A stretch of DNA of 64,000 nt from Dehalococcoidia bacterium (GTDB lineage: Bacteria > Chloroflexota > Dehalococcoidia > Lucifugimonadales > UBA2962). The DNA lies in contig OZ242262.1 of the NCBI GenBank assembly GCA_965207145.1, forward strand, positions 1,352,827 to 1,416,826. The letters run 5' to 3'. The translations under genes were made by a program, and so were the position numbers. The notes below the pieces were generated by a model, which made no database searches, had not been told where the DNA came from, and saw only the letters and a program-made list of their open reading frames with translations. Shown in pieces: positions 1-64,000 of this stretch; position 1 is the first letter of the stretch, and each line of letters starts with the position of its first letter.

Positions 1-51
1 CGCTATGAGTATCGCTATCAGGTAAGACCTGCGCAGTACGACGAATCTCAT
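1..51 (-). CDS. Hypothetical protein, 5' end only; the gene runs off the window start
   Basis: A minus-strand ATG at 51..49 lies 10 nt after the MoxR stop. It reads MRFVVLRRSYLIAILIA, a hydrophobic N-terminus, and remains open to position 1. Its position matches the DUF58-type partner usually found after MoxR, which is inference. Confidence 0.3.
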   Translation of the reverse strand, partial: MRFVVLRRSYLIAILIA

Positions 52-60
52 AATCTGTGT

Positions 61-1032
61 CTAGCGGCCTATGAATCCCTTAACGTGAGCGCCGGGAACC
101 GGCAGCGCTTCGACTATGCGGCGCGCGACGTCAGATCCCCTGACGCCCCTCATCCGCGCGGCCGCCGATACGATCATCCGATGGCTGAGGATGGGCTCGC
201 TAAGCTCCTTTACGTCGTCCGGGAGCACGAAGTCCCTGCCTCTGATCAGGGCCAGGGCCTGGCCGGCCCGGAATAGCGATATGGAGCCCCGCGGCGAGCA
301 TCCCAGGCTGATGTCGGCATCGTCGCGCGTGGACTCGACGATGGACACGATGTACTGGCGGACCAGTTCGTCGACGAACACTTCCCGGGCCGCGTCTTGC
401 ATCAGGACGATCTCGTCCGGCGAGGCAACCGCCCCGAGGGAGTCGATGGGATGCGCGGACTGCTGGTTGTTCACTATCTCGAGCTCTTGTTCCGTGTTCG
501 GATAGCCGAGAGTGATCATGAGCAGAAATCGGTCCAGCTGGGCCTCCGGCAGGGGGAATGTGCCCTCGTACTCGATCGGGTTCTGGGTGGCCATCACGGT
601 GAAGGGTCTGGGCAGCACGTGCGTCGTCCCCTCCACGGTCACCTGTTTCTCCTCCATGGCCTCAAGCAGGGCCGACTGGGTCTTGGGCGTGGCGCGGTTT
701 ATCTCGTCGGCCAGCACGATCTGGGAGATTATGGGTCCGGGCTTGAACTCGAACTCGGAGGTCTTCTGGTTGAATATCGAGACCCCGGTCACGTCGCTGG
801 GCAGCAGGTCGGGGGTGAACTGGATGCGCCGAAAGCTGCTGCCGGAGGATCGAGCCAGACTGCGCGCCAGCATGGTCTTGCCGACCCCGGGCACGTCCTC
901 TATGAGCACGTGGCCCTGGCAGATCAGGGCTATGAGCCCCAGCTCGATGGCCTGGTCCTTGCCAACGATTACGTGCTTTACGTTTTGTACGATTCGCCCG
1001 GCGATTTCCCGGGCTCTCTCTATGTCCGCCAT
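61..1032 (-). CDS. MoxR-family AAA+ ATPase
   Basis: 323-aa ORF with Walker A '[15 protein letters not shown]' and Walker B region '[23 protein letters not shown]'. It shows the full-length MoxR/RavA-like pattern. Confidence 0.9.
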
Positions 1033-1387
1033 GGGTTCTCCCCGCGCCTCGTGCCGGTCACGTTGGTTGTCCGAGTACGTTTCATCGAGGGGCCAATCGC
1101 CCGGCCGGCGTCGGGGTACATATTACTGCCTTACGTCGCCCCGCATCCTATGGGCCAATGCCGCGCCTTGGACCGGAGCCCCGAACATCCGCTGCGCAGG
1201 TAAGCGGCGCCGAAGGCGATTGCTTTACCGGGGCGAGGCGGGCGGAGAGGCGGAGACCAGTGTCGGCCGTCGACTCCTCGTTCTGATCCGAAGGATGCGG
1301 ACCCTGCCGCCGGGACCGAGCCAGAGAGAACCGGGGGACCGGTCCGGTGCGGACGCTTGCCTGATACGGGCGGTTAAGAGGAAGGTT

Positions 1388-2311
1388 CTAGCCTGATGCG
1401 GCGCAGACCGGGTGGGAGGGGCTGACTCCGTTCGGCCATCCGTCCGGGACTCCGGTCTCGACCATTACCTCGACTTCGAGCCGCGTGGACCCGCCGCCCC
1501 TGAATACACCGTGAGTGGGCGCGACGTCACGGTAGTCTCGACCAACCGCCACCCTCACGTGCCGCTCTCCGGCAATGCTTCTATTGGTGGGATCGAGGCC
1601 TATCCACCCGAGATCGGGCAGGCGGCACTCAACCCAGGCGTGGCTGGCCTGGGCCCGTACGGATCGGCCCTCCCGGTCCACGATATGGAGATAGCCGGAG
1701 ACGTAGCGTGCCGGTATTCCCCAGAGCCGGGCGACGGCGATCATTACATGGGCGTAGTCCTGGCAGACGCCCCGACCCGATTCGAGGATATCTTCGATGG
1801 GCGATACAGCCGAGGTGCTGCCCGGCACATATTCGAAGGCCCGGTAGAGGATGTCGGAAAGGTCGAGCAGGGAGATGAGGGGATCGGCTCCAGGGCTCGC
1901 TATGCCATGTCCTTCGACGAATTCTTCCAGCGCGTGCGAGGGCCGTGCAAACTCGCTCGAGTGTATGAAGTCCCACTCGTCAAACGATTCTCTCCACGAG
2001 CGTATCTCCTCCCAGGCGTCAGGGCCCAGCGAGTCGGGCAGGGACGGGGCCGCAGTAGTTTGCACGGTGGATCGGGCCGTCACCACCAGCGAATCATGAT
2101 CCCGGTGGATGTTGAGGACGTGCTTTGAGTTGCCGAAGCAGTCCTTTTCCATGTTGATTGCCGACGAGGGATCGGTGGTGATCTCAAAGCCGAGAAGGCG
2201 CTGCGCCGAGTCGTGCCTGGGCGTCAGGCATAGGGACATCACGCTGTTGCGTATCGGCCAGGTGTACAGGTACCGGGAGATGTGCTCTATGTCGTAGCAG
2301 GCACGATCCAT
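1388..2311 (-). CDS. Transglutaminase-like family protein (Bact_transglu_N plus transglutaminase core)
   Basis: Catalytic Cys motif 'GVCQDYAHVMIAVARLWGIPARYVSGY', followed by 'SHAWVE' (His) and 'GLDPTN' (Asp). The ORF extends to 2404, but the Arg-rich leader looks non-coding. I prefer the ATG at 2311 (MDRACYDIEH...). Confidence 0.8.
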   Translation of the reverse strand: MDRACYDIEHISRYLYTWPIRNSVMSLCLTPRHDSAQRLLGFEITTDPSSAINMEKDCFGNSKHVLNIHRDHDSLVVTARSTVQTTAAPSLPDSLGPDAWEEIRSWRESFDEWDFIHSSEFARPSHALEEFVEGHGIASPGADPLISLLDLSDILYRAFEYVPGSTSAVSPIEDILESGRGVCQDYAHVMIAVARLWGIPARYVSGYLHIVDREGRSVRAQASHAWVECRLPDLGWIGLDPTNRSIAGERHVRVAVGRDYRDVAPTHGVFRGGGSTRLEVEVMVETGVPDGWPNGVSPSHPVCAASG

Positions 2312-2674
2312 AACGTCATCAGTCTTCTCAACTGGCCGTCGACTTCTAAAACGTCGTGGAGACCGCCGAGTTACCTGGGCGGCCCGCAAGTCTCGCCTGC
2401 CCATCCGGGTTCCGCAGTCCTCAGCACGGGAAGCAGGCCCCGACTGCGAGCCCGACGATCGCCTAGCACGAGTCTACTGCATCGACCTGCGGGTTCGGAG
2501 GAATTTGTGGGGTCCGTTCAGGCATGGACTTTGAGGCTACGGCCCTTCAGTATCCTTCCTGTCAACATGATCTTTCCTTGCCAATCGGCTGGCCGGCGGC
2601 GCATGCTCACCGATCTCGGCCGGCACCGGTCACGGGCCGCAAGAGATCAGGTCGACCAGGGGTGACATGAACCG

Positions 2675-3409
2675 GTGAGATTGTTCCGGACGCAGCTTAC
2701 GAGGAGTCTGGTCGCGCTGGCGGTACTGGTGGGTGCGGCCATCGCGGGCTACATGTCGATCGAGGGCTGGTCGCTCCTGGATGCCGCCTACATGACGGTG
2801 GTTACCTTCACTACGGTCGGGTACGAGGAGGTCCGTCCACTTTCCTCGGCCGGGCGAGTGTTCACGATGTTCCTGATGGTGGCTGGCGTAGCGGTGATGC
2901 TGTACATCCTGTCCACCGTCATGCAGTTGGTCGTGGCGCAGGAGATGTTGCGGAGCCTTGTGCGGAGGCACAGAATGAGGAGCCGTATGGCTAGACTTAC
3001 CGGCCATTTCATAGTTTGCGGCTACGGGCGAGTCGGCATGGCGGTTGCCCATGCGCTGAGCGAAAGATCGTCGAAAATCATCGTCATAGAAAGGGACGAT
3101 AGGGCGATTGCCGATGCGGAAGAGAGGGGTTTTCTCTGCATAGGCGGGGATTCGACCATTGACGATAACCTGGAAGCCGCGCAGGTCAGGGAAGCGGCGT
3201 GCTTGATCGCCGCAACCGGTGACGATAGCCAGAACGTCTACATATCCCTTTCGGCCCGCACCCTGAACCCGGACCTGCATATCGTGGCTCGCGCTTCCAG
3301 GGCCGATGCCGAGGAGAAGCTGCGGAGGGCGGGGGCGGACGAAGTGATACTGCCCCACGTCATAGTCGGACAGCAGATGGCGCTCACGGCTCTGGAGCAT
3401 TCCCGCTAG
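2675..3409 (+). CDS. Two-TM potassium-channel-like protein with a C-terminal RCK/TrkA-N domain
   Basis: GTG start. Has TM1, a pore helix, the filter 'FTTVGYEEV' and TM2, followed by the Rossmann motif 'FIVCGYGRVGMAVAHAL' typical of TrkA-N. The filter deviates from TVGYG (see findings). Confidence 0.8.
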   Translation: MRLFRTQLTRSLVALAVLVGAAIAGYMSIEGWSLLDAAYMTVVTFTTVGYEEVRPLSSAGRVFTMFLMVAGVAVMLYILSTVMQLVVAQEMLRSLVRRHRMRSRMARLTGHFIVCGYGRVGMAVAHALSERSSKIIVIERDDRAIADAEERGFLCIGGDSTIDDNLEAAQVREAACLIAATGDDSQNVYISLSARTLNPDLHIVARASRADAEEKLRRAGADEVILPHVIVGQQMALTALEHSR

Positions 3410-3624
3410 CTCTCTGCTTGGCAACCCGACGGACCGGATCGTTGGTCACGAACTCTCCCGCCTTGAGTGCGCCTGGGGCAGGGTGGACCCCTTGAAAGCC
3501 GTTACGTTTCCGGCCTTAGCTTCTGAGTCGTTTTCGCTAGCAGGCCGCAGGCGTATAGACTGATATTTCACCGGGCGGACAGTCCCGCCGGAAGCAATCT
3601 GACTCCAGGGAGCACGAGCAAGCC

Positions 3625-4422
3625 ATGCCGGAAGTTACATCGCACGCCCACGGCGCACCATCATGGGCCGACCTTTCCACCACCGACGAGTCGGCGGCCC
3701 TTTCCTTCTACGCCGCGCTGTTCGGATGGGCGGACGAACCTCAGGAAATGGGGCCGAACAGTTACTACCACTTACAAAAGGTCAATGGCCGCTCCGCCTG
3801 CGCCATCTACCAGCAGAGCGAGGAGGAGCGGAGCCAGAACGTCCCCTCCCACTGGAACATATACATCACGGTAAATGACGTGGAAGAGGCCGCGGCCGCC
3901 ATTCGCAAAAACGGCGGTCAGGTTGTATTCGGGCCCATGGACGTATTTGAGGCCGGCCGCATGGCGATGTGCCAGGATCCCCAGGGGGCCTTCTTTGCCG
4001 TGTGGCAGGCAAAAGAGCACATCGGCGCTGAAATCAAGGGCGAGACCGGGGCCATGTACTGGCATGAACTGCTGACGACCGACAGGGCCGGCGCCTTAGA
4101 GTTCTACAAGGCGGTGTTCGGACTTGAGAGTTTCCAGGTTCCGGAATCGCAACTGGACTACGTGATGCTGCGGACCGAGGGGACCGAGGTGGCCGGGGTC
4201 CTTCAGATCACCCCAGAAATGGGCGAATTCCCGCCCCACTGGTCGGTCTACTTCGGAGTAGAAAGCGCCGACGCCACGGTCGAGCAGGCCAGGTCGCTGG
4301 GCGCGGCGGTATACGTGCCGCCCACCGATATCGTTCCGGTCGAGGGCAACCCTGCCATGGGCCGCTTTTCGTCGCTGGCTGATCCACAGGGCGCTTCTTT
4401 TTCGATCTTCGAATCAGCCTGA
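3625..4422 (+). CDS. VOC (glyoxalase/bleomycin-resistance/dioxygenase) family protein with two tandem domains
   Basis: The repeated pattern 'SWADLSTTD..AALSFYAALFGW' and 'YWHELLTTD..GALEFYKAVFGL', with 'GRMAMCQDPQGAFFAVWQ' and 'GRFSSLADPQGASFSIFE', is typical of two-domain VOC proteins. Confidence 0.8.
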   Translation: MPEVTSHAHGAPSWADLSTTDESAALSFYAALFGWADEPQEMGPNSYYHLQKVNGRSACAIYQQSEEERSQNVPSHWNIYITVNDVEEAAAAIRKNGGQVVFGPMDVFEAGRMAMCQDPQGAFFAVWQAKEHIGAEIKGETGAMYWHELLTTDRAGALEFYKAVFGLESFQVPESQLDYVMLRTEGTEVAGVLQITPEMGEFPPHWSVYFGVESADATVEQARSLGAAVYVPPTDIVPVEGNPAMGRFSSLADPQGASFSIFESA

Positions 4423-4473
4423 AGGACCCGGGGCAGCAGGTCTCTTCGACGGCTCGGCCTGTAAGCTCCCGCC

Positions 4474-6039
4474 TCAGGCCTTCCGCAGGGCCCTGCCCGC
4501 CAATGCGCCGGTGTGGCGACCTTCGTCTATGACGATGGTGCCGTTGACGATCACATAGTCGACCCCGTCGGAGAGCTGCTTGGGCCTTGAGCGGCTGACG
4601 TTGGGCCTGATCACTGCGGGGTCGAAGATGACTAGATCGGCGAAGAAGCCGTCTCTCAGAATCCCCCGGTCGTGTATGCCGAGTCTCTGAGCCGGTCCGG
4701 ACGTCATCTTTCGGATCGCCTCCTCCAATCTGATGCGCCCCTCCTCGCGCACCATCATCGACAGGAACATCGGGTAGCATCCGTAAGCCATCGGGGATGG
4801 ATAATCGCCGATCATGACCGCATCGCTGCCAACCATGTAGAGCGGATGGACCATGAAGTCCGGCAGCGTTCCCTGGTCGATGACCTCGCCGACGAACGAG
4901 ACTCCAAGGCTCTCTTCAATGAGCAGTTCTGACATCGTATCTACCGGATGCTGCCCGCGCGCCTCGGAGACGGAGGCTACCGACCTGCCCTCGTAGCACT
5001 TGTTGTGGGCGAGCTTGAAATTGGTCATCCAAATCTCATCCCAGTCCCGCGCTAGAGGGATTACCTCGTCGCGCAACTGCTCTCTGGCTTCTCCGTCCTT
5101 GAGTACTTCCAGGGTCCTACGAGGACCGCCGTCCTGGATCCACTGCGGGAACATGATCAGGATCTTTGTGGGACCGAAGGGATACGGGAACATATCGAAC
5201 GTAACGTCCATCCCGCCGGCCCTCGCGTCCTCCACCAGCTCCATGATGCGACCGGCGCCCCCCGGGTGCGTCACAAGCCGGCACAGGTGGGTGAGGTGAA
5301 CCGGCACGTCGGCCCTCCGTCCTATCTCCAGGGCCTCCCTGAAGGGATCCAGGTACCGGTCGCCCAGGCTGTACCTGACGTGCGTGTGGTAAAAGCCTCC
5401 CAGCCTGGCCGTCTGCTCACACAGCGCCACCAGCTCGTCCGTATCCGCAAAGCTGCCAGGCGGATAGTCCAGGCCCGTGGAAAGTCCGAACGCCCCGTCC
5501 TCGATCGCCTCTCTCAGGAGGCCGATCTGAACGTCCATCTCGGCGGCCGTCGGCTGGCGCATATTCCAGCCCACCGATCCGGCCCTGATTGGGGAATTGC
5601 CGACCATCGTCGCGATGTTCACGGCGACACTTCCGTCGTATACGTCCAGGTACTCTGAGACCGAGCCCCACGTCTTGGGCGTCGACGGAGATCCGTCGAA
5701 ACCGGAGTTAAGCCAGATCAGGTCGCGACGGTCCTCCTCCCGCCTGAACGGCGCATAAGAGACGCCATCGATACCGATGACCTCGGTGGTGACGCCCTGG
5801 TGGACCTTTGGCATGTGCTCGGGATCGTCCAGGATGACCAGGCTCGAATGTGCGTGGACGTCGATGAAGCCGGGGCACACCACCTTGCCCGTCGCGTCGA
5901 TCGTCTGCACCGCCTCGACCTCGGAAACCTCACCCCGCAATATGCGGAGCCGGTCTCCTTCGACCGCGACGCTGGCGTATATCGCGGGCGCACCGGTACC
6001 GTCCAATACCCTGCCGCCGTTTATCAACAGATCGATCAC
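4474..6039 (-). CDS. N-acyl-D-amino-acid deacylase (D-aminoacylase) family amidohydrolase
   Basis: 521 aa. The N-terminal 'LLINGGRVLDGTG...GFIDVHAHS' carries the amidohydrolase HxH metal site. The C-terminus 'ADLVIFDP..VDYVIVNG' matches the D-aminoacylase beta-sandwich. Confidence 0.8.
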   Translation of the reverse strand: MIDLLINGGRVLDGTGAPAIYASVAVEGDRLRILRGEVSEVEAVQTIDATGKVVCPGFIDVHAHSSLVILDDPEHMPKVHQGVTTEVIGIDGVSYAPFRREEDRRDLIWLNSGFDGSPSTPKTWGSVSEYLDVYDGSVAVNIATMVGNSPIRAGSVGWNMRQPTAAEMDVQIGLLREAIEDGAFGLSTGLDYPPGSFADTDELVALCEQTARLGGFYHTHVRYSLGDRYLDPFREALEIGRRADVPVHLTHLCRLVTHPGGAGRIMELVEDARAGGMDVTFDMFPYPFGPTKILIMFPQWIQDGGPRRTLEVLKDGEAREQLRDEVIPLARDWDEIWMTNFKLAHNKCYEGRSVASVSEARGQHPVDTMSELLIEESLGVSFVGEVIDQGTLPDFMVHPLYMVGSDAVMIGDYPSPMAYGCYPMFLSMMVREEGRIRLEEAIRKMTSGPAQRLGIHDRGILRDGFFADLVIFDPAVIRPNVSRSRPKQLSDGVDYVIVNGTIVIDEGRHTGALAGRALRKA

Positions 6040-6147
6040 GCTCGCTACCTCCTGCCGCTAGGTTCCAAGGCCCTCCGAAGGCCACCAGAGTCGGAGCCCC
6101 CCTTCTCCACCCTGAAGTGTCGCGCTGCGGCTAAGCCGGGGCGACCC

Positions 6148-7821
6148 CTAGGTAAGCCTGTAGAGACGATTGAGGGGCACCTGCGTAACAGCCTCGGAGG
6201 TCACCGGCACGTCGTCCACGGTCACCTGTGCAGCCTGCCCGTCGACCTCTATATGCGGGCTCACGCTGTTGTGGAGCATCGCGCCCTTCCTGACTGTCCG
6301 GACGCCCGCCACTGGCCTCAGGCCCCTGGCTGTCCTGAGTCGACGACTAAGACCCGACTCGATCGAATCGGAGGACACGAACAGGGCGCTCAGGGCAGAC
6401 GGGTTGATGCCGATGCCCCCGAACATGGGTCCGTACGAGGTTGGCTCAGAGCCTGGCACCGTGGCGTTTCCCTCGCCCATCGGTCCCCAGGCTACGAAGC
6501 CTCCCTTCATCACCACTTCGGGCTTGATGCCGAAGAAGGCCGGTCGCCAAAGGACCACGTCGGCCATCTTGCCCGCCTCCAGTGATCCGACGTGGTCGGC
6601 GATGCCGTGGGTGATGGCAGGATTAATCGTGTACTTGGCGATGTACTGGCGGATCCGGTCGTTGTCGTTGTCGGGGTTCACCGCACCGCGCTCGGCCTTC
6701 ATCTTGTGCGCCAGTTGCCAGGTGCGGGTAATGACCTCGCCGATCCGACCCATCCCCTGTGAGTCGGAGTTGATGACCGGTATGGCGCCAAGGTCGTGCA
6801 GGACGTCCTCGGCGGCCATCGTCTGTTGTCGAAGCCTGCCGCCCAGCGCAGCTGCGTCCGACGGGATACTCAGGTCGAGCAAATGGCAAATCACGGTCAT
6901 CGCGAAGTGCTCCTGCAACGTGCCAACCGAGTACGGCAGGGTGGGCGTCGTCGAAGACGGGATGATGTTGTCGACACCCGCCATAGTCAGCAGGTCGGGA
7001 GCGTGGCCGCCCCCGGCTCCCTCGATGTGGTAGGCATGCACTGCTCGACCGTCGATTGCCTCGATGGTGCCGCGCACGTCGGCCGATTCCTGCAGTCCGT
7101 CCGTGTGTAGCGCGACCGAGACGTCGGCCTGCTCGGCGATCCGCAGGCAGGTGTCGATAACGTTGCCGTAGGCGCCAAGGTCCTCATGGATCTTAAAGCC
7201 GCACGCCCCGGCCTCGATGCTCTCTTCCATGGGGAGCGGGCTCGTGGCGCTTCCGGAGGCCTGGAGCCCGAGGTTGACAGGCAGGTGCTCGAATGCCTCG
7301 AAGGAGCGCTGCAGGATGAGCTGGCCGTTGTCGAATACGCCGCCGCCGATGAGGGTGGTGATTCCGGCCGCCAGTGCCGCCTCCACCACCCTGGGGGTCA
7401 CTATGTGAACGTGACTGTCGACCCCGCCGGGGGTGGCGATCATGCCGACCCCGCTGATGATTACGGTGTTTGCTCCGATCTCGAGATCGACCTCGTCCAT
7501 GATGTCGCCGCTGCCGGCGCGGCCGATTCCGACGATCAGCCCGTCTTTGACCCCGATGCTGCCCTTTCGCACCCCCAGCACCGGATCGACGATGACCACT
7601 CCCGCGATCACGTAGTCAAGGTCCGAGGCCCGGGTGCGGCGGTGGGCCATGAGCATGCCGGCCCGGATGTTCTTGCCCCAGCCCAGCAGCGCCTCCTCGC
7701 CGTACTGAGTCGAATCCGACTCCACCTCGGCCACGATGTTGGTGTCACCGAGCCTGATGCGGTCACCAGTCGTCGGACCGTAGGTCCCCGCATAGCGGTG
7801 TCGGTCGATCTCAAACGGCAT
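6148..7821 (-). CDS. ureC: Urease alpha subunit
   Basis: N-terminus 'YGPTTGDRIRLGDT', 'GGVDSHVHIV' (HxH), 'GFKIHEDLG' (carbamylated Lys position), 'ALHTDGL', 'YHIEGAGGGHAPD', 'VICHLLD' and 'NSDSQGMGRIGEV'. All canonical active-site positions are recognisable. Confidence 0.92.
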   Translation of the reverse strand: MPFEIDRHRYAGTYGPTTGDRIRLGDTNIVAEVESDSTQYGEEALLGWGKNIRAGMLMAHRRTRASDLDYVIAGVVIVDPVLGVRKGSIGVKDGLIVGIGRAGSGDIMDEVDLEIGANTVIISGVGMIATPGGVDSHVHIVTPRVVEAALAAGITTLIGGGVFDNGQLILQRSFEAFEHLPVNLGLQASGSATSPLPMEESIEAGACGFKIHEDLGAYGNVIDTCLRIAEQADVSVALHTDGLQESADVRGTIEAIDGRAVHAYHIEGAGGGHAPDLLTMAGVDNIIPSSTTPTLPYSVGTLQEHFAMTVICHLLDLSIPSDAAALGGRLRQQTMAAEDVLHDLGAIPVINSDSQGMGRIGEVITRTWQLAHKMKAERGAVNPDNDNDRIRQYIAKYTINPAITHGIADHVGSLEAGKMADVVLWRPAFFGIKPEVVMKGGFVAWGPMGEGNATVPGSEPTSYGPMFGGIGINPSALSALFVSSDSIESGLSRRLRTARGLRPVAGVRTVRKGAMLHNSVSPHIEVDGQAAQVTVDDVPVTSEAVTQVPLNRLYRLT

Positions 7822-7872
7822 ATGACATCCCTTCTTTCGGGCAGGGCGAGGTGGCAGCCGATCGCCTGCCGA

Positions 7873-8280
7873 TCAAGCCTTCGCCTGTCCTGTGTCGCGA
7901 AACCCGGCCGATCTCAGCATGGTCAGGGCGGTCTCGACGTCGTCGAGAGCCCCGTTCACAAAGCCCTGAAAACCGTGAACATGCCTTCGGCCGGCTAGAG
8001 GTATGAGGTCGACCGTCGTTTCTTCGCCCGGTGCCCAGCGCACGCCCGTGCCCGCTGCCACGTCCAGGCGCATCCCGTACGCCGCTCTTCTGTCGAAGGC
8101 CAGGTCCCTGTTCGCCTCGAAGAAGTGGTAGTGGGAAGACACGTAGACGACCCTGTCGGACTCGTTCCTGACGCTAACCGACCTTGTCTCCCGCCCTTCA
8201 TTTACAGTGAGCTTGCCAGCCGCCACGATCACCTCGCCTGGCTTTGGCATCGTCCCTTCTCCCATCGGCGTGTGAGCCAC
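7873..8280 (-). CDS. ureB: Urease beta subunit
   Basis: 'PGEVIV..LTVNEGRE..VSVRNESDRVVYVSSHYHFFEANRDLAFDRRAAYGMRLDVAAGTGVRWAPGE'. The GTG at 8280 overlaps the ureA stop by 1 nt. Alternative ATG starts lie at 8265 and 8250. Confidence 0.9.
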   Translation of the reverse strand: MAHTPMGEGTMPKPGEVIVAAGKLTVNEGRETRSVSVRNESDRVVYVSSHYHFFEANRDLAFDRRAAYGMRLDVAAGTGVRWAPGEETTVDLIPLAGRRHVHGFQGFVNGALDDVETALTMLRSAGFRDTGQAKA

Positions 8281-8582
8281 TATCTGATCGGATCGTCGAT
8301 TACGAGCAGCTTGGTACCGCTGTCGAAACCCGCTTCGACCCTTATCGGATCGGCCAGTTCGGCCACACCCTCCAGCACCTCGTCGGCGGTGAGGATCCGG
8401 CTGGCCAGCTCGAGGACCTCTTCGTAGCTCCTTCCGGCCCTGGCCTCCTCCATCACCTCATCGCAGATCAGCGCCACGGCCTCCGGGTGGTTGAGCCTTA
8501 TGCCTCTCGCCCGTCTGCGCCGGGCCATCTCAGCCACCGAGAAGATTGTGATCCTATCCATCTCCCTTGGAGTGAGCCTCAT
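8280..8582 (-). CDS. ureA: Urease gamma subunit
   Basis: 100 aa reading 'MRLTPREMDRITIFSVAEMARRRRARGIRLNHPEAVALICDEVMEEARAGRS', a canonical UreA pattern along its whole length. Confidence 0.92.
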   Translation of the reverse strand: MRLTPREMDRITIFSVAEMARRRRARGIRLNHPEAVALICDEVMEEARAGRSYEEVLELASRILTADEVLEGVAELADPIRVEAGFDSGTKLLVIDDPIR

Positions 8583-8817
8583 GTTTGTGCTCCTCTAGCT
8601 CGTTGCGGTCCACCCTAAGGTGGCCCTTCGTGAAGGTCAACGGTTGGAAGGGATTTCTGCCGGAGTCGGCCGTCTCGGGTCAACGAGCATCAGGCAGGAA
8701 CCGCCAGCGAGGTAGGCGCTGAGCCCTGCGATCTGGTGATCCGGCTGGCGCGGCCCTCGGCTCGGGAAGTTGAAGGTGACCGTCCTTGAGCCGGGCTTTC
8801 GCACCGCCACAGGTCGG

Positions 8818-9369
8818 CTATACGACCTCAAGTCGATGATGGGGTCGGGAAGGCAGCTCGATGGAGATGGAATCGCCCGATTTGACTTCGCCCCCCGCAA
8901 GCACGATGGACATGACTCCGGCTTTGCGGACAAGGCCGCCATCGGGATCGCGTTCTAGGACAGCCGCCATCAGTCCCGGCTCAAGTCCATCGAGCTGCCT
9001 GCATGGATTGCGCAGTCCGGTTATCTCAACCACCGCGGCTTCGCCGAGCGTCAATCTGGTTCCGCGCGGCAATTCTAGGAGGTCGATGCCGCGGGTGGTT
9101 ATGTTCTCTCCCATCTGCCCGGCCGCCACCCGGAAGCCGGCCTCACTAAGTTCGTCGTGCAGCTCGGCGTGGATCAGGTGCACCTGCCTCAGGTTGGGCA
9201 GGCTCGGATCGCGGGCCACGCGCGACCTGTGCTTGACCGTTGCGCCGCGGTGTGCGTCATCTTCTACTCCCACGCCAGCGAGCAGCCGGATGCGGCTTCG
9301 GTTCGGTTTGGCCATCGAATGCGTTGGACTACTGCTCACCGCCTCAACCATCCCCCTGCCGTCAGACAT
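8818..9369 (-). CDS. MOSC domain-containing protein
   Basis: 'MGENITTRGIDLLELPRGTRLTLGEAAVVEITGLRNPCRQLD' carries the conserved MOSC Cys context. The true start may be an internal Met. Confidence 0.75.
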   Translation of the reverse strand: MSDGRGMVEAVSSSPTHSMAKPNRSRIRLLAGVGVEDDAHRGATVKHRSRVARDPSLPNLRQVHLIHAELHDELSEAGFRVAAGQMGENITTRGIDLLELPRGTRLTLGEAAVVEITGLRNPCRQLDGLEPGLMAAVLERDPDGGLVRKAGVMSIVLAGGEVKSGDSISIELPSRPHHRLEVV

Positions 9370-9810
9370 GCTTGCGCCCTGGCCGCCGGTCCGCCAGACG
9401 GTCGCCGCAACGACCGCGCCGCACGATCAACGACCTAGCCTTAGGCCGTCCATTCCGAGCCTTTTCTTTACTTCTCATTTCCCGCGAACACCGAATTAAG
9501 CGAGCCAGAGCCTACATTAGCGAACCGGCGAGGGGAGCCGCTCGCCTGGGTCAATTTATCGCAGCCTCCGTACATACCCTAACTTCTATAAGGGGAGTCA
9601 ACCGAGTGCGTGCAGCCTCATGGTCTATGCGGAGGGTAGGTGCAGCCCCCGGACGATCAACGGGCGAGGCCGGCACGTTAGAGAAATTCGTGGTCCCGGT
9701 GCAGCGCTTTCTCGCATCGTAGATTTCGGCCCAAGGGAGGTCGGTTAACCTTGAATTACAGGGGAAGGCAGGTGCGAAAGAGGGTGGGTCTGTCTCCACA
9801 GGGAGGATAG

Positions 9811-10608
9811 TTGCTGCTCGTCGTTCTTATTGCAGGCTTATTCGCCGGCCTGGTGTCGGGTGTGGCGGGTATGGGGGTAGCCATAGCGGCCCTGCCGGTC
9901 CTGCTGTACGGTCCGGAGCTGTTCGGCATCGAGCCCCTGTCGGTGAAGGAGGTGACCGGCCTGACCGTCGTGCAGAGCTTTGCCAGCGGCGCCGTCAACA
10001 TCGTCCGCCACAGGTCCGCCGGTTACGTGCACCGACCTCTGGTGCTCTGGGTCGGGCTGCCTGCCGGTGCGCTCGCTTTGGGCGGGGCACTGGCATCCAC
10101 GTTTCTGCCAGACGCGGCGATCCTGGCGACGATGGTGGGCATGGCGTTGGCTGCCGCAGCGGTAATGCTATCTCCCAGCATTCTGAGGGGGCGGGCCAGC
10201 GGGCCTGGCGACGACGGATGGTCAGGCGAATCCGAGCCGCCCGATGTCGATAGGGTTAGAGCACTTACCGTGGGCGCCGTCGTGGGGGGAGTGGGCGGCA
10301 TCTCGGGCCTTCCGGGCGCGTTCTTGATGGTGCCGCTACTCATATTTGGACTGGGGATACCGACAAGGCTGGCGATCGGCAGCAATCTTGGAATCATGCT
10401 GTTCGCTTCGGGCGCCGCATTCATCGGCAAACTGGGTGGCACCCTGGTACCTGCGGTCCCGGCCCTTGTGATAGTCGGCAGCACAATGGTCGCGACACTG
10501 CTGGGGTTCGAGATCAACCGGCGACTGAGCGCCCGACATCTCAGGTGGCTGCTGGGCGCGCTGGTAGCGGCAACCGCGGTACGGGTGCTCTTGGACTTGC
10601 TCGGCTAG
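9811..10608 (+). CDS. TauE/SafE-family (sulfite exporter-like) membrane protein
   Basis: A polytopic Gly/Ala-rich membrane protein with 'GLVSGVAGMG' and a duplicated half, typical of TauE/SafE. TTG start as called; the exact start is uncertain. Confidence 0.7.
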   Translation: MLLVVLIAGLFAGLVSGVAGMGVAIAALPVLLYGPELFGIEPLSVKEVTGLTVVQSFASGAVNIVRHRSAGYVHRPLVLWVGLPAGALALGGALASTFLPDAAILATMVGMALAAAAVMLSPSILRGRASGPGDDGWSGESEPPDVDRVRALTVGAVVGGVGGISGLPGAFLMVPLLIFGLGIPTRLAIGSNLGIMLFASGAAFIGKLGGTLVPAVPALVIVGSTMVATLLGFEINRRLSARHLRWLLGALVAATAVRVLLDLLG

Positions 10609-10743
10609 GGGAGCGATACCCGCGCGGAGGGTAGGATCGGCCCTCCATGTTCGAGGGGCGTGAGAGCGCGGTAAGAGACCTCAGCTTGGCTCGAATGGCC
10701 CTGGAGGGACCCGGCCTGGCCGAAAAGCGGCTGTCTGGAAAAC

Positions 10744-11055
10744 TCAACGCAGCGGCATCCTGACGGCCCGCTCCAGGTTGGAAAGGTAGTCGCTGAAGGC
10801 GCGGCGCCCCTCTGGCGTTGCCTCCACCCAGGTGCGAGGCTTGGCCTTTAGGAATTCCTTGGTGGTGGCAACAAATCCCGCCTCCTCAAGCTTACGGAGA
10901 TGGATGGTGAGGTTGCCGCCGGTCAGGTCCAGAGTCTTCTGGATGAAACCGTAGGCCAGCCGGTCGGTCTCGGATTGGTGCGCCAGCATGGTCATGATGC
11001 GGAGCCGGGTGGATTGGTGGATCGTTTCGTCTAGGACGATCGGACCGTCTTTCAT
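10744..11055 (-). CDS. Winged-helix transcriptional regulator
   Basis: Only the last 103 codons of the 316-aa ORF look real: 'MKDGPIVLDETIHQSTRLRIMTMLA...LDLTGGNLTIHLRKLEEAGFVATTKE...W'. The ATG at 11055 overlaps the upstream gene's stop by 4 nt (ATGA). Confidence 0.7.
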   Translation of the reverse strand: MKDGPIVLDETIHQSTRLRIMTMLAHQSETDRLAYGFIQKTLDLTGGNLTIHLRKLEEAGFVATTKEFLKAKPRTWVEATPEGRRAFSDYLSNLERAVRMPLR

Positions 11056-11687
11056 GCGGTGCCGCTCCTGCGAATCCAGACCCAGGCTATGGCCACCACC
11101 ACCACCATCATCGCGGCAGATACAACCAGCGCGGCGTCGCCAGCAAAGTGGTCTGGAATATAGAAAGCCGCAGCTATGCCCAGCCCCACGAGGGCGATCG
11201 CCGGGTGGTGCATGATGCCGAAGAGGATGTACCCCAGCGACACGATCCCAATGGCGATACCGCCGATCGCCTTGCCGTCGGCCTCTGCGGTCCACAGCCC
11301 GGATGCAGCCGGGACTATGAAGGCGGCCGCCACAACCGAAATCCAGAACGCGAATACTCGCAGGCCCACGCTGGTGGCGGTGGGACCTGCGGCGTTGTCG
11401 CGGCTGGCCCGGTACCCGATCATGGAGCTTGCGACCATGCCCACAAGGCCCAGGCCGCCCCACAGGGGTCCCGGAAACCACGGGAAGTCCTCGGCAAAAC
11501 CGGTCGCGTGGGTGTCCACGGCAAACTGCGCAACGAAACCGATGGCGACGATGGCGCCCCACATCAGCATGATGGTCGGCCATCCGGCCACGTACATCGA
11601 ACTCCGGGACCTTTCCAGGGTCGCCTGTATCGACTCCCAACCCTCGTTGGGACTTATCCGTTCTCTTTTGACCTCTCCGCCCTGCAT
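11052..11687 (-). CDS. Hypothetical multi-pass membrane protein co-transcribed with the wHTH regulator
   Basis: 211 aa with about 6 hydrophobic helices. It shows 4-nt translational coupling to the regulator. No family recognised. Confidence 0.6.
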   Translation of the reverse strand: MQGGEVKRERISPNEGWESIQATLERSRSSMYVAGWPTIMLMWGAIVAIGFVAQFAVDTHATGFAEDFPWFPGPLWGGLGLVGMVASSMIGYRASRDNAAGPTATSVGLRVFAFWISVVAAAFIVPAASGLWTAEADGKAIGGIAIGIVSLGYILFGIMHHPAIALVGLGIAAAFYIPDHFAGDAALVVSAAMMVVVVAIAWVWIRRSGTA

Positions 11688-12066
11688 GCATCACCTCGTA
11701 TTTTGTCGCTACAAACTAGTTTATAACACAAACTCATAGGGTTGAAAAGTACGTTGGTAGGCTGACTGCCGGTCCTCGCGTTCAGATTGGTCGATCGGCC
11801 AAGGGCCTGCTGCCCCGGACTCGCGGCCGTGAGGGTGGATGGCCATCGTGGGCATCGGATTCGAAATCGATCAGATAAATCGGCTCAAATGTCAGCAAAC
11901 CACCGGTTGCTGAATCTTTTGTGCAATAATGCGCGCGGGACTCGATCGGTGCCAAAGCGGTGCGAGAACGGCCTGTCGGCTGGCGGGTCCCTTCTGCAGA
12001 GCCTGGCAGGCCCTTTCGGTCCGCAACCGTGCCGGTTGGTCTGGACTAGTTAGGGAGGTCGGGACC

Positions 12067-13818
12067 ATGAAGCGACTCTTGATCGTTTTGGCATGTACCC
12101 TCGTCGGCTCAATCGCCGCGGCGGCATGCGCGGGCGAAACCGAGGTTGTGGAGAAGATCGTCGAGGTGCCGGTGGTGGAGGAGGTGGTCAAGGAGGTTGA
12201 GGTCGAGAAGATCGTCGAGGTGGAAAAGGAGGTGGTGAGGGAGATCGAGGTCGAAAGGGTAGTTGAGGTCGAGGTCGAAAAGCTCCTCATCGCCACGCCC
12301 ACCCCGCCTCCGGCGACGGGCGAGCCTCAATTCGGCGGCACACTGAGGATCGTCGCGCAGGCCAGCATAAACAGCCTGGATCCTGCCCACGACGGGGCCT
12401 ACGTGGCCGTCGCGGTGGGCTCCCATATGTTCGAGGGGCCTCTCGGTTGGGACCTCAATCTGGCTGATGGCCCCCGGATGGCCGATGAGTGGAGGATCAG
12501 CGACGACGGTCTCACTTGGACCTTCACCTTGCGGCCCGGGATGATGTTCCACAACGGTGAGCCGGTCACCGCACAGGACGTGGTGACCTCCTTCGGGCGC
12601 TACCTGAACGGTGCGCATTCGACGGCCACGCTGATGCATGAGTTCACAGACAACGAGAACCAGTTCACCGTCATCGACGATCTCTCGTTCGACGTGAACC
12701 TGGTCACACCCTACGGGGCCGTGGCTGCAGGCATTGCCAGGCCCTTCGGCAGCGTCTACGTCATGCCCCACAGCCTCATTCATTCCACGACTCACACCGC
12801 GCCGACGCCCGAGTACGTGGGGTCGGGTGCATACGAGTACGAGGACTGGAGGCAGGGCGACAGGGTGACCCTGAAGCGGTTCGAAGGCTACGTTGCCAGG
12901 GGCGAGGCGAACAGCCTTTACACCGGAAAACAGACCGCCTACATAGACACCCTCATATGGCTGGAGATCCCGGACGAAGAGACCAAGATCGCCGGCCTGG
13001 AAACGGGAGAGTGGGACATTGTGGACGGTGCGGGACTTGATTTCTTCAAGCGACTCAATGAGGACCCCGACTTTGTGGTGCCCGTGTACAAGCCCGGTCA
13101 TCGATCGGACTTTCGCCCGTGGGCCGGTTTCCCGCCCTTTGACGACCTCCTAGCCAGGAGAGCCCTCCAGGTTGGAATGGACATCGAGGCGACGATGTTC
13201 GCCCTGGGCGGCAGGGACCTCTGGGATCTGTGCCCCGCCGTCTTCTACTGTGGCACCCCGCTTGAGACCGACATAGGCGCCGACCAGTACTACAACCTCA
13301 ATGACAAGGAGCTGGCGCGCGAATTGGTCGCCCAATCGTCCTATGACGGTGAGACCGTCGTACTGCTCAACCCCAGCGACTACGCCACCATCACCCCGGT
13401 GGGCATCGTGGTAAAGCAGGAAATAGAGGATATGGGGTTCAACGTCGAGCAGCCGGCCCTGGACTGGGCGACGGTCATAAGCACCTTCGGCGAAGAACGC
13501 AGCACCAGATACGCCGGTCTGACGGCCTGGGCGTCCCACTGGTGCTGCGGTGAGCCGCTCAGCGACTTCTATCTGGACGGCGACGGGTGGTTCACGGCCA
13601 AGATCCCCGAGCTGAAGCGACTCCGGATCGAGTACGCTCAGGCCACCGACCAGGCGGAAAGATTCGCGATCGCAGAGCAGCTTCAGCTCGAGGCATACAA
13701 GAACGTGGTGATCGTCTACCTGGGCACCTGGTACGCGATATTCCCTCACACGACGGCACTCAAGAACTTCCAGGTCAAGGCGTTCCCCTACTATGCGAAC
13801 GTCTGGCTCGAACGCTAG
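12067..13818 (+). CDS. ABC transporter substrate-binding lipoprotein, family 5 (peptide/nickel, DppA/OppA-like)
   Basis: GGGAGG lies upstream of the ATG at 12067. Lipobox 'LACTLVGSIAAAAC', then a Glu/Val-rich tether. The mature part begins 'PQFGGTLRIVAQASINSLDP', typical of SBP_bac_5. The upstream 46 codons of the listed ORF are probably not translated. Confidence 0.85.
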   Translation: MKRLLIVLACTLVGSIAAAACAGETEVVEKIVEVPVVEEVVKEVEVEKIVEVEKEVVREIEVERVVEVEVEKLLIATPTPPPATGEPQFGGTLRIVAQASINSLDPAHDGAYVAVAVGSHMFEGPLGWDLNLADGPRMADEWRISDDGLTWTFTLRPGMMFHNGEPVTAQDVVTSFGRYLNGAHSTATLMHEFTDNENQFTVIDDLSFDVNLVTPYGAVAAGIARPFGSVYVMPHSLIHSTTHTAPTPEYVGSGAYEYEDWRQGDRVTLKRFEGYVARGEANSLYTGKQTAYIDTLIWLEIPDEETKIAGLETGEWDIVDGAGLDFFKRLNEDPDFVVPVYKPGHRSDFRPWAGFPPFDDLLARRALQVGMDIEATMFALGGRDLWDLCPAVFYCGTPLETDIGADQYYNLNDKELARELVAQSSYDGETVVLLNPSDYATITPVGIVVKQEIEDMGFNVEQPALDWATVISTFGEERSTRYAGLTAWASHWCCGEPLSDFYLDGDGWFTAKIPELKRLRIEYAQATDQAERFAIAEQLQLEAYKNVVIVYLGTWYAIFPHTTALKNFQVKAFPYYANVWLER

Positions 13819-13833
13819 GCGAGGTGGCGTAAT

Positions 13834-15768
13834 GTGAAAAAGGCGGTGAGGGTCACGTATGACGTCCGCGTGCCAATGTCGGACGGAGTGCAGTTGGCCG
13901 GTAACCTCTACCGCCCCGATGCCCCCGGGCCGTTCCCCGCCATCCTGACGTATATCCCATACCTTAAGGATGGCTTCGGCGGCCTGGGGGGCATGGAACC
14001 CTACCAGCGTCACTTCGCATCCAGGGGATACGCTGTCATGCAGCTTGACTTCCGTGGAGTGGGGAGTTCCGAAGGCGTCAATCCATATCCGTTTGACCCC
14101 AGGGAGCGCCTCGATGTCCACGAGGCCGTCGAGTGGATGGCCGCACAGCCCTGGTGCGACGGTGCGGTGGGTATGTGGGGCCTCTCATACGGGGGCATAA
14201 CCGCAATAGCCGCGGCTACAACGCGTCCTCCCCACCTTAAGGCGATCGTCCCCGTCCACGCCACCGATGACAACTGGAGCGCGATGTTCGTGCACCGCGG
14301 CTCCCGCCTTATGCTGCTGGCCGATCCCCACTGGGGTCCGGGGATGACGGCCAACAACCTCCTGCCACCGCTGCGGTCGGACGGTACACCGGACTGGATC
14401 GAGCGCTGGTACGAGCGCCTGGAAGGCAATACCCTTTGGCACCTTGCATGGCACGGCGAACCGCCGACGCCGGACTACTTGGAGCGTCAGAAGGCGGACG
14501 CTAGCCTCATCGATATCCCGATGCTTGGAATATGCGGATGGCATGATGCCTACCCCGAGGACATGTTCCGCGTATTCGAGCAGGCCCGCGGCCCGAAGAG
14601 GATCATTTTCGGCCCCTGGAAGCACGTGTTTCCCGACCAGACGTCCGTTGAGCCCGTCGATTTCGTGGCGGAGATGGACAGGTGGTGGGACAGGTGGCTA
14701 AAGGGTGAACAGAACGGCGTCGAAACCGAGCCGCCGGTGACCATCTACGTCCAGGGGGCAGGGCGGTGGAGAGACGAGTTGGAGTGGCCTATCCTCCGCA
14801 CCCGTAGCGAGACCTTATTCGCCGCCATGGGAGGAGGGCTGGCGCCGGAGCCGTCCGGCGAAAGCCCGCGGGCCGAAGTGTACGAGTATGACGCCAGGGT
14901 GGGCCTGGCGTCGGCGGCCTACGATTCGATTCTCGACCCAATAGACTACCCGGCCGACCAGACATCGGATGACCTCGGCTCTCTTCGTTACGATTCCGCC
15001 GCCCTGGAGGCGCCAATAGAGGTCACGGGACAGCCGTCAGTGACGCTGTTCTTCAGCACGGATGCGCCACTGGAAGAGGTGGACCTCGTTGCCAAGCTTG
15101 TAGATGTAACCCCGGACGGCCATTCGTATCTGGTGACCTTCGACAGCCTGCAGGCCTCCCAGGCCGATCCGGCTGGCCGCTGCGACAATGGCGAAGTCTA
15201 CGCAGCCACCATCCCGCTGAGGCCGACTTCGTACGAGTTCGGGGCCGGGCATAGAGTCCGCCTGTGCATCTCCGGCGCCAACTTTCCTGCGATCTGGCCG
15301 ACCCCCCGCCGCTACTCTCTATCGGTCTATACGGGCGCGCCATATGCCACGGAGTTGGTGCTCCCCACGGTCCCTCCCCAGGCGCCGGCTCTGCCTCCGC
15401 CCGGCCTGACCGTCATTTCGGATCCGGTGAGGCCCAGTGATGCGCTGCTCGACAGGGGCACCGCCTACTCGGTCGAGCGTGACCTTGTTGCCCGAGCCTG
15501 CTCCCTACACGGGAGGCGATGGGTACAGTTGCAGGTCGAGCCACACGTCCTATACTCCAACCACCAGGAGTTTTCACTGGATGTGGACGCTGATCACCCT
15601 GACCGTGCGAGCACCTCGACCAAAGCGATAGCCAGGCTCGATCGGCCAACCGGCGCTGTCGAGGTCCGCGTGCATAGTCAGACCACGCTTCGTGCCCTGT
15701 CAATAAGGGCCGAGATAGACCTGGACGGAAGTCTCTTCTGGGAACGCAGTTGGCAGAAGCGATGGTAG
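13834..15768 (+). CDS. CocE/NonD-family hydrolase (S15 X-Pro dipeptidyl-peptidase-like)
   Basis: N-terminus 'VPMSDGVQLAGNLYRPD..GPFPAILTYIPY', nucleophile elbow 'GMWGLSYGG', and a C-terminal jelly-roll region. GTG start 13 nt after the SBP stop. Confidence 0.85.
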   Translation: MKKAVRVTYDVRVPMSDGVQLAGNLYRPDAPGPFPAILTYIPYLKDGFGGLGGMEPYQRHFASRGYAVMQLDFRGVGSSEGVNPYPFDPRERLDVHEAVEWMAAQPWCDGAVGMWGLSYGGITAIAAATTRPPHLKAIVPVHATDDNWSAMFVHRGSRLMLLADPHWGPGMTANNLLPPLRSDGTPDWIERWYERLEGNTLWHLAWHGEPPTPDYLERQKADASLIDIPMLGICGWHDAYPEDMFRVFEQARGPKRIIFGPWKHVFPDQTSVEPVDFVAEMDRWWDRWLKGEQNGVETEPPVTIYVQGAGRWRDELEWPILRTRSETLFAAMGGGLAPEPSGESPRAEVYEYDARVGLASAAYDSILDPIDYPADQTSDDLGSLRYDSAALEAPIEVTGQPSVTLFFSTDAPLEEVDLVAKLVDVTPDGHSYLVTFDSLQASQADPAGRCDNGEVYAATIPLRPTSYEFGAGHRVRLCISGANFPAIWPTPRRYSLSVYTGAPYATELVLPTVPPQAPALPPPGLTVISDPVRPSDALLDRGTAYSVERDLVARACSLHGRRWVQLQVEPHVLYSNHQEFSLDVDADHPDRASTSTKAIARLDRPTGAVEVRVHSQTTLRALSIRAEIDLDGSLFWERSWQKRW

Positions 15769-15836
15769 AAAGTCGCCGAGCCAACTGTTCGTTGCTGGTG
15801 TAGGGAGAACGCCCTCCGCCCCGGGGATTTCACGGA

Positions 15837-16589
15837 ATGAGGAATTCTGCTATGCGGACAGGTCGCATTAGGCTACTCACCCTGTTTTGCGTGCTCGTAG
15901 CCGCCAGCCCAATGGTGCTCATGGCGGCCTGCGGATCAGCGGCTTCGCCACAGCCCCAGGAGTTGCCGACGCCGGAGGGAACGGCGATCAGGGGCACCCC
16001 TGTCCCTACTATCGGCGGCACGATCGGCGGCTGTGAATTAGGGCCGAAGGCCGATTGTCCCGGAGCCGATTTCAGCGATCAGGATCTTGGAGAGATCGTC
16101 CTGGGGTGGGGGCAGCTCGATGAATCCGGGAGGGAGGGGGCTGACCTGAGCGAGGCAAACCTCCGGGGTGCCCAGTTCGTCGCAACCAACCTTGAAGGGA
16201 TCGTGTTTGAGAGTGCCGACCTGAGAGAGGCCAACTTCCGTCTCGCCAACCTCGCCAATGCGTCGCTGTTCGGCGCCGATGCCAGCGGTGCCGACTTTAC
16301 ACGGGCGACGCTGGAGAGCGGCGAGTTCAAGGACGCAGACCTGAGCGGCGCCAACTTCAGCGGCGCGGTGATGAAGGGAGGGGACTTCACCCGTGCCAAC
16401 CTCTCAGGTGCGAACCTCCGAGGAGTTTCACTTCTGGGCGCGTTTCTCACCGACGCCGATCTCAGCGGTGCCGATCTGACCGATGCCAACCTCACATTCG
16501 CCGACGTAAGCGGAACGAACTTCGAAGGCGTCATCTTCTGCAATACGAAGATGGCGGACGGCAAGGTCAACAGCGAGGGATGTCCCTAG
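15837..16589 (+). CDS. Secreted pentapeptide-repeat lipoprotein, copy 1
   Basis: Lipobox 'LMAAC', a Pro-rich tether and 'GGCELGPKADCPGADFS'. About 25 A(D/N)LxGAxL-type pentapeptide units follow ('ADLSGANFSGAVMKGGDFTRANLSGANLRG'). C-terminal 'FCNTKMADGKVNSEGCP'. Confidence 0.85.
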   Translation: MRNSAMRTGRIRLLTLFCVLVAASPMVLMAACGSAASPQPQELPTPEGTAIRGTPVPTIGGTIGGCELGPKADCPGADFSDQDLGEIVLGWGQLDESGREGADLSEANLRGAQFVATNLEGIVFESADLREANFRLANLANASLFGADASGADFTRATLESGEFKDADLSGANFSGAVMKGGDFTRANLSGANLRGVSLLGAFLTDADLSGADLTDANLTFADVSGTNFEGVIFCNTKMADGKVNSEGCP

Positions 16590-16770
16590 GCCGCCGGCAC
16601 CCGGCAGCCACCTGCCTCCCGCTTGGCGCGCCTTCTATTAGGAGCCGAGATAGACCTGAGGGCAGACTCTCTTGGGAGCGTAGCCGCCGAGAGCCGTGGT
16701 AGACGACGCTGGTACTACCTGATCTCTGTTGGTACAGAGTAATCGTCCTCCGACCCGGGGGTTTCACGGA

Positions 16771-17526
16771 ATGAGGAACACCTCCTCGTGGACAGGTTGC
16801 ATTAGGCTACTTACCTTGCTTTGCCTATTAATAGCCGCCAGCCCAATGGTGCTCATGGCGGCCTGCGGATCAGCGGCTTCGCCACAGCCCCAGGAGTTGC
16901 CGACGCCGGAGGGAACGGCGATCAGGGGCACGCCTGTCCCTACTATCGGCGGCACGATCGGCGGCTGCGAATTAGGGCCGAAGGCCGATTGTCCCGGAGC
17001 CGATTTCAGCGATCAGGATCTTGGAGAGATCGTGCTGGGCCGCCGCCACCATCACGCCGAATCCGGGAGGGAGGGGGCCGACCTGAGAGAGGCAAACCTC
17101 CGGGGTGCCCAGTTCGTCGCATCCAACCTTGAAGGGATCGTGTTTGAGAGTGCTGACCTGAGAGAGGTCAACTTCCGTCGCGCCAACCTCGCCAATGCGT
17201 CGCTGTTCGGCGCCGATGCCAGCGGTGCCGACTTTACACGGGCGACGCTGGAGAGCGGCGAGTTCAAGGATGCAGACCTGAGCGGTGCCAACTTCAGCGG
17301 CGCGGTGATGAAGGGAGGAGACTTCACGCGTGCCGACCTTTCCGGGGCGAACCTTAGAGGAGTTTCGCTCTTGGGCGCGTTCCTCACTGACGCCGATCTC
17401 AGCGGTGCCGATCTGACCGATGCCAACCTCACATTCGCCGACATAAGCGGCACGAACTTCGAAGGCGCCATTTTCTGCAATACGAAGATGGCAGACGGCA
17501 AGGTCAATAGCGAGGGCTGTCCCTAG
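16771..17526 (+). CDS. Secreted pentapeptide-repeat lipoprotein, copy 2
   Basis: Paralog of copy 1. The ATG at 16771 is homologous to the starts of copies 1 and 3; the listed ORF start at 16729 is an upstream extension. It differs mainly in the patch 'LGRRHHHAESG'. Confidence 0.85.
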   Translation: MRNTSSWTGCIRLLTLLCLLIAASPMVLMAACGSAASPQPQELPTPEGTAIRGTPVPTIGGTIGGCELGPKADCPGADFSDQDLGEIVLGRRHHHAESGREGADLREANLRGAQFVASNLEGIVFESADLREVNFRRANLANASLFGADASGADFTRATLESGEFKDADLSGANFSGAVMKGGDFTRADLSGANLRGVSLLGAFLTDADLSGADLTDANLTFADISGTNFEGAIFCNTKMADGKVNSEGCP

Positions 17527-17699
17527 GCCGCCGGCACCCGGCAGCCACCTGCCTCCGGCTTTTTCTATAGGGGCCGATACAGGCCTGGATGGCAGGCTCT
17601 CTTGGGAGCGCAGCCGCCGAGAGCCGTGGTAGACGACGCTGATATTATCTGATTGCTGTTGGTATAGAGTAATCGTCCTCTGGCCGGGAGGTTAACGGA

Positions 17700-18452
17700 A
17701 TGAGGAACTCTTCCTCTTGGACAGGTCGCATTAGGCTACTTACCTTACTTTGCCTAGTAATAGCCGCCAGCCCAATGGTGCTCATGGCGGCCTGCGGATC
17801 AGCGGCTGCGCCACAGCCAGAGGAGGAGCCGACGCCAGAAGAATCGCCAATCATCGGCACCCCTGTTCCTACAATCGGCGGCACGATCGGCGGCTGCGAG
17901 ATAGGACCGAAGGCTGACTGCCCTGGAGCCGATTTCAGCAACCAGGACCTTGGAGAGATCGTCTTGGGGTGGCAGCAGAAAGACGACTACGGCAGGGATG
18001 CCGCTGACCTTAAGGAGGCCAACCTTCGCGGTGCCCAGTTCATAGCCTCCAACCTCGAGGGAATACTGTTTGAGAGTGCGGATTTGAGGGAGGCCAACTT
18101 CCGTCTCGCCAACCTGACCAATGCGTCGCTGTTCGGCGCCGATGCAAGCGGTTCCGACTTTACGCGGGCGACGCTGGAGAGCGGCGAGTTCAAGGACGCC
18201 AACCTAAGCGGCGCCAACTTCAGCGGTGCGGTGATGAAGGGAGGGGACTTCACCCGCGCCGACCTTTCCGGGGCGAACCTCAGAGGAGTCTCGCTTCTCG
18301 GAGCGTTCCTCACCGACGCTGATCTCAGTGGTGCCGATCTGACCGATGCCAACCTCACATTCGCCGACGTAAGCGGAACGAACTTCGAAGGCGCCATCTT
18401 CTGCAATACGAAGATGGCGGACGGCAAGGTCAACAGCGAGGGCTGTCCCTAG
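17700..18452 (+). CDS. Secreted pentapeptide-repeat lipoprotein, copy 3
   Basis: Same architecture. It is more diverged in the tether ('PQPEEEPTPEESPIIG') and in the patch 'LGWQQKDDYGRDA'. Confidence 0.85.
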   Translation: MRNSSSWTGRIRLLTLLCLVIAASPMVLMAACGSAAAPQPEEEPTPEESPIIGTPVPTIGGTIGGCEIGPKADCPGADFSNQDLGEIVLGWQQKDDYGRDAADLKEANLRGAQFIASNLEGILFESADLREANFRLANLTNASLFGADASGSDFTRATLESGEFKDANLSGANFSGAVMKGGDFTRADLSGANLRGVSLLGAFLTDADLSGADLTDANLTFADVSGTNFEGAIFCNTKMADGKVNSEGCP

Positions 18453-18552
18453 GCCGCCGGCACCCGGCGGCCGCCTTTCACCAAGGTCGGGCCCGCTGAG
18501 ACCCCGTGGAGCTGAGGCTGGCGACCGACATGGCCCGGTCCCCGGACCCGAT

Positions 18553-19989
18553 TTGGGAGGGTTGCCAAGTTTGAAAAACCGGCCCACCTATCTGGGTCTC
18601 GTTGCCGGGATCTTCTTGGTAACCATTGCCCTGGCCTGCGGCCGGGCTCCCGAAGATTCCGGACAACGAACGGAGATCTCTCCGGAGGTGTCCGTTTTCC
18701 AGGAGAGTGACCAGGCGTCGGCCGAACGCCTGATTGGCTCCGCCGCCAGACTCCAGGAGCAGGGTGACGTCCAAAGATCGATCGAGGTTCTCGACCGCGC
18801 GCTGAAGCTGGATTCCACCAACGCGCAGGCCTACTACCACCGGGCAAACGCCAGATCCAGCATGGGCGATATCGAAGGGGCCATCTCCGACTACGGCGAG
18901 GCCATCCGGGTGGACCCTGAGATGGCCGACGCGTACCTGAGGAGGGGCGTCTCGCAATCCAGGCTGCGCCGCTTCGAGGAGGCTGTTGATGACCTTGACC
19001 AGTTCATGCGGAGGTCAGAGCCGGACGCCATCGCCCAGCGTGCCCGTGGCCTGGCTTACTACGGCCTTGGCGAATGGGAGAGGGCCATCGAGGATTTCGA
19101 TCGGGCCATCGAGCTGGATCCCGGTCTGGCGGTCGCCTACAACGACCGTGCCCTGGCCCTTGTCAACCTGGGCCGACACGCGGAGGCCATAGAGGACTTC
19201 GGCAGGGCGGTCGACTTGAGCCCGGACGTGGCGGTCTTTTACGACAACCGCGGCGGTGCATGGCAGGCGATGGGAAACTACGTCTGGGCGGTCGAGGACT
19301 ACGACAGGGCTCTGCGCGTCGATCCATTGTATGTCCCTTCCTATATAAACAGGGGCAACGCTTACCGGCGCCTTAACGAGTACGAGCTGGCGATAAAGGA
19401 CTACGATGAGGCCATCCGGCTGGCTCCCTGGTCCCCGGCGGCGTACTTTAACCGCGGTGTGGCCTATGGCTTGATGGGCGACCTGGATTCTGCGGTTCGC
19501 GATTACGGTCTGGCCATAGGCCGGGATCAGTTCTACGCCGAGGCCTACCACAACAGGGGCAGAGCGCTTGCCATCGAGGGAGACTTAGATTCGGCGATTG
19601 AGGACCTGGGCAGAGTAATAGAGCTTCAGCCGCACTGGGCCGAACCATACAACGACAGGGCCAGAGCCAGGCTGAACCTGGGGGATCCCGAGGGGGCCAT
19701 TGACGACCTCAGCACGGCCATCGACCTGGCTCCCCAGTTCACGGCCGCCTACCTCAACAGAGGCATGGCAGCCTACCGCATCGGCGACTTCGAACTGGCG
19801 ATCACCGACTACACTAAGGTGATAGACCTGAAACCGGACGCGCTGGAGGCCTACGAGAACCGGTCGAGAGCATACGTGATGCTGGGCCTTGACGCTGAGG
19901 CCGGCCAGGACGTGGCCGCGCTCGCCGAAATGGGTCTGGATGTAAGTGATCTGGAGGAGGAGCTTGCCGACCTGGGTTCGCGCAGGTAG
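18553..19989 (+). CDS. TPR-repeat lipoprotein
   Basis: Lipobox-like 'VTIALAC', then at least 11 consecutive 34-residue TPR units ('AYYHRANA..GD..GAISDYGEAIRVDP' and similar). TTG start as called; the start is uncertain. Confidence 0.85.
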   Translation: MGGLPSLKNRPTYLGLVAGIFLVTIALACGRAPEDSGQRTEISPEVSVFQESDQASAERLIGSAARLQEQGDVQRSIEVLDRALKLDSTNAQAYYHRANARSSMGDIEGAISDYGEAIRVDPEMADAYLRRGVSQSRLRRFEEAVDDLDQFMRRSEPDAIAQRARGLAYYGLGEWERAIEDFDRAIELDPGLAVAYNDRALALVNLGRHAEAIEDFGRAVDLSPDVAVFYDNRGGAWQAMGNYVWAVEDYDRALRVDPLYVPSYINRGNAYRRLNEYELAIKDYDEAIRLAPWSPAAYFNRGVAYGLMGDLDSAVRDYGLAIGRDQFYAEAYHNRGRALAIEGDLDSAIEDLGRVIELQPHWAEPYNDRARARLNLGDPEGAIDDLSTAIDLAPQFTAAYLNRGMAAYRIGDFELAITDYTKVIDLKPDALEAYENRSRAYVMLGLDAEAGQDVAALAEMGLDVSDLEEELADLGSRR

Positions 19990-20069
19990 CGGCGTGACGT
20001 AGTCCGGCCGCTGCGGGCAAGGGCAACTTCCGGCCATGTTTGACGAGCAATCTTCACTGGGGGATATCA

Positions 20070-21470
20070 ATGAGCGACGTAACAGATAGCCGTATCTCCG
20101 CGGCAGAGGAGTACATAGAGGGGCGTTTTGTCGACCTGGGCTCGCCCGGCCTGGCGGCCGGCATCCTGCACGAGGGGGAACTGGTCTGGGCCCGGGGCTT
20201 CGGAGTGGCCGATCTTGCAGCCGGCAATCGGCCGAACGAGAAGACCATCACGCGGGTCGCTTCGATAACCAAGACATTCACCGCCACCGCGATCATGCAG
20301 CTCAGGGACCGGGGGCTTCTGGGCCTTGACGACCCGTTGACCGCCCATTTGCCGGAGTTCTGCAGGGTGCTGGAGACCGGGGGACGGGTCGCGGATGTCA
20401 CCCTGCGGCGGATGTTGACCCACTACTCTGGCCTGTCCACTGAGACTGCTCTGTTGAGTTGGGGAGCGGAGGAGTTCCCGGGGCTCGCCGAGGTTCTCGG
20501 GGCGCTGCCCCAAACGGAGGTCGTGATCGCGGCCGATTCACAGTGGAAGTACTCGAACCTTGCATTCGGGTTGCTGGGCGAGGTGGTCAGCAGGCTCTCA
20601 GGTGTGGACTACGTATCCTACGTGCGCGAAAACGTGATCGAGCCTCTGGGGATGGAATCGACAGGTTTCGAGCGCGGGGACCTGCCTGCCGAGCATCTGT
20701 ACACCGGATATGACGCTGTTATACCTGGCGATCCGTCCAGGAGCGAGCTCAGGGTCGCAGAGTACCGCCACCTGAACGGCATAGTGGCGGCGGGCCAGCT
20801 CCACTCCTCGGTCAAGGACTTGGCCCGTTGGATTTCCTTCCAGTGCGGAGGGGACGGAGACGAGGCGCACGAGAACGTTGTGCTGGACGGAAGAACGCTG
20901 GCGGAGATGCACCGGCCCCAATACGCGGCATCGGACTGGTCGAGCGGTCAATGTCTGGGTTGGGCCGCAGAGCGGGTGGGCGAGCGCGTCTACCACGGTC
21001 ACGGGGGAGGCATACACGGTTTCGCCTCGCACATCTCCTTTAACATCCCGGCCCGCACGGGGGTTGTGATACTGGCAAACGTGTGGCCGAATGTCGCCGC
21101 CTACACCCTGGGCAAAGAGGTCATGGAGTTGCTGCTGACCGGCTCTACGCCGCCCGCGGCGCCGGTGGCCGAGACCGAGTTGCCGGCAGCAGAGCCTGCA
21201 CCCGGCCACCTTGCTCCCTACACCGGATACTTCGTCGCCTATCCGGGGATACCTGCCGCGGTAGAATTCCGAGGGGGTGAGCTGTGGATCACGGCGGCGG
21301 CGGGCGAGGGACTGGCCCTTCATGCGCCGTCGCCAATGCGGGAGACAGGGGAGCAGTCCGGCATCTTCATTCTCCGCGCCGGAAGGGGTGCGGGGGAGCG
21401 TGCCGTCTTCGATCCCAGCCGTCAGTCCTTCGCCCTTGGGGGTTGGCTCTACCGCCGCGTGTCGACATAG
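20070..21470 (+). CDS. Serine hydrolase, beta-lactamase/transpeptidase-like (class C/esterase type)
   Basis: 'ASITKTFTA' (SxxK), 'WKYSNLAFGLLG' (YxN) and 'HGHGGGIHGF'. An extra C-terminal region of about 100 aa is present. The ATG at 20070 is preferred over 20040. Confidence 0.8.
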   Translation: MSDVTDSRISAAEEYIEGRFVDLGSPGLAAGILHEGELVWARGFGVADLAAGNRPNEKTITRVASITKTFTATAIMQLRDRGLLGLDDPLTAHLPEFCRVLETGGRVADVTLRRMLTHYSGLSTETALLSWGAEEFPGLAEVLGALPQTEVVIAADSQWKYSNLAFGLLGEVVSRLSGVDYVSYVRENVIEPLGMESTGFERGDLPAEHLYTGYDAVIPGDPSRSELRVAEYRHLNGIVAAGQLHSSVKDLARWISFQCGGDGDEAHENVVLDGRTLAEMHRPQYAASDWSSGQCLGWAAERVGERVYHGHGGGIHGFASHISFNIPARTGVVILANVWPNVAAYTLGKEVMELLLTGSTPPAAPVAETELPAAEPAPGHLAPYTGYFVAYPGIPAAVEFRGGELWITAAAGEGLALHAPSPMRETGEQSGIFILRAGRGAGERAVFDPSRQSFALGGWLYRRVST

Positions 21471-21650
21471 CCTATGCCATGACACCGGGCGATTCTCGCA
21501 GCCCACACCTCAATGCGGCTTCGCGTCGAGCGTTGCCTCCGGGAGTGGCGGACTAGAACCTACCTCTCGGGGAATTAACCATCCACGACCGGCTGGCCCT
21601 CGGTTCTGGCCCCTCCGCCTCAATAGAGCGTCTATATCGGCCGGGCCGGA

Positions 21651-22655
21651 TCATTCCGGTTCACGGGACTTCGCCACCAAGAGCTCGCTGGCGCTCCACA
21701 ACCTGGACCCGTTTTCCGGGTCCGATGCGACTGGCGAGACCTGCTTGCGATGCATCAGGTGCAGGTACATCCCGGTAGAGATGCCCGCTTCCTCCGCGCA
21801 GCACAGGTATATGACCGGTCCGATCGCCTCCTCCGGAGACTGGAAGAATCGCCGCAGTACCGCGTTGACGATCGGTCTCAACAGCATGGGCGCGTCCCTG
21901 GCAATGTTCGTGGCGACGCCCCCCGGGCACATCGCGTGCACAGCGACATCGACCCTCTCGGTCGGGTTCAGGCGGCGCGATAGCTCGGTCGCGAACGTGC
22001 AGAGGGCAAGCTTGCTGATGGCGTAGTGCCGCATGCTCTCGGTAATCCCGAACTCGGTGTAAGCACCTAGTCGATCGAAATCAATGGCCTGAGCGGACCG
22101 GTGCGACTCCGAGGCGATGATCACGATCCGCGGCGTCTCGCCGGCCTTTCTGGAAGGACGAATGACGCCATCTTTCAGCAACCGGTCGATCATCACCCTC
22201 TTTGCAAGGAAATGAACCGCGAACATGACCTCGTACCCCTGCGGGGTCTTTCTCGACCTTCGCGACATCAGGCCGGCGTTAAGGAGCGCTATGTCGATCC
22301 GGATTTTGCGCCTGGAGAGCTCGTCGCAGAAGCGGTGCACGGAGCGAAGGTCCGCCAGGTCCACCTCGATCAGCTCCACGGACCCGGATCCGGAAAGCCG
22401 CATGATCTCGCCACTGGTCTCTGCATGACCGGGCCGGCATGCCAGGATCATGTTCCCGCCGCGCCTTGCCAGATCGATTGCAGCAGCCCTGCCCAGTCCG
22501 CTGTTGGCCCCTGTGACAAGGCAGGTCTTGCCGTCGATCCGCACGTCGTCCGGGAGGGGACTGATGTCGGGGGTCTTGCGACTCCGCAGATCCTGGATTG
22601 CGGCGATGGTGGCGCCTACTACGCCTTCTCCAATCTTCCCGGACTCTCGTGCCAT
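21651..22655 (-). CDS. SDR-family oxidoreductase
   Basis: 'CLVTGANSGLGRAAA' (TGxxxGxG), 'LLNAGL' (NAG) and 'YAISKLAL' (YxxxK). Confidence 0.85.
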   Translation of the reverse strand: MARESGKIGEGVVGATIAAIQDLRSRKTPDISPLPDDVRIDGKTCLVTGANSGLGRAAAIDLARRGGNMILACRPGHAETSGEIMRLSGSGSVELIEVDLADLRSVHRFCDELSRRKIRIDIALLNAGLMSRRSRKTPQGYEVMFAVHFLAKRVMIDRLLKDGVIRPSRKAGETPRIVIIASESHRSAQAIDFDRLGAYTEFGITESMRHYAISKLALCTFATELSRRLNPTERVDVAVHAMCPGGVATNIARDAPMLLRPIVNAVLRRFFQSPEEAIGPVIYLCCAEEAGISTGMYLHLMHRKQVSPVASDPENGSRLWSASELLVAKSREPE

Positions 22656-22711
22656 GGCTATGGGTGCTCCCCGGATGACCTCCGGTTGTTGCTCAGCGGC
22701 TGGCTGCCGGC

Positions 22712-23953
22712 CTATTCGAACGGGATCGCATGCTTCCTCCGGTAGGGCGCAAAGGCCTCGTCGACGACCTGCTCGCTCAACCCGAAATCACTCATCCGGT
22801 AGACGTGCCTGCCGAATCGGTTCTGCGGATTCGCCTCCAGGCATCGAGCGGCTTCGCGCTCGGCCCCGTGATCGAAACCGATCCTGGCCTGCCGGCAGAT
22901 CCGCCGGAGCTCGGCGATGGGATCTGCCACCAGATCGTAGTACGACACGTCAATGAACCGGTGGGCCCCCGCTTCCTCCCGGGCCTGCATGGCCCGCCGA
23001 ACCATCCTGGCGTTCTTCCTCTGCCAGTGCCTCCCGATCTCATTCGGATCGACGAGATCGCTGAAGATGCCGCGGCCGTGGGCCACCATGCTGCAGAACG
23101 AGGCGAGAGCTGTTCGCGGGTCTCGGTGCGTCTGCACAATGGTCGCGCCGGGGAAAACCCTGAGGAATACATCAAGGTATTCCATGTGCTGTGGGGTCTT
23201 GAGCACCCAGGCGCTGCCCGGTCGCTGCCAGCAGAGCACCTTCAGGACTAGCCGCAGGTATTCATAGGACCGCGTGTGATCCTGTTCCTCCAGCCAGCGG
23301 GAATAGCTCGGCACGTGCATCATCGCCTCGGCGGACTGGCTCATGAAGGTCAGGTCAAGCAGAAGGACGTCTTCCTCCGGCTCCTTGTAGTCGATCGGAT
23401 GGATCGCCATGAACTGCGGGGCCAGGTAGGAAATGGCCGTCTTTGCAATAGCTGCACGCCTCCTGCGGGCTGCGTGCTTGCGGCCTTTTGGATCGGCAGC
23501 CGGCACCGGGTCCAGTGCTTCGGCGCCCGACACGCCCCTGATCGCAGGATGGGAATTCAGCAGTCGCTGCAGCAGGGTGGTGCCGGTGCGCTGCAGTCCA
23601 GTGACCATGACGATCGTCCCGAGGTCGATGTCATGGATCTCGGGATGTCTCTTGAGCAGATCCTCGATTCGCAACCGGTGAATCAGCGCTCCGGCTAGGC
23701 GCGACCGCTGTATCAACTGCCCGGTCGTGGTCAGTCCCGCCTCCTCGTTGATCGAGTCGACGAGCACCTTAAGGGCACGGAGGCAGCCGTCGTCGCCAAA
23801 ATCGGTGAGTCCGGTCTTGCGCTGTGCGTACCCTGTGAGCGCATCGACCTCCAGCTTGCGGGTAAGGCCGAAGCGTCGGCCCGCCCTGCCGATCCGGTTG
23901 AAGATCCTGACGGGTATGGGTCGATGGGGGTTGCCATAGTCCGTGGAGGTCAC
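22712..23953 (-). CDS. Sulfotransferase-family protein
   Basis: 'IVMVTGLQRTGTTLLQRLLNSHP' resembles the PAPS 5'-phosphosulfate-binding loop. 'IVQTHRDPRTALASF' resembles the 3'-phosphate-binding region. Confidence 0.75.
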   Translation of the reverse strand: MTSTDYGNPHRPIPVRIFNRIGRAGRRFGLTRKLEVDALTGYAQRKTGLTDFGDDGCLRALKVLVDSINEEAGLTTTGQLIQRSRLAGALIHRLRIEDLLKRHPEIHDIDLGTIVMVTGLQRTGTTLLQRLLNSHPAIRGVSGAEALDPVPAADPKGRKHAARRRRAAIAKTAISYLAPQFMAIHPIDYKEPEEDVLLLDLTFMSQSAEAMMHVPSYSRWLEEQDHTRSYEYLRLVLKVLCWQRPGSAWVLKTPQHMEYLDVFLRVFPGATIVQTHRDPRTALASFCSMVAHGRGIFSDLVDPNEIGRHWQRKNARMVRRAMQAREEAGAHRFIDVSYYDLVADPIAELRRICRQARIGFDHGAEREAARCLEANPQNRFGRHVYRMSDFGLSEQVVDEAFAPYRRKHAIPFE

Positions 23954-23985
23954 ATTCCCATCCCGGTCGCGCAGGTCACGTGTCC

Positions 23986-25203
23986 CTAGGCCAGTTCCGG
24001 CAGGTCGCTCAACTTGACAACTCGGGTCCGGGGCTGAGGGTGCTCATCGGCCCGTACCCAGCGGAAACACATCGTGCCCGACGTGTGGCCTGCGGTCTCG
24101 ATCCAGTTGGGTCGGCCGGGATCCTCGTGCGCCACGACCAGGAGCACAGAACCGTCTTGCTCGTAGTGGGCTAAATGCTTGTTGGTGTGGATCGTGAAGT
24201 GGCGGTAGTCCAGCGATTCCATCCAGTAGTTGTTTAGCTGGAAATTCCAGTACTCGCACCCCGGAGGGGTGACCTCTATCAACAGGGCTTCGTCCTCGGC
24301 GAGAGCCCAATGGCTGTGATAGTAGGCGATGTTCGGATCGCCTCCGGCGGCCAGGGAAACCTGCGGATCGAACAGTGGTAGTTCGTTGCTATGCTTCTTG
24401 AAATCGCGCGCCCACTTCGCGAACAGAAGTGGCGCGCCCGCCACCAGCGCCCCAGCCTTGCCGAGCCCCTCGTCCAGCGCCCTTGCCGTCAGTTGGGAGG
24501 CGCGCCGCTCGTCCTCGGGGCAGTTTATGCGCTCTATAGTCAGTTCCGCCGGTGTCTCGGCGTCCCGGTCGAGGAAGGTCTGACGAACCACCAGGGTCCC
24601 GGTTTCCGGCCTCATGGGCAGCCAGTTCCGATCCCGGGGATTGCAGCTCAGCACGAGTTCAAAGCAACCATTCTCGTCCATTTCTATCTGTTCGGATTCG
24701 ATGTGCCCGGTTGGGGGAAGACCACCCCCCTGCCCGTAGTTGCCGGCCTGGGTGCCGAAGCTCAGGTAGGCGATGTTGTTGCGCCGTCCGGTGATCCTGT
24801 ATTCGTAATTCCCATCAAGCGCGGCCGTCTGATAGAAATTATCGGGGTTGTCGGCGCCCAGCTTGGTGATCTCGTCGACAACGCGATGGAGCACGGGCGC
24901 CTTGGGGTCGGCGTGCTCGACGAACGCGGTCAGGCCGGCGCGGGCTAGACGGCTCAAGTACCGATAACCCTCCGCCTGGCTTAGCGGATCCCGCGGAGCG
25001 CCGGGGAAGCTCAGCGCGGCCCCCGCCGCCTTGAGTGAATCGCAGAAGTCGTTCCAGGACTGGCCGCCGACAACGCGCTCGGCGGCCACATCTTCCTGCG
25101 TCTTGCCACGAAGTCTCCAGATGAGAAGGGAGATGCTTCGAAATGCGGCTAGGAGACGGATGGCGAACTTTGGCATGGAGTACCTCTTCGGGACGACGCT
25201 CAC
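23986..25203 (-). CDS. DUF1214-like domain protein (function unknown)
   Basis: 405 aa. The N-terminus 'AEGYRYLSRLARAGL' and the C-terminal 'YWNFQLNNYW...GRPNWIETAGHTSGTMCFRW' pattern recall DUF1214 proteins. The assignment is from memory of the family only. Confidence 0.5.
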   Translation of the reverse strand: MSVVPKRYSMPKFAIRLLAAFRSISLLIWRLRGKTQEDVAAERVVGGQSWNDFCDSLKAAGAALSFPGAPRDPLSQAEGYRYLSRLARAGLTAFVEHADPKAPVLHRVVDEITKLGADNPDNFYQTAALDGNYEYRITGRRNNIAYLSFGTQAGNYGQGGGLPPTGHIESEQIEMDENGCFELVLSCNPRDRNWLPMRPETGTLVVRQTFLDRDAETPAELTIERINCPEDERRASQLTARALDEGLGKAGALVAGAPLLFAKWARDFKKHSNELPLFDPQVSLAAGGDPNIAYYHSHWALAEDEALLIEVTPPGCEYWNFQLNNYWMESLDYRHFTIHTNKHLAHYEQDGSVLLVVAHEDPGRPNWIETAGHTSGTMCFRWVRADEHPQPRTRVVKLSDLPELA

Positions 25204-25250
25204 CCAGGAGGGCCCCGATGCGCGGCCCAGGGTCTACGAAAGAGAATCCA

Positions 25251-26108
25251 TCACGCGCCCCAGGCCTCATAGACCTGCGCCGAGACTCTGCCGATGGCGC
25301 GGCTGCCCTCGTGGGAACATATGATCCGGCTGGGATCATCGCTGTCGGCCGTCATGACTGTGATCGCGTAGCTTGCATTCGGGGTGGTTATCAGTCCTGC
25401 ATCGCAGCGGGCGTGCAGCCCGGCCCCCAGCTTGTTGTAAAGCCTGACCTCGGCGGGGCTGCCCAGCTCTGCGGCGTACGGGTTCAGGGGGAGGTATCGC
25501 CCGAGCCACTCGACATGCTGGCAACGCCCCATCATATCGAGCATCTGGGCGGAGGCGGATTCGGAAACCAGCTTGCCGGTCGCCATCAGGGAGACCAGCT
25601 TGGTGAAGTCCCTGGCCGAACACTCAGAATAGGCCTCTACCCCCTTTCCACCCTGCTCGAAGTCCTTGAACATGGTGGGACCAAGGTCGGAATTAAGGGA
25701 GTATTCCTTAAGGCCCAACGACCGCATCCGCTCGTTGATGCTCGCAATGCCGAGCATGTCGCCCAGCAGCCACGTGCACGTGTTGTCGCTTACAACGATC
25801 ATCATCATGCAAAGGTCCTTGACCGTAACCTCGACCGGGGTGACGAATTCTCGGAACACCCCGGTCCCTCCGCGCAGGTCAGACGCCTCAATGACGACCT
25901 TGTCACACAGGCTCAGCTGCCCTTCCTCCACCCGGTAGAACAGCTCGGCCATGATGCCAAGCTTGATCGTGCTCAGGGCCGGAAACACCTCCTCCTCCCT
26001 GAAGCCAAGTCGCTCTCCTGTGGTCAGATTCTGAGCAGACACGCTCAGCCTGCCGGAGAAATCCCCGGCGACATCCTCGATATTGGAAACCAGCGTCGTA
26101 TCAGCCAT
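25251..26108 (-). CDS. Class A beta-lactamase-related serine hydrolase
   Basis: 'PALSTIKLGIM' (SxxK) and 'VVSDNTCT' (SDN). 'NKLGAG' occupies the position of KTG. Confidence 0.7.
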   Translation of the reverse strand: MADTTLVSNIEDVAGDFSGRLSVSAQNLTTGERLGFREEEVFPALSTIKLGIMAELFYRVEEGQLSLCDKVVIEASDLRGGTGVFREFVTPVEVTVKDLCMMMIVVSDNTCTWLLGDMLGIASINERMRSLGLKEYSLNSDLGPTMFKDFEQGGKGVEAYSECSARDFTKLVSLMATGKLVSESASAQMLDMMGRCQHVEWLGRYLPLNPYAAELGSPAEVRLYNKLGAGLHARCDAGLITTPNASYAITVMTADSDDPSRIICSHEGSRAIGRVSAQVYEAWGA

Positions 26109-26744
26109 CTGGGCATCCTCCCGTGAATCTGTGCTCGTCAGCGTCGCCGATAGGCTATCTGGTGCGGGCCGAGAACCGTCTCTCGCCGTCTATGCACACT
26201 GGGCCGCTGATCCAACCCTCGGTCAACAAGTGCTCCAAACGACACGGGCCGGGACGCTCAGGAGCCCCGTGAGCACATTACGTGCGAGGTACCCCGGGCC
26301 TGTCCAGGTGGATGGTAGCTTTAAGATGTGCGGGCTCATTTTAGCCGTGGACGGACGAAGGCAGCGCGATCGACCGGGAAAGGGCATTTGAAATGCGCCT
26401 CAGCCATGCAGAGCGGGGCATTTTCGAGTGGCCCCGTCTCTTGCTCCAGGGGATATGTTGACGCAGGGACGGGCCGGATTCTCGTTGGATAAGGACAGGG
26501 AAGAACGCAGGGAATGGTGAGCTGACCGGAGACCACCCTTGCTGGCCCGCAGGATCGGAATTCGGGTCAGGTCCAGGGCCATCTAACGGAGATGCACTGA
26601 TATCGTTTCCAAGAGTAGGGTGGAGTGGACGCTGTGGCGGTGGTGGTGAACTGCCGGAAGGCTGGAGCCGGGGCGATACTGTAGTGTCCGTGATCTCTCC
26701 TCCCTTGACCTGGCCCGGCCGATTCTGATGGTGGAGCATGCCGG

Positions 26745-27047
26745 ATGAGCACGACCAACCCACTGGATGATAAGTACGAAGAGGCGGAAAGAGGCCTGGA
26801 CTGGCTGGAGAAGCTAGAGGCCCTGCAGACCCGCTCAGCGTCCGATCAGGCCGCTCTTCAGGTCGCCAGTTACGTGATGAGATTGCGGACAGCAGTGACC
26901 GAGTTGGCCGAAGGTCGCACCACCGCCGAGTTAAGCGAGGCCGTGGGAGCGGACACGGTGCAGCTGGTTGAGGAGCTGCGGCGAGATGGCGACGTCGACT
27001 ACTGGAACACGAGGATCCGACCCGCTCTTCTGAAGGCGGGCCGTTGA
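26745..27047 (+). CDS. Hypothetical small helical protein
   Basis: 100-aa ORF with non-Arg-biased, helix-prone composition and no overlap with a better gene. No family recognised. Confidence 0.4.
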   Translation: MSTTNPLDDKYEEAERGLDWLEKLEALQTRSASDQAALQVASYVMRLRTAVTELAEGRTTAELSEAVGADTVQLVEELRRDGDVDYWNTRIRPALLKAGR

Positions 27048-27216
27048 CGATGGCGCAGGTTGATCATGCCGGACTCGAACCGGGAGTATGCCCTTTACCG
27101 CACCGTCGCACATGCCCCTGAGCTCGCCCCGGAGCCAGTGTCCAAGGCAGTGGCGGAACGCTCGATGAGAATCAGTCCTTGTTGTCGCCAAGTGACCTGA
27201 TCGGCCTTGACTGCCA

Positions 27217-28506
27217 CTAATTCTCGACGAACACGGCCTCTAGTTCTTCTATGCGCTCGTCAGCCGTGAACCTCCATGTGCCCACGTGGCCCCTTACGAG
27301 GTCACCGTTTGCGTCCCAATCCAGGGCATTTGCGGCTCCGTCGAAGTTGATCTGCCTGCCCTTGGCAAGCTGGCCAAGGCCTTCGGAGACACCTCCTTTA
27401 GTGCTCAGGACGGTCCGACCGGGCGCTGTTGCGATCTCCCGCAGATGATCGCGGATCGCCGCTCCTTCCACAGTGCCGGCAGCCTGGGCGGCAAGGGCGA
27501 GGGCTACGGTCGCATCGTAAGTTTCCTTGACATAGGCGAGAACGGGCAGTTCACCGTACTCGGCGATGAAGGCCGCCTCCCACCCGGCTGTGGCGTCATT
27601 GTCCGGCGCGGACGCTCCCGCAGTACCGTACATCCCGCCCAGCCTTTCGCCGCCTAGCTGCCTGACGAGACTTAACCTCTTGGCCGCATCGCCGAATACG
27701 AACTGGTCGTAAAGGCCCTCCTCGATTGCCTGGCTCACCATGGCCAGGGCGAGTGACTCGAAGGCTATGACGATCAGGGCCTGCGCCCCCAGTTCGGCGC
27801 TCTGCTCCAGTTCCGGAAAGTAGCCTGTTTGTCCCGCGGCAACGGACACGGACCTAAGGGTTCCGGTCCAGGATTTCTCAAAGGCGTCGGCCAATCCCTG
27901 GCCGTAGGCGTCATCCTGGTAGATCAAGCCTACGTTGGTGAAACCGCGGTCCCGGGCCAGGTCGGCTAGCACTGGTCCCTGGAGTGCATCTGAGAGCGCC
28001 GTGCGGAAGAAGTAACCCTCGTCTTCGGCATCGGTCAGGTACGGAGAGGTGGCCGAAGGACTGATAGTGGGTATGCGAAGCGAGGCCGAGACTTCCTGGG
28101 AGACCGGCAGTGCCGCCGAGCTGGCGTTAGGTCCAACTATCGCATGTACCCCTTCCACCTCCACGAGATGCCTTGCCACCTGCACCGCGGTGGAGGGATC
28201 GCGGGTGGCATCTGCGGCGACACTCTCGACGTGCATTCCGAGCACTCCGCCGCCGTCGTTGATGTGTCGTATCGCAAGGTCAAAGGCCCGCTTTCTGTCG
28301 GAAGAAGCCTCGGGAGATCCGGTAAAGTCCAGCAGCAGGCCGATCTTGAGAGGGGTGCCGGACGGCTGAGAGTCCGAGGTGCCATCGCAGCCCGAGCCGG
28401 CCAGGATCAGGGCGGTCATCACCGTCAGCAAGATCGTGCACAGCCTTGCCGCCGAACCGTAGAGTCGGCTCCTTCGGTTCGCAGAAGATGGAGACGCGGG
28501 TGTCAA
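27217..28506 (-). CDS. ABC transporter substrate-binding lipoprotein, type I (LivJ/branched-chain amino acid-like)
   Basis: Lipobox 'LAGSGC'. 'PLKIGLLLDFTGS...AFDLAIRHINDGGGVLG..VESVAADATRDP..AVQVARHLVEVEGVHAIVGP' is the canonical Peripla_BP_6 N-terminus. Its start overlaps the upstream stop by 4 nt. Confidence 0.85.
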   Translation of the reverse strand: MTPASPSSANRRSRLYGSAARLCTILLTVMTALILAGSGCDGTSDSQPSGTPLKIGLLLDFTGSPEASSDRKRAFDLAIRHINDGGGVLGMHVESVAADATRDPSTAVQVARHLVEVEGVHAIVGPNASSAALPVSQEVSASLRIPTISPSATSPYLTDAEDEGYFFRTALSDALQGPVLADLARDRGFTNVGLIYQDDAYGQGLADAFEKSWTGTLRSVSVAAGQTGYFPELEQSAELGAQALIVIAFESLALAMVSQAIEEGLYDQFVFGDAAKRLSLVRQLGGERLGGMYGTAGASAPDNDATAGWEAAFIAEYGELPVLAYVKETYDATVALALAAQAAGTVEGAAIRDHLREIATAPGRTVLSTKGGVSEGLGQLAKGRQINFDGAANALDWDANGDLVRGHVGTWRFTADERIEELEAVFVEN

Positions 28507-30200
28507 TCTATGTCCACCCTCAAGGCGTATGTCCCCAGCTCGATGTCGGAGACGTACACGTTTTCATCGAGCACTCGAACGCCCCATGCCCCCTGGAGGA
28601 TGTCCCGTTCATTTTCGGCCGGGACGGTATCGAAGTGGGCGATCTCCCTGGGTGAGAGCGGATCCCTGAGGTCGACCACGCGGAGCCCGTCTACGTAATA
28701 CGAAATATAGGCGATGCCGCCCTCAACCTGAACGTTGTGTATGGATATCCCCTCTCGGGTGGCAAAGCGCGAAACGACCGTCGGATTGGCCAGGTCGGTC
28801 ACGTCAAGAATCGTCATGTGGGCATCATAGCCCTCTGAGTTGTGGGCATAGTAGAGTCGCTGTCCCATCCTGAAGGGCCACCCGCTGTGGCTGAAGATGC
28901 CCTCCCAGGTGATCGAGCCCACGGCGAATATGTCCTGCGGGTCCGTAACGTCCAGTATCCACAGGCCCGCGTCGAGGTAGTTAAGGAAGGCGATCAGCCT
29001 GCCATCGACCTCCATGACATTGACATCGTGTGTGTCGTGGAAGTTGTACGCCGATGCCTTGTCGGTATCCAGGCTGAACCGGCCGGCCTCAACTGCATTT
29101 GCAGGATCCGACACGTCTATGACCAGCAAGTCTGTCTTCGGGTATTCCGACTGGTTGATGGCATATAGGAACTCACCGTTGGGTGACAGAAAGATGTTGT
29201 GAAAGTTCGCAAAGCCTTCATGAGGGGGCGCAAAGAACTCGCCGATGGTCTGCGGCCTGACCGGGTCCGAGACGTCGATGATCTGAAGGCCGTTGGAGGC
29301 GGTGGCTGCATAGAGAATCCCGTCCCTGGCCTTGACGTCGAACACGTAGTGACCGGCGGCTGCATGTCCGAGGATGTTCCCGCTGTCGGCGTCTATGATC
29401 TCGATCATGCCGTCTAGTCTGGGAGCGAAAACGAGCCCGTCCTCGGCCCAGATGTCCGAGTGCAGGGCCTCACCCGGCTGATGCCACAGAACCTCGACGT
29501 TGTCGCTGGACTGAGGCTCGTCCCGGGGCTCTATCCGCGCGAGGGTTCCTCTGGCGACAAAGCTGGGAGAGGAGAGGGTGACCTCAAGCACGCCCCCCCT
29601 CTCAGGGGCAAAGATGTGGAGATCCACATAGACCAGCCCCGTGCACGAGGACAGCTCCCACCCGTCCGGTCTCTGTTTCGGGTCGCAGAGAATTGCAGGC
29701 GGGAGATAGCCTGGTGAGGGACCAACCTCTATTTTCCACGGATCCTGGTACGGGTCCTCTCCAGGCCTGATCCGAATGGCCAGCCACGGCGGGGAGAATT
29801 CCGTTTGACCCGGATCGCCGATCAGATCGCCGGCCCAGAGGCCGGGCGACGGATGACTGGCCGGCTCCAGTTCGGCCTCGACTTCCTTGACCACCTCAAC
29901 GACTCTCTCCACCTCGACCTCGACGGGTACCTCAACCTCCTTGACCACCTCAACGACTCTCTCCACCTCGACCTCGACGGGTACCTCGACTTCCTTAGCC
30001 ACCTCGACGACTCGCTCCCCCCCGGGTTCGGTCGACTGAGGGCCACCACAGGCGATGCCCATCGCCAGAGCGGAGATGATCGCCAGACAGACCAAACCCG
30101 CTTGCCGCAGTTCGCCCAGACCTGCTACCGGCAAGTTCGCAACCTCAAGTTGGATTCCATCGATCAAATGGTCTCGTTCGATTGGCATGACTGTCATCAC
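28503..30200 (-). CDS. LVIVD-repeat beta-propeller lipoprotein
   Basis: Repeated 'LQIIDVSDP', 'LLVIDVSDP', 'LWILDVTDP', 'MTILDVTDL' and 'LRVVDLRDP' blades. Lipobox 'AMGIAC' is followed by a Glu/Val repeat tether. The start is uncertain because the leader before the signal peptide is long. Confidence 0.75.
   Translation of the reverse strand: MMTVMPIERDHLIDGIQLEVANLPVAGLGELRQAGLVCLAIISALAMGIACGGPQSTEPGGERVVEVAKEVEVPVEVEVERVVEVVKEVEVPVEVEVERVVEVVKEVEAELEPASHPSPGLWAGDLIGDPGQTEFSPPWLAIRIRPGEDPYQDPWKIEVGPSPGYLPPAILCDPKQRPDGWELSSCTGLVYVDLHIFAPERGGVLEVTLSSPSFVARGTLARIEPRDEPQSSDNVEVLWHQPGEALHSDIWAEDGLVFAPRLDGMIEIIDADSGNILGHAAAGHYVFDVKARDGILYAATASNGLQIIDVSDPVRPQTIGEFFAPPHEGFANFHNIFLSPNGEFLYAINQSEYPKTDLLVIDVSDPANAVEAGRFSLDTDKASAYNFHDTHDVNVMEVDGRLIAFLNYLDAGLWILDVTDPQDIFAVGSITWEGIFSHSGWPFRMGQRLYYAHNSEGYDAHMTILDVTDLANPTVVSRFATREGISIHNVQVEGGIAYISYYVDGLRVVDLRDPLSPREIAHFDTVPAENERDILQGAWGVRVLDENVYVSDIELGTYALRVDID
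29885..30020 (-). repeat. 54-bp in-frame tandem repeat, about 2.5 copies, encoding (KEVEVPVEVEVERVVEVV)n
   Basis: 'ccttgaccacctcaacgactctctccacctcgacctcgacgggtacctc' recurs at 29885 and 29939, with a partial copy at 29993. Confidence 0.9.
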
Positions 30201-30441
30201 TTGGTAAAGCTGGACCAGTCAAATTGACCTACCCATCTCTCGAACCACCTTCGTCCAGCTATAGCCTGGGGGACGCTCCGGGCTCCTTCTGTCCCCGGAC
30301 CCCTTCTCCGCGAGCAGGGCGCTCGTCTCGCGTTGGCGCTACCTGCCTACCGCATCGAAATCTTGCCGGCGTCGTTCGTCGGGCGACTCCGTGTCCCGGA
30401 CAACGGTTGAGCGGGTGACCTCCGCCTACGCTGGCAGGAAC

Positions 30442-30957
30442 TCACGGACCTGACTGCCCACCGACTTCCTCGATGGTCGCTCCGAGGATGTGAGGCGACC
30501 AGTCCAAGATGGCCTTATCAACAGTATCGACATCCAGACGCACGGGCAGTGACACCGAGTAGGCCTTCTCGTCCAGAAGGGGCAGGTCGATATTAAGTTG
30601 CACCGAGACGATCGCCGTCACGTCGTACCTGTGTCCGAATCCGGGTCGAGGCGTCTCGAAGGTCCAGGTAACGCTCTTGCGGATCTGTTCCTCCAGGACA
30701 TCTCCGGCGAGCTGGCTCACTACCGGAACCTCGCCTATGGCGAGATCAATCAACTCGTCCGCAACTTTCCCCATGCTCCTGCTCGCCCATTCCCGCGCCG
30801 CCTCTTCGGCTATTTCAGCCTTCGTTGGTGTCGGGGTCGGAGTCGGTCCTTCGATTCGATCGTCGCAGGCAACCATCAACGCGAGCGGCAACAAAACCAA
30901 AATGCCGAGCCCAATTGTCAGACGCCTGCCTGCCGTTCCTTCCTCTCCTTCTTCCAA
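30442..30957 (-). CDS. Hypothetical lipoprotein
   Basis: Signal peptide and lipobox 'LALMVAC', then a 'PTPTPTPT' tether. No family recognised. Confidence 0.5.
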   Translation of the reverse strand: MEEGEEGTAGRRLTIGLGILVLLPLALMVACDDRIEGPTPTPTPTKAEIAEEAAREWASRSMGKVADELIDLAIGEVPVVSQLAGDVLEEQIRKSVTWTFETPRPGFGHRYDVTAIVSVQLNIDLPLLDEKAYSVSLPVRLDVDTVDKAILDWSPHILGATIEEVGGQSGP

Positions 30958-31523
30958 GCTGAGCTTCCCCTCAAGTTATGGTCGGACTCTAATGTTAGCT
31001 TTGCCGAAACGAGGGTTCAGGGGGAATGGAATGATGCTGAGACCCGGCATACGCCGGGAGAGTTAGCCTCCGTCCCGAGGCAGGTCCGGAGCGGTGGCCC
31101 ATGGGTGGAGGCCTGTAGGGTTAGGGATCGCCGAGAGTACCCTGTGTGGCATACTGGCAACCCTGAGTGGGATTGTTTTGTACCCGGTATCAGTATCGGC
31201 CCTTAGGCGGCGGACCTGAGCGTGAACATTTCCTAGAGTAGTTTGCCGAAGCGTGGGCGCTGAGGGATGACGCGCTCTTTGCCCGGAACAGTCTACTTGC
31301 GCAGAATTGTTCGACGGGGGAACGTCACCCTAGCAGGGACTTGCCCGGAGAGTTCGACACTGGAACAGGGATCCGCATGCCGTTGACAGAGTAAGATCTG
31401 GGCACTACAAGTGGCCCACGCCGGACAACCCTTGCGCTGGAATTCGCAACGTTCTTGTCAATTTGCAGCGGACGATCACAAGGTGGCCTGTCGAGACGGT
31501 CTGAGCAAAGAGAGGGTTATTCA

Positions 31524-33047
31524 ATGAAGAAGGGGACTTTTCTCATCGTGGCTTTTCTCGCTGTGGGATTGGCACTGTCCGCGTGCGGTGGCGATGAGGC
31601 CGCAGATCCCACGGCAACCGCTGTAACTGCCGAACCGACGCCCACGGCGACCGCTGTGCCTGCAGAGCCGACTGCCGCTCCCGCCGAGCCGACGGCCACC
31701 GCAACCGCCACGCCCGCTGTTTCTGAACCGGCCGTAGAGCCGGAGGCTTCCCAAGAGCAGCTGCTCGCCGAATATGCGAATGAGCACGCAGGCGGACCAG
31801 GTGCGATCTTTGTGGGAGATCCCATGCAGTTAATCGGTCCGCCCCCCCACGAGGGCATGATGTTCGAGGCACCCCAGGAGCAATACATGCAGGGGTCCAT
31901 GGCGGCGCTGTTCGGTGTTCCAGAGTTGGGAATCGCCAGCCACATGTTCATCTTTACCAGCGACTACTATCGAGGCCTCATAGAAAAGGCCAAGCTGACC
32001 AACCCGACCGAACTGACCTCAAGCGGGCAGAGCATTGAGATTCAACACGTCTGCATCAGCCGCACCCTGCCTACCTGTCTGCTGATCCAGGCCTACTGGG
32101 CACCCAACGTAGAAAGGCGCACCAACGGCCAGGTAAAGCTCTCAGTGGTTTCGTTCGCCGAGTTGGGGCTGGCAGGTCCCGATACCCTGGATCAAGTGCG
32201 AGACGGCACCCTGGACATGGTGAACATATACGCCGGCTACGTAGCGGGCGCGCTCCCGGCCCTGGAGGTACAGGCCCTCTGGGGCATGGCCAGCGACTGG
32301 GAAAGCTCCTACATGATACTGACGGATGTCGCGCCGGAGGTCGACCAGATCATACTCGATGCCACAGGCGGCAGCCCTGTCCTGAATCGCAACTGGTTTG
32401 CCGGTGCCGACCAGTGGTTCTTCGGGAACAGGCCCCTGCAGAGCGTCGAGGCTTTCGAGGGCCTCAAGATAAGGACTCACGGCGGCGCCATAACCGACTT
32501 CATCACCGGTATGGGAGCCGAGGGGGTGTTCTTAGGGTTCGGCGAACTGTACCAGGCGCTGGAACTCGACCAAATAGACGCAGCCGCCACGGGGATACTG
32601 CTGGCAATCCCGGACCGCCTGTATGAAGTGTCCAGCTACATGGCCGGTCCCGTGATCGGCTTCGGGTACACCAACAACGTAATCAATAAGGACGTCTGGA
32701 ACAAGATTCCGGAAGACCTGCAACAGATCCTCATCGAGGAAGGTGCAAAGGCCGAGCTTGAGGCACTTCGCTTGGCCCCGTTCCAGAACGTAGTCGCGCT
32801 GCAAATTCATCAGCAACTCGGAGTTCAGCCGGTGCCATTCTCCGAAGAGATAATCCGCCACATCCGGACCGTGGTGTTTCCCGAGCATGTCTTCCCCGGA
32901 TGGCTACGTCGCTTGGGATACCCGGAACGGAACCAGGAGATCGTCGACATCGCCAATGAGAAGATCAGTCCCTACACGGGTCTCTGGGTGGAACCGGACG
33001 GGTCGATCAGGCAGGTTCCCGTTACCAAGGGGCCGTTCGCCCCGTGA
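31524..33047 (+). CDS. TRAP transporter substrate-binding lipoprotein (DctP family) with a long N-terminal extension
   Basis: AGAGAGGG lies upstream of the ATG at 31524. Lipobox 'LALSAC', then an Ala/Thr/Pro/Glu tether of about 70 aa. The DctP-like core includes 'GLKIRTHGG', 'ELYQALELDQIDAA' and 'VINKDVWNKIPEDLQ'. Confidence 0.8.
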   Translation: MKKGTFLIVAFLAVGLALSACGGDEAADPTATAVTAEPTPTATAVPAEPTAAPAEPTATATATPAVSEPAVEPEASQEQLLAEYANEHAGGPGAIFVGDPMQLIGPPPHEGMMFEAPQEQYMQGSMAALFGVPELGIASHMFIFTSDYYRGLIEKAKLTNPTELTSSGQSIEIQHVCISRTLPTCLLIQAYWAPNVERRTNGQVKLSVVSFAELGLAGPDTLDQVRDGTLDMVNIYAGYVAGALPALEVQALWGMASDWESSYMILTDVAPEVDQIILDATGGSPVLNRNWFAGADQWFFGNRPLQSVEAFEGLKIRTHGGAITDFITGMGAEGVFLGFGELYQALELDQIDAAATGILLAIPDRLYEVSSYMAGPVIGFGYTNNVINKDVWNKIPEDLQQILIEEGAKAELEALRLAPFQNVVALQIHQQLGVQPVPFSEEIIRHIRTVVFPEHVFPGWLRRLGYPERNQEIVDIANEKISPYTGLWVEPDGSIRQVPVTKGPFAP

Positions 33048-33317
33048 TCGCCTCTCTCGCGGCGGGCGACTGAAGGAAGTTCAGCCTGCGGGTGGAACTC
33101 TGGCCGCATACCCGACCCCAGGCCAGGAACGCTCCCTGCTGGCCGTTCTGGGTTCGTGCGCCGGCTGGGCGGTCCTTATGGTTGTGAGACCGGCTTGGAA
33201 GATCTCGAACGTGAGTAGCGTTTTGGCAGCTTGCCGCCACTCTCCGGTGACTCCCACGTGACGGGAGCTCTGGCAAGATTGGCCCGGCGCCGCGAATCTT
33301 TGACTTAGGAAGACGCG

Positions 33318-33911
33318 GTGGCCGCCAATAGCCTGTCAACCTACGAGGGGCAGAGGACGCCGGCTCTCCATCTGTTGCTGGCTTTCCGCGCCATCGGCCA
33401 AAAGGCCGACAGGCTGTACCTGCTTCTCGGATACATTTGCGGCCTTGAACTGCTGCTGCTCGGTTTCTTCATCACCTACCAGGTGGTAGCTCGAAATCTC
33501 GACTGGCCTAGGGCCCCGGGAACCGATGTCATCAGCGGCTACGTCCTGGCGATGGCAGTCACCTGGGCGCTGGCCTACTCACTTCGTTCGGACTCTCACG
33601 TGAGAATCGACGTGCTCTTGCCACGGATGAGCCCGCCGGTCCGGGCCGTGGCGGACCTGGTGGCGCTTGGAGGGTTGGCCTTCTTGGGCTACGTGACCGC
33701 CTGGGAGATGTGGGAGAGCGTGATCAGCGATTACCAGCGAGACGTTTACAACAACGTCTATCCGCGGACTCCTTTGTTCATACCAAAGGCCGTGGTTGCT
33801 GTTGGATTCACAATGCTGGTGATCACCGCTCTGCAGATGATGCTCTCGATGATCGCCGAGAGGCTGCTCCCCCGTTTGCACGAGCTCATGGGGGGACAGA
33901 AGGTCGAATGA
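33318..33911 (+). CDS. TRAP transporter small permease (DctQ-like)
   Basis: Four hydrophobic helices. 'HVRIDVL' is the typical DctQ motif. It lies between the DctP and DctM genes. GTG start as called. Confidence 0.7.
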   Translation: MAANSLSTYEGQRTPALHLLLAFRAIGQKADRLYLLLGYICGLELLLLGFFITYQVVARNLDWPRAPGTDVISGYVLAMAVTWALAYSLRSDSHVRIDVLLPRMSPPVRAVADLVALGGLAFLGYVTAWEMWESVISDYQRDVYNNVYPRTPLFIPKAVVAVGFTMLVITALQMMLSMIAERLLPRLHELMGGQKVE

Positions 33912-33940
33912 TCCCTCAGACGGTCTTCGGAGGCTAGGCC

Positions 33941-35434
33941 TTGGTTCTCGGCGTGGCATTCGGGTTGATGGGCGCGTTCTTCATGGCGGGCATGTACGTT
34001 GCCGCCGCCCTGGGGTGCCTGTCCTTGATCATCATGTACTTCTTCTCCGACGCTCCCCTCTGGAACATCATGGCCAACAAGGCCTGGGAGGGTACGACAG
34101 GCTTCATTCTGGTGGCCGTGCCCCTGTTCATTCTCATGGGTGAGTTGATGAACCGCTCCGGCATTGGGGAGCGTATGTATGCCGTCATCGCCCGCTGGTT
34201 GTGGTTCCTCCCGGGCGGGCTCATCCACACCAACGTCGTCTCCTGTGCCATCTTTTCCGCCTGCTCGGGCTCGAGTGTGGCCACGTCCGCCACGATAAGC
34301 CGGGCGTCGCTTCCATCCTTTAGGCGGCGGGGCTATTCAGAGCGCATGGTCCTGGGCTCACTTGCCGCCGGTGGAACGCTGGGCATCCTGATTCCTCCCA
34401 GCATAGGCCTGATCCTGTACGGGGTGCTGGCGGAGGAATCGATCGGACGCCTCTACATGGCGGGCCTTCTGCCCGGGCTCATCCTTGCGACGTCATTCGT
34501 TGTGATGATAGCCGTCCTGGCTTTGGCCTGGCGCGATATGGCCCCGAGAGAGCGGGGCGACAGCTTTGGCAACTGGGAGGGATGGAAGGTCAGGTTGCTT
34601 GGAGCCATCCACCTTCTGCCAATACTGGCCCTAATCTTCATCGTCCTGGGATTCATCTATCTCGGAATCGCATCGCCAAGCGAAGCCGCCGCCTTCGGAG
34701 TCTCTGGCGCATTTGCCCTAGCGATTCTGCTGAATTCGGGCGAGCTACTTACGCCGTTGCTGGGCTTCCTGCTCAGGCGGACCGGCCTCATCCATCTGCT
34801 CACGCACGACGCACAGCAGGCGCTGCGCTCGGCCCACATGCCATCTCGCAAGACTGCCCGGGTTGTCTTGAGGCGAAACCTGCGGATTGTCCAGCAGTCG
34901 CTCATTTCCACGGCTCGAACCACCGGCATGATCTTCCTGATCCTTCTCGCCGCATTCACCTTGAGCTTCGCATTCGCCCGGCTTGGAATCTCCGGGGAGA
35001 TCGCCGAGGCCATTTCGAGCCTGAACCTGAGTGATTGGCAGTTGGTCCTGGCCCTGATCGTGTTCTACCTTCTCTTGGGCACTTTCATGGAGAGTTTCGC
35101 CATGATGGTCACCACCGTGCCCATCCTGATCCCGACACTGCAGCAGGCAGGAGTCGACCTTGTCTGGTTCGGCGTCATAATGGTGCTCCTGGTGGAGGCG
35201 GCACTGATCAGTCCACCTGAAGGGATCAACCTGTACGTCCTTCACGGCGTTCGTCAGGATGTCGACCGCGAAGAGGCCGAACAGTCGAATCAGACGGTGC
35301 GGCAGCGCACGATTTCGGACGTGTGGATAGGCGTATTGCCATTCATGGCGTGCATGGCCGTCGTAATTGCCCTCGTACTGGCATTCCCGCAGATTGCGCT
35401 GTGGCTGCCGAACCTGATCTACGGTGCCAGGTAA
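33941..35434 (+). CDS. TRAP transporter large permease (DctM-like)
   Basis: 'PLFILMGELMNRSGIGERMY', 'SGSSVATSATI' and 'LIPPSIGLILYG' are canonical DctM motifs. The protein is about 60-70 aa longer than usual because of a basic insert near 34740-34930. Confidence 0.85.
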   Translation: MVLGVAFGLMGAFFMAGMYVAAALGCLSLIIMYFFSDAPLWNIMANKAWEGTTGFILVAVPLFILMGELMNRSGIGERMYAVIARWLWFLPGGLIHTNVVSCAIFSACSGSSVATSATISRASLPSFRRRGYSERMVLGSLAAGGTLGILIPPSIGLILYGVLAEESIGRLYMAGLLPGLILATSFVVMIAVLALAWRDMAPRERGDSFGNWEGWKVRLLGAIHLLPILALIFIVLGFIYLGIASPSEAAAFGVSGAFALAILLNSGELLTPLLGFLLRRTGLIHLLTHDAQQALRSAHMPSRKTARVVLRRNLRIVQQSLISTARTTGMIFLILLAAFTLSFAFARLGISGEIAEAISSLNLSDWQLVLALIVFYLLLGTFMESFAMMVTTVPILIPTLQQAGVDLVWFGVIMVLLVEAALISPPEGINLYVLHGVRQDVDREEAEQSNQTVRQRTISDVWIGVLPFMACMAVVIALVLAFPQIALWLPNLIYGAR

Positions 35435-35515
35435 ATGAGAGGCATGGAGAGTACAGGCTAGACGGGGCAAGGATCTGAGGGGGCAGGCTCTTGCAAGGGA
35501 TCTTTACGCGGAGCG

Positions 35516-36277
35516 GTGAACTTGGACAGGAAGGCCGAGGCTAGACGGCTGGTGGAAGCGATTCGTGAGTCCCTTAGAGCTTCAGCGGACCCTGAGCGCG
35601 CCAAGAACGAGAAGCGGTACCTTAAGAGCGACCTTCGATTCATCGGAGCCAGTGTTCCCTCGATCCGCAAGGCCGTTAGGCAGGTCGTGGGACGCGGCTC
35701 ATTTTCGGAGAGAACGACACTACTTGCGTTCGTAGAGGCCTGCTGGGATACGGACGTTCATGAGCTACGCGTGGCAGGAGTCGTCGCCCTTCAACAGTCG
35801 ACGCATCTTCTGGAAGCGAGAGACATTGTGCTTGTCGAAGCACTTATTCGCAGGTCAAAGTCCTGGGCCTATGTCGACCCTCTGTCCATCTATATGGCGG
35901 GTTCGCTGGTGGAGCGGTTCCCCGAGCTTGGCTCAACGCTGAACCTATGGGCACAGGATCCGGACTTCTGGGTGCGTCGTTCTGCCATCCTCGCACTGTT
36001 GGGACCGTTGCGACGCGGGGAAGGAGATTTCGACCGATTCAGCCGATACGCAGATGCGATGCTCGGGGAAAAGGAATTCTTCATCCGTAAGGCCATCGGA
36101 TGGACGCTGCGAGAGGTGAGCAAAACGCGACCCTGCCTTGTCTACAGCTGGATGGCGCCTAGGACTGGCCGAATCTCGGGTGTCGCGATGCGCGAAGCGG
36201 TGAAATACCTGCCCAGGGATCAGCGCGACGGGCTCATGGCAGCGTACAGAGGGAGACGGTCGGCGCTCGGGGGATGA
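35516..36277 (+). CDS. DNA alkylation repair protein (AlkC/AlkD-like HEAT-repeat family)
   Basis: 'AKNEKRYLKSDLRFIGASVPSIRK' and 'EFFIRKAIGWTLREVSK' are hallmark motifs of this family. GTG start. Confidence 0.75.
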   Translation: MNLDRKAEARRLVEAIRESLRASADPERAKNEKRYLKSDLRFIGASVPSIRKAVRQVVGRGSFSERTTLLAFVEACWDTDVHELRVAGVVALQQSTHLLEARDIVLVEALIRRSKSWAYVDPLSIYMAGSLVERFPELGSTLNLWAQDPDFWVRRSAILALLGPLRRGEGDFDRFSRYADAMLGEKEFFIRKAIGWTLREVSKTRPCLVYSWMAPRTGRISGVAMREAVKYLPRDQRDGLMAAYRGRRSALGG

Positions 36278-36617
36278 GCCTTAGCGATCTATCTTGTCCT
36301 GGCGAGCGTGGATGGGTAGAGGCTGTGCAGCCTGATACCTGTACCTTGCTTTGGCGGAAGGGATTCGGCGCGTAACTCTTTCGGAGTAGCCGGTTCGAAC
36401 GAGTCCACACGTGTGTTCAGTGCCTCAAACCACGAGGCGCTGCTGGGGTGGGAGTGTTTTCGGTAGCCTTCCCGTGGTAGGCGTTCACCCCGGCAGGAAG
36501 ACCTTCGAACTCCACGACACAGTCTCCATCGGTACCGTCAACGGGTTGTGGTTGTAAGCTTCACACACGGCGCTGGCACGCCGCAGATCAGGCTCATCAA
36601 CACAACGGAGAACCGAT

Positions 36618-37571
36618 ATGGCCCTCTACCTCGCCGAAGAAGATGTCGCCGCCGTATTGACCATGGACATCGCGCTCGAGGAGGTGGAGAAGGGCTTCGT
36701 CCACCTCGCCGAAGGCAAGGCCTTCAACTTCCCGCGCAACCGCCTGCCCAACGGCGACGGCGCCTTCAACTTCATGGCCGCGACCGCCCCCGAGCTTGGC
36801 GTTATGGGCATGAAGACCTATGACTTCGTCGCCAACAGTTCGCGCTTCTACGTCCAGCTCTACGACACATCCACTGCGGAGCTCATCGCCCTCATAGAGG
36901 CCAACGGCATGGGACAGGTCCGCACCGGCGCCGCCAGCGGCATAGCGACCAAGTATATGGCCCGGGCCGACGCGTCCACGGTAGGCATGATCGGATCGGG
37001 CTACCAGGCCAGCACGCAGCTTGAGGCCGTCTCCAGAGTCAGGGACATAACCAGCGCTAGGATCTACTCTCGCAACCGGGAGAACCGGGAGCGTTTCGCC
37101 TCGATGATGGAGCGGCGCCTCGGCATCGAGGTCCGCGCTGTCACCGGCGGCCGTGAGTGCGTCGAAGGTGTCGATATAGTCAACGTCATCACCACGGCTC
37201 CTACTCCCGTCCTGCTGGGCGAATGGCTCGGCGCCGGCGCGCACGTGAACGCGGCCGGGAACAATCACTGGATGAAGCAGGAGGTCGACTCAGAGGTCGT
37301 CCGTCGCGCCAGTGTGATCGTTGCCGACGACGTCGAAGAGGCGAAGATCGAGTGCGGCGACCTCGTCGAGCCAATCGACCGCGGCGTCCTCACGTGGGAC
37401 CGCGTGCGCAACCTGTCCGACGTGGTTACGGGCCAGGTCGCGGGCCGCCGGTCAGACGACGATATCACCCTGTTCGAGTCCCAGGGAGTCGCCATCGAGG
37501 ACGTCGCCGTCGGCATTCGCGTCTACCGCATGGCGCAAGAGCGCGGACTGGGCCGGGTGATGCCCTTCTGA
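36618..37571 (+). CDS. Ornithine cyclodeaminase/mu-crystallin family protein
   Basis: 317 aa. Shows 'VGMIGSGYQASTQLEA' (Rossmann), 'VITTAPTPVL..WL..GAHVNAAG' and 'ITLFESQGVAIEDVAV'. Confidence 0.85.
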   Translation: MALYLAEEDVAAVLTMDIALEEVEKGFVHLAEGKAFNFPRNRLPNGDGAFNFMAATAPELGVMGMKTYDFVANSSRFYVQLYDTSTAELIALIEANGMGQVRTGAASGIATKYMARADASTVGMIGSGYQASTQLEAVSRVRDITSARIYSRNRENRERFASMMERRLGIEVRAVTGGRECVEGVDIVNVITTAPTPVLLGEWLGAGAHVNAAGNNHWMKQEVDSEVVRRASVIVADDVEEAKIECGDLVEPIDRGVLTWDRVRNLSDVVTGQVAGRRSDDDITLFESQGVAIEDVAVGIRVYRMAQERGLGRVMPF

Positions 37572-38030
37572 GCTACGCGCCCCGGCCAGAGACCGCCCGG
37601 GGACCTTACCGGCCGCACCCTAACGTTGGCTCGAGTGCGGGACGTCTCAATGCTAGTAGGTCAGGCCCTCCGCCGTTAACGAACCGTGTGATCGATATGA
37701 AAAGGGGTGTGGAAATGCACCTTCCACAGTCGCCAATGTGGGCTACGGGTGACTGTGGGTGGAAACTCTCAATGTGTCGTGTCACTTTGGCTCAAAGCGC
37801 CACGGACCCGATGGTGAACTGGTGGAGAGCAGATGATGTACTGGTGATGGGTCCGGGGACCCCGGACTCGTGCGCTTTGGCAGACCTCCTTGGATTGCGA
37901 GTTCAGCGATCCAGCCGACTAACTCTCCAGTTGGACCGAAATCCGGAGTGCAGGTAATCTCCTATCCCAAAGCCACAACCCTGTCGTCAGTGTGTATGTT
38001 AGGAGGGACTGAACAGAGTGGACCCTTCTC

Positions 38031-38738
38031 ATGGCATCAAGTAAAGGAGGTTCAAACATGGGCACAATAGCGGTGAACCGGCTAGCGGGTCTGTCCCTTA
38101 TCTTCGGCCCGGTAATCGCCTTCGTCTTCTTTCTCGTAGAGCCGGGCGGGCTAATCATAGATAGCGCCGAGGTGTCAGACGCCGTTGGCTCCATAACGGC
38201 CAAGGGCGCAAACGCCGCGCTGACCAATGTAACCAACATCGCGATAATCCTTGGCCTGGCCCTGATCCTCTCGGGCCTCTATGCGCTGATGCGGAACGTA
38301 ACCTTGCAGGGCAACGGCAAGGCGCTTGCTCAGATGGGCTTTTTCATGATCTTCGTCGGACTGACCGGCTGGATCCTGGCCGGCGGAATGGACTTCATTC
38401 TGGCCGATGCCCAAACCAGCGACCAGATTGCGGGAAGCGTTCCCGTCTACTACGCCGGCTCCGCCCTCTTCTACGCCGGTGGGATTACGCTTGGGTTTGG
38501 CGGCTCCATTTTCGCATTGGGCCTCTCCACGAGAGAGGACTTCAACCGGATAATCTCCCTGCTGGCTGCACTTGTCAGTCTGGCCGTTATGGCCTTTTTC
38601 ATCGTAGCCATACTCCACAACGATGGCCGTGACACCTTTATCACCCTGGCGCGCGGTTTTTACGTGCTGCTGGTCATCTGGTATGGATATCTGGGCTTCG
38701 GACTGATGAACCGGCCCGACCCCGACCTTTGGCGATAG
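38031..38738 (+). CDS. Hypothetical integral membrane protein
   Basis: About 6 hydrophobic helices. No family recognised. An alternative ATG lies at 38058. Confidence 0.5.
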   Translation: MASSKGGSNMGTIAVNRLAGLSLIFGPVIAFVFFLVEPGGLIIDSAEVSDAVGSITAKGANAALTNVTNIAIILGLALILSGLYALMRNVTLQGNGKALAQMGFFMIFVGLTGWILAGGMDFILADAQTSDQIAGSVPVYYAGSALFYAGGITLGFGGSIFALGLSTREDFNRIISLLAALVSLAVMAFFIVAILHNDGRDTFITLARGFYVLLVIWYGYLGFGLMNRPDPDLWR

Positions 38739-39240
38739 ACAGAGGCTAGGACTTGGCTGCGGCCGTCCTGAGGTCGACGGACGGTGGCATAACACAAGAC
38801 CACCTGCCAAACGGAGTTCGGAGTTAGGTCATCCCCGGTGGCTGGAGCCCGGTGCGCACGCATGCGAAGAGGCTGTGCCGCAAGCCGGGCGACGATGCGG
38901 CCAACCCCGGCCACACCTGGCATCTATCTAGCCCTCAGCGCCATGGCCATGGCGGTGAATTAACGAAGAGCAATGCATTGGCCCGCAAGTGATGCCAGAC
39001 GCCGTGCTCTTTTCGCCAGATTCGCGTGCATCGGCACATTGTCCTATGCGGCAAGTACGTCGTCCGGCGCACCGACCTTCGATATGGACAGGAGTTCGTG
39101 GAGCAGACCAATGGTCGGACTGGCTAACCCGGCGACTGGACCGAAAAAGAGGGAAGCCAATTGACCCGCTGCAAAATCCGGCCTTACATTGAGAGCCGGG
39201 AAGTTACTCAACCCGCCTGAATCGGAGGTGATGCTGAGCG

Positions 39241-39996
39241 ATGGGAAACCCGGTGGTGCACTTCGAAATTGCCGGCCCGGATGGGCCTGCCTTGCGGCAG
39301 TTCTATCGCGATTTGTTCGGATGGAAGGTTGAAGTGCTGGGCGAGGAGATGCACAACTACGGTCTGGTCTCTGCAAACGAGGGAGGCATCGGTGGCGGCC
39401 TGTTTCCCACAGCTGAGGGTACGCCGGCACGTAGCTACGTCACCTTCTATGTACAGGTTGACGACCTTGAAACGGCGCTGAACAAGGCGGCCGGCATGGG
39501 TGGGAAGGCCATCGTGCCACCTGTGGAGATCGCGCCTGGCATGGGCTCGATCGCAATGTTCGAGGACCCGGCCGGAAACACCGTGGGTCTGTATGCGCTA
39601 CCGCCGGAATGGGACGGACAGATGCCGCCCAAGGGGAACGGTCCGCCGGTGGTGCACTTCGAATTGGGAGGCGGCGACGCGGCGAAGCTCGCCGAGTTCT
39701 ATGCCGGAATGTTCGACTGGCAAATCCACCTTCATGAGGAGACCAACTACCGCCTTGTCCAGCAGGAAACGGGAGGGATTGGCGGGGGTATCTTCGAGCA
39801 CGTAGAGGGTATGCCGCCCAACAATCCTTCCGTCGCGGTAATGGTTAGCGACCTGCAGGCCTACCTAGACAAGGCTGTGGATCTCGGCGGAAGTGCGCTT
39901 ATGGCTCCCACCGAGATTCCCGGCGGTTTCGGCTCGATGGCCATATTCTTCGACATCGCTGGCAACCGCATTTCACTCTTTAGGTCCCCGGAGTAG
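39241..39996 (+). CDS. VOC (glyoxalase-like) family protein with two tandem domains
   Basis: 'PVVHFEIAGPDG..LRQFYRDLFGWKV' and 'PVVHFELGGGDA..LAEFYAGMFDWQI'. Each half ends 'GSIAMFEDPAGNTVGLY' or 'GSMAIFFDIAGNRISLF'. Confidence 0.8.
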   Translation: MGNPVVHFEIAGPDGPALRQFYRDLFGWKVEVLGEEMHNYGLVSANEGGIGGGLFPTAEGTPARSYVTFYVQVDDLETALNKAAGMGGKAIVPPVEIAPGMGSIAMFEDPAGNTVGLYALPPEWDGQMPPKGNGPPVVHFELGGGDAAKLAEFYAGMFDWQIHLHEETNYRLVQQETGGIGGGIFEHVEGMPPNNPSVAVMVSDLQAYLDKAVDLGGSALMAPTEIPGGFGSMAIFFDIAGNRISLFRSPE

Positions 39997-40335
39997 AGAC
40001 CGCGAGACCGGCCGGACTGGCCCACAAAGCGGCTCATCCGAGACCTCAGCGTCGCCTTCGTCCAGGCCGGTGTTGACGGCATCCTCGGCCATTTCCCCGG
40101 CGACATCCACTGCTATGGGAGCAGCGAGCTAATAGGAGCCTTGCGTGAAGTCCCGCCGCAGTTTGGTTCCGCCTCGCAGCCGGCGGGTTATCTTCCGGGA
40201 AATATCAAGGGCGACAGCATCAGGTGTGAAAGTCAACTGAGCATTTGAGGAAGCCAACGGGTAGACACATGCTGGGCCGAGCAAGTAGCGGTGGCTATAG
40301 GCCAGAAGGGTGTACGCTGCAGCCTTCTCGTCCCG

Positions 40336-40734
40336 CTACTCCCTCGCGTCAAGCCGGGCCAGGTTGCCACCCCAGGCCAGGATTCGCTCATTGCCAGTCA
40401 CCAGCCGGTGTCCGGCCTGGGCCGTGGCAACGATAATTCGGTCGGCGGGGTCGGCGTGAAAGTCGGGCAAGGCGTTGGCACGGATTCCAATTTCTCCATC
40501 GACGGGGATCTCGGCGAGCCCCTGCCGGAGCAGTTCTCGACGCCACAACCCGACGTCCTCCGGAAAGTCCAATCGGTCTTTGCTCCTAAGCATTGCCACT
40601 TCCCAAAACGTCATGGCGGACACGGCGAACTCCTCGTCGCGAAGCGCATTATCGAGAGCCCGTCTTGCGACTGCTCCCAGGCGGGCGTCACCGGTCCGCA
40701 ACCAGATCAGCGCATGGGTGTCTGCGAGGATCAT
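40336..40734 (-). CDS. vapC: Type II toxin VapC (PIN domain)
   Basis: 'MILADTHALIWL' carries the N-terminal acidic residue. 'TFWEVAML' and 'DPADRIIVATA' are PIN signatures. Its start overlaps the antitoxin stop by 4 nt. Confidence 0.8.
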   Translation of the reverse strand: MILADTHALIWLRTGDARLGAVARRALDNALRDEEFAVSAMTFWEVAMLRSKDRLDFPEDVGLWRRELLRQGLAEIPVDGEIGIRANALPDFHADPADRIIVATAQAGHRLVTGNERILAWGGNLARLDARE

Positions 40735-40973
40735 GGGTTCAGCACCCTGTCTGGATTGGTCTCCGCTTCCCATTCGACGTCAATGGGACTGATGATGTCG
40801 CCGACGATCGTGATTCGGCCTCGGTCCGCGCCAAAGAACGATTTGGGGCGTTGCCGGTAGGGCACGAGACGGGAGATAGGCTTCCCGTTCTTGGTGATGA
40901 CGATCTCGCCTCCGCTTTCGGCTACCTCGTCCATGAGCTGAAGGCACTTGGCCTTGAACTCCGACGCCTTCAT
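40731..40973 (-). CDS. Type II antitoxin (Phd/YefM-type, prevent-host-death family)
   Basis: 'MKASEFKAKCLQLMDEVAESGGEIVITKNGKPISRLVP' is the canonical Phd/YefM N-terminus. An alternative start lies 13 codons upstream at 41012. Confidence 0.75.
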   Translation of the reverse strand: MKASEFKAKCLQLMDEVAESGGEIVITKNGKPISRLVPYRQRPKSFFGADRGRITIVGDIISPIDVEWEAETNPDRVLNP

Positions 40974-41079
40974 GGTCCGAGTGCCGCCTGATGTGTCGCT
41001 GTTTGTATCCATGACGCTACTTTCCCAGACCGGACTTGTGTCGATCATACCATGGTCACGACCATAGTCATATTCTGTC

Positions 41080-41490
41080 TTAGCTATCCCACGTACCGCA
41101 GCTTCGCTCACCGTCCGTGTCAAAACCCGGCGGAGGGAGGCAAGACGCAGGGTCAAGACTGACTGGAGCAGGGTAGGAACCACCATCAAGCTGGCCAGCG
41201 AACCAGTTCTGCCCAAATGGTGCGCGACAGCGCAAACCGTCCAAAAAAGCAACGTGGAAATTTGCTACGATGAGGCGGCCGGAGCCCGAATCCCGCAGCC
41301 TGGGGGTCTGCAGGATCATGGTAGCTCCGGTGACTGCCAGCGCGGCAAATGTCAACCATGAAAGATAATCTTCAGACTGGCCGGATGCCCGCACCACCAT
41401 CGGCGCCAGCATGACGAGGCCGATCGTGTTGAGTATGAATATCTGAAAGGCTGCGGAAATCGCCAGTAGCGGCGCGCACTTCTCAACTGG
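41080..41490 (-). pseudogene. Fragment of a nucleobase:cation symporter-2 (xanthine/uracil permease)-like gene
   Basis: The minus frame reads 'LLAISAAFQIFILNTIGLVMLAPMVVRASGQSEDYLSWLTFAALAVTGATMILQT', resembling NCS2 TM1-TM2. There is a stop 11 codons upstream and no plausible start. The sequence degenerates after about 90 codons. Confidence 0.4.
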
Positions 41491-41650
41491 TTAGTACCGG
41501 ATTTCGTGTCGCCCCTTGGTTTTTCGGAACATAGGTTGATGTCTAGTCGCACCACCCTTTGCTACATTGCTAATATCCAACAATCGACAGATCACTAGTA
41601 CATTCCAGAGAGGGTTAGTTTTGCGAACCGAGCGAGAGAGCAAAAAGCGG

Positions 41651-43450
41651 ATGAATCGGACGGGATTGGAGTGCCAACGAGCACCAGCGGGCGTGAGAGC
41701 ACTGCTTTTGCTTCTGGTCGCGGCTTCGATTGCGGTCTTTGCAGTTGCCTGCGGCGACGACCCTTCCCCAGCGCCGGAGCCCGTTGCCACCGCGGAGCCC
41801 GTTGCCACCGCGGAGCCCGTTGCCACCGCGGAGCCCGTTGCCACTACCGCGCCGACTGCAACCCCTATGCCGACCGCCGCGCCGGCTCCAACCCCGGAAC
41901 CCGAGCCCGCAAATGAAGACGACGCCCTGACGCGCGCCCACGTGGAGAAGGCTATCGCCTACTACGAGGCCAACGGCCGGGACGCGACGATCGAATACTA
42001 CAAGAGCGAAGAGAGCATTGAGGGAGGCCGGTATCTCTTCATAATCAGCGAGGATGAAGGCATCCTGCTGGCAATGCCGTTCTATCATCATTTCCTGGGA
42101 AGCAAGCTCGAATCCGCCGCGTTATTGTTGGGAGCCGCCACAGAAGATGGCGCCTGGTATGAGGGACAGGGGATATATGTGGTGGAGACGGCCACCGGCA
42201 CCTCAACTAGGCAGGGTCCAACGCGGAACTACCTTGTCCTGCGCGATGGCCTCATCTTCGTATCCGTCCACTCCACCCTCCAGGAGAACGTGGCGGAAGC
42301 CACCAGGGATTATGTGAGCCGCGCAATAGCCCTATACGAGAGCGAGGGGCTTGAAGCGACGATCGCCCACTACAACAGCCCGGACAGCCTGGAGGGAAGC
42401 TTCTACCTGTTCCTGATTGGCGCGGATGATAACTACCTGGCCCATCCCATTTTCCCGCACCTGATAGGGACCGACATCAAGGGCGTGATTGGTTCCGACG
42501 GGCAGGAACTGGGCAAGGAGATAGCCCTTGCAACCGAGGAAGGCGTCTGGGTGGAGTACCTGTGGCCCAATCCGATCACGCGGGTGGAGGAGGCCAAGAC
42601 CACCTGGGCCATCCGCCACGACGGCCTGATCTTTGCGTCCGGCTACTACTCCGTGGGCGAATCGCCGGAGCCACCCGCCTGGCAGGACGCGGACCCGCGC
42701 GAGTACACCGTGGAGTACGTGGAGCGGGCGATAGAGCGTTACGAGCGGGACGGCCTGGAATCCATGCTCAACTACTACAACAGCGTCGCCAGCTTTGAGG
42801 GCGAGTGGTATCTCTTTGCCACCGACGAGAACGACATCTATCACGTACACCCTCTGCTGCCCCACCTGATAGGCACGGACATCAAGGACGTGGTGGGTTC
42901 CGACGGCTTCGAGTTGGGTAAAGAACTGGCCAAGGCCGGGGAGGGAGAAGGCGTCTGGGTGGAATACCTGTGGCCGCACCCGGTAACGCTCAAGGAAGTG
43001 CCAAAGGTTGGGTACGCGGTGCGTCAGGACGGGATGATCTTCGCATCGGGCTACTATCCTGGCGTCACGGACCCGGCGGCCTACACCCAGGCCTACGTCC
43101 AGAGCGCTATGGACTACTATGACAGCCAGGGCCTGGAGGCCACGGTTGCGCACTACAACAGCCCGGAGAGCATAGACGGCTCTTACTGGCTGATGATGGT
43201 TGATCCCCAGGGCGTGATAATCGTTTCGGGCGCGGAGCAAGCGCTGGTTGGAGCGGATGCCAGCGTGTTCCAGGGGATTTTGGCCGGAGAGCTAATTGGC
43301 GAATCACTTCTCAGCGCCACGGAGGGAGGCCACTGGTTCGATTACTTGTGGCCCAACCCCAGGACGGCGGGGCAATTGACGGTGTACCTCTGGATAATCC
43401 GCCACGACGGATACGTCTTTTCTTCCGCCTACTACGTTGAGGGCGAGTAG
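41651..43450 (+). CDS. Lipoprotein composed of four tandem Cache-like (sCache_2-type) domains
   Basis: Lipobox 'VFAVAC' and a (EPVATA)n tether. Four units of about 125-135 aa follow, each with a helix 'Y(V/T)xxAIxxYExxG.EATIAHYNS', then 'G..YLF', then 'HP..PHLIGTDIK.V.GSDG.ELGKE', then 'GVWVEYLWP.P', then 'DG.IFASGYY'. Confidence 0.7.
   Translation: MNRTGLECQRAPAGVRALLLLLVAASIAVFAVACGDDPSPAPEPVATAEPVATAEPVATAEPVATTAPTATPMPTAAPAPTPEPEPANEDDALTRAHVEKAIAYYEANGRDATIEYYKSEESIEGGRYLFIISEDEGILLAMPFYHHFLGSKLESAALLLGAATEDGAWYEGQGIYVVETATGTSTRQGPTRNYLVLRDGLIFVSVHSTLQENVAEATRDYVSRAIALYESEGLEATIAHYNSPDSLEGSFYLFLIGADDNYLAHPIFPHLIGTDIKGVIGSDGQELGKEIALATEEGVWVEYLWPNPITRVEEAKTTWAIRHDGLIFASGYYSVGESPEPPAWQDADPREYTVEYVERAIERYERDGLESMLNYYNSVASFEGEWYLFATDENDIYHVHPLLPHLIGTDIKDVVGSDGFELGKELAKAGEGEGVWVEYLWPHPVTLKEVPKVGYAVRQDGMIFASGYYPGVTDPAAYTQAYVQSAMDYYDSQGLEATVAHYNSPESIDGSYWLMMVDPQGVIIVSGAEQALVGADASVFQGILAGELIGESLLSATEGGHWFDYLWPNPRTAGQLTVYLWIIRHDGYVFSSAYYVEGE
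41777..41848 (+). repeat. 18-bp perfect tandem repeat (gagcccgttgccaccgcg), 3 full copies plus 1 variant copy
   Basis: Read directly from the sequence. Units start at 41777, 41795, 41813 and 41831 and encode EPVATA repeats. Confidence 0.95.
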
Positions 43451-43478
43451 GACGCGCCGCCGCCCACCGTCCGACGGC

Positions 43479-43535
43479 GCGCTGACGCGCGCCTACGTCG
43501 GGAAGGCTATGGCCTACCAAGACGCCAACGGTTAA
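43479..43535 (+). pseudogene. Truncated relic of a further Cache-like repeat or paralog (ALTRAYVGKAMAYQDANG*)
   Basis: About 47 of 57 nt are identical to 41924-41980, the start of domain 1 (ALTRAHVEKAIAYYEANGR). It is in a different frame from the preceding gene and ends in TAA. Confidence 0.5.
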
Positions 43536-43873
43536 AACGCCATCGTTGCGTTCTCCGAAGCTCGCTTAAGGCTTGTAGAACGCAACGGTGACGTCTTGGC
43601 CAAATCCGACACGATTCTACCGGTGTAGGGGCCCGCTTCCCTGATGGTTACCGTTCCCAATGGGTTGACCCGCCTTGAACGGACGGTAATAGGCGGCCGT
43701 CTTCTCCACCGGTGAGCGGCCATGGCCCACTGAGGATGCGCTCTTGGTGGGCTCGATGCTGGCGTGGTCCTTAGTGTGCGGGCCAAGGCGTACCGAATTG
43801 CGAGCTTTTCGCTGGGAGTTGGTGCTGTAGAGTTGGGTGGAGAAGTGTCCCGCTCAGAGTCTTCCGCCGCTCA

Positions 43874-45553
43874 TCAGGACTCTATCAGGCCCTCCTGTGG
43901 CATGGTCCAGGGCAGGGTGTAGAACGGCGCGAATTGAGGGGCGGGCGGCACCGGCATGTCTCCAAAGGGCACGTCGATAATCACCGGCGCCTGCCGCTCC
44001 AGCGCCAGGGGAATCAATCTCTCCAACTCCATCGGGTCGTCTGCTCTCATGCCGACAGCACCGAACGACTCAGCGAACCTGACGAAATCCGGGTTGTGCA
44101 GGTCAGTCCCATAGGCTCCGTCAAACGCGTCGTCCAGGTCGCGCGCCACGTTGCCGAAGGAGTCGTTGTTGAAGACCACGGTCACCAAGTTGATGCCGTA
44201 CCGGACGGCCGTGGAGAGCTCTGACGAGTTGAACATGAATCCACCGTCTCCGGTCATGCAGACAACGGGGCGGTCGGGGCATGCGACCTTTGCTCCCAGC
44301 GCCGTTGGGAAGGCGTAACCGAGATTGAACGAGTAGCCGGAGTCTATGTACGTCTTGGGGTGATTGACCTGCCAATGGGTCCGGGCATAGTAGCCGAACT
44401 GAGTAACGTCCCAAACTACGAAAGCGTCCTCAGGGACGCCCCGCCGTATTGCTTCCAGGACAGGGTACTGCGGCTCCTTGAGCCGAATGTCGTAGTAGGC
44501 TATCAGCCTGCGCGCAGCGCTTACCGCCTCGGCAGGCGACGGACGGTCTCCCGCTCCAGCCTCGATGAGATGGGGAAGCAGCGCCTCTATGGTCGCTCCG
44601 GCATCGCCGTGCAGGGCGATGGTGTTGGGATGATGCCTCGTAAGCTCGGTGTCGTCTATGTTGATGTTGACCAGCGTGGACGCCCCGCTGGCAGGATAGC
44701 CCAGCGAGAAGCGCGCGCCGATTCCTATCACCACGTCGGCAGACTGCATCACCCCGTAGAGCTGGTTCATCTCCTGTCTCTCGCCCCTGGGACTGAAGCA
44801 AGAGCCGTAGGACAGCGGATGTCTATCGGGGACGGCGCCCTTGCCCCCGCTGGAAGTGATGACGGGTATCTTCGTCGCCTCGGCCAGACCGATGAGCGCT
44901 GCTTCGGCGTCTGATCGCGCCACCCCGCCCCCCGCGTAAATCAGTGGCAGTCGAGACCTGGCGACAACCTGGGCCGCCTCCTTAAGTGCCTCCCTGCTCG
45001 GCACGATCCTAGAGACATGGACAGGACTCCGAAGTTCGACGACTTCCCGCTCCACTCCGACTTCGGGCGGTATCTCCAGAAGAGCTGGACGGGGACGGCC
45101 GGTGCGCATCTGCCGGAACGCTTCTGACACGGCATCCGGAACCTCGCGAGGTCTGGATGCCTGTCCCTGCCACTTGGTGACGGAGCGCACGGCACCTGCT
45201 TGGTCAGCAATTTCGTGCACGGCCCCACGGTTCTTGCCGATGGCTCCGCGGGGAATCTGGCCCGCGATGAGGAGTACGGGTGTGGAGCGGGAGTAGGCAT
45301 TGGTCAGGCCTGAGGCTGCGTTGTAGAGACCGACGCCCGGTACCACCAGCGCGACCCCCGGCTTGCCTGACGCACGGGCATAGCCGTCGGCCATGTACGT
45401 CGTCGCCTGTTCGTGCCGTGTGGTGATCATGCGGATGCCGGGCTCGTCCCGAATCGCGGCGACAATCCCGTAGATCTGTATGCCCGGTATGCCGAACACG
45501 ACCTGAGCGCCTTCGCCTACAAGCGATTTGGCAACTGCCTCACCTCCGCTCAA
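43874..45553 (-). CDS. Thiamine-diphosphate-dependent enzyme (acetolactate synthase large-subunit-like family)
   Basis: N-terminus 'GAQVVFGIPGIQIYGI...HEQATTYMADGYARASGKPGV' and the TPP motif 'GDGGFMFNSSELSTAVRYGINLVTVVFNN'. Confidence 0.85.
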   Translation of the reverse strand: MSGGEAVAKSLVGEGAQVVFGIPGIQIYGIVAAIRDEPGIRMITTRHEQATTYMADGYARASGKPGVALVVPGVGLYNAASGLTNAYSRSTPVLLIAGQIPRGAIGKNRGAVHEIADQAGAVRSVTKWQGQASRPREVPDAVSEAFRQMRTGRPRPALLEIPPEVGVEREVVELRSPVHVSRIVPSREALKEAAQVVARSRLPLIYAGGGVARSDAEAALIGLAEATKIPVITSSGGKGAVPDRHPLSYGSCFSPRGERQEMNQLYGVMQSADVVIGIGARFSLGYPASGASTLVNINIDDTELTRHHPNTIALHGDAGATIEALLPHLIEAGAGDRPSPAEAVSAARRLIAYYDIRLKEPQYPVLEAIRRGVPEDAFVVWDVTQFGYYARTHWQVNHPKTYIDSGYSFNLGYAFPTALGAKVACPDRPVVCMTGDGGFMFNSSELSTAVRYGINLVTVVFNNDSFGNVARDLDDAFDGAYGTDLHNPDFVRFAESFGAVGMRADDPMELERLIPLALERQAPVIIDVPFGDMPVPPAPQFAPFYTLPWTMPQEGLIES

Positions 45554-45773
45554 TTTGACCCTGATGGCCTGCCTCCTTCGCAGTGGTAGACGCGATAGTG
45601 TTCTCTCTCAGCGGTCACGTACCAGCAAGTGGTGCGTTAACGCGTCATCCTGTTGATGTCGTCTACGCCGCAGTTGGTTGCGGAAGCATCGCCGGAGGTG
45701 ATACTTCCAGTTCCTGGTCAATACCTGGAGGTGCAGGCGTCAGGTGGCGGCGCCCGATAATCCACCCGTTACT

Positions 45774-45965
45774 CTAATGTGCCAGCACCGCTCCTGCCAG
45801 CCGGTTCGGGAAGATCCCCACCACATGCGTCCTTCTGAGGATCTCCCTGAAGAATCGTTCCAGCGGGTTGTTCAATAAGATCTGCCTCCAGTGAGGCTCA
45901 GGGGACGCCGTGAAGGTCAGGACGTCCGGACCGGCTTCAGCCAGCATCGAGGAGGCCTGCGGGTA
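45774..45965 (-). mobile_element. IS256-family (mutator-type) transposase, C-terminal remnant
   Basis: '[39 protein letters not shown]' matches the conserved IS256 C-terminal block. The upstream part of the ORF is unrelated and no DDE core is present. Confidence 0.6.
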
Positions 45966-46142
45966 TCCGTGTCTTCCCGGATCGTCTCCCATCGACCGGT
46001 TCCAGGTCACATCGGACGGTGTCCGCCCATCCACTGGGCGTCCCACCGAGCCTTGCAAGGCGGTGTTTCGGTCGTGGATGGCGGTTAGCAATCCACACGG
46101 CGCTTGCACTCCTTGCCAGAGTCTAACCGGGCGGCAGCATCG

Positions 46143-46580
46143 TCACATGCGCGCTAGCTCCCACGATGCTATAGGCCCGGGAACGACCACAAAACATGGG
46201 TGCTGCTCTAGGGCATCGAACTTGTCCAGAAGTTTCAGCGTCCCCGGATCGCGACGCTTGATCTTGGTCGCAAGGTGCGAGGTCTCAAAGCGCATCTGCC
46301 CCTCGGTGACCTTGATCGACCGGGGCCGCGATTCAGGGACCGCAATCTTGCTTCGGCTGAAGCTGTACCCCCTCAGGCGTGCCTCTTCGGACACGGCCAG
46401 CAGATATGCCCCGATCGCACCCAAGGGATAGGGGTGAGCCCGGAAACGCTCGAGCTGAGGATGGCTGAGGCAGCCCCGGGTGTTCCCGCCGAGCACCTTT
46501 TGGGCAAGTAGCCCTTCCCGCCACAGTGCCACCAGTCCTCTGGCATCCAGGTATCCGGGGTGTAGAGACCACAGTCGCAT
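46143..46580 (-). CDS. Pyrimidine-dimer DNA glycosylase (endonuclease V, DenV-like)
   Basis: 'MRLWSLHPGYLDARGLVALWREGLLAQKVL.GNTRG..HPQLERF' is the hallmark N-terminus of this family. Confidence 0.75.
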   Translation of the reverse strand: MRLWSLHPGYLDARGLVALWREGLLAQKVLGGNTRGCLSHPQLERFRAHPYPLGAIGAYLLAVSEEARLRGYSFSRSKIAVPESRPRSIKVTEGQMRFETSHLATKIKRRDPGTLKLLDKFDALEQHPCFVVVPGPIASWELARM

Positions 46581-46938
46581 TCAGGTTCCTTTCAGCTTCG
46601 ATCGCCCCACCGGGGTTTTCGTCGATTCCATGACTCGGTGCGGGTCACTGTTCTTTGATATGGCTATCTTGCTCAGGCGGCGAGAGCTACCTACTTGCCG
46701 CGCGGGCCGATGGCAATGGCAGTCAAGTGGTCCAGCACCTTGCCTCGCCCGGCCGGGCTCTAACCGGGCGATGACGTAAGGTCGCCGGTCCGGCGGCGAA
46801 CGTAGATCAACGGCATCTAACCTGCGTCGCCACTCCCTTTCCTGCCTGCGACCTTGTCTTGGCCTTACCGCAAATTGCTCGCAGCATGAGCGTGCTGTTT
46901 AGAGCCCTGAGGGAATCAGCACCGAGTCGATCACATGG

Positions 46939-47847
46939 ATGGTTGTGAAGGTCTTCGAAACCGTAGGCCAGCAGATCAAGGACGTCGTCGGCGTCATGCG
47001 CCAAATGGTCGGCGGCAGGGAAGCCATGACCGTTGGCGTCCAGATGTGGTTTGACACCCCGGCGTTCCTTCTGAACCTGTTTCAACGGGCGAATCCAATG
47101 GTGAAGGTCGTGGACATCGCCCCTGTGATGGATGAGCTTCGCATGGTCAAGGACGAGGCCGAGGTTGAGCTGATGGAGACGGCTGCCAGGATTGCAGCAG
47201 TAGGAATCGAGACCGCGGCAAGGTGGCTCGAACCGGGCGTGACCGAGAACGATGTCGGAGCTGAGATTGAATACGCCATGCGCAGGTCAGGAGGCCAGGG
47301 CATAGCGACGCCTGTCTACGTCAACTCGGGTACCCGGTCGGGCTGGCTGCACGGCACCACATCCTACAAGCGGATTCAGATCGGCGACCTGGTCGTAGTC
47401 GACGTTGTGCCGCGCTACAAGGGCTATTGCGCCAACATCACCCGTACGTTCGTGATCGGACCCGCGAGTCCGAAGCAAAGGGAAATGCACGACACATACA
47501 AGCATGCGCAGAGGGCAGCCATCTCCGCGATAAGACCTGGAGTGCGCAACCGCGACCTGGATGCCGCGGCTCAGCAGGTGTTCAGCGAAGCCGGGTATGG
47601 AGACTTCTACGTAACGGGGATCAGCCACAGCATTGGACTCGACTTCGAAGAGATGCCTCGCCCAACGATCCACCCTGCAGATTCTCGCGTAGAGCTTCGG
47701 GAGGGGATGCTCTTAACCGTTGGCCATTCTGTCCTGTCGGTGCCGGGGACAGGGGGAGTCCGAATCGAAGACACATTTCAGATCAAGGACGGGATGCCCA
47801 GAAGGCTGGTCGAATGCAATCCCAGCTTTGAGCTTCCCTCTGAATGA
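46939..47847 (+). CDS. M24-family metallopeptidase (Xaa-Pro aminopeptidase/creatinase fold), N-terminally short
   Basis: 'LRMVKDEAEVELM', 'DLVVVDVVPRYKGYCANITRTF', 'ISHSIGLDFEE' and 'GVRIEDTF' are pita-bread metal-ligand blocks. Only about 60 aa precede the catalytic domain, and an in-frame TAG lies at 46900. Confidence 0.7.
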   Translation: MVVKVFETVGQQIKDVVGVMRQMVGGREAMTVGVQMWFDTPAFLLNLFQRANPMVKVVDIAPVMDELRMVKDEAEVELMETAARIAAVGIETAARWLEPGVTENDVGAEIEYAMRRSGGQGIATPVYVNSGTRSGWLHGTTSYKRIQIGDLVVVDVVPRYKGYCANITRTFVIGPASPKQREMHDTYKHAQRAAISAIRPGVRNRDLDAAAQQVFSEAGYGDFYVTGISHSIGLDFEEMPRPTIHPADSRVELREGMLLTVGHSVLSVPGTGGVRIEDTFQIKDGMPRRLVECNPSFELPSE

Positions 47848-47953
47848 TTGGCGTCCGACGGGACGCCGTGCAAGGATGATGCCCGCTAGCCGGGCGATTG
47901 CAGCGCCCTACACAAGGAAAGGGCCAGACCACCTCCTCAAAGTAGGCGCCATC

Positions 47954-49069
47954 TCAGCTGTCATCCGCTGCATCGCCCTTGCGGTCCCGGTCACTTGAGT
48001 CCCGACGCTCCATCTCGACAAGGGCCTTCTTGCGGGATGGTCCCCAGCGGTACCCGCCCAGGCTGCCGTCCATACGAAGAACTCTGTGGCAGGGAATGAC
48101 GAGCGCCACAGGGTTAGAGGCGCAGGCCTGGCCAACGGCGCGGCCAGCTGTGGGCTGGCCTATTGCCCCGGCCAATTGCTGGTAGGTAAGTGTCTGACCA
48201 GGTGGGATGCCCTTCAGTTTTCGCCAAACCTTCCATTGAAAGACCGTAGCTCGCACGTCCAGTGGCAGGTCTAAGTCCAGCCGGTCGCCATCCAGATACT
48301 CCAAGATAGTTTTGGCCCAGCCCCGCAATCCGTCGCATTCCAGGTCGTCTTCGCTTGACCCAATGGGAATAACATCTGCAGCTGGAAACTCGCCTCTAAG
48401 TTCGCATATCAGCTCTTCGGCATCATCTCCTAGTTTGACCGCGCATACCCCTTTGGAAGTTCCCGCAACCAGCAATTCGCCCAGCACCGAGCCTGTGACA
48501 ATGTATCGAATCACGGCGCCTGAGCCTCCCTTAAGGTAAGTGGCCGGAGTCATGCCGAGGTTCTCCACGGCCTTTTCGTATGCGCGGCTGGAAGATCCGT
48601 AGCCGGCGTCGTACAGGGAATCGGTAACGCTCGCTTTGTCCCGAAGCGTGAGCTTGAACCGTCTCAGTCTCTGCACTCGGGCGTACTGCATCGGAGTGAG
48701 GCCGGTCTGTTGCCTGATTGCGCGGCGAAGTACACGAACTCCAACTCCCGAAGCCTCGGCGAGTTCTGCCACTGATGGCAGGGTGCCGTCGTGCTCAATC
48801 TGCTCGTCAATGTAATCGCCCGCACGCCGGAGCACCTCTGAATCTCTGCACGGACGATCGGGCTGGCACCGCTTACAAGCCCGGTAGCCTGCGTCCCTGG
48901 CCTCTTCCGGACTGGAGAAAAAGACCGCCTGAGACTGGCGGGGTCGGCGACTGGGACAACTGGGCAGGCAGTAGATGCCCGTTGAGCGCACGGCGTAAAC
49001 AAAGCGGCCGTCAAAGCTGGCATCTCGCGTCAGCACCACTGTCCACATGTGCTGGGGGTCCAGCACCAT
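47954..49069 (-). CDS. ada: Bifunctional Ada-like regulator/methylated-DNA-protein-cysteine methyltransferase
   Basis: Ada Zn domain 'FVYAVRSTGIYCLPSCPSRRP...YRACKRCQP', an AraC-type HTH, and the C-terminal MGMT active site 'IPCHRVL'. Confidence 0.85.
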   Translation of the reverse strand: MVLDPQHMWTVVLTRDASFDGRFVYAVRSTGIYCLPSCPSRRPRQSQAVFFSSPEEARDAGYRACKRCQPDRPCRDSEVLRRAGDYIDEQIEHDGTLPSVAELAEASGVGVRVLRRAIRQQTGLTPMQYARVQRLRRFKLTLRDKASVTDSLYDAGYGSSSRAYEKAVENLGMTPATYLKGGSGAVIRYIVTGSVLGELLVAGTSKGVCAVKLGDDAEELICELRGEFPAADVIPIGSSEDDLECDGLRGWAKTILEYLDGDRLDLDLPLDVRATVFQWKVWRKLKGIPPGQTLTYQQLAGAIGQPTAGRAVGQACASNPVALVIPCHRVLRMDGSLGGYRWGPSRKKALVEMERRDSSDRDRKGDAADDS

Positions 49070-49797
49070 CGGCTCAGTGCGTAGAGTCTCTATTTCAGTG
49101 AACCTCCATCAGGGATGAGGAAGCCATGTGTGAGGAAAGGATTGCACCTAACCGGGGTGTTGGGTCGACTGTCCCGATCTGCAAGGCGAGTCGAGGCGGT
49201 CATTGGGGTCCGAGGCCTGGGTCGGCGACAGTCTCCTCGGTCGTCGGTAGTTTCGGCTGAATGACGGCGACGATCACGCTGGAGATGGACCCCCGGGCGA
49301 GCATCCCCAGCCCCGACACAACGCTGCATATCATGAGTCGGTTCATCAGAGTTTTCCCGCTACCGTTCGTCAAGCCGGCCATCTGGCTTCTGGCAGAGCA
49401 CGCGCATTGATCATCGATCAGTAGGGTGTTTCCCTCCCTTCCTAAACTTCCTACGCTTCCAATATTGGCCGCTGCCCGGTCGCTAAGCTATCCGCTTTCG
49501 TTCTTCAAACTCTCAGTCTAGGCGTTCCGCTGTCGTTAGGTTGCCAACCTCAACCCCGGGAAAGGTCACCAGCTCATTTCTTCAACGCCTGAGCTGTGAT
49601 TCTCCGGGTTTGACCTCCGCTCTCGGGCCGAGTCGAGATCAACTCATGGATACCTAACTGACAGGCACGACGAGCGTTAGCAGTTAGGGATGATTTCGCC
49701 CGATGACAGTCGACCCACCTGCCCCGCCGGGAGTCTTGCAGGCCCTTCCCGGCAACCAGCGTTCACAGAGATGCAAGAGGACGGTTAGGCTAGCTGG

Positions 49798-52700
49798 ATG
49801 CGATTTCTAACCGCTGCCGCCATAAAGAGGCGGACGGTCACCCTCTTCGCCGTCGTGCTCGTGCTCGCAGGCGGCGTCTTCGCCTATAACTCCCTCAAGG
49901 TCGGACTCTTCCCGGAGATCGAGTTTCCCCTTGTTGCCATCACCGCCTCTTACCCGGCCGTCGACCCCGAGGGCGTCGTGCGCGATGTCACCGCCCCGAT
50001 CGAGAGGGCGATCTCGGGCACCGACGGGCTCGAGTCGATCCGCTCTACGAGCTTTGAGGGTAACGCGATCGTGCTGGCCACCTTCAGGTACGGCACCGAC
50101 ATGCCGAGCGCGGAGGCGCACATAGAGTCAGCGGTCGCCGGCATATCGTTCCCGCCCGGCGTCGACAGCCCCTCGGTCGGCCGATTCGATCCCGACCGTT
50201 TCCCCGTGCTGAGCTTCAGCGTGGCCTCCAACAACGGGCTGGAGGAGGCGGCCAACGCGGTGCGTACGCGCATCCTGCCGGAGATCTCGGCCATCGAGGG
50301 CATCATGGATGTCGAGGTCATCGGCGAGGTCGAGCGACAGGTGCGCGTTTCTGTGGACCCGGACCTCTTGAGCGCCAGCGGGATACCCCTCCCGCAGGTG
50401 ATCGGGGCCATCGGAGAGAGCAACGTGTCGGTGCCGTCCGGCCTCGTGCGCGGTAACGAATTGACCTTGCCGGTGAAGACCGAGAGCACCGTCGGCTCGG
50501 TCGAGGACATCCGCGGCATTCCGGTCGGGGCCTCGCCCTCCGGCCCGGTCACCCTCTCCGATATAGCGAGCGTTGAGCTCACGGACGCGGTCCCGGCAAG
50601 CATCTACCGCGCCAACGGCAGCGCGGCGATAGGAGTGTCGATAATAAAGAGCCCCGAGGCCAACACGGTCGAGGTAACGAGCTCGGTGCGGGAAGTACTC
50701 GACGAGATGGCCGTGGCCATCCCGGGCCTTGAGATCGTCGTTGTCGCCGACCAGGGGCCGCAGATCCAGGGCCAGATCGATTCCCTGCTGACCGAGGCGG
50801 CCTTCGGCTTCCTGTTCGCTGTCTGCGTCGTGTTCGTATTCATGCTCACCATAAGGCCGACGGTAATCCGCGGGCTTATGGCAACGCTGCGTCCGACGAT
50901 CGTTATCGGTCTGACGATCCCGCTCAGTGTCCTTACCGCCGTGCTGCTGATGGCTTGGCAGGATATGTCGCTTAACTTCATGACGCTTGGCGGGCTGACC
51001 ATATCCGTAGGGAGGGTGGTCGACGACGCCATAGTGGTGCTCGAGAACGTCTACCGGCACATACAGGCCGGGAAGGAGCGGTGGAGGGCCGCCCTGGAGG
51101 CCACGGTGGAGGTGGGTCCCGCCATCTTCACCTCGACTCTTGCAACGATACTGGTGTTCATTCCGCTCGGCTTCATAGAGGGCCTCGTCGGCGCCTTCTT
51201 CCTGCCGTTCGCCATAACGATCAGTCTCGCGCTGGCGGCCTCCCTCCTGGTTGCGCTGACCGCCGTGCCCGTGATGGCCGCTTACCTGCTGCGGCCCGGG
51301 GATCTTCCCGAGGGCGGGGTCGGGGACGAGATGACATTCGTCCACGAGACCTGGATGCAGCGAGCCTATACCCCGGTGCTGCGCTGGGCGCTTGGACACA
51401 AGGCCGTCACCCTGGCCGCCGCCGCCGCCGCGACCGCGGCGAGCCTCCTCCTACTGGCCGTCATACCGGTGACCCTGTTTCCGACCAGCGAAGACCGGGA
51501 CGTTGCGGTAGAACTGACCCTTCCCGCGGGAACGCCCATGGAGCGGACGCTCGCCGAGGTGGTCGCGATCGAGGAGCGCGTCCGCGGATTCTCCGATGTC
51601 TATACGGCCACGGTTGGAGCGACCGACCTGGCCTCAGGGGGCGCTCCGGGATCGTTCAACCAGGCGAGCCTGCTGCTTGATCTTGCCCCGGGGGCTCCGC
51701 AGAACCTGGCAGACGAGCTCAGGGAGGACCTGAGCAGGCCCGGGCTGCTGCTCCGGGTGAGCGAGATCAACCGCGGGCCCCAGACCGGGGGCGTCGAGAT
51801 CAGCATCTCGGGCCCGGACTACGGGGAGATCGCGGCCGTATCCGACGAGCTGATGGAGTCGCTGGCGAGCGTCGACGGCGTGGTCAACCTAGACAGCGAC
51901 GTTGCTTCCGCAAGGGACGAGCTATCCGTACAGGTCGATCCCGTGGCGGCCGGACGGCTGGGGCTCAGCGCCCGCCAGGTGGGCCTCCAGCTTAGCCAGT
52001 TCCTGGTCGGTCGTCCTGTGACGACGATCGAGATTGACGGTGTGACGACCGATGTTGTCGTCTCCGCAGACCGCAGCTCCCTGACCTCTCCGGGGGACAT
52101 CGGGCGCCTGGTCATCTCGGGCCCGCTTGGTTCTGCCGAGTTGGGCGCGATCGCCGAGGTCTCGCTGAACGAGGGGCCGGTCACCATAACGCGCACCGAC
52201 CTCCGGCGCTCAGCCTCCATCACAGGGGAGATCACCTCCACCGACACGCAGGCGGTCGGAAGGGAGATCGACGAAAGGATCGAGGCCCTCTCGCTCCCGC
52301 CGGGGGTCAGCGTGGTGAGCGGGGGGATATTCGCCGACATCGCCGAGGGATTCCAGGCGATCTTCTTTTCGATAGCCGCCGGGATCGTACTCATGTACCT
52401 GGTGATGGTGGCCAGCCAGGGCTCTCTGAGAAACCCCATCGTCATAGTCTCGAGCCTCCCGCTGGCCCTGATAGGGGTGCTCGTGTCGCTGGCGATAACG
52501 GGCCGCACGCTCGGACTGCCGGCGATGATGGGCGTGCTGCTGCTGGTCGGGATCGTCGTCACCAACGCTATCGTGCTGATCTCGTTCGTCGAACAGCTGC
52601 GGGCGGGAGGTATGCCGGTGAGGGATGCTCTCATCACCGGTGCCCGCGTCCGGCTCCGGCCCATACTGATGACGACGCTTACGACGAGCTTTGCCCTGTT

Positions 52701-52899
52701 GCCGCTTGCGACGTTCGCGGACAGCGAGGGTGGCCTGATCAGCGCGGAACTGGCCACCGTGGTCATTGGCGGCCTGATAAGTTCGACCGGCCTTACGCTC
52801 ATCGTGGTGCCGATCGTCTACTACCTCTTCAACGTCAGCATCCCGGGCGCCCTGAGGCGCGCCGGTTCCCGACTGGCACGCTCTGAGAGCCACGCATGA
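49798..52899 (+). CDS. RND-superfamily efflux permease (AcrB/HAE-like)
   Basis: 1033 aa. N-terminus 'FPEIEFPLVAITASYPA', a duplicated 6-TM plus large-loop topology, and 'VDDAIVVLENV'. No adjacent membrane-fusion or outer-membrane partner is present. Confidence 0.9.
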   Translation: MRFLTAAAIKRRTVTLFAVVLVLAGGVFAYNSLKVGLFPEIEFPLVAITASYPAVDPEGVVRDVTAPIERAISGTDGLESIRSTSFEGNAIVLATFRYGTDMPSAEAHIESAVAGISFPPGVDSPSVGRFDPDRFPVLSFSVASNNGLEEAANAVRTRILPEISAIEGIMDVEVIGEVERQVRVSVDPDLLSASGIPLPQVIGAIGESNVSVPSGLVRGNELTLPVKTESTVGSVEDIRGIPVGASPSGPVTLSDIASVELTDAVPASIYRANGSAAIGVSIIKSPEANTVEVTSSVREVLDEMAVAIPGLEIVVVADQGPQIQGQIDSLLTEAAFGFLFAVCVVFVFMLTIRPTVIRGLMATLRPTIVIGLTIPLSVLTAVLLMAWQDMSLNFMTLGGLTISVGRVVDDAIVVLENVYRHIQAGKERWRAALEATVEVGPAIFTSTLATILVFIPLGFIEGLVGAFFLPFAITISLALAASLLVALTAVPVMAAYLLRPGDLPEGGVGDEMTFVHETWMQRAYTPVLRWALGHKAVTLAAAAAATAASLLLLAVIPVTLFPTSEDRDVAVELTLPAGTPMERTLAEVVAIEERVRGFSDVYTATVGATDLASGGAPGSFNQASLLLDLAPGAPQNLADELREDLSRPGLLLRVSEINRGPQTGGVEISISGPDYGEIAAVSDELMESLASVDGVVNLDSDVASARDELSVQVDPVAAGRLGLSARQVGLQLSQFLVGRPVTTIEIDGVTTDVVVSADRSSLTSPGDIGRLVISGPLGSAELGAIAEVSLNEGPVTITRTDLRRSASITGEITSTDTQAVGREIDERIEALSLPPGVSVVSGGIFADIAEGFQAIFFSIAAGIVLMYLVMVASQGSLRNPIVIVSSLPLALIGVLVSLAITGRTLGLPAMMGVLLLVGIVVTNAIVLISFVEQLRAGGMPVRDALITGARVRLRPILMTTLTTSFALLPLATFADSEGGLISAELATVVIGGLISSTGLTLIVVPIVYYLFNVSIPGALRRAGSRLARSESHA

Positions 52900-53113
52900 T
52901 TAGGGGCGTGGCGGATTCGGCCATCAATGAACCCTCACTCTGGCCCACTCGCTATGCTCCGAGAGGTAAAGTGCGATTGGGCGGCTGAGTTTGACTCTGG
53001 TAGGGTCTTTGGCATGCGGGTGCTGACCGCGCCTGCGGAGGTGCCTAGATCGGTGCCCACTACCACTCCGGCTCGGATCTTCGAGCCCACTCAGGATGGA
53101 TTAGGGAACACTC

Positions 53114-53515
53114 ATGGAACCGCGCATCAGCATTGTCACTCTTGGCGTTACCAATCTGGCGCGCTCGGTCGAGTTCTACCGCGACGGCTTGGGGCTGCCC
53201 CTCCACGACGAAAACACAGAGTCCATTGCATTCTTCAGGTGCCGGGGCACCTGGTTGGCCCTATACCCCAGGGACGCCTTGGCCGAGGACGCCGGAGTTA
53301 GCACCGTGGGCAGTGGGTTTTCCGGCGTCACCCTGGCGCACAATGTGTCAACGCGGGAGGACGTAGATGCATTGCTGAAGACGGCGGTAGCCGCAGGCGC
53401 CACCCTGGTCAAGCCTGCTCAGGACACCTTCTGGGGTGGCTACTCAGGGTACTTTGCCGATCCGGAGGGCTACCTGTGGGAGATCGCCTGGAATCCCTTC
53501 TTCACGATTGAGTGA
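53114..53515 (+). CDS. VOC (glyoxalase-like) family protein, single domain
   Basis: 'ISIVTLGVTNLARSVEFYRDGLGL' and 'GYFADPEGYLWEIAWNP'. Confidence 0.8.
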   Translation: MEPRISIVTLGVTNLARSVEFYRDGLGLPLHDENTESIAFFRCRGTWLALYPRDALAEDAGVSTVGSGFSGVTLAHNVSTREDVDALLKTAVAAGATLVKPAQDTFWGGYSGYFADPEGYLWEIAWNPFFTIE

Positions 53516-53903
53516 CTGGCCTGCGCATGGCAACGCCCTTCCATTGGGAGACAGCGGTCGGCTGATCTACTCGTGAGGGCCCCCATCACGACGCCGGCCG
53601 CCGCCCAAGCAACGACGGTGATGGCGACGTGCTTGAGCTAGCCCCTGTCATCGGGGGTGTTCATCTACTCCAGTTCGGAGGCGGGCCTAAAGCACGCGCT
53701 TGTCCGGTACTCCTGATAGACCTCAGAGGTGAACTCCCCGGACTCCACCTGCGCATATGTCACGGGGGCCAGGTGTTCACAGGACGGTCCCGATTGGCAC
53801 GCCGAGCCTCACTGCCCCTACCATCTATGTTGGACCCTTGGGATGCGGGCGGACCTGGACGATCGTTCAAACTCCCGAGAGTCGAAAGTCAAGGAGGCGG
53901 GTT

Positions 53904-54698
53904 TTGCCTGCCAGCAACAGACGCGAAGAATTGTTCCGGCCGACCCAGTTTCCCCGGTCGGCGGGCTATGATCCGGACTGGGTTCTGGAAAACATGATGG
54001 GGCCGAATGCCCTGTGGCTGACGGAGTCCCTGGCTGGGTCCATGGATTTTGAGCCCGCGATGCGGGTTCTCGACATGGGCTGCGGCAAGGGGTTGAGTTC
54101 TATATTCCTGGCCAGGGAGTACGGGCTCCAGGTTTGGGCGACCGACTTGTGGATAGACGCCACCGACAACTTTGAGCGATTCCGCGCCGCCGGAGTTGAA
54201 GATAACGTGTTTCCCATTCATGCGGAGGCACATGCCCTGCCGTTCGCCGACGGGTTCTTCGATGCCATGGTGAGCGTGGACGCCTATCACTACTTCGGGA
54301 CGGATGACCTTTACCTTGAGAATCACATGGCCCGGCTGGTCCGGCCTGGCGGGCAGCTGGGGATTGTGGTTCCCGGTCTGGTTGAGGAACTCATCTCCGG
54401 GAAAGCACCGGCGCACCTGCGTCGATACTGGGAACCGGAATTCTTTAGCTTCCACAGCCCGATTTGGTGGAGACGTCACTGGGAACGAAGTGGGCTGGTG
54501 ACCATCGAGCTCTCCGATCTGATGCCTGAGGGCTGGAGGCACTGGATGGTGTCGGCATCGCTATGGTCGGAACGGCTAGGGAGGCCCGGTGGGGAGGCCG
54601 ACATGCTGGCTCTGGATAAAGGACAAGCCCTGGGGCTGACTCGCATGGTGGCCCGCAGAAACGAACGGCCGACGGCGCGGCTGGATGTCCTGCGGTGA
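53904..54698 (+). CDS. Class I SAM-dependent methyltransferase
   Basis: Motif I 'RVLDMGCGKGLSSIFLA' and 'FDAMVSVDAYHYF'. I place the start at TTG 53904 because AAGGAGG lies at 53891-53897. The longer listed ORF (53757) lacks an RBS. Confidence 0.75.
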   Translation: MPASNRREELFRPTQFPRSAGYDPDWVLENMMGPNALWLTESLAGSMDFEPAMRVLDMGCGKGLSSIFLAREYGLQVWATDLWIDATDNFERFRAAGVEDNVFPIHAEAHALPFADGFFDAMVSVDAYHYFGTDDLYLENHMARLVRPGGQLGIVVPGLVEELISGKAPAHLRRYWEPEFFSFHSPIWWRRHWERSGLVTIELSDLMPEGWRHWMVSASLWSERLGRPGGEADMLALDKGQALGLTRMVARRNERPTARLDVLR

Positions 54699-55211
54699 CC
54701 CACCGCCCGGGTAAGGGAGAAACCTGGCACGAGCCAGGATGGTGCATTTTCTGAATCGGCTTGCCGTGCGCAGAGTCACCTTTACAACCTTCATCGAACC
54801 GGCAAGAGATCGCTTTTGGCCAAGGACCCCTATCGCCCAGCAGAGTTTCGCAAAGAGGATTCCCTTCCCCAGCAACCCCGAATTACTTGCCACCAACGGC
54901 TAGTCCGCGAAGACAACCTGTGCACTTGGATTGGCCGTCCTTGAGCCTAATCTGAAGCCGCAAACCGCTCGGCCTCAGTTCGATACATGAATGCCAGGAA
55001 GATCGCCTAGAATCTCAACCAATGCGATTAGGATGGGCAATCAGCCGACTTGGAGTAGGGCGGACACGAAAGACTTCATCGCCGGAGGGGCGTTTCTGGG
55101 ACTCTTGCGACCGGCTAGCCAGCTCGACCCACATAAACAACGTGTAAGGTTTCCTGGGCCCCGATAGTCTTGGAGTGGATCAGGGCACTAGGCGCTAGAC
55201 CAGTGGCGGGC

Positions 55212-56327
55212 CTAGTCTGGATCTTCCACCTTTACCCCTTCTTCCGGCGCTTCTGACCTATTCCACTCCTGCGACAGCCACACCGCTATGTCCCTTGCGA
55301 CCGCAACTATCGGGGGGCCGATAATGATTCCCCAGATCCCAAAGTACTTTCCAGCGATCACGATCACGATGATCAGCCAGACCGGATGAATCCTGAGCGC
55401 ATTGCTCTGAATGCGTCCGGCCAGCAGCGTGTTCTCGAATACCTGCACCCCCAGGTACAGGAGGAACACCCAAAGGACCTTGTCCGGCGCGACCGCCAGC
55501 GTGACCAACACCCCGAACAGCCCGCCTATAAACGGCCCGAGAGTCGGCACCAACTCGGTAAGGCCGGCCACGAGGCCAAGGACAAACGCAAACGGTACGT
55601 CAAGGAGCACCAGACCCACCGTCACCATCACACCGACGATGGCGGCCAGGATGAGCTGGCCGCGGACGTAACCGCCCAGCGTCCTCTCGGCGATGTCCAG
55701 CAGGTCTCTCAGGTGAGGTTGAAGGTCCGGGGGGAACGGGGCATGCAGGCTGGCGCGTATCCGGGAGGAATCCTTGAGCAGCCCGTACACGATCACAGGT
55801 GCGGCCGCCAGGCTGAGGATGAGGGCAAAGGAGGTGGTAGCAGTCTCCACGGTCCTGGATACGAAGCTCCAGGCAACGTCGCCCAGCAGCCCGCCCGCGT
55901 CGTCAAGGTACTGCTGGATGCGGTCCTTGACATTGGCCGGGACGTCATCGGTGTAGCGGCCTATCCAGTCCTCGGCGGTTGCCCTGATGGATTCAACCAG
56001 AGTGGGAATCTCGCTGGCGAATCGACGGCTGTCCTCGACGATGGAGGGGATGATCGCGGCCAGGATGCCGGCGACGATGGCGATGGCGAGGATGTAGACA
56101 ATGACGATGGATACGGTCCGGCTGAGGGCGGGGCGGGCCTTTCTCCATGGCATGGCCCGTTCGATGAGGCGTACAGGGCCCATGAGCATGTAGGCGATGA
56201 TGAAGCTGATTCCGAGTGCAATGAGTGCCGTACCGAGCAGGTACAGCAAAATGAGTGCAAGGAGCGCCAGCGCGACCGCGACGAGCAGGAGTGTCTGCCT
56301 GCGGTCATAAGGCCAGCGTATTTTCAC
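55212..56327 (-). CDS. AI-2E family transporter (PerM/UPF0118)
   Basis: 8-TM pattern with 'ELVPTLGPFIGG' and 'NALRIHPVWLIIVI', typical of the family. Confidence 0.85.
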   Translation of the reverse strand: MKIRWPYDRRQTLLLVAVALALLALILLYLLGTALIALGISFIIAYMLMGPVRLIERAMPWRKARPALSRTVSIVIVYILAIAIVAGILAAIIPSIVEDSRRFASEIPTLVESIRATAEDWIGRYTDDVPANVKDRIQQYLDDAGGLLGDVAWSFVSRTVETATTSFALILSLAAAPVIVYGLLKDSSRIRASLHAPFPPDLQPHLRDLLDIAERTLGGYVRGQLILAAIVGVMVTVGLVLLDVPFAFVLGLVAGLTELVPTLGPFIGGLFGVLVTLAVAPDKVLWVFLLYLGVQVFENTLLAGRIQSNALRIHPVWLIIVIVIAGKYFGIWGIIIGPPIVAVARDIAVWLSQEWNRSEAPEEGVKVEDPD

Positions 56328-56771
56328 AATAGACCTCGGTGGTCAGCGTTCACCCTGAACGTACTTCCTTCTGCAAATCCGTAATTTCACGGAAATCAGT
56401 CTCGCGTATCGCTCCTTGGCTATAAGCCATGCCCGGAGCCCTCGACCTGCATGCTCTGGGGCGGGCCGCATATGGATATGCCGACTCGCACGACGCGCCA
56501 CGGTATTTGGGCTGCCTTCGCCGTGAAATTCTGCCGCGCGTAGCTCGGCTGGCGACGGATTTTACCGGAAGAGGGCAGCCGAAGGTTCGGGAACGACCGA
56601 CGCAGGACGGGATGTCTCTCAGGAAGACTGGCGTGAACTCGGAATCAGCGTGATCGAGGGAACAGACAGGTGACAACGCTCCTGCAGCACCGCCATAGGC
56701 TCCTTCCCCGAAGGTGCACAGAAACTCCACGTTCTATCCCGGTGGTAGGTACCTGGCGGCCAGTTGTCACC

Positions 56772-57089
56772 TCATCTGCCGCCCAACGGGGTCGCTTCTC
56801 GTCGCTGCACACGCTCTGCGATCCGCGGACCAGACTCGATTTCCGCCACGCGCAGCTCGAATGCTTTCTGAAGGTTCTGCCATAGTTGGGGCGTGGTGCC
56901 GAAGTACCGGGCAAGGCGAAGAGCCGTATCAGCCGTCACTCCCCTCTGTCCCTTCAGAATTGCCGTGATTCGATTCGTGGGTACATCAAGAGCCTTGGCG
57001 AGCGCGTTAGCCGACAACCCAAGCTCCTCGAGCTCCTCAGCCAATATCTCTCCGGGGTGGACCGGCCTCATTCCGTTGCTTGTACTCAT
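56772..57089 (-). CDS. higA: HigA-family antitoxin (XRE HTH)
   Basis: 'VHPGEILAEELEELGLSANALAKALDVPTNRITAILKGQRGVTADTALRLARYFGTTPQLW' is the canonical HigA pattern. The ATG at 57089 lies 10 nt after the higB stop. Confidence 0.85.
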   Translation of the reverse strand: MSTSNGMRPVHPGEILAEELEELGLSANALAKALDVPTNRITAILKGQRGVTADTALRLARYFGTTPQLWQNLQKAFELRVAEIESGPRIAERVQRREATPLGGR

Positions 57090-57099
57090 GTCCAACTCC

Positions 57100-57381
57100 T
57101 CATCGGTGGTAATCCACGACCTCCACGTCGTACGGTCCGTCATCTTCCCAGCGGAAGCATATTCGCCACTGGCGGTTGATCCGGATGCTGAACTGGCCCG
57201 TCCGGTTGCCGGAGAGAGCCTCCAGCCTGTTGCTGGGCAATCCGGCCAGATCTTGTAAGGAGGAAGCGTTGTCCAATACTGTGAGTCGACGCGTCGTCTG
57301 ATCAGCGAACCCATGGAAGGCCGGCACCAACTGGCCCTCAAAGAACCTCTCGGTTCTCCGATCTTTGAAGCCTCGGATCAT
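57100..57381 (-). CDS. higB: HigB-family toxin (RelE/ParE superfamily, plasmid maintenance killer)
   Basis: 'MIRGFKDRRTERFFEG...LPSNRLEALSGNRTGQFSIRINRQWRICFRWEDDGPYDVEVVDYH'. Confidence 0.85.
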   Translation of the reverse strand: MIRGFKDRRTERFFEGQLVPAFHGFADQTTRRLTVLDNASSLQDLAGLPSNRLEALSGNRTGQFSIRINRQWRICFRWEDDGPYDVEVVDYHR

Positions 57382-57477
57382 TGTAACGTCTTACGTAAAG
57401 AGTAAACAAGATTTTACCATGCGGGAGGAGGATCCGCGCGTGGGGGGCCTCGATCTGAAGTGCCCAGGCGTAAGCCC

Positions 57478-57963
57478 CTACCGTGGCCGATGACTGATCC
57501 TCAGTCTGTCGGTCGAATTCTCATTGACCACAGCTATAGGTGGTGACCATTTTGGATGATAGGCAGATGAGTGAGCGACCTGAGCCCACGCCAGAGCACC
57601 TACCGCGCCCGATGGTAGCGCCCAACAGACGAAGTGGAGGGCGTCGTGGCACCAGTGGATGGTGAAGTAAAGGTCCAGGGCACTCCCGACGGAGTCGAGA
57701 AGGAAGGGCAGGGTGATGAGAATACATATGGCCAAGGGGTATACCGCCCTTAGGCCAGAGAAGACCCAGACCGCAGGGACCGCCAGAGCGGCTACCGGAT
57801 ATGCGGCCAGTTGCTAGGGTAAGGTCTTGAGTTCGAACAGCTTCAGTCCGTAATAGGCTCCGAACGCCAGCAGAGCGACTGAGGCCGCCTTGAGGACAAG
57901 ACTGAACCAGGAGGCGATTACGCGGCGGGCAGAAGTGGTGGTCGATGGGAGTCCCAACGCCAT
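57478..57963 (-). pseudogene. Hypothetical 4-TM membrane protein gene interrupted by one in-frame TAG (57814-57816)
   Basis: Hand translation from ATG 57963 reads 'MALGLPSTTTSARRVIASWFSLVLKAASVALLAFGAYYGLKLFELKTLP*QLAAYPVAALAVPAVWVFSGLRAVYPLAICILITLPFLLDSVG...'. The frame stays hydrophobic and coherent on both sides of the stop. Confidence 0.45.
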
Positions 57964-58421
57964 CTTCCCAGGGTGCCGGATCGTCCGACGTAGCCGTTTA
58001 CTGGCAACGGTGCTGACGGCATGGTACAGGTGACCGACCGACCTCGAGCCCGCTTGGTAAAGGGATCAGGTGCTCTCCGGCTGTTCGGGCGCAAACTGAA
58101 CTATCAGGGAAACTCGGCGCCCCGTCCGCCATTCACGTGGTCTTGTCCCAGTCTTCGCGCCAACTGCAGTTAGTCATGAGGCGTACTGATCCACCCATTA
58201 GGGGTTTCGGTCCATGACGCCTCAATCGACTTGAGACATGGTGGGCAGCTGAGTGGAAACAACGCGCTGGGATGCGCAACTGTAGCTGACCTCGTTGTAC
58301 ATCTGCCTGTAGTGAGCCGCTAACACCTTCACCGACGGCATCGTGTAGAAGATCTCCCTATCCAATATCTCGTCCCTGAGCTTGCCGCTGCCTCTCCAAT
58401 GCCATCGACTATCCCGCTTCG

Positions 58422-59186
58422 ATGGCGCCTCATCTCATATGCAGGGATCAACTCGAGGCCAGCGCCTTGGCCCACGCCGCAGATCGGCTTGGGATGATTG
58501 TAGGTCGACTTGATGACCAAGGCGTAGAGGCACGGATCAAGACCACCGTTGGACGACCCGCAGAGGAGATTCTCCGTGTTGCCGACGAAGAGGGATGTGG
58601 CCTAATAGCGATGTCGACCCATTGCAAGAGCGCTCTGGGCCGGACGATCATGGGCAGTGTGACCGACAGGGTGATCCACGCCTCGTCCGTGCCTGTACTG
58701 GCGATTGCGCCGGAGAAGGCAAAGGCGTATCAAGGGCGAGGGGCGGTTCCTCTAAAGACGATCATGCTTCCGCTGGACGGTTCGCAACTCGCCGAACAGG
58801 CGGTTCCCTACGTTGAGGCGCTGGCCAGATCTCTTTCGCTTGAGATTCTCTTGGTGAGGGTCGTGGATCTTGAGGGCCCGGTCTTCGCATACCCATCAAA
58901 CGAACAGTTGGCCAGGTTCAGAGACGATCGCAACGGCGAGGCGGCGAAGTATCTGGAGGGTGTGTCCCGGGACCTGAAGGGCAGAGGGCTTAGGGTTCGG
59001 ACCACGGTGCTGCTAGGATCGCCGGCACAGACCCTCTTGGACCTTACCCACCGGACGCCGAACGACCTGATCGCAATGACGACGCACGGGAGGTCCGGGT
59101 TGTCAAGGTGGCTTGCAGGGAGCGTGGCGGAGGCGTTGATACGCGCCTCCGGCGATCCGGTGCTGGTGGTGCGATCACGCTCGTGA
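58422..59186 (+). CDS. Universal stress protein with tandem UspA domains (first domain N-terminally short)
   Basis: Domain 2 is complete: 'IMLPLDGSQLAEQAVPYVEALA...GSPAQTLLDL...DLIAMTTHGRSGLSRWLAGSVAEALIRASGDPVLVV'. Domain 1 retains only 'GRPAEEILRVADEEGCGLIAMSTH..LGRTIMGSVTDRVIHASSVPVLAI'. Confidence 0.75.
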   Translation: MAPHLICRDQLEASALAHAADRLGMIVGRLDDQGVEARIKTTVGRPAEEILRVADEEGCGLIAMSTHCKSALGRTIMGSVTDRVIHASSVPVLAIAPEKAKAYQGRGAVPLKTIMLPLDGSQLAEQAVPYVEALARSLSLEILLVRVVDLEGPVFAYPSNEQLARFRDDRNGEAAKYLEGVSRDLKGRGLRVRTTVLLGSPAQTLLDLTHRTPNDLIAMTTHGRSGLSRWLAGSVAEALIRASGDPVLVVRSRS

Positions 59187-59230
59187 CGAGTGTCCATCCC
59201 CCATTTTGAGGGTGCGTGTCAATTGGTTCT

Positions 59231-59279
59231 ATCTTCAGTCACCGAAAGCCGAAAATGTGGGCTGTCGGTGACTGAAGGT
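59231..59279. terminator. Strong hairpin (13-bp perfect stem, 19-nt loop) at the core/island junction; possible usp terminator
   Basis: 'cttcagtcaccga' (59233-59245) pairs perfectly with 'tcggtgactgaag' (59265-59277). It lies 47 nt after the usp stop, with a 'cttttc' stretch shortly after. Confidence 0.4.
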
Positions 59280-59664
59280 AGAACTTTTCAATACGTCGTA
59301 TCATTTTAGGCTTGAGCGCCGTGCATGTGGTGGTAAACGTATCCAGAGCGATTCGTTGGCGCGTTCGTGATGCTGAAATCCGCTCAGTCTGTCTCCAGAA
59401 TCGTGTATTCCTACAGCTTTTCTCGAACGTTCCCTGACCTAGGTGCTCGTCAGACTGAGCGCCCCATGTCGCCCTCGCGGCCGCCTCCGTCAAATTCCCT
59501 GAGGGCACGGAATCGGATAAGTGATGCCGAACGTTGCGATCGGGACGTCAACCCCTGAGCATCCGATTTGACAGTCGATGCGTGGGTCGCTGATCAATTC
59601 TGAATCAGGATCGACAGAGTCGTCCTTGAGGTTCAATGCCGTTGCGGGACGGCTTGGTCCTCAT

Positions 59665-61290
59665 CTACTGAACAGACTTGGTTGAGAATCTGTAGTTGCT
59701 GCGGCTACCCCGGAGTATTCGTGTGAACTGTTCATGAATGAGTGTCTCTGCGGTCCCTGGAGTGCCACTCAAGGCATCAGCGAGGGCCCTCCCCCAATCT
59801 TCCCCCTTGGTGAGCTGAACGCTACGGAGCACCCAATAAGCTTTGCGCAAGGCTGCAAATCCTACGTTCTCACCATGTAGCGAAGCATCTAAATCCGACA
59901 AATGGAGAGGCTCGATATCGGCGTTCAACGCATTGGTGGCCATTAGCATTGTTTCCAAACTGAAGTTTTGATCTTCAAAGTTCGGCTTGGAGATTGCGTA
60001 GCCTCCCGGCAACAGACCAGAATTCGACATATTCTCTAGCACCCGGTGACGTTCAACATACTGATCGTCAGCGTCAACTGTCATTGCAACGAAGACCTCC
60101 TCCTCTTGGCTCAGGATTAGTAAATCCCGTACCAGCGGATCTTCCAGTTTGCCGACGCCTTTCAGATCAAGCAGTTCGATCCCTGCGCGCTCCAGGCTCA
60201 CATGCCGGCGTTCCGCCCATCGCTCGATGAATCCCATCTCTGTTGCCCCCTCGACCAACCATCGGACACGAGGCTGCGGGTCGAGATCGTATTGTCGGAC
60301 GACATTCCTAAAAACCGATCGGTTGCCGTCGGTTGTGGTTTGGCTTCCAAAAAACCGTTCCTTATAGTCGGGAACCTGCAAATCTAGGCGGACGAGGTCC
60401 TCGTCTGGCAGATCAGTCACGCCATGATGTTTCGCGAGGTAGCGGCGCAGCACCTCCGCCTGATAGTAGCCGTCCTCAGCGCGAAGCGCCGCACCCTTGA
60501 GCGTGAGGCGCTTTTCGCGAGGCACATAGGCGATCAGTTCGCGCCAATTGCTTAGAGGATCGCTAAGTTCCGCATCGATGGCGAGCTTGTTGTGCCAGCG
60601 CCGCATCATATCCACGCTGCTGTGATTTGCCGTTAGAACGTCATCGTGGTCGATTTCTTGGCGCCAAGCGATCAAACCCTCGATGGTTTCATTTTGAAAC
60701 GGGTCCGTCTTGATTCGACCAATTAGGGTCTCAATTACCAGCGGCTCTGCGGCTAGGAGCATCCCGACAATGGAGAGTGATTCGGACCATGGCTCGCTAG
60801 CTGCCAAATTCCCCAATTTCTCCCGCAGGTCGAGACGCTGCAGTCGCTCAATTCGTTTCTGGTAGGCGTCTGGATCGTATAGGCCTTGGTAGAAGGCTAC
60901 GTTGAGGTCCAAATAGGTTGCTATCCGACTCGCCCGCCAAAGTTGAAACGGATGCCACCAAGATCGGCCTAATTCGAAATTGGTCGGAGCCTGATCACAT
61001 AACTGTTTGAATTCAGGGGTCTGCCCTCGATCCCCGTACACACATCCGAGCCCGTCGATCTCAACAGGAACAAATCGATCCTTACTCGCCGAGTCGGGAG
61101 GAACTTCCCAGGCGATAGGCGGGAAAACACCTTCGCTGGCTAAGAAGAGGAGCGCTTGAGAGCTGATGTTGACGTTCCGCGCCTCCAACCAGCGAACGAA
61201 TTGTCGCGCCTCCATGGGCGGCGTCTGTCGGTATGGAGCTCCAAGAGCATTGTCGACGATGGAGGCAACGAGAGAGTCGGGTATATCCAC
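59665..61290 (-). CDS. Orphan 541-aa protein: unrecognised helical N-terminal region plus a Toprim-like C-terminal module
   Basis: Long uninterrupted ORF in low-GC DNA with ordinary, non-Arg-biased composition. 'RVRWLVEGATEMGFIERW' and 'VFVAMTVDADDQ' about 55 aa later resemble the Glu...DxD layout of Toprim domains (OLD/DUF4276/RloB-like). No ATPase motif was seen. Confidence 0.6.
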   Translation of the reverse strand: MDIPDSLVASIVDNALGAPYRQTPPMEARQFVRWLEARNVNISSQALLFLASEGVFPPIAWEVPPDSASKDRFVPVEIDGLGCVYGDRGQTPEFKQLCDQAPTNFELGRSWWHPFQLWRASRIATYLDLNVAFYQGLYDPDAYQKRIERLQRLDLREKLGNLAASEPWSESLSIVGMLLAAEPLVIETLIGRIKTDPFQNETIEGLIAWRQEIDHDDVLTANHSSVDMMRRWHNKLAIDAELSDPLSNWRELIAYVPREKRLTLKGAALRAEDGYYQAEVLRRYLAKHHGVTDLPDEDLVRLDLQVPDYKERFFGSQTTTDGNRSVFRNVVRQYDLDPQPRVRWLVEGATEMGFIERWAERRHVSLERAGIELLDLKGVGKLEDPLVRDLLILSQEEEVFVAMTVDADDQYVERHRVLENMSNSGLLPGGYAISKPNFEDQNFSLETMLMATNALNADIEPLHLSDLDASLHGENVGFAALRKAYWVLRSVQLTKGEDWGRALADALSGTPGTAETLIHEQFTRILRGSRSNYRFSTKSVQ

Positions 61291-61504
61291 GGCGAACGAA
61301 TTCCAGGCAACGGCGGTCTCGAGCTGTTAGATGAGCAAAGTGCCGCTTACATGGTAAGACAGTTGTCGGACACCCTAGTGATTCGCAACCCTAATTCTGA
61401 CCTCGCTGGCTTCGCCGAGGAAATGACTTGGGCAGTTGACCCAAGCGTCTATATCTCATTTTCTGGGCAGGTGATATGACAAGCTAGGCGTTTGGAGACT
61501 CCGA

Positions 61505-62100
61505 TCTCGCGTCTCGCAGGCTTGACCCTGCCCTTCCCACTCTGACCGATACGTGTTGCCTTGGCCGCTTCGGTCCTAGCCACAGCCCCTCCATGCGGTA
61601 GAGCCTGTAGACTCTCTCGCGATTCACCTTCCATCCTCAGCAGCATGTGGATACGCAGGCGTTCATAGCTCACCCGCGATTCCGCAAGGTCCTTGATCCC
61701 CAACCTCAGAGCAGTCTGTTCAGAGGCCGCGCCCTCGTACCTGCAGGTCGAGCGCGCTAGCGTCAGCGCCCGGTACCCGTGGGCATTGGCTAGGGTTGAA
61801 TTCTGATTTTCCTCCGATACGACCCCCGGCGCCTGTGTACGTCCAGTTCGAGTTCTTCGACGCCCTTGCCTGATGACGAAAGCGATGTCCAGCGGCCTGT
61901 CCGCTAGCTCAGCGGCCATCGCCGGCGTTCTCAGGCTCCCGTGCGGCCGGCAGAAGCTGTAGTGCGTCAAGAACAGGGCGGTGGAGTACCAGTGGTAATG
62001 CACACTCCTGGAGAAGGCACTGGTCAGCCGCGTATACCGCCTAACGCGCATCCCCAGACTTTGAGGCTCCTGTATCAGACGACACGTCCCGCAGCTTCGA
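61505..62100 (-). mobile_element. Nested insertion-sequence debris: IS1-family transposase C-terminal fragment followed by an IS3-family OrfB N-terminal fragment
   Basis: One 240-aa ORF is chimeric. 'RRYTRLTSAFSRSVHYHWYSTALFLTHYSFCRPHGSLR.TPAMAAELADRP' resembles the IS1 InsB tail. 'YRALTLARSTCRYEG....ALRLGIKDLAESRVSYERLRIHMLLRMEG' resembles an IS3 OrfB head. No intact DDE domain is present. Confidence 0.5.
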
Positions 62101-62887
62101 TCTCTCTCTGCGCAAGGCGCCCGAGGAACGTGCCGAGATCTTGGCCTGCACCGTCGCCGGCCAGATCGCACACGGCTGCACAGTCGAGTCGCTGAGCTAT
62201 CTCATTGCGGTGCCGAACCGACGTCGCCGAGGCAATCACATCCGGTATCTCATCCTGACAGCCCTGATCTTAAGGGTCCGGGGTCTCAACTAGCTTGGCC
62301 TGTTCGCCTTCGGGGACGAGACAAGTGAGATGTTGACCGTGGACGGCCGGCGCAACTCCTCGACTGCAGGTCTGAGACACAGCCATCAGCCTGCTATCAT
62401 GATCCCCTGAGACCGAGGTTTCGATTCCGACCTCTCCGCATGTGGAACTGGGACCAGTATCCTCGGTTATCTGGGCACACGTGGTTCGTGAGCGCCGAAA
62501 GTCTCTAATGCGGAGGATTTGGGTGACAAGCCTGCTGATGGCGGCAAGCACAGTTCTCGGGATTGTCACACGGGCTAGCGGCAACAATTTCAGCCCACTC
62601 CTCCACGGACTTCGGAGTGCCCCTAAGCTAGGGATCGGGGGCACAGTTCGTCTCTTCATGGCTTTACCAGCAGGATCCGCCAGGTAGATTGGAGAGCTGT
62701 CGAATGGCTGCGGACCCGTGCGAACCTATGAGCACGTTCAGACAGATGCTGCGGCGTCATATGACCGGTCTGCACTCTTGCGTCGAGTTGAAGAGTCGTT
62801 GTTGAGAAAGAGTGCTCGCTCCCCATTGAGCACTACCAAGAAGGACAACTGCGAAGAAAATCGTCCAACCCTCATAAGGCGAAAGAA

Positions 62888-64000
62888 ATGAACGTACAGA
62901 TGGGCCCTGAGGGTCAAGTCGCCAAGGTGACTGCCGTCAGCAACGACGGAGCCAGAGTCTATATAGAGTACAAGAATGGAATCACTGGCTGGTTCGACCA
63001 GCCCACGCCCGAGTTCAAGCGCGGTGATGTCCTCCTGATAGCTACCAGTGAAATGGGTCCAACCCCATACGTGATACCAAGTGATGTTTGGCCAGATAAC
63101 GTTTGGGTTGGGGTAGTCAAGATAAAACTCGAAGACATCACGGTCATAGAAGCCAACGGTAGATTTCGCACAGTGCCGACAAGTGACCGCGTAGACTATA
63201 GACCCGACTATACCGTTCAAGCTAACGACCTTGATGGAGTAGTGCGAGTTCTATCTGAGAAAGGCATCAAATACATCGACCTTCATTCTGAGATTGATGA
63301 CCAAACCATAGACCGCTTTCTGTGGACTGCTCCAGAAGGGGAACTCTTGGACTTCGATGATTTCGGAGGATTAAGACCAGTCGTAGATAGAGCCAAGGAG
63401 CTAATTGAATTGACACTCTTGCGCGGTAATGAATTGTCCGCAATCGGGGTGCCTCCCATTAAGGGCGTTCTCTTCACTGGCGAGCCAGGTACCGGCAAAA
63501 CTATGCTGGCGCGAATCATCGCATCACAGTCGGACGCAGCTTTCTTCGAGATTTCAGGACCGGAAATCTTTAGTAAATGGTATGGTCAAAGCGAAGAATT
63601 GCTCAGGAGGATCTTCGAACGAGCTGCGCAGGAGGAGAAGGCTATAATATTCTTCGACGAGATCGACAGTGTTGCCAGCCAAAGGGATGATCAGTCTCAT
63701 GAAGCCTCAAGGCGGGTAGTCGCACAGCTCCTTACACTGATGGATGGATTCACTAGAGACGAAAACGTTGTAGTCATAGCTGCCACTAACAGGCATGAGG
63801 ACCTAGATCACGCGCTCCGACGCCCGGGGCGCTTTGATTGGGAGATTGAATTCCCTTTCCCGAACGAACTAGACCGACTAGACATACTTAAGAAGACGGC
63901 ACGTGGGAAGCGAATAACAGGCGTCCTGCCTTACGAAGCAGTTGCGAAAGTTTCCGAAGGATGGTCAGGTGCCGACCTCACCGCCATCTGGAAAGAAGCT
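62888..64000 (+). CDS. Classic-clade AAA+ ATPase (CDC48/FtsH-like module) with an unrecognised N-terminal domain of about 150 aa; 3' end outside the window
   Basis: Not in the supplied ORF track because it has no stop in the window. Hand translation from ATG 62888 stays open for 371 codons to position 64000. Walker A 'GEPGTGKT', Walker B 'IIFFDEID' and second region of homology 'ATNRHEDLDHALRRPGRFD' are present. Confidence 0.85.
   Translation, partial: MNVQMGPEGQVAKVTAVSNDGARVYIEYKNGITGWFDQPTPEFKRGDVLLIATSEMGPTPYVIPSDVWPDNVWVGVVKIKLEDITVIEANGRFRTVPTSDRVDYRPDYTVQANDLDGVVRVLSEKGIKYIDLHSEIDDQTIDRFLWTAPEGELLDFDDFGGLRPVVDRAKELIELTLLRGNELSAIGVPPIKGVLFTGEPGTGKTMLARIIASQSDAAFFEISGPEIFSKWYGQSEELLRRIFERAAQEEKAIIFFDEIDSVASQRDDQSHEASRRVVAQLLTLMDGFTRDENVVVIAATNRHEDLDHALRRPGRFDWEIEFPFPNELDRLDILKKTARGKRITGVLPYEAVAKVSEGWSGADLTAIWKEA

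What the first reader, a model, noticed from the sequence alone, without database searches (positions are those of the whole stretch)
15702..18475. Threefold tandem amplification of a secreted pentapeptide-repeat lipoprotein gene, with relics of the neighbouring gene's 3' end in each spacer
Three paralogs start at 15837, 16771 and 17700, giving periods of 934 and 929 bp. Both spacers (16636-16703 and 17565-17633) contain a recognisable copy of the last ~65 bp of the CocE/NonD gene (15702-15768). For example, 'gccgagatagacctg' is exact and '...ctcttgggagcg.agccgccgagagccgtggtaga' aligns to '...ctcttctgggaacgcagttggcagaagcgatggtaga'. The duplication unit therefore ran from inside the CocE/NonD 3' end to the end of the pentapeptide gene, consistent with unequal recombination. 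Copies 1 and 2 are nearly identical, so that event is probably recent, while copy 3 is older. The proteins are unusual because they combine a lipobox, a Pro-rich tether and two Cys pairs (C-x7-C before and C-x13-C after the repeats) that could cap an extracytoplasmic beta-helix. Extracellular roles for pentapeptide-repeat proteins are poorly understood. A TPR lipoprotein gene follows directly at 18553.
Basis: seen in the sequence. Interest (0 to 1): 0.65.

Follow-up and report, generated by a model that had tools for sequence, protein, structure and literature searches.

The report
Tandemly tripled surface beta-helix lipoprotein gene
In an uncultured Dehalococcoidia lineage, a gene for a membrane-anchored, acidic pentapeptide-repeat beta-helix protein was duplicated twice in tandem, leaving decaying copies of the end of the upstream gene; the history is unusually clear but ordinary, and the protein's function is still unknown.

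Summary
Three head-to-tail units (periods 934 and 929 nt) each carry a 250-251 aa pentapeptide-repeat (PRP) lipoprotein gene. Both spacers contain a decayed copy of about 80 nt of the CocE/NonD 3' end (z = 14-15 against shuffles).

Eleven related Dehalococcoidia loci share the synteny SBP-CocE-PRP-TPR-serine hydrolase. They give a series of 1 copy (about 80% nt identity), 2 copies (about 90%) and 3 copies (about 95%, three independent assemblies including the window). The array is therefore not an assembly artefact, and single copy is ancestral.

Its spacer and first 60-105 coding nt come from copy 3 and the rest from copy 1 (Fisher p 6e-12 to 1e-18). So a non-homologous duplication (1 to 2 copies) was followed by unequal homologous crossover (2 to 3), with later gene conversion.

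All copies are under purifying selection (dN/dS 0.04-0.3). Each keeps a paralog-specific loop at residues 91-102.

The protein is a lipobox-anchored, Pro-rich-tethered, acidic, eight-coil beta-helix with invariant Cys pairs at both ends. Signal peptide plus two flanking Cys pairs is already described for Caulobacter YjbI, so this is a variant, not a new kind. Function is inferred only. Interest is modest.

The parts
13834..15768 (+). CocE/NonD-family (S15) hydrolase gene. It is intact, and its last ~83 nt (15686-15768) are the source of the relics.
   Evidence: Pfam Peptidase_S15 6e-49 and PepX_C 4e-29. NCBIfam CocE_NonD 3.6e-90, above cutoff. Full-length orthologs are present in all related loci.
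15769..15836 (+). Intergenic leader of copy 1. The -10-like motif reads GGTGTAGGGAGAA here, against the ancestral GGTATAGAGTAA.
   Evidence: Alignment of the upstream regions of 15 gene copies from 7 genomes.
15837..16589 (+). PRP lipoprotein copy 1 (250 aa). Paralog-specific loop GWGQLDESGREG at 16107-16142.
16590..16622 (+). Post-stop hairpin segment (GGCCGCCGGCACCCGGCAGCC...). This is the right-hand end of duplication unit 1.
   Evidence: Inverted repeats I1/I2, folding, alignment.
16623..16702 (+). Relic 1 of the CocE/NonD 3' end. It is non-coding and has a 1-nt deletion.
   Evidence: Local alignment z = 14.2, 0 of 2000 shuffles as good.
16703..16770 (+). Leader of copy 2. It is copy-3-like and keeps TACAGAGTAAT, a one-base variant of the ancestral -10-like motif TATAGAGTAA.
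16771..17526 (+). PRP lipoprotein copy 2 (251 aa). It is a chimera, with the crossover zone at ~16833-16876 (codons ~21-35, the invariant block AASPMVLMAACGSAA). Paralog-specific loop GRRHHHAESGREG at 17041-17079.
   Evidence: Sliding-window identity. Segment trees. Informative-site breakpoint test, Fisher p 6e-12 (window), 1e-17 (L001) and 1e-18 (L081).
17527..17559 (+). Post-stop hairpin segment of unit 2.
17560..17632 (+). Relic 2 of the CocE/NonD 3' end. It has a 7-nt deletion relative to relic 1.
   Evidence: z = 15.6, 0 of 2000 shuffles as good.
17633..17699 (+). Leader of copy 3. It keeps GGTATAGAGTAA and the GGAGG ribosome-binding site.
17700..18452 (+). PRP lipoprotein copy 3 (250 aa). 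Paralog-specific loop GWQQKDDYGRDA at 17970-18005.
18453..18485 (+). Perfect 9-bp hairpin (GGCCGCCGG CAC CCGGCGGCC) and the right edge of the ancestral duplicated segment.
18553..19989 (+). TPR-repeat lipoprotein gene. It is a conserved downstream neighbour.
   Evidence: Pfam TPR_1 2e-82. The lipobox (L/V)(A/G)CG is conserved in 9 orthologs.

Best explanation
This is a real, inherited, two-step tandem amplification of a gene for a surface-tethered pentapeptide-repeat protein.

Step 1 happened in the common ancestor of the 2- and 3-copy genomes, after the split from the single-copy relatives. A 0.93-kb segment was duplicated head-to-tail by illegitimate (at most microhomology-mediated) joining. 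The segment ran from codon -27 of CocE/NonD through the 68-nt intergenic leader and the PRP gene to ~33 nt past its stop codon, including a hairpin. This left a non-coding CocE-tail relic in front of the new copy.

Step 2 happened in the ancestor of the window, L001 and L081. Unequal homologous crossover between the two paralogs, inside the invariant stretch that encodes the end of the signal peptide and the lipobox, produced a chimeric middle copy. That copy has the 5' spacer, relic and signal peptide of the distal paralog and the mature part of the proximal paralog.

Since then gene conversion has homogenised parts of the gene bodies. Purifying selection has kept all three open and has preserved one paralog-specific loop (residues 91-102).

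Each product is inferred to be exported by the lipoprotein pathway and lipid-anchored at Cys32. A disordered Pro-rich tether of ~25-30 residues would hold it off the membrane. [quoted passage not shown]

The most likely role, by inference only, is a non-enzymatic extracytoplasmic binding or scaffold protein of the cell envelope. It would be analogous to YjbI-type secreted PRPs, with the three paralogs differing in partner or ligand specificity through the variable loop. Shown: the anatomy, the copy-number series, the chimerism, the selection regime and the predicted fold. Inferred: lipidation, disulfides, localisation and function.
For: Repeat structure.

Relic: significance; absence of any relic after the last copy or after a single copy.

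Copy-number series, all with conserved synteny: 3 copies in the window, L001 (OZ220697, 94.7% nt) and L081 (95.7% nt); 2 copies in L002, L082 and L083-85 (~87-90% nt); 1 copy in L003, L004, L006 and L087.

Chimeric copy 2: identity to c3 is 0.80-0.98 and to c1 0.53-0.87 in windows lying left of alignment column ~240, then reverses. Breakpoint test in L001: c2~c3 58 sites against c2~c1 5 sites on the left, 18 against 61 on the right, p 1e-17. Segment trees agree.

Selection: dN/dS is 0.04-0.30 for all pairs. Mosaic dS shows conversion; for example window c1-c2 has dS 0.04 in codons 106-170 but 0.41 in codons 171-251.

Loop: dN 0.19-0.49 between paralogs, but 0 between the c1 and c3 orthologs (1 change in c2), even in L002 where the flanking coils are homogenised (dS 0.06).

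Protein: Pfam PF00805. AF2 pLDDT is above 90 for ~168 residues, residues 1-51 are disordered, and the loop region has pLDDT 65. Foldseek hits to HetL, Np275/276, Qnr, MfpA, Rfr32 and TL15 have probability 1.0. The lipobox Cys and four cap Cys are invariant or at least 90% conserved across 23 homologs. The mature protein is acidic and its 20-residue coil register is unbroken.

Precedent: YjbI has a secretion signal, two conserved Cys pairs flanking the beta-helix and an envelope role.
Against: No expression, proteomic or read-level data were available.

Lipidation and disulfide formation are sequence-based inferences, and the AF2 coordinates could not be inspected for S-S distances.

In the gene body the two copies of L002 and L083 cluster together (97% bootstrap). 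Taken alone this would fit an independent duplication in that lineage. It is attributed to gene conversion because the 5' segment and the loop keep c1-type and c3-type identity.

The microhomology at the founding junction (ACCA) cannot be proven after this much divergence.

The function is argued by analogy with a diderm protein. The defining charged C-terminal tail of that protein is absent here.
Confidence: 0.8

Rival explanations
1. The array is an assembly artefact: a single gene expanded, or strain variants concatenated, by the assembler.
For: Tandem repeats of ~0.9 kb are a classic problem for assemblers. No read data were available to me.
Against: The units differ by 8-13% in the coding sequence and by up to 40% in the leader, so they are not collapsible near-identical repeats. 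The same three-copy structure, with orthologous copy-specific features, is present in two other independent assemblies at ~95% nt identity: L001, a chromosome-level MAG, and L081. Two-copy arrays recur in at least 5 further assemblies, both short-read and long-read.
Confidence: 0.02
2. The amplification is selected purely for dosage (more PRP per cell), and the paralogs are functionally equivalent. The sequence differences are neutral drift partly erased by gene conversion.
For: The coil region is highly similar among copies and is repeatedly homogenised. All four Cys, the lipobox and the C-cap are identical. The same family is multiplied locally in other lineages, L088 and L005.
Against: The loop at residues 91-102 differs at 6-12 of 13-15 codons between paralogs. 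Yet it is unchanged between the c1 and c3 orthologs, and differs by one residue in c2, across dS 0.2-0.45. It also survives in L002 where the adjacent sequence has been converted. That pattern points to paralog-specific constraint.
Confidence: 0.3
3. The 'relic' is not a fossil. It is a functional element (promoter, UP element, terminator or small RNA) that is kept because each copy needs it.
For: It is retained in every spacer of every amplified genome. It lies directly upstream of a -10-like motif, and a hairpin precedes it.
Against: There is no Rfam match, even at E<=1. The spacers do not fold better than shuffles (z +1.0 and 0.0). There is no sigma-70 consensus hit on the + strand. The relic carries frameshifts and a 7-nt deletion, and its orthologous identity (0.77-0.94) is no higher than that of the flanking leader (0.86-0.99) and is close to synonymous-site divergence.
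Confidence: 0.1
4. The two-copy lineages and the three-copy lineages duplicated the gene independently.
For: In the gene body (nt 106 to the end) the two L002 and L083 copies cluster with each other, with 97% bootstrap. L002 c1-c2 dS (0.195) is lower than the ortholog dS (0.32-0.45).
Against: The junction position, the relic with the same extent, the 5' leader phylogeny (the c1 clade including L002_c1 and L083_c1 has 88% support) and the c1-type and c3-type loops are all shared between the 2- and 3-copy genomes. One founding event plus concerted evolution explains all of this.
Confidence: 0.07

Closest known systems
YjbI-type secreted pentapeptide-repeat protein (Caulobacter crescentus YjbI; EMBO J 2026, PMC12864828)
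   Same: Both are small single-domain PRPs. Both have an N-terminal export signal, a predicted quadrilateral beta-helix with acidic surface patches, and one conserved Cys pair at each end of the helix. Both are located outside the cytoplasm.
   Different: YjbI has an ordinary secretion signal, sits in the LPS leaflet of an outer membrane, and needs a charged (Lys-rich) C-terminal tail. The window proteins have a lipobox and a Pro-rich tether, and they end one residue after the last Cys with no tail. They come from Dehalococcoidia (Chloroflexota), which are generally considered to lack an LPS outer membrane (background knowledge, not tested here).
Thylakoid-lumen PRPs Rfr32 (PDB 2F3L/2G0Y), Rfr23 (2O6W) and Arabidopsis TL15/At2g44920 (3N90)
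   Same: All are exported PRPs with signal peptides and disulfide-stabilised termini, and their function is unknown. Foldseek matches have probability 1.0. Sequence matches run over the repeats only.
   Different: Their C-caps are two alpha-helices bridged by a disulfide. The AF2 model here has no helices and shows short beta-hairpins at both ends. The cap sequences C-x7-C-P-G-A-D-F and F-C-N-T-K-M-x-D-G-x-x-N-x-x-x-C-P have no counterpart in any PDB chain. Those proteins are also not lipoproteins.
Cytoplasmic PRPs (Qnr, MfpA, AlbG, HetL, Np275/276)
   Same: They share the Rfr fold and the pentapeptide consensus.
   Different: They have no signal peptide and no Cys caps. The Qnr/MfpA proteins mimic DNA and act on gyrase. 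All NCBIfam scores for the window protein are far below the family cutoffs; for example HetL scores 95 against a cutoff of 260, and Qnr 58 against 240.
Classical tandem gene amplification by illegitimate duplication followed by unequal crossover and concerted evolution
   Same: The hallmarks are all present: head-to-tail units, a junction that carries a fragment of the neighbouring gene, a chimeric internal copy, copy-number variation among relatives, and gene-conversion mosaics.
   Different: Nothing differs in principle. This case is simply unusually well resolved, because 1-, 2- and 3-copy states all survive in sequenced relatives.

Membership tests
Pentapeptide-repeat protein superfamily (Pfam PF00805, Rfr fold) | [quoted passage not shown] | tested here: met
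   PF00805 E 6e-36 to 2e-48, above the gathering cutoff. There are about 32 consecutive pentapeptides in an unbroken 20-residue register.
Pentapeptide-repeat protein superfamily (Pfam PF00805, Rfr fold) | Right-handed quadrilateral beta-helix | tested here: met
   AF2 pLDDT is 96-98 over residues 101-240, with one beta-bridge every 5 residues. Foldseek probability is 1.0 to HetL, Np275/276, Qnr, MfpA and Rfr32. This is a prediction, not an experiment.
Bacterial lipoprotein (signal peptidase II substrate) | Positively charged n-region, hydrophobic h-region and a lipobox ending in Cys | tested here: met
   The N-terminus reads MRNS..RIRLLTLFCVLVAASPMVLMAA|CGS. Cys32 is invariant and Ala31 at least 90% conserved in 23 homologs.
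Bacterial lipoprotein (signal peptidase II substrate) | Actual diacylglyceryl modification and cleavage | not testable with these tools
   This needs proteomics, globomycin sensitivity or mass spectrometry.
YjbI-type secreted PRP | Secretion signal that directs the protein out of the cytoplasm | tested here: met
   A signal is present, but it is of the lipoprotein type. The feature list is taken from PMC12864828.
YjbI-type secreted PRP | Two conserved cysteine pairs flanking the beta-helix | tested here: met
   C66/C74 are invariant and C235/C249 are at least 90% conserved. They lie at the first and last turns of the model.
YjbI-type secreted PRP | Charged C-terminal tail that spans the outer membrane and is required for function | tested here: not met
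   All three copies, and nearly all homologs, end ...NSEGCP, one residue after the last Cys.
YjbI-type secreted PRP | Sequence orthology to C. crescentus YjbI | not tested
   The YjbI sequence was not retrievable with these tools.
Lumenal PRPs (Rfr32/TL15 type) | C-terminal two-alpha-helix cap locked by a disulfide | tested here: not met
   DSSP on the model shows no helix of 4 or more residues. The C-terminus has strands at 237-238 and 244-245. There is no sequence match to the caps in the PDB.
Qnr/MfpA topoisomerase-protecting PRPs | Cytoplasmic location and a family-level score above the NCBIfam cutoff | tested here: not met
   A signal peptide is present. The Qnr score is 58 bits against a cutoff of 240, and the MfpA score is 40 against 360.
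Tandem array generated by unequal homologous crossover | An internal copy that is a chimera of the flanking paralogs, with a single breakpoint | tested here: met
   Breakpoint at coding nt 63-106, Fisher p 6e-12 to 1e-18 in three genomes.
Tandem array generated by unequal homologous crossover | Copy-number differences among related genomes at the same locus | tested here: met
   1-, 2- and 3-copy states occur with identical flanking synteny.

The most novel reading that the evidence does not exclude
The three paralogs may be functionally differentiated, lipid-anchored counterparts of the YjbI envelope 'sentinel' in a bacterium without an LPS outer membrane. In this reading each paralog reads a different ligand or metal through its paralog-specific loop (for example the His-rich RRHHH loop of copy 2). 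They would act together with the conserved neighbouring surface lipoproteins (a family-5 solute-binding protein and a TPR protein). The amplification would then be an adaptive diversification of an extracytoplasmic beta-helix receptor family, not simple duplication.
Probability: 0.12. Interest if true: 0.55.

Novelty: new variant of a known kind. Interest (0 to 1): 0.3.

Why it matters
What most pentapeptide-repeat proteins do is unknown, and this is especially true of the exported ones. The first mechanistic study of a secreted, Cys-flanked PRP (YjbI) appeared only in 2026.

This locus shows that a related architecture exists as a lipoprotein in Chloroflexota. The gene lies in a five-gene neighbourhood that is conserved down to about 77% amino-acid identity. 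All copies are under purifying selection, and one loop has diverged in a paralog-specific, conserved way. That loop is a concrete target for experiments on specificity.

As evolution, it is a clean, datable textbook series: 1, 2 and 3 copies, a fossil junction, a chimeric copy and gene conversion. It is not a new phenomenon.

Tried and rejected
- **RNA element in the spacers.** Rfam found nothing on the whole window at gathering thresholds, and nothing on 15.5-18.7 kb at E<=1. Folding the spacers gave z-scores of +1.0 and 0.0. The post-stop hairpin regions gave -2.3, -1.8 and -1.0, which is not compelling.
- **Promoters and terminators.** The sigma-70 and terminator consensus scan found no + strand site, and counts were at shuffle expectation. 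Independent promoters for copies 2 and 3 therefore remain unproven.
- **Exact-protein lookup of copy 1.** It is not on record, so the window's own sample could not be identified.
- **Sample and assembly accessions.** A paper search returned nothing, so the habitat is undetermined. A guess that the source is sponge- or coral-associated was dropped for lack of evidence.
- **Homolog search with a short N-cap query.** The word index returned one hit and was uninformative. The exhaustive HMMER search with the N-cap showed a small family: about a dozen 50%-identity clusters of small proteins, plus weak matches to linker repeats of giant PRP-like proteins.
- **AFDB fold search.** The library was not available.
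- **Disulfide geometry.** Model coordinates are not exposed, so it could not be measured.
- **PDB searches with the cap sequences alone.** Only the repeats matched.
- **Literature on PRPs in Dehalococcoidia or SAR202.** None of the ten top-ranked papers mentioned pentapeptide repeats.
- **NJ bootstrap values.** Some deep clades look unreliable, probably a rooting effect of the support routine. I rely on the site-count breakpoint test instead.

Full report
**1.

Three ORFs of 250, 251 and 250 aa start at 15837, 16771 and 17700 on the + strand. Direct-repeat families have start-to-start spacings of 934-937 and 926-930 nt. The three ~0.94-kb units align end to end with 92% mean column identity.

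All three proteins match Pfam Pentapeptide (PF00805) at E 6e-36 to 2e-48. The upstream gene (13834-15768) matches Peptidase_S15 + PepX_C and NCBIfam CocE_NonD. The downstream gene (18553-19989) consists of TPR repeats.

The similarity between the spacers and the CocE tail is far beyond chance. Local alignment scores are 47 and 48, against a mean of ~14.6 (sd 2.2) for dinucleotide shuffles. That gives z = 14.2 and 15.6, with none of 2000 shuffles as good. A multiple alignment of all upstream regions shows that the relic covers about 83 nt of CocE (15686-15768). The relics carry a frameshift and a 7-nt deletion. No relic follows the last copy, or the single copy in relatives.

**2. It is not an assembly artefact, and single copy is ancestral**

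A scan of one genome per species, plus exact-protein lookups, recovered eleven related loci. The named ones are all Dehalococcoidia MAGs. Nearly all share the same + strand block: family-5 solute-binding lipoprotein, CocE/NonD hydrolase, PRP, TPR lipoprotein, beta-lactamase-family serine hydrolase.

| Copies | Loci | Nucleotide identity to the window |
|---|---|---|
| 3 | window; L001 (OZ220697, chromosome-level); L081 | 94.7% (L001), 95.7% (L081), collinear across the whole array |
| 2 | L002 (OZ244723), L082, L083, L084, L085 | ~87-90% |
| 1 | L003, L004, L006, L087 | ~79-85% for L003 and L004 |

Within the window the units differ by 8-13% in the coding sequence and by up to ~40% in the leader. 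They are therefore not repeats that an assembler would invent.

**3. How the array arose**

The unit consists of:
- 83 nt of the CocE tail;
- the 68-nt leader;
- the 753-nt gene;
- ~33 nt downstream, including the hairpin GGCCGCCGG-CAC-CCGGCGGCC.

The two sequences joined at the founding junction are ...TCACCA|AGG downstream of the PRP gene and ...AGACCA|CGCTT inside CocE. They share at most ACCA. The 1-to-2 step was therefore illegitimate or microhomology-mediated, not homologous.

The 2-to-3 step was different, because copy 2 is a chimera. In all three 3-copy genomes its spacer, relic, leader and first ~60-105 coding nt are copy-3-like (identity 0.80-0.98 to c3 against 0.53-0.87 to c1). From the lipobox codons onward it is copy-1-like. 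Counts of informative sites give a single breakpoint at coding nt 63-106. Fisher p is 6e-12 for the window, 1e-17 for L001 and 1e-18 for L081. Neighbour-joining trees of the two segments swap copy 2 between the c3 and c1 clades.

This is the expected product of unequal crossover between the distal and proximal paralogs of a 2-copy array. The exchange fell within the ~45-nt invariant block that encodes AASPMVLMAACGSAA. So of the two relics now in the window, one descends from the other and not from CocE itself.

In the 2-copy genomes the first copy carries the c1-type loop and leader, and the second carries the c3-type loop. This ties them to the same founding event.

**4. Evolution since then**

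All pairwise dN/dS values are 0.04-0.30, so all copies are maintained.

dS is mosaic along the gene. Between window c1 and c2 it is 0.04 in codons 106-170 but 0.41 in codons 171-251, and L001 shows the reverse pattern. In L002 the two copies have dS 0.06 in codons 106-170. This indicates recurrent gene conversion. It also explains why the L002 and L083 copies cluster together in the gene body.

The c1-c2 dS (0.22) equals the ortholog dS between the window and L001 (~0.2). Step 2 is therefore not very recent.

One segment resists homogenisation, residues 91-102:

| Copy | Loop sequence |
|---|---|
| c1 | GWGQLD-ESGREG |
| c2 | GRRHHHAESGREG |
| c3 | GWQQKD-DYGRDA |
| single-copy genomes | GWRQLD-EFGREG |

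dN here is 0.19-0.49 between paralogs, but 0 between the c1 and c3 orthologs across all amplified genomes; the c2 loop differs by one residue between the window and L001. I read this as paralog-specific functional constraint, not drift.

The relics diverge at about the synonymous rate. Orthologous identity is 0.77-0.94, no higher than the adjacent leader.

**5. What the protein is**

- **Signal peptide.** The N-terminus is MRNS..RIRLLTLFCVLVAASPMVLMAA|C, a lipoprotein signal peptide. The lipobox Cys is invariant in 23 homologs.
- **Tether.** The mature N-terminus (CGSAASPQPQELPTPEGTAIRGTPVPT) is Pro-rich. AlphaFold2 predicts it to be disordered, with pLDDT below 50 to residue 51.
- **Body.** Residues ~55-250 are modelled with pLDDT 85-98 as a beta-helix with a beta-bridge every fifth residue. 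The exception is the 91-100 loop, at pLDDT 65.
- **Fold matches.** Foldseek finds HetL, Np275/276, Qnr, MfpA, Rfr32/23 and TL15, all at probability 1.0.
- **Register and charge.** The sequence keeps an unbroken 20-residue register for eight coils. The mature proteins are acidic, with pI 4.1-4.5.
- **Cys pairs.** C66-x7-C74 and C235-x13-C249 bracket the helix and are invariant or at least 90% conserved. The model places short beta-hairpins there. This is consistent with disulfide staples, but I could not measure distances because coordinates are not exposed.
- **Family placement.** No NCBIfam family cutoff is reached, and no PDB chain matches the cap sequences. An exhaustive HMMER search with the N-cap found only about a dozen 50%-identity clusters of similar small proteins. 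It also found a 458-aa protein with two complete Cys-capped modules, and weak matches to linker repeats of giant PRP-like proteins.

**6. Comparison with what is known**

The PRP review (PMC8145042) records exported PRPs with disulfide-stabilised caps (Rfr32, Rfr23, TL15). It states that the functions of cyanobacterial PRPs are almost completely unknown, and it does not mention lipoproteins.

The 2026 EMBO J paper on C. crescentus YjbI (PMC12864828) defines YjbI-type secreted PRPs by three features:
- (i) a secretion signal;
- (ii) two conserved Cys pairs flanking the quadrilateral beta-helix;
- (iii) a charged C-terminal tail required for function.

That paper assigns YjbI an envelope-homeostasis role in the LPS leaflet. 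The window proteins meet (i), in lipoprotein form, and (ii). They fail (iii), because they end one residue after the last Cys. So they resemble YjbI in architecture, and perhaps in working outside the cytoplasm, but I do not file them as members of that family. The C-cap also differs from the alpha-helical caps of Rfr32 and TL15. The lipid anchor plus Pro-rich tether is the distinguishing variant.

**7. Function (inferred)**

The five-gene block is conserved from ~97% down to ~77% amino-acid identity. More distant relatives again place family members in tandem next to a family-5 solute-binding protein (L088), or flanking the serine-hydrolase gene (L005).

The solute-binding protein, the PRPs and the TPR protein all have lipoboxes, so they would share the outer face of the membrane. 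By inspection, the two hydrolases have no signal peptide.

My best guess is a non-enzymatic surface scaffold or binding module of the envelope, with loop-encoded specificity that differs among paralogs. Confidence in that functional statement alone is low, about 0.25. Confidence in the structural and evolutionary account is high.

**8. Verdict**

The finding is real and well resolved, but ordinary in kind. It combines a tandem gene-family expansion by known mechanisms with a new lipoprotein variant of the already described secreted, Cys-flanked PRP architecture. Interest is 0.3.

Noticed in passing
window 11929-13818 (about 12100-12270): The family-5 solute-binding lipoprotein has a ~60-aa repetitive Glu/Val-rich tether directly after its lipobox (EVVEKIVEVPVVEEVVKEVEVEKIVEVEKEVVREIEVERVVEVEVEK). 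The listed ORF start is probably too far upstream; an internal MKRLLIVLAC... looks like the true signal peptide.
   Followed up: no
window 16079-16570, 17052-17507, 17987-18433 (minus strand): Long antisense ORFs of 148-163 aa lie inside each PRP gene. They are by-products of the GC-rich pentapeptide-repeat coding sequence, not genes.
   Followed up: partly
window 15800-15815 versus 16728-16745 and 17657-17674: A -10-like motif GGTATAGAGTAA upstream of the PRP start is kept in the single-copy genomes L003 and L004 and before copy 3; before copy 2 it reads GGTACAGAGTAA, one base different. Before copy 1 it reads GGTGTAG(G/A)GAGAA in every amplified genome. This suggests that copy 1 lost its own promoter or relies on read-through from CocE/NonD.
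   Followed up: partly
L088 3636-4768: Two short-form members (187 and 180 aa) of the same lipobox + Cys-capped PRP family sit in tandem next to another SBP_bac_5 gene in a different lineage. This is an independent local multiplication of the family.
   Followed up: partly
L005 1-2645: In a more distant Dehalococcoidia MAG (~60% aa identity) two PRP lipoprotein genes flank the beta-lactamase-family gene (PRP - hydrolase - PRP). This is a different arrangement of the same gene set.
   Followed up: no
P0131 (458 aa): A secreted protein contains two complete [C-x7-C-PG ... C-x-T-x-MPxG-x7-C] PRP modules in series. The Cys-capped helix therefore behaves as a reusable domain unit.
   Followed up: no
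P0122 (4470 aa), P0123, P0126, P0127 (1340 aa): The N-cap motif (TPVPT..G.IG.C.IGP.A.CPGADF) weakly matches a linker, GxPxLPxGWxLxxGYLIGPGANLxGADL, that is repeated 5-10 times in giant PRP-like proteins.
   Followed up: no
window 17546-17560 and L083 spacer: The same 7-nt deletion (GGCGCGC) at the left edge of the relic occurs in the window's second spacer and in the spacer of 2-copy locus L083. It is absent from L001, L081 and L002. Whether this is a shared polymorphism, gene conversion or coincidence is unexplained.
   Followed up: no
L082 4029-4895 (P0007): A frameshifted copy 1 reads through into the relic in frame (...AGIDPDGGLLAERGWPKPW). The contig is a low-coverage ('3x') long-read contig with frameshifts in several neighbouring genes, so this is probably sequencing error and not a fusion gene.
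   Followed up: partly
window 21651-25203 and L081/L082/L083: The block downstream of the locus on the minus strand (short-chain dehydrogenase, Sulfotransfer_3, DUF1214 protein) is also syntenic in the close relatives. The rest of the window encodes amidohydrolases including a urease-alpha-like protein, a TRAP transporter and ornithine cyclodeaminase, which is typical heterotroph content.
   Followed up: no

Follow-up and report, generated by a model that had tools for sequence, protein, structure and literature searches.

A putative lipoprotein of four tandem Cache modules without an output domain in uncultured Dehalococcoidia, and its possible NCS2-fold permease partner

The stretch of DNA analysed here (64,000 nt, in the following the window) encodes a protein in which four Cache modules of the sCache_2 type follow one another behind a putative lipid anchor. 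We tentatively propose, with a probability of roughly 0.45, that this protein is a lipid-anchored ligand-binding accessory subunit of a 578-aa permease with NCS2 fold, that the two would form a transporter-sensor pair, and that the copy in the window has been orphaned but is maintained. Among the extracellular sensors of prokaryotes, Cache domains are the most common. Canonically they form the extracellular part, flanked by two transmembrane helices, of an output-bearing protein (Upadhyay et al. 2016, PMC4822843), and the reference survey describes them as occurring only in proteins with output domains (PMC4822843). The window protein does not conform to this context: it has one N-terminal signal and ends after module 4.

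Results

The open reading frame is intact, runs from an ATG at 41651 to a stop codon at 43448-43450 and encodes 599 amino acids (ORF list, translation; Table 1). The true start could instead be a TTG at 41621. This codon is conserved, would add ten residues (MRTERESKKR) and is the start from which the relatives P0004 and P0005 are called; in addition, TTGCGAACCGAGC recurs upstream across the family. The exact look-up of the window protein gave no match, and the genomic context was taken from close relatives. Rfam found no match in 40000-44500 either, and a promoter/terminator scan performed no better than on shuffled sequence. A k-mer search in 54 permease-Cache intergenic regions returned no operator-like motif, only the conserved TTG start and the 'RTE' codons.

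The single hydrophobic segment of the protein lies at its N-terminus and ends in ...IAVFAVAC-GDD, which we take to fit a PROSITE-type lipobox rule. Cys34 is the sole invariant N-terminal residue in an alignment of 60 relatives, and the same ...AC-G-D-D/PT-rich format is seen in the DctP binding protein and in pentapeptide lipoproteins of the window. These features suggest that the Cache protein is lipidated at Cys34. Export by the Tat route was rejected: RR is frequent in the N-region of the family, but the window protein has QR only and lacks an FLK-type motif. In the tether (residues 35-87) the AF2 pLDDT stays below 50, and its DNA contains a perfect 18-bp tandem repeat (3.9 copies at 41775-41844, 100% matches in TRF) that encodes AEPVAT. 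P0004, which is 98% identical to the window protein, has two repeat copies fewer.

Table 1. Features of the Cache locus (coordinates of the window)
Feature	Coordinates	Strand	Basis
VapBC-type toxin-antitoxin pair	40336..40973	-	Pfam PIN 1.9e-11, PhdYeFM_antitox 6.9e-8
NCS2-fold permease pseudogene stub, residues 1-172 of 578	41010..41532	-	tblastn of L002 permease
Four-Cache lipoprotein CDS	41651..43450	+	ORF list, translation, Pfam sCache_2 80 bits
Signal peptide ending in lipobox-like FAVAC	41651..41752	+	Cys34 codon 41750-41752
Pro/Thr/Ala/Glu-rich tether, residues 35-87	41753..41911	+	TRF; AF2 pLDDT <50
Module 1, degenerate Cache-like, residues 88-211	41912..42283	+	alignment; AF2 secondary-structure order; pocket without His/Lys
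Module 2, sCache_2, residues 212-347	42284..42691	+	Pfam 28.2 bits alone; intact pocket
Module 3, sCache_2, residues 348-473	42692..43069	+	Pfam 38.3 bits alone; PDB sequence matches; intact pocket
Module 4, divergent sCache_2, residues 474-599	43070..43447	+	Pfam 22.3 bits alone, below cut-off 25
Fifth Cache module start, decayed, frameshifted and with stop	43451..43555	+	tblastn; relatives' continuation; DNA homology end

Against the whole protein, Pfam sCache_2 (PF17200) scores 80.1 bits (E 2.2e-22, cut-off 25) in three stretches; dCache_2 also matches (5e-17), dCache_1 remains below its cut-off and no VWA domain was found in the window protein. Module 1 gave no Pfam match when scanned alone and is 33-35% identical to modules 2 and 3 in the alignment. 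These two are the most similar pair with 58% identity, compared with 26-42% for all other pairs. Every module, the first included, follows the order helix-helix-two strands-helix-three strands in the AF2 model (pLDDT 79), in which the packing between modules is uncertain (pTM 0.52). Sequence matches in the PDB are 4k08, 5g4y, 2qhk and 4exo, all four listed with module 3. Foldseek aligned the modelled modules to chemoreceptor sCache_2 domains with TM-scores of 0.58-0.68 (4exo and 2qhk with TMt 0.65-0.68 and rmsd 2.8-2.9; also 4k08, 5g4y and TlpB). We also considered two dCache_2 units in place of four single modules and rejected this, because the better score is that of sCache_2 and because an N-terminal helix pair is present in every module separately. 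A search of the window protein for a transmembrane segment or an output domain found none, and nothing follows in frame after module 4.

The ligand-binding residues of PscD (Tyr90, Trp92, His103, Phe126, Tyr143, Trp145 and Lys156; PMC5062169) were mapped onto the modules through the alignment with 5g4y. The corresponding pocket of module 2 consists of Y252, F254, H265, G288, Y303, W305 and K316, that of module 3 of Y387, F389, H400, G423, Y439, W441 and K452, and all seven positions of both are invariant in 60 of 60 relatives. The four hydrogen-bonding residues Tyr90, His103, Tyr143 and Lys156 of PscD are kept as Y252/H265/Y303/K316 and Y387/H400/Y439/K452, which suggests a carboxylate as the ligand of modules 2 and 3. 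Identity to the seven PscD contacts is only partial: both modules have Phe for Trp92 and Gly for Phe126. Because of these two exchanges the pockets should be roomier, and the ligand probably differs in size from the C2/C3 compounds of the PscD/McpP/Adeh_3718 type. The tetrad is lost in modules 1 and 4: module 1 has neither His nor Lys at the pocket positions, and module 4 has S526 in place of the His and V578 in place of the Lys. Both are probably scaffold or contact surfaces.

The sequence-only reading had described, at the same location, a lipid-anchored and tethered string of four sCache_2-type modules without output domain, with modules 2 and 3 most alike and modules 1 and 4 diverged in the pocket. 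This description held throughout, and the motifs that it had quoted are all present (YVSRAIALYESEGLEAT, YLF, HPIFPHLIGTDIKGVIGSDG / HPLLPHLIGTDIKDVVGSDG, GVWVEYLWPNP/HP and, twice, IFASGYY).

In uncultured Dehalococcoidia the protein has a large family that is so far undescribed. We found more than 600 relatives, and all those with an organism name come from Dehalococcoidia/Chloroflexota MAGs, some of them from sponges. The relatives carry 4, 8 or 12 Cache modules, and a signalling-output Pfam family was found in none of the 120 relatives listed, 8- and 12-module forms included. The literature that we searched had nothing relevant on Cache lipoproteins, whether stand-alone or tandem, on binding proteins of the Cache type or on fusions of a permease with an anti-sigma factor.

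The Cache gene adjoins a 578-aa NCS2-fold permease in 72 of 82 loci; the permease lies divergent and immediately upstream in 66 loci, convergent downstream in five and on the same strand downstream in one. Among the other neighbours, where we sought a sigma factor, a STAS protein, a kinase or an ABC system, none is common to more than 15 of the 82 loci. The permease matches Xan_ur_permease (2e-25, 89.6 bits, profile positions 4-382 of 389) and, in the PDB, UapA/SLC23. Across the family the permeases share 75-84% identity and their Cache partners 55-60%. At the position of UapA E356 the permeases have Lys (117 of 120), which would fit an anionic substrate. The NAT signature [Q/E/P]-N-x-G-x-x-x-x-T-[R/K/G] reads A-T-V-V-Y-M-S-F-T-G in the permease, and the canonical motif is absent. 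Probably the permease is a member of NCS2/NAT by fold that has a different substrate class. To our knowledge, no NCS2 transporter uses a binding protein.

The cytoplasmic tail of the permease was modelled with AF2 (pLDDT 75, pTM 0.71; one of five models confident), and the top 18 Foldseek matches of the model are all anti-sigma factors (UsfX, RsbW and SpoIIAB; E 3e-8 to 6e-5, TM 0.6-0.8). In this model the tail resembles Bergerat-fold anti-sigma factors of the UsfX/RsbW/SpoIIAB type (GHKL). At the sequence level the tail matched neither Pfam (HATPase_c_2) nor the PDB profiles, hhalign against an approximate SpoIIAB sequence gave no match, and a profile search with the tail returned only permease C-termini or fragments without informative names. 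By inspection of the tail alignment, neither the ATP-binding Asn of the N-box nor the DxGxG of the G1 box is visible. Paralogous permeases have the same tail and no neighbouring Cache gene, so the tail would work without a Cache partner.

The window contains remnants of both a longer Cache gene and a permease gene. Behind the stop codon the N-helix of a module is matched by tblastn at 43470-43565, the frame translation DGALTRAYVGKAMAYQDANG, closed by a stop, matches the continuation DDALTRAYVEKAIAYYEANGRDAT of P0001/P0003, and the DNA homology to 8-module loci stops at about 43531-43555. The window gene is the surviving N-terminal half of an 8-module ancestor. Upstream, codon 14 of the permease stub is an in-frame stop, and the frame shifts near residue 96; the L002 permease matches the stub by tblastn in two frames with 73% and 47% identity, and the same stub occurs in L004. 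Where the remainder of the permease gene would lie stands the toxin-antitoxin pair, with the PIN toxin at 40336-40773 and the Phd/YefM antitoxin at about 40731-40973. The permease of the window has been destroyed by this VapBC cassette and the Cache gene orphaned. In the collinear relative OZ220697.1 an intact Cache-permease pair lies 78 kb away. The window ORF is under purifying selection, with an omega of about 0.2. Among six orphan orthologues omega ranges from 0.12 to 0.32 at a dS of about 0.25, and orphan copies (0.20) are as constrained as paired copies (0.18). The truncated four-module form is common to several MAG lineages.

Discussion

Among the functional guesses of the sequence-only reading were a binding protein for a transporter and a partner for a membrane sensor. 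Because 72 of the 82 loci pair the gene with a permease that bears an anti-sigma-like tail, the family context points to just these roles, short of proof. In the mechanism that we propose, the extracytoplasmic protein would capture or sense a ligand outside the cell with its four modules, of which modules 2 and 3 hold the family-invariant pockets of the carboxylate-recognising type. As it has no output of its own, it might serve the divergently encoded permease as an external subunit, and through its anti-sigma-like tail the permease could in trans provide the output that is lacking. Both proteins together would form a transporter-sensor ('transceptor') module, for which alpha2delta on calcium channels and the binding protein of a TRAP transporter would be analogues. 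The orphan copy in the window presumably partners a permease encoded elsewhere in the genome, for which the intact pair of the collinear relative OZ220697.1 speaks. A physical or functional coupling of the Cache protein and the permease is suggested by their adjacency. Points against it are that the pair is divergently transcribed and not an operon, that more distant four-module relatives lack a neighbouring permease, that paralogous permeases bear the same tail away from any Cache gene, that orphan copies are as constrained as paired ones and that no NCS2 transporter is known to work with a binding protein.

It might be that the Cache protein acts independently of the permease, as a protein that binds or retains molecules at the cell surface. 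Much like a lectin or CBM array, its string of Cache modules would then concentrate or hold acidic organics or components of a host matrix there, and the adjacency to the permease would reflect shared regulation only. Several observations speak for this possibility. In distant relatives the same modules are fused to Laminin_G/Ig, vanadium-haloperoxidase-like or 5'-nucleotidase domains, or 13 of them follow in a string, never with signalling outputs. More distant four-module relatives, at 37-38% identity (P0298, P0300), lie among catabolic genes and without a permease as neighbour. The equal constraint on orphan and paired copies also fits a role that does not depend on the permease, and some members come from sponge symbionts. 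However, such a function fails to explain why the permease alone is retained across 52-90% sequence divergence while the other neighbours change, and we regard it as rather unlikely.

A pure uptake function is an unlikely reading as well. Here the lipoprotein with its four Cache modules would represent a fold class new among substrate-binding proteins and would capture a carboxylated substrate and pass it to an NCS2-type secondary transporter, as DctP does for TRAP and TctC for TTT transporters, and the tail would be regulatory only, like STAS in SulP/SLC26. DctP and TctC are likewise extracytoplasmic, tethered as lipoproteins in this genome, carboxylate-oriented and paired genetically with a secondary transporter, and the window's own DctP protein shares the lipobox and tether format. 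In the Cache family such a linkage is seen at 72 of 82 loci, mostly divergent, and in the window only the pseudogene stub of the permease is left. The carboxylate-type pocket, the conserved Lys at the UapA-E356 site, a membrane partner far more conserved than the external one and the adjacency in 72 of 82 loci are in line with uptake. However, DctP and TctC have a Venus-flytrap fold, are single units and stand in an operon with their transporter, whereas the fold of the window protein is Cache/PAS-like and not two-lobed (AF2, Foldseek), no known binding protein resembles an array of 4, 8 or 12 modules, and the genes are divergent. Cache pockets bury small ligands, and there is no known mechanism by which these would be handed over. 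Further points against uptake are the lack of the canonical NAT substrate motif in the permease and the persistence of orphans under selection.

The transceptor idea can be extended to a hitherto unrecognised two-gene system of signalling and transport, in which the Cache array, as a prokaryotic counterpart of alpha2delta, would capture the ligand, the permease relay its presence, and the tail hold or release a sigma factor or a STAS partner. We consider this full version improbable. Sigma-factor control by the tail is suggested by its predicted fold, and no sigma-factor or STAS gene is conserved near the pair in the 82 loci. Related arrangements exist. SulP/SLC26 transporters combine a UraA/NCS2-type core with a cytoplasmic domain of the partner-switching world, a C-terminal STAS domain. 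The partner permease would share this design, with the difference that its tail is anti-sigma-like (SpoIIAB/RsbW/UsfX) and not an antagonist STAS domain. In the co-sensor pairs DctA-DctB and DcuB-DcuS a transporter likewise takes part in sensing, whereas here the Cache sensor is a separate lipoprotein outside any kinase.

The decay around the gene could also mean that the ORF no longer has a function and is what remained, as a truncated half-gene, once its second half and the partner permease had decayed. The stop where relatives read on, the decayed fifth module and the permease pseudogene would agree with this. We think it very improbable, since the ORF runs unbroken for 599 codons, omega in orphans is no higher than in paired copies, all pocket residues are kept and the truncated form occurs in several MAG lineages; on an omega of about 0.2 we rejected a pseudogene. 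The sequence-only reading had also allowed for a frameshifted remnant of a longer sensor. The gene is indeed the remnant of a longer one, but the lost half consists of Cache modules and not of an output domain, and a truncated sensor was rejected on this ground. Descent from a classical chemoreceptor or kinase stripped of its transmembrane and output parts is hardly conceivable, even if sensor domains of chemoreceptors are the closest homologues that have been characterised: the lost downstream sequence is another Cache module, none of the 120 relatives listed, of more than 600, has a signalling-output family, and the gene downstream encodes a TPP enzyme on the opposite strand.

The chemoreceptor sCache_2 domains (PscD 5G4Y/5G4Z, Adeh_3718 4K08, Vibrio 4EXO/2QHK, TlpB 3UB6) share fold and Pfam family with the window modules, and modules 2 and 3 keep their carboxylate-bonding Tyr, His, Tyr and Lys. 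In contrast to these domains, the window modules do not lie between two transmembrane helices and lack an output part of the HAMP or MCP kind; four of them stand in tandem behind a lipobox and tether, two with degenerate pockets. SMP_2 is the one Cache-clan family that has been described without output domains (Upadhyay et al. 2016, PMC4822843). It is likewise a prokaryotic Cache-type domain without signalling output, but it is proteobacterial, single-domain and of another Pfam family, forms no tandem array and has no known pairing with a permease. In the literature searched, the phrase 'four Cache domains' was applied solely to eukaryotic alpha2delta/Cachd1. Like the window protein these are lipid-anchored and wholly extracellular, have four Cache domains and lack an output part. 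As an accessory, alpha2delta assists a membrane transport protein, and it binds ligands that are small and amino-acid-like. Unlike the window protein, alpha2delta and Cachd1 are GPI-anchored and contain two dCache_1 units and a VWA domain. A whole-chain Foldseek search picked up alpha2delta with low TM-scores of 0.1-0.15, and the likeness is an analogy of design and not demonstrated orthology.

In this family of several hundred proteins, Cache domains stand free in lipid-tethered arrays of 4, 8 or 12, and each unit of four modules has two strictly conserved pockets of the carboxylate type. If the coupling to the permease is true, this would be the first NCS2 transporter assisted by a binding protein, or a new wiring of an extracellular sensor to transcription. 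Either outcome, if true, would provide a bacterial model for the way in which alpha2delta-type Cache proteins assist proteins of membrane transport. In abundant uncultured Dehalococcoidia, sponge symbionts included, the family marks an as yet uncharacterised trait of uptake or sensing.

The probable Cache lipoprotein and its domain composition

The Cache protein matches sCache_2 in three stretches (Pfam, E 2.2e-22, 80.1 bits, cut-off 25) and dCache_2 at 5e-17, and its top PDB sequence matches are the chemoreceptor sCache_2 sensor domains 4K08, 5G4Y, 2QHK and 4EXO. We have divided the Cache protein into four modules of ~125-135 aa and scored each by itself against Pfam sCache_2 (cut-off 25). 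Modules 2 and 3 reach 28.2 and 38.3 bits, module 4 stays under the cut-off with 22.3 bits and module 1 has no match. Modules 2 and 3 are the most alike, as the sequence-only reading had noticed, with 58% identity compared to 26-42% for all remaining pairs (33-35% for module 1 with modules 2 and 3). In the AlphaFold2 model (mean pLDDT 79, 60 homologues as input) every module runs in the same order through two helices, two strands, one short helix and finally three strands. In Foldseek, single modules match 4EXO and 2QHK with TM 0.65-0.68 and rmsd 2.8-2.9 Å, and also 5G4Y, 4K08 and TlpB. The Cache fold and its pocket are already well known.

The N-terminus carries a hydrophobic signal with the last residues FAVAC-GDD, and Cys34 is the sole invariant N-terminal residue among 60 relatives. 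Near-identical database proteins start at a TTG at 41621, ten codons 5' of the ATG, and its sequence TTGCGAACCGAGC reappears across the family. The stretch ahead of Cys34 from the conserved TTG (window 41621-41752 (+)) shows a conservation that is unusual for a signal-peptide n-region; the family consensus before Cys34 reads ..RT........N.TG...RR.P.GV. The AEPVAT repeat in the tether has two copies fewer in P0004, a 98%-identical relative, and hence tether length is variable. The Cache protein has neither a second hydrophobic segment nor a further domain. It is an exported, probably lipid-anchored array of four Cache modules. The stand-alone four-module lipoprotein proposed earlier is thus borne out by Pfam, the PDB matches, AlphaFold2 and the lipobox signal plus tether, and each of the motifs quoted for it is found in the ORF.

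The lipobox-plus-tether format is common to the Cache protein, the DctP binding protein and the pentapeptide-repeat proteins of the window. In DctP, the lipobox and a Pro/Thr/Ala/Glu-rich tether lie inside an N-terminal extension of ~190 residues before the DctP domain. The first of three tandem ORFs (table) has pentapeptide repeats and a lipobox signal resembling that of the Cache protein; for the second and third the tblastn match is confined to signal/tether.

Features of the window, with positions in nucleotides unless residues are stated
Feature	Position	Strand	Remarks
Three tandem ORFs	15837-18452	+	~250-265 aa
TRAP transporter genes	31455-35434	+	include DctP binding protein
VapBC pair	40336-40973	-	PIN toxin and Phd/YefM antitoxin; after permease stub
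Permease pseudogene stub	41010-41532	-	matches permease residues 1-172
Cache lipoprotein CDS	41651-43450	+	599 codons, no interruption
Tether	residues 35-87		Pro/Thr/Ala/Glu; disordered, pLDDT below 50 in AlphaFold2 model
Perfect 18-bp tandem repeat, x3.9	41775-41844	+	within tether; encodes AEPVAT
Decayed fifth Cache module start	43451-43555	+	straight after Cache stop, another frame, 'DGALTRAYVGKAMAYQDANG*'
Right-hand end	58001-64000		G+C drops to 0.54-0.57 from ~0.60-0.66

Two conserved pockets per four-module unit

The PscD-propionate structure has seven contact residues, of which Tyr90, His103, Tyr143 and Lys156 bond the carboxylate, while Trp92, Trp145 and Phe126 pack around it (PMC5062169). 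We have mapped these contacts of PscD, a chemoreceptor sCache_2 domain, onto the modules via the HMMER alignment to 5G4Y and the module alignment. The seven positions read Y-F-H-G-Y-W-K in modules 2 and 3, and all fourteen are invariant in 60 of 60 family members. The degenerate modules 1 and 4 flank these pocket-bearing modules; their pockets are without the His and the Lys and vary among relatives, in line with the divergence suspected at the outset. Thus, each four-module unit has two strictly conserved carboxylate-type pockets. With Phe in place of Trp92 and Gly in place of Phe126, the two are probably roomier than the PscD pocket.

Distribution of the family

Among 5.8 billion proteins searched, 660 match the Cache protein, mostly with lengths of ~600 aa. 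Their recorded Pfam families are Cache models almost throughout, with no signalling-output family in the 120 relatives listed, and the fullest database name is 'cache domain-containing protein'. A relative is encoded at 265 loci (one genome per species), and all 80 loci retrieved from these belong to Dehalococcoidia/Chloroflexota MAGs; some of these come from bin series of the sponges Aplysina aerophoba and Ircinia ramosa. Gene sizes cluster at ~600, 1140 and 1650-1760 aa, corresponding to 4, 8 and 12 modules. When 1.84 billion cluster representatives were searched exhaustively, 169 clusters passed E <= 1e-30, among them proteins with as many as 14 matched stretches. Six distant members were scanned for domains, and none has a signalling output. 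Among these distant relatives, the set P0270, P0320, P0387 and P0289 includes one protein of 2099 aa with 13 sCache_2 stretches, as well as fusions of the modules with domains of the Laminin_G/Ig, vanadium-haloperoxidase-like or 5'-nucleotidase kind.

The neighbouring permease and its tail

Clustering of all ORFs of 82 Cache loci identified a ~578-aa permease as the sole widely conserved neighbour of the Cache gene. It lies directly upstream and divergent at 66 loci, downstream and convergent at five and downstream on the same strand at one; ten loci have no adjoining permease, and the second-ranked neighbour cluster occurs at no more than 15 of the 82. The permease matches the full Xan_ur_permease profile (E 2e-25) and UapA/SLC23 in the PDB. 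The NAT signature is absent from it, and a conserved Lys (117/120) sits at the position of the UapA substrate-binding Glu356. Within the family the permease is 75-84% identical, compared to 55-60% for the Cache protein.

The last 139 residues of the permease gave no sequence match in Pfam or PDB profiles. The 18 best Foldseek matches of an AlphaFold2 model of this tail (pLDDT 75, pTM 0.71, just one model of five confident) are without exception anti-sigma factors, namely UsfX, RsbW and SpoIIAB, with TM 0.6-0.8 and E as low as 3e-8. Neither the N-box Asn nor DxGxG is visible in the tail, and hence it looks like a non-kinase version. Judged from this model, the permease, of the UraA/SLC26 fold type, would be fused to the 'other half' of partner switching and not to STAS. 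The unannotated cytoplasmic tail is carried by the permease at locus L002:7962-9698 (-) and at 70+ further loci.

Paralogous permease classes (30-38% identity) keep the tail and lack a Cache neighbour, and distant Cache subfamilies (37-38% identity) lack a permease neighbour. Thus, the pairing is specific to the subfamily of the window gene. At two loci (L013:18137-22602 (-) and L021:17187-22229 (-)) a paralogous permease, 38% identical and with the same tail, has a large leucine-rich-repeat protein with a signal peptide directly upstream of it. The two loci hint at partnerships of such permeases with a variety of extracellular repeat proteins.

Fate of the locus

The permease stub of the window is broken twice, by an in-frame stop at codon 14 and by a frameshift close to residue 96. 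VapBC occupies the exact place expected for the remaining permease gene, and therefore its insertion probably truncated the permease. The fifth-module remnant matches the read-on point 'EDAPPPADSDDALTRAYVEKAIAYYEANGRDAT' of the 8-module relatives P0001 and P0003, and DNA homology to 8-module loci stops at ~43531-43555. The decayed module shows that an 8-module gene was the ancestor and that the Cache gene is the half of it that survives. On OZ220697.1, a collinear MAG chromosome, stub and fifth module are in the same state (88-92% identity, window 32282-43531), and a canonical Cache-permease pair lies 78 kb off. The dN/dS of the Cache ORF against six orthologues is 0.20-0.33; the median over four modules is 0.20 for pairs of orphan copies, which have no adjoining intact permease, and 0.18 for copies with one.

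Possible function

All functional claims on the Cache protein are computational inference. We favor, with a probability of about 45%, that it would be an external ligand-binding accessory subunit that either feeds or gates the permease, and the permease tail could supply output in trans. In design it is comparable to the tethered binding proteins that work with secondary transporters, and also to alpha2delta, a lipid-anchored protein with four Cache domains that serves a channel and lacks an output. Both alpha2delta and Cachd1 were among the Foldseek matches of the whole chain, at low TM. That the protein is instead an independent surface array for binding or retention seems doubtful; the distant fusions of Cache modules, the subfamilies without permease pairing and the orphans, constrained as much as paired copies, speak for it. 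A pure binding protein for uptake appears unlikely. The Cache ORF is not decaying and is kept under selection after loss of its adjoining partner, and we consider a dead relic very improbable. A decayed classical sensor is hardly credible: the refuting case named earlier, the remnant of a longer sensor with an output domain, applies only by half, since the gene is indeed left over from a longer protein, but the part lost was further Cache modules and not an output domain.

In the literature searched we found no description of the stand-alone Cache lipoprotein architecture, of the four-module unit and its multiples, or of a Cache pairing with a permease bearing an anti-sigma-like tail. Cache domains have been stated to occur only with output domains (PMC4822843), and the stand-alone Cache lipoprotein contradicts this statement.

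Follow-up and report, generated by a model that had tools for sequence, protein, structure and literature searches.

The low-GC end of the 64,000-nt stretch of DNA analysed here (the window) raises the question of whether an AAA+ ATPase and a 541-aa Toprim-like protein encoded there form one new defence system or belong to two unrelated ones. The original prediction favoured a single system. We find instead that the island is a mosaic insertion, defence-island-like in character, with two independent and poorly described cassettes (Table 1).

Table 1. Features of the island and of the adjoining flank, with positions in the window.
Feature	Position	Strand	Basis or remark
HigB toxin + HTH antitoxin	56772..57381	-	Pfam HigB-like_toxin 1.7e-14; HTH_3 2e-10
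usp, tandem Usp domains	58422..59186	+	Pfam Usp 4.3e-41
Boundary hairpin	59226..59284	.	Begins 40 nt past usp stop codon
Single-gene cassette: Toprim gene + about 140 nt conserved 3' flank	59522..61290	-	DNA homology to L001-L004
541-aa protein gene	59665..61290	-	GTG start; predicted ATPase-less OLD-type Toprim nuclease
Toprim + helical nuclease module, residues ~342-541	59665..60267	-	Foldseek, GajA models, conserved residues
N-terminal region, residues 1-335, conserved	60286..61290	-	No assigned family
IS3-family OrfB N-terminal (HTH_21) fragment, frameshifted	61547..61730	-	Pfam HTH_21, E 5.2e-9
IS1-family transposase C-terminal fragment	61863..62072	-	tblastn
SAVED-domain gene 3' remnant, in-frame stop	62631..62798	+	Likeness to L087 ORF
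AAA+ ATPase gene, 371/403 codons, cut by window end	62888..64000	+	Pfam AAA 5e-45
Predicted OB-fold beta-barrel of AAA+ protein, residues 7-70	62906..63097	+	AF2 pLDDT 73-92, Foldseek

Composition of the island

Across positions 1-59,000 the GC content in 1-kb windows is 0.618 (sd 0.019, minimum 0.581), and it falls to 0.549 over the island at 59,187-64,000 (z -3.6 against the 1-kb core windows). By part, the AAA+ gene has the lowest value (0.508, z -5.7), followed by the 541-aa gene (0.546), while the mobile-element debris, at 0.592, is near the core value. The tetranucleotide distance from island to core is 0.0246, compared to 0.0123 on average and at most 0.0160 among 55 core segments of the same size, placing the island signature beyond the range of all 55. 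Third-position GC (GC3) ranges over 0.52-0.59 for the genes of the island, compared to 0.69-0.78 for those of the flank, with usp (0.69) being the final gene of core composition before the island. The sharp change reported just after usp is thus evident in both sliding-window GC and tetranucleotide distance, and the broader reading of the island as foreign DNA with mobile-element scars and defence-type genes is upheld by its composition, its insertion sequence fragments and its gene families. As expected, the island also runs on past 64,000, since only 371 of the 403 AAA+ codons lie inside the window. The 59.2-64.0 kb region is best explained as a mosaic, similar to a defence island, that arrived by horizontal transfer.

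Mobile-element debris and co-occurrence of the two genes

Between the 541-aa gene and the AAA+ gene lie 1.6 kb that contain IS1/IS3 debris and the remnant of a SAVED gene. Both transposase stubs described previously were recovered, the IS1 fragment by tblastn at 47-49% identity to annotated plasmid IS1 family transposases (E 3e-11 to 1e-10), and the IS3 fragment as a Pfam HTH_21 match obtained on the peptide after correcting one frameshift. The SAVED remnant comprises 58 aa that are 60% identical to the end of an ORF (4080-4607) in L087, the closest AAA+ locus, and that ORF matches Pfam SAVED at 6e-17. This remnant, absent from every locus compared other than L087, forms the left edge of the sequence common to L087 and the window, whose DNA homology extends from about 62,630 and reaches 87% over 1,371 nt. 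On the Toprim side, DNA homology of 77-80% to L001-L004 spans 59,522, 59,561 or 59,652 to 61,284 or 61,290, and no DNA upstream of the Toprim start codon is held in common with these four loci. The two homology blocks therefore end independently, at 61,290 for the Toprim gene and at about 62,630 for the AAA+ side.

These data bear directly on the proposal of a single new defence system, made up of the AAA+ ATPase and the nuclease-like Toprim protein and comparable to AriA/AriB or to split GajA functions. The two genes are indeed divergent neighbours within one low-GC island, and Toprim proteins of OLD type that lack an ATPase, AriB for example, normally act together with a separate one (PMC12409363). 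However, a homologue of the 541-aa protein was found near the AAA+ gene in 0 of 80 AAA+ loci (±8 kb), and the AAA+ protein near the 541-aa gene in 0 of the 6 541-aa loci with full flanks (±8-10 kb); ten further Toprim-family loci, mostly on short contigs, have gene maps without an adjacent ATPase partner (judged from the maps only). Recurrence of the pair in other genomes was one of the comparisons on which the original prediction had staked itself, and among these loci the two proteins never appear together. Moreover, the AAA+ gene has an invariant DUF6414 partner of its own, OLD-type Toprim proteins are partnered by ABC ATPases rather than classic AAA+ proteins, the debris lies between the genes, and their homology blocks end separately. 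The single-system reading is effectively refuted already, and we regard it as extremely improbable. We are instead confident of an anatomy of two independent cassettes, with the AAA+ protein partnered with DUF6414, separated by what are probably dead IS1 and IS3 pieces along with the SAVED remnant. For genome scanning more generally, adjacency within one island is weak evidence that two genes form a functional pair.

An OLD-type Toprim protein without an ATPase domain

Although first described as an orphan, the 541-aa protein has 25 close clusters, and an exhaustive HMM search expanded its family to 1,206 clusters (at 50% identity), nearly all full length, with members of ~550 aa that were previously without annotation. 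The 516-aa database version of the protein (P0001) starts too late, because the N-terminal 25 aa are conserved among homologues. The statement that the protein has no recognisable family apart from a Toprim-like signature holds for its N-terminal region, which remains without a match, but not for its C-terminus, which is that of an OLD-family-type Toprim nuclease.

Several lines of evidence point to this assignment. The protein scores 21.5 bits against Pfam OLD-like_TOPRIM (PF20469) at aa 345-383, a marginal likeness under the 23.2-bit cut-off, and 4 of 10 diverse relatives score above it (24.2-26.6 bits). The top Foldseek matches for the C-terminal module are the OLD C-terminal regions 6njx, 6njv and 6nk8 (prob 0.99-1.0, TMt 0.48-0.54), with E values of only 0.013-0.1 and none at E<=0.001; 223-229 columns are aligned to these regions of ~200 residues at a TMt of ~0.5. 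GajA models match the Toprim segment alone (E 1e-4 to 0.07), in up to 9 of 17 family members, and the viral fold matches are an RloB-like protein (the best BFVD match) and the DnaG Toprim. Across 122 members, E347, G348, E351 and D406 are invariant, position 408 has D in 90 members and E in another 15, E439 is kept in 114 and K495 in 95. In BpOLD, residues E400/E404/D455/D457/E508/K562 make up the two-metal site (PMC6755086), and the spacing of the family's EGxTE … DxD … E … K residues mirrors it, an equivalence drawn from spacing with no superposition. E351 (+4 from E347), E439 and K495 would then be the counterparts of the BpOLD second-metal and helical residues (E404, T506/E508 and K562), and the putative two-metal set would be complete, with E347/E351 in 'EGxTE', D406/D408 in DxD, E439 and K495.

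The predicted C-terminal Toprim and helical module of the family resembles that of OLD proteins (P2 Old, Class 1, Class 2 and GajA), with BpOLD and XccOLD as the best folds, whereas the N-terminal ABC ATPase of OLD proteins is missing: a Walker A regex matched 0 of 121 family members, and none of the ATPase families of Pfam, NCBIfam or PADLOC matched aa 1-340. Residues 1-335 have no Pfam match even at E<=10, no PDB sequence match and no fold match, and are nonetheless conserved, with H113 kept in 120 of 122 members and D244 in 117. This 335-residue domain appears to stand where classical OLD and GajA proteins have their ABC ATPase, and we propose that it is a sensor or regulatory part. AriB of PARIS (Class 4 OLD), AbiLii and RloB likewise carry a Toprim domain without an ATPase in the same polypeptide; however, these are proteins of ~200-300 aa encoded beside an ABC ATPase (AriA, AbiLi or RloA), compared to ~550 aa here. 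No DUF4435 match was found for the 541-aa protein, and the loci examined lack an AriA-like ABC ATPase gene beside the Toprim gene. Neither the window nor the annotated flanks of L001-L006, L096 and L097 have an ATPase gene adjoining it, and the ORF maps of L088-L093 show no obvious partner, judged by map alone. Also, Gabija has a GajB UvrD-like helicase, and no conserved helicase partner of this kind (UvrD/GajB) adjoins the Toprim gene in the window or among annotated loci.

The first cassette is a single gene that moves on its own, in many cases into the company of defence or toxin-antitoxin genes. In two loci GmrSD lies immediately upstream of it. One locus is an island that also carries HNH, cNMP-TIR, REase and AbiEii genes, another has an adjoining HigBA/PIN, and yet another an nSTAND NTPase together with a ubiquitin-like conjugation operon (Prok-E2/ThiF/JAB), which we read as Bil-like. 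Recombinases and transposases also occur among its neighbours, and plain housekeeping genes surround it in 2 of 8 annotated contexts. In a distant branch of the family, a small upstream ORF of ~105 aa gives a toxin-antitoxin-like arrangement.

On another reading, either cassette, or both together, would be a selfish module serving addiction or competition, as a toxin-like nuclease or as a means of exclusion against plasmids or rival elements instead of phages. The sharp homology edges of the single-gene cassette, the proximity of family members to HigBA/PIN toxin-antitoxin genes, recombinases and transposases, the arrangement in the distant branch and the occurrence of the AAA+–DUF6414 pair on plasmids are all consistent with such a role. 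The window clade of the Toprim family, however, has no antitoxin-like partner, and no homologues were found in 50,697 phage records. We consider a selfish role unlikely, though the border between it and defence is thin and cannot be drawn from sequence.

A classic AAA+ ATPase and its probable DUF6414 partner

The second gene encodes, as originally described, a classic AAA+ ATPase, divergently oriented on the + strand relative to the - strand 541-aa gene. The full-length protein, P0026, has 403 aa and is 100% identical to the portion in the window. A profile search with it matches both D1 and D2 of Cdc48/p97, each over one and the same stretch of the query (142-386), and the family has invariant Walker A (GEPGTGKT), Walker B (DEID), pore loop (K-W-Y-G) and RPGRFD motifs. 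The N-domain had been considered novel, but residues 7-70 are modelled as an OB-fold barrel, with Foldseek matches to Csp, eIF1A and the OB domains of Mpa/ARC/PAN/Rpt that are weak by E value (prob 0.97-1.0, E 0.02-0.2). Residues 71-137 are modelled at low confidence, and the N-domain is thus at least partly, in its confidently modelled first half, a predicted OB-fold.

A DUF6414 gene (Pfam E ~1e-44) lies directly downstream on the same strand in 52 of 52 AAA+-related loci, the pair also occurs in L087, and the gene encodes a protein of ~460 aa with an invariant C-terminal I-Y-W. The source contig probably also encodes a DUF6414 protein, P0313 (3.4e-39), whose contig is as long (3,165,678 bp) as that of P0026 and P0001. 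P0313 shares 77% identity with the partner in L087, and we infer that its gene is located just past the window edge, about 100 nt beyond. Annotated plasmids of Rubrobacter and Haloarcula carry the pair too, and in Rubrobacter the two genes overlap by 4 nt. The genes around the pair differ between loci, and ResIII, integrases, transposases, RM methylases and AbiTii are well represented among them. The family comprises hundreds to thousands of clusters spread over several phyla of bacteria, haloarchaeal plasmids carry a more distant form, and the AAA+ protein is patchily distributed across phyla, at 60% identity among Chloroflexota, Actinomycetota, Acidobacteriota and Alphaproteobacteria.

Dodola (DolA/DolB; Millman et al. 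2022) is described as a DUF6414 protein with a Clp-like ATPase, the two genes together measuring about 1.96 kb in S. thermophilus (bioRxiv 10.1101/2024.10.26.620412, PMC11514479). Going by that description, the pair resembles Dodola: the related loci have a two-gene operon of DUF6414 and a hexameric Clp/AAA-type ATPase, in variable or defence-type neighbourhoods. There are differences, as the Dodola ATPase is described there as ClpB-like and the protein here is a classic-clade, Cdc48/PAN-like ATPase with a putative OB N-domain, and the proteins here are larger (403 + ~460 aa compared to about 1.96 kb for both genes). The likeness was drawn from published description only. PADLOC 2.0.0, which we take to include Dodola models, recognises neither the DUF6414 partner nor the AAA+ protein as Dodola, and PADLOC-DB 2.0.0 has no family for six DUF6414 partners even at E<=10. 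We know of no described mechanism for Dodola. The view that the locus matches no nameable system nevertheless goes too far, with one gene being of OLD-family type and the other part of a Dodola-resembling pair.

Other AAA+ systems are more distant. IetA, the AAA ATPase that acts with the S8 protease IetS in IetAS, is the best PADLOC match (3e-34 to 7e-36), but this match is confined to the ATPase core (aa 178-390), the NCBIfam IteA model gives 104.5 bits where its cut-off is 510, and the partner is DUF6414, with no peptidase match, rather than IetS. The remaining PADLOC matches are to TRIP13, likewise through the generic ATPase core, and to mad8 models. PADLOC and Foldseek had been suggested as checks and were run on both proteins; PADLOC calls neither cassette, and Foldseek leads to OLD C-terminal regions for one and an OB-fold for the other. 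PAN/Mpa/ARC, Rpt and Cdc48/p97/VAT have a classic AAA core, aromatic pore loop and arginine fingers in common with the protein, and PAN/Mpa/ARC also an OB barrel N-terminal to the ATPase. However, the protein here has no coiled coil, ends in …HQKTDIN with no HbYX motif where PAN/Mpa/ARC have an HbYX/GQYL docking motif, goes with DUF6414 rather than a proteasome, and has a single AAA domain in 403 aa where Cdc48/p97/VAT have tandem D1-D2 and a double-psi-barrel N-domain.

Such similarities would fit genes with no immune role, the AAA+–DUF6414 pair being a proteostasis or remodelling module (an unfoldase with its adaptor or substrate) and the Toprim protein a DNA-repair or RNA-processing enzyme, with both riding on mobile DNA. 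The proximity of the AAA+ core to Cdc48/PAN/FtsH, the OB-fold N-domain predicted as in proteasomal ATPases, the housekeeping surroundings of some Toprim-family loci and the silence of PADLOC all accord with this. The AAA+ protein nevertheless falls far under the family cut-offs (CDC48 222 against 803, PAN 202-212 against 500, FtsH 170 against 600, pup_AAA 121 against 505, with ClpA and ClpX at just 17-20 bits), and the patchy cross-phylum spread at 60% identity, the presence of the pair on plasmids and the RM, integrase and Abi genes among its variable neighbours argue against it. So do DUF6414, reported as the signature domain of Dodola, and the closest relatives of the Toprim family, which are all of OLD/GajA type. 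We judge a non-immune role improbable.

Candidate functions of the two cassettes

Two independent defence-type cassettes in an acquired mosaic is, on balance, the explanation we favour, and a defence function for the cassettes, taken by itself, we put at slightly under an even chance. In the first cassette, we infer that the N-terminal region would sense a trigger or restrain the nuclease, and that the Toprim module would then nick or cleave nucleic acid, with the gene serving by itself as an effector of immunity or abortive infection. The target may be DNA, as for OLD and GajA, or tRNA, as for AriB, a kind of Toprim that can cleave tRNA and not DNA (PMC12409363). The second cassette, beginning at about 62,630, would supply the promoter-proximal half of an operon of two genes, followed by the DUF6414 gene beyond the window edge. 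Its classic-clade ATPase, with a putative OB-fold N-domain and a single Cdc48/PAN-like ring, is predicted to be a substrate-threading unfoldase because of that ring and its aromatic pore loop (KWYG), and it is plausible that it turns defence on by remodelling or unfolding a target, which would be a phage protein or its own DUF6414 partner.

More tentatively, the ~550-aa family may be an unrecognised OLD-type class that has a new sensor domain in place of the ABC ATPase and works as a single-gene immune effector, to which the sister branch adds its ~105-aa partner, with a widespread bacterial and archaeal Dodola-like system of Cdc48/PAN type, missed by current tools, beside it. Should these interpretations hold, two families missed by current annotation and by PADLOC, as run here, would join the anti-phage repertoire. 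The Toprim family would present an OLD nuclease module that can be controlled without any ATPase, with implications for the silencing and release of OLD, Gabija and PARIS effectors, while the AAA+–DUF6414 pair, with its textbook threading unfoldase, would offer a more tractable way into Dodola.

Boundary and flank

The strong hairpin noted at the boundary is borne out, with two 25-nt arms (59,226-59,250 and 59,260-59,284) that are 92% complementary across a 9-nt loop, and a fold z-score of -6.8, with 0 of 200 shuffles folding equally well. There is no second copy within the window, and a simple terminator scan missed it, but it is probably a terminator, perhaps bidirectional. Two damaged genes had also been described in the adjoining flank, and these correspond to membrane-protein frames at 57.4-58.4 kb that are interrupted by stops, as judged by eye only. 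The HigBA module described there is confirmed by Pfam matches to both of its proteins, with the toxin gene at 57,100-57,381 (-); it is part of the flank and belongs to neither cassette.

A compositional break and a mosaic island

The original prediction placed a sharp fall in GC content at the end of the window, and three measures agree that this break is real. In 1-kb windows over positions 1-59,000, core GC is 0.618 (sd 0.019, minimum 0.581), against which both the island and its AAA+ gene stand low (see the table of features). The strand-symmetrised tetranucleotide distance from island to core is 0.0246, whereas 55 core segments of equal length average 0.0123 and do not exceed 0.0160, and GC3 is 0.52-0.59 in island genes versus 0.69-0.78 in flank genes. 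The hairpin reported at the boundary was recovered as a single copy within the window, and a tRNA gene, an Rfam family and flanking direct repeats were all sought as marks of an integration site, with none found. The gene calls also stood, including usp, HigB with its HTH antitoxin, the 541-aa ORF on the minus strand and an AAA+ ORF that stays open to the window end on the plus strand, as did the reading of a chimeric IS stub, which joins an IS3-type HTH_21 piece to an IS1-family C-terminal piece.

What did not hold up was the proposal that the Toprim and AAA+ genes form one novel ATPase-nuclease locus. When both window proteins were searched against all loci by tblastn, a homologue of the 541-aa protein was present at none of 80 AAA+ loci, and an AAA+ homologue at none of six fully flanked Toprim loci. 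Between the two genes lie dead IS pieces and the remnant of a gene for a SAVED domain, which we take to be a CBASS-type sensor. Sequence common to the window and L087, the closest AAA+ locus, begins at this remnant, and in the lineage of these two the AAA+ cassette appears to have either inserted into a broken CBASS-like gene or moved together with one. A three-gene system of SAVED, AAA+ and DUF6414 proteins was considered and ruled out, as the remnant occurs in no locus besides the window and L087. Independent insertions make the island a mosaic, defence-island-like in character and holding two under-described candidate systems, a Toprim cassette and an AAA+-DUF6414 cassette. A phage origin was also rejected, with no homologue of either the 541-aa or the AAA+ protein in 50,697 phage records.

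Features of the window and of related loci
Feature	Source	Position	Strand	Details
HigB gene	window	57,100-57,381		HTH antitoxin alongside
usp	window	58,422-59,186
Low-GC island	window	59,187-64,000		GC 0.549; z -3.6
Boundary hairpin	window	arms 59,226-59,250 and 59,260-59,284		25-nt arms, 92% complementary; fold z-score -6.8
541-aa Toprim gene	window	59,665-61,290	-	GC 0.546
IS debris	window	61.3-62.6 kb		GC 0.592
IS3-type HTH_21 fragment	window	61,547-61,730		E 5e-9 after bridging one frameshift
IS1-family C-terminal fragment	window	61,863-62,072		matches annotated IS1 transposases, E 3e-11
SAVED-gene 3' remnant	window	62,631-62,798	+	58 codons, in-frame stop; counterpart L087 4080-4607
AAA+ gene	window	62,888-64,000	+	GC 0.508; z -5.7
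DUF6414 partner gene	L087	5925-7304
AAA+-DUF6414 pair	L098, Rubrobacter marinus plasmid	4811-7395		ATPase 56% identical to P0026
AAA+-DUF6414 pair	L099, Haloarcula sinaiiensis pHsi139	3747-6332		ATPase 34% identical to P0026
Split ATPase or DUF6414 ORF	L009	8001-10621
Split ATPase or DUF6414 ORF	L007	8001-9212
Ubiquitin-like conjugation operon	L096, Toprim locus	1965-4882		DUF2604, Y4jH-like, Prok-JAB, Prok-E2_C/ThiF
nSTAND NTPase gene	L096	7912-13152		1,746 aa
Small ORF upstream of Toprim gene	L088	1159-1494
Small ORF	L089	414-749
Small ORF	L090	3159-3464
Small ORF	L091	1499-1816
Small ORF	L092	1064-1384
Small ORF	L094	~388-708
Small ORF	L096	5820-6125
Small ORF	L097	3430-3723		marginal

A Toprim protein with an OLD-type active site

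Originally described as an orphan, the 541-aa protein proved to have many relatives: 25 clusters were returned by a word-indexed search, and 1,206 at E<=1e-3 (347 at E<=1e-30) by an exhaustive profile search, with members of ~550 aa that nearly all align end to end with the profile. Sequence and structural model together identify the last ~200 residues as a predicted OLD-type Toprim module. The Pfam OLD-like_TOPRIM model gives the window protein 21.5 bits, below the cut-off of 23.2, and gives 4 of 10 diverse relatives 24-27 bits, while PADLOC GajA models match the Toprim segment only, in up to 9 of 17 family members. A profile search returned no PDB match for the family; with the AlphaFold model (pLDDT 78.5), the best PDB fold matches in Foldseek were the C-terminal regions of Xanthomonas and Burkholderia Class 2 OLD proteins (prob 0.99-1.0, TMt 0.48-0.54, but weak E values of ~0.01-0.1), and the best viral ones were an RloB-like protein and a DnaG Toprim.

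Residue conservation was counted over 122 full-length family members, in which E347, G348, E351 and D406 are invariant (122/122), T350 is always T or S, D408 is D or E in 105, and E439 and K495 are kept in 114 and 95, respectively. The pattern and spacing of the BpOLD two-metal site (E400, E404, D455, D457, E508 and K562; PMC6755086) are thereby reproduced, with E439 and K495, judged by spacing, probably equivalent to E508 and K562. A Walker A motif was found in none of 121 members. Residues 1-335 have no match in Pfam, NCBIfam, PADLOC or PDB yet are still conserved, with H113 in 120 and D244 in 117 of the 122 members. A MerR-like winged helix at residues 26-90 was entertained and dropped, Pfam lending it no support at E<=10. 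The gene likely starts at the GTG at 61,290, because homologues conserve the first 25 residues (window 61,216-61,290, minus strand), for example PYRQT, with Q22 in 108 of 122; the 516-aa database version (P0001), which begins at an internal ATG, is thus probably too short.

Four metagenomic loci resemble the window at the DNA level (77-80%) only over about 59,522-61,290, a block that comprises the Toprim gene and ~140 nt of its 3' flank and ends at the start codon. The neighbours of the gene vary between loci: two have a GmrSD gene directly upstream, one lies in an island with HNH, cNMP-binding TIR, REase-ARP and AbiEii genes, one is accompanied by two HigBA pairs and a PIN gene, and two have ordinary metabolic neighbours. 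At L096, the gene stands between an nSTAND NTPase gene and a ubiquitin-like conjugation operon, and we read the operon as Bil-like and the locus as a dense defence island. No ATPase partner was seen at any locus examined. Within a distant branch (~33% identity), a conserved ORF of ~100-111 aa, carrying the motif RDRRGhxEGxLWS and belonging to no Pfam family, abuts or overlaps the Toprim start on the same strand. It is present in seven loci plus the marginal case and absent from the window clade and two other Toprim loci (L005 and L006), so Toprim genes of this family occur either alone or in a two-gene arrangement.

An AAA+ ATPase paired with a DUF6414 protein

The full-length database version of the AAA+ protein, P0026, has 403 aa, of which 32 lie outside the window. 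By its sequence, the core is assigned to the classic AAA clade: the two AAA domains of Cdc48/p97, D1 and D2, can each be aligned with the family profile, and Walker A GEPGTGKT, Walker B DEID, sensor-1 N301 and RPGRFD are invariant in the family. The pore loop K230-W231-(Y232)-G233 is likewise invariant, and the full set is the predicted signature of a substrate-threading unfoldase. Scores are far under the cut-off of every curated housekeeping model (CDC48, 222 bits against 803; PAN, 212 against 500; FtsH, 170 against 600; IteA, 104.5 against 510). The N-domain had been called unassignable, which no longer applies to residues 7-70; in a model of residues 1-152 they form the only confident part, a five-stranded, OB-like barrel that matches cold-shock proteins, eIF1A and the OB domains of Mpa, ARC, PAN and Rpt subunits (Foldseek prob 0.97-1.0, weak E values of 0.02-0.2). 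A second OB barrel at residues 71-137 is hinted at by a sequence pattern and by a PAN-model alignment from residue 111, and is not claimed.

Fifty-two full-length relatives were found, 46-82% identical from end to end with the N-domain included, and they come from Dehalococcoidia, Caldilineaceae, Acidimicrobiia, Acidobacteriota, Rhodobacterales, Streptomyces and other hosts; the best match among GTDB representatives is 82%. In all 52, a ~460-aa protein of Pfam family DUF6414 (E ~1e-44) is encoded next, on the same strand and overlapping or after a short gap. The pair is present at L087, where the ATPase is 92% identical to that of the window, and a DUF6414 protein of the source genome, P0313 (459 aa, E 3.4e-39), is 77% identical to the L087 partner. 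P0313 is encoded on a contig that equals in length (3,165,678 bp) the one carrying the window's own proteins, and its gene very likely adjoins the AAA+ gene. The pair also occurs on Rubrobacter and Haloarcula plasmids, annotated as 'AAA family ATPase' and 'hypothetical protein', and the module therefore crosses the divide between bacteria and archaea. Both plasmid ATPases have the same N-domain architecture as P0026, and the two Rubrobacter genes overlap by 4 nt. A SIR2 family gene lies ~6 kb from the Rubrobacter pair. The genes around the pair differ from one locus to another; among them are seven ResIII genes, four integrases, transposases, RM methylases and AbiTii.

Near the N-terminus of the DUF6414 partners the motif LREFxYLD…S is invariant, and all 20 partners that were aligned end in I-Y-W (P0313 residues 457-459). 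They have no PDB relative in a profile search, no NCBIfam match and no PADLOC match even at E<=10. At four otherwise close AAA+-DUF6414 loci (L007, L009, L024 and L057), the ATPase or DUF6414 ORF is split in two, which may reflect frameshifts, pseudogenes or long-read assembly errors; the split ORFs suggest frequent decay of the cassette.

Relation to known systems and proposed mechanism

Neither cassette is a strict member of a known system, and each is best seen as a variant on one. The Toprim cassette falls outside because it lacks both the ATPase that defines OLD and an AriA-type partner as in PARIS. An OB-ringed, single-ring unfoldase with a DUF6414 protein fits Dodola, an anti-phage system described as a DUF6414 protein with a Clp-like ATPase (bioRxiv 10.1101/2024.10.26.620412; PMC11514479), a link between DUF6414 and Dodola that is taken from these two secondary papers, since the primary preprint by Millman and colleagues gives no domain details for the system. 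The DUF6414 hallmark is common to both, but the ATPase here is of a different clade and PADLOC does not match the partner, and for these reasons the pair is not strictly Dodola.

For the Toprim cassette, the intact two-metal site predicts Mg/Mn-dependent nucleic acid cleavage. DNA is the substrate of OLD and GajA, and tRNA that of AriB, a PARIS effector that likewise lacks an ATPase (PMC12409363). Given both precedents, the substrate may be DNA or tRNA. Residues 1-335 would most plausibly take over the regulatory role of the OLD ATPase, a role that has been suggested for the ATPase of Class 2 OLD proteins (PMC6755086). In the second cassette, the ATPase would remodel the DUF6414 protein or a phage protein; the terminal aromatic tail beside a pore-loop unfoldase suggests, speculatively, that I-Y-W is a candidate docking or engagement handle.

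The flank of the island

No long ORF is found between HigB and usp (57,400-58,560), where stop-interrupted, membrane-protein-like frames occupy the minus strand at 57.4-58.4 kb, and the first Usp domain appears N-terminally short. These observations are consistent with the damaged genes put forward for the flank in the original prediction. Just 5' of usp, ~100 nt (window 58,286-58,395) are 72.5% identical to a stretch just upstream of the Toprim gene of L001 (9620-9843), which overlaps a 66-aa ORF with 68% identity over 25 aa. This common stretch may have survived from an earlier arrangement, or it may represent a small element with a mobile or regulatory role.
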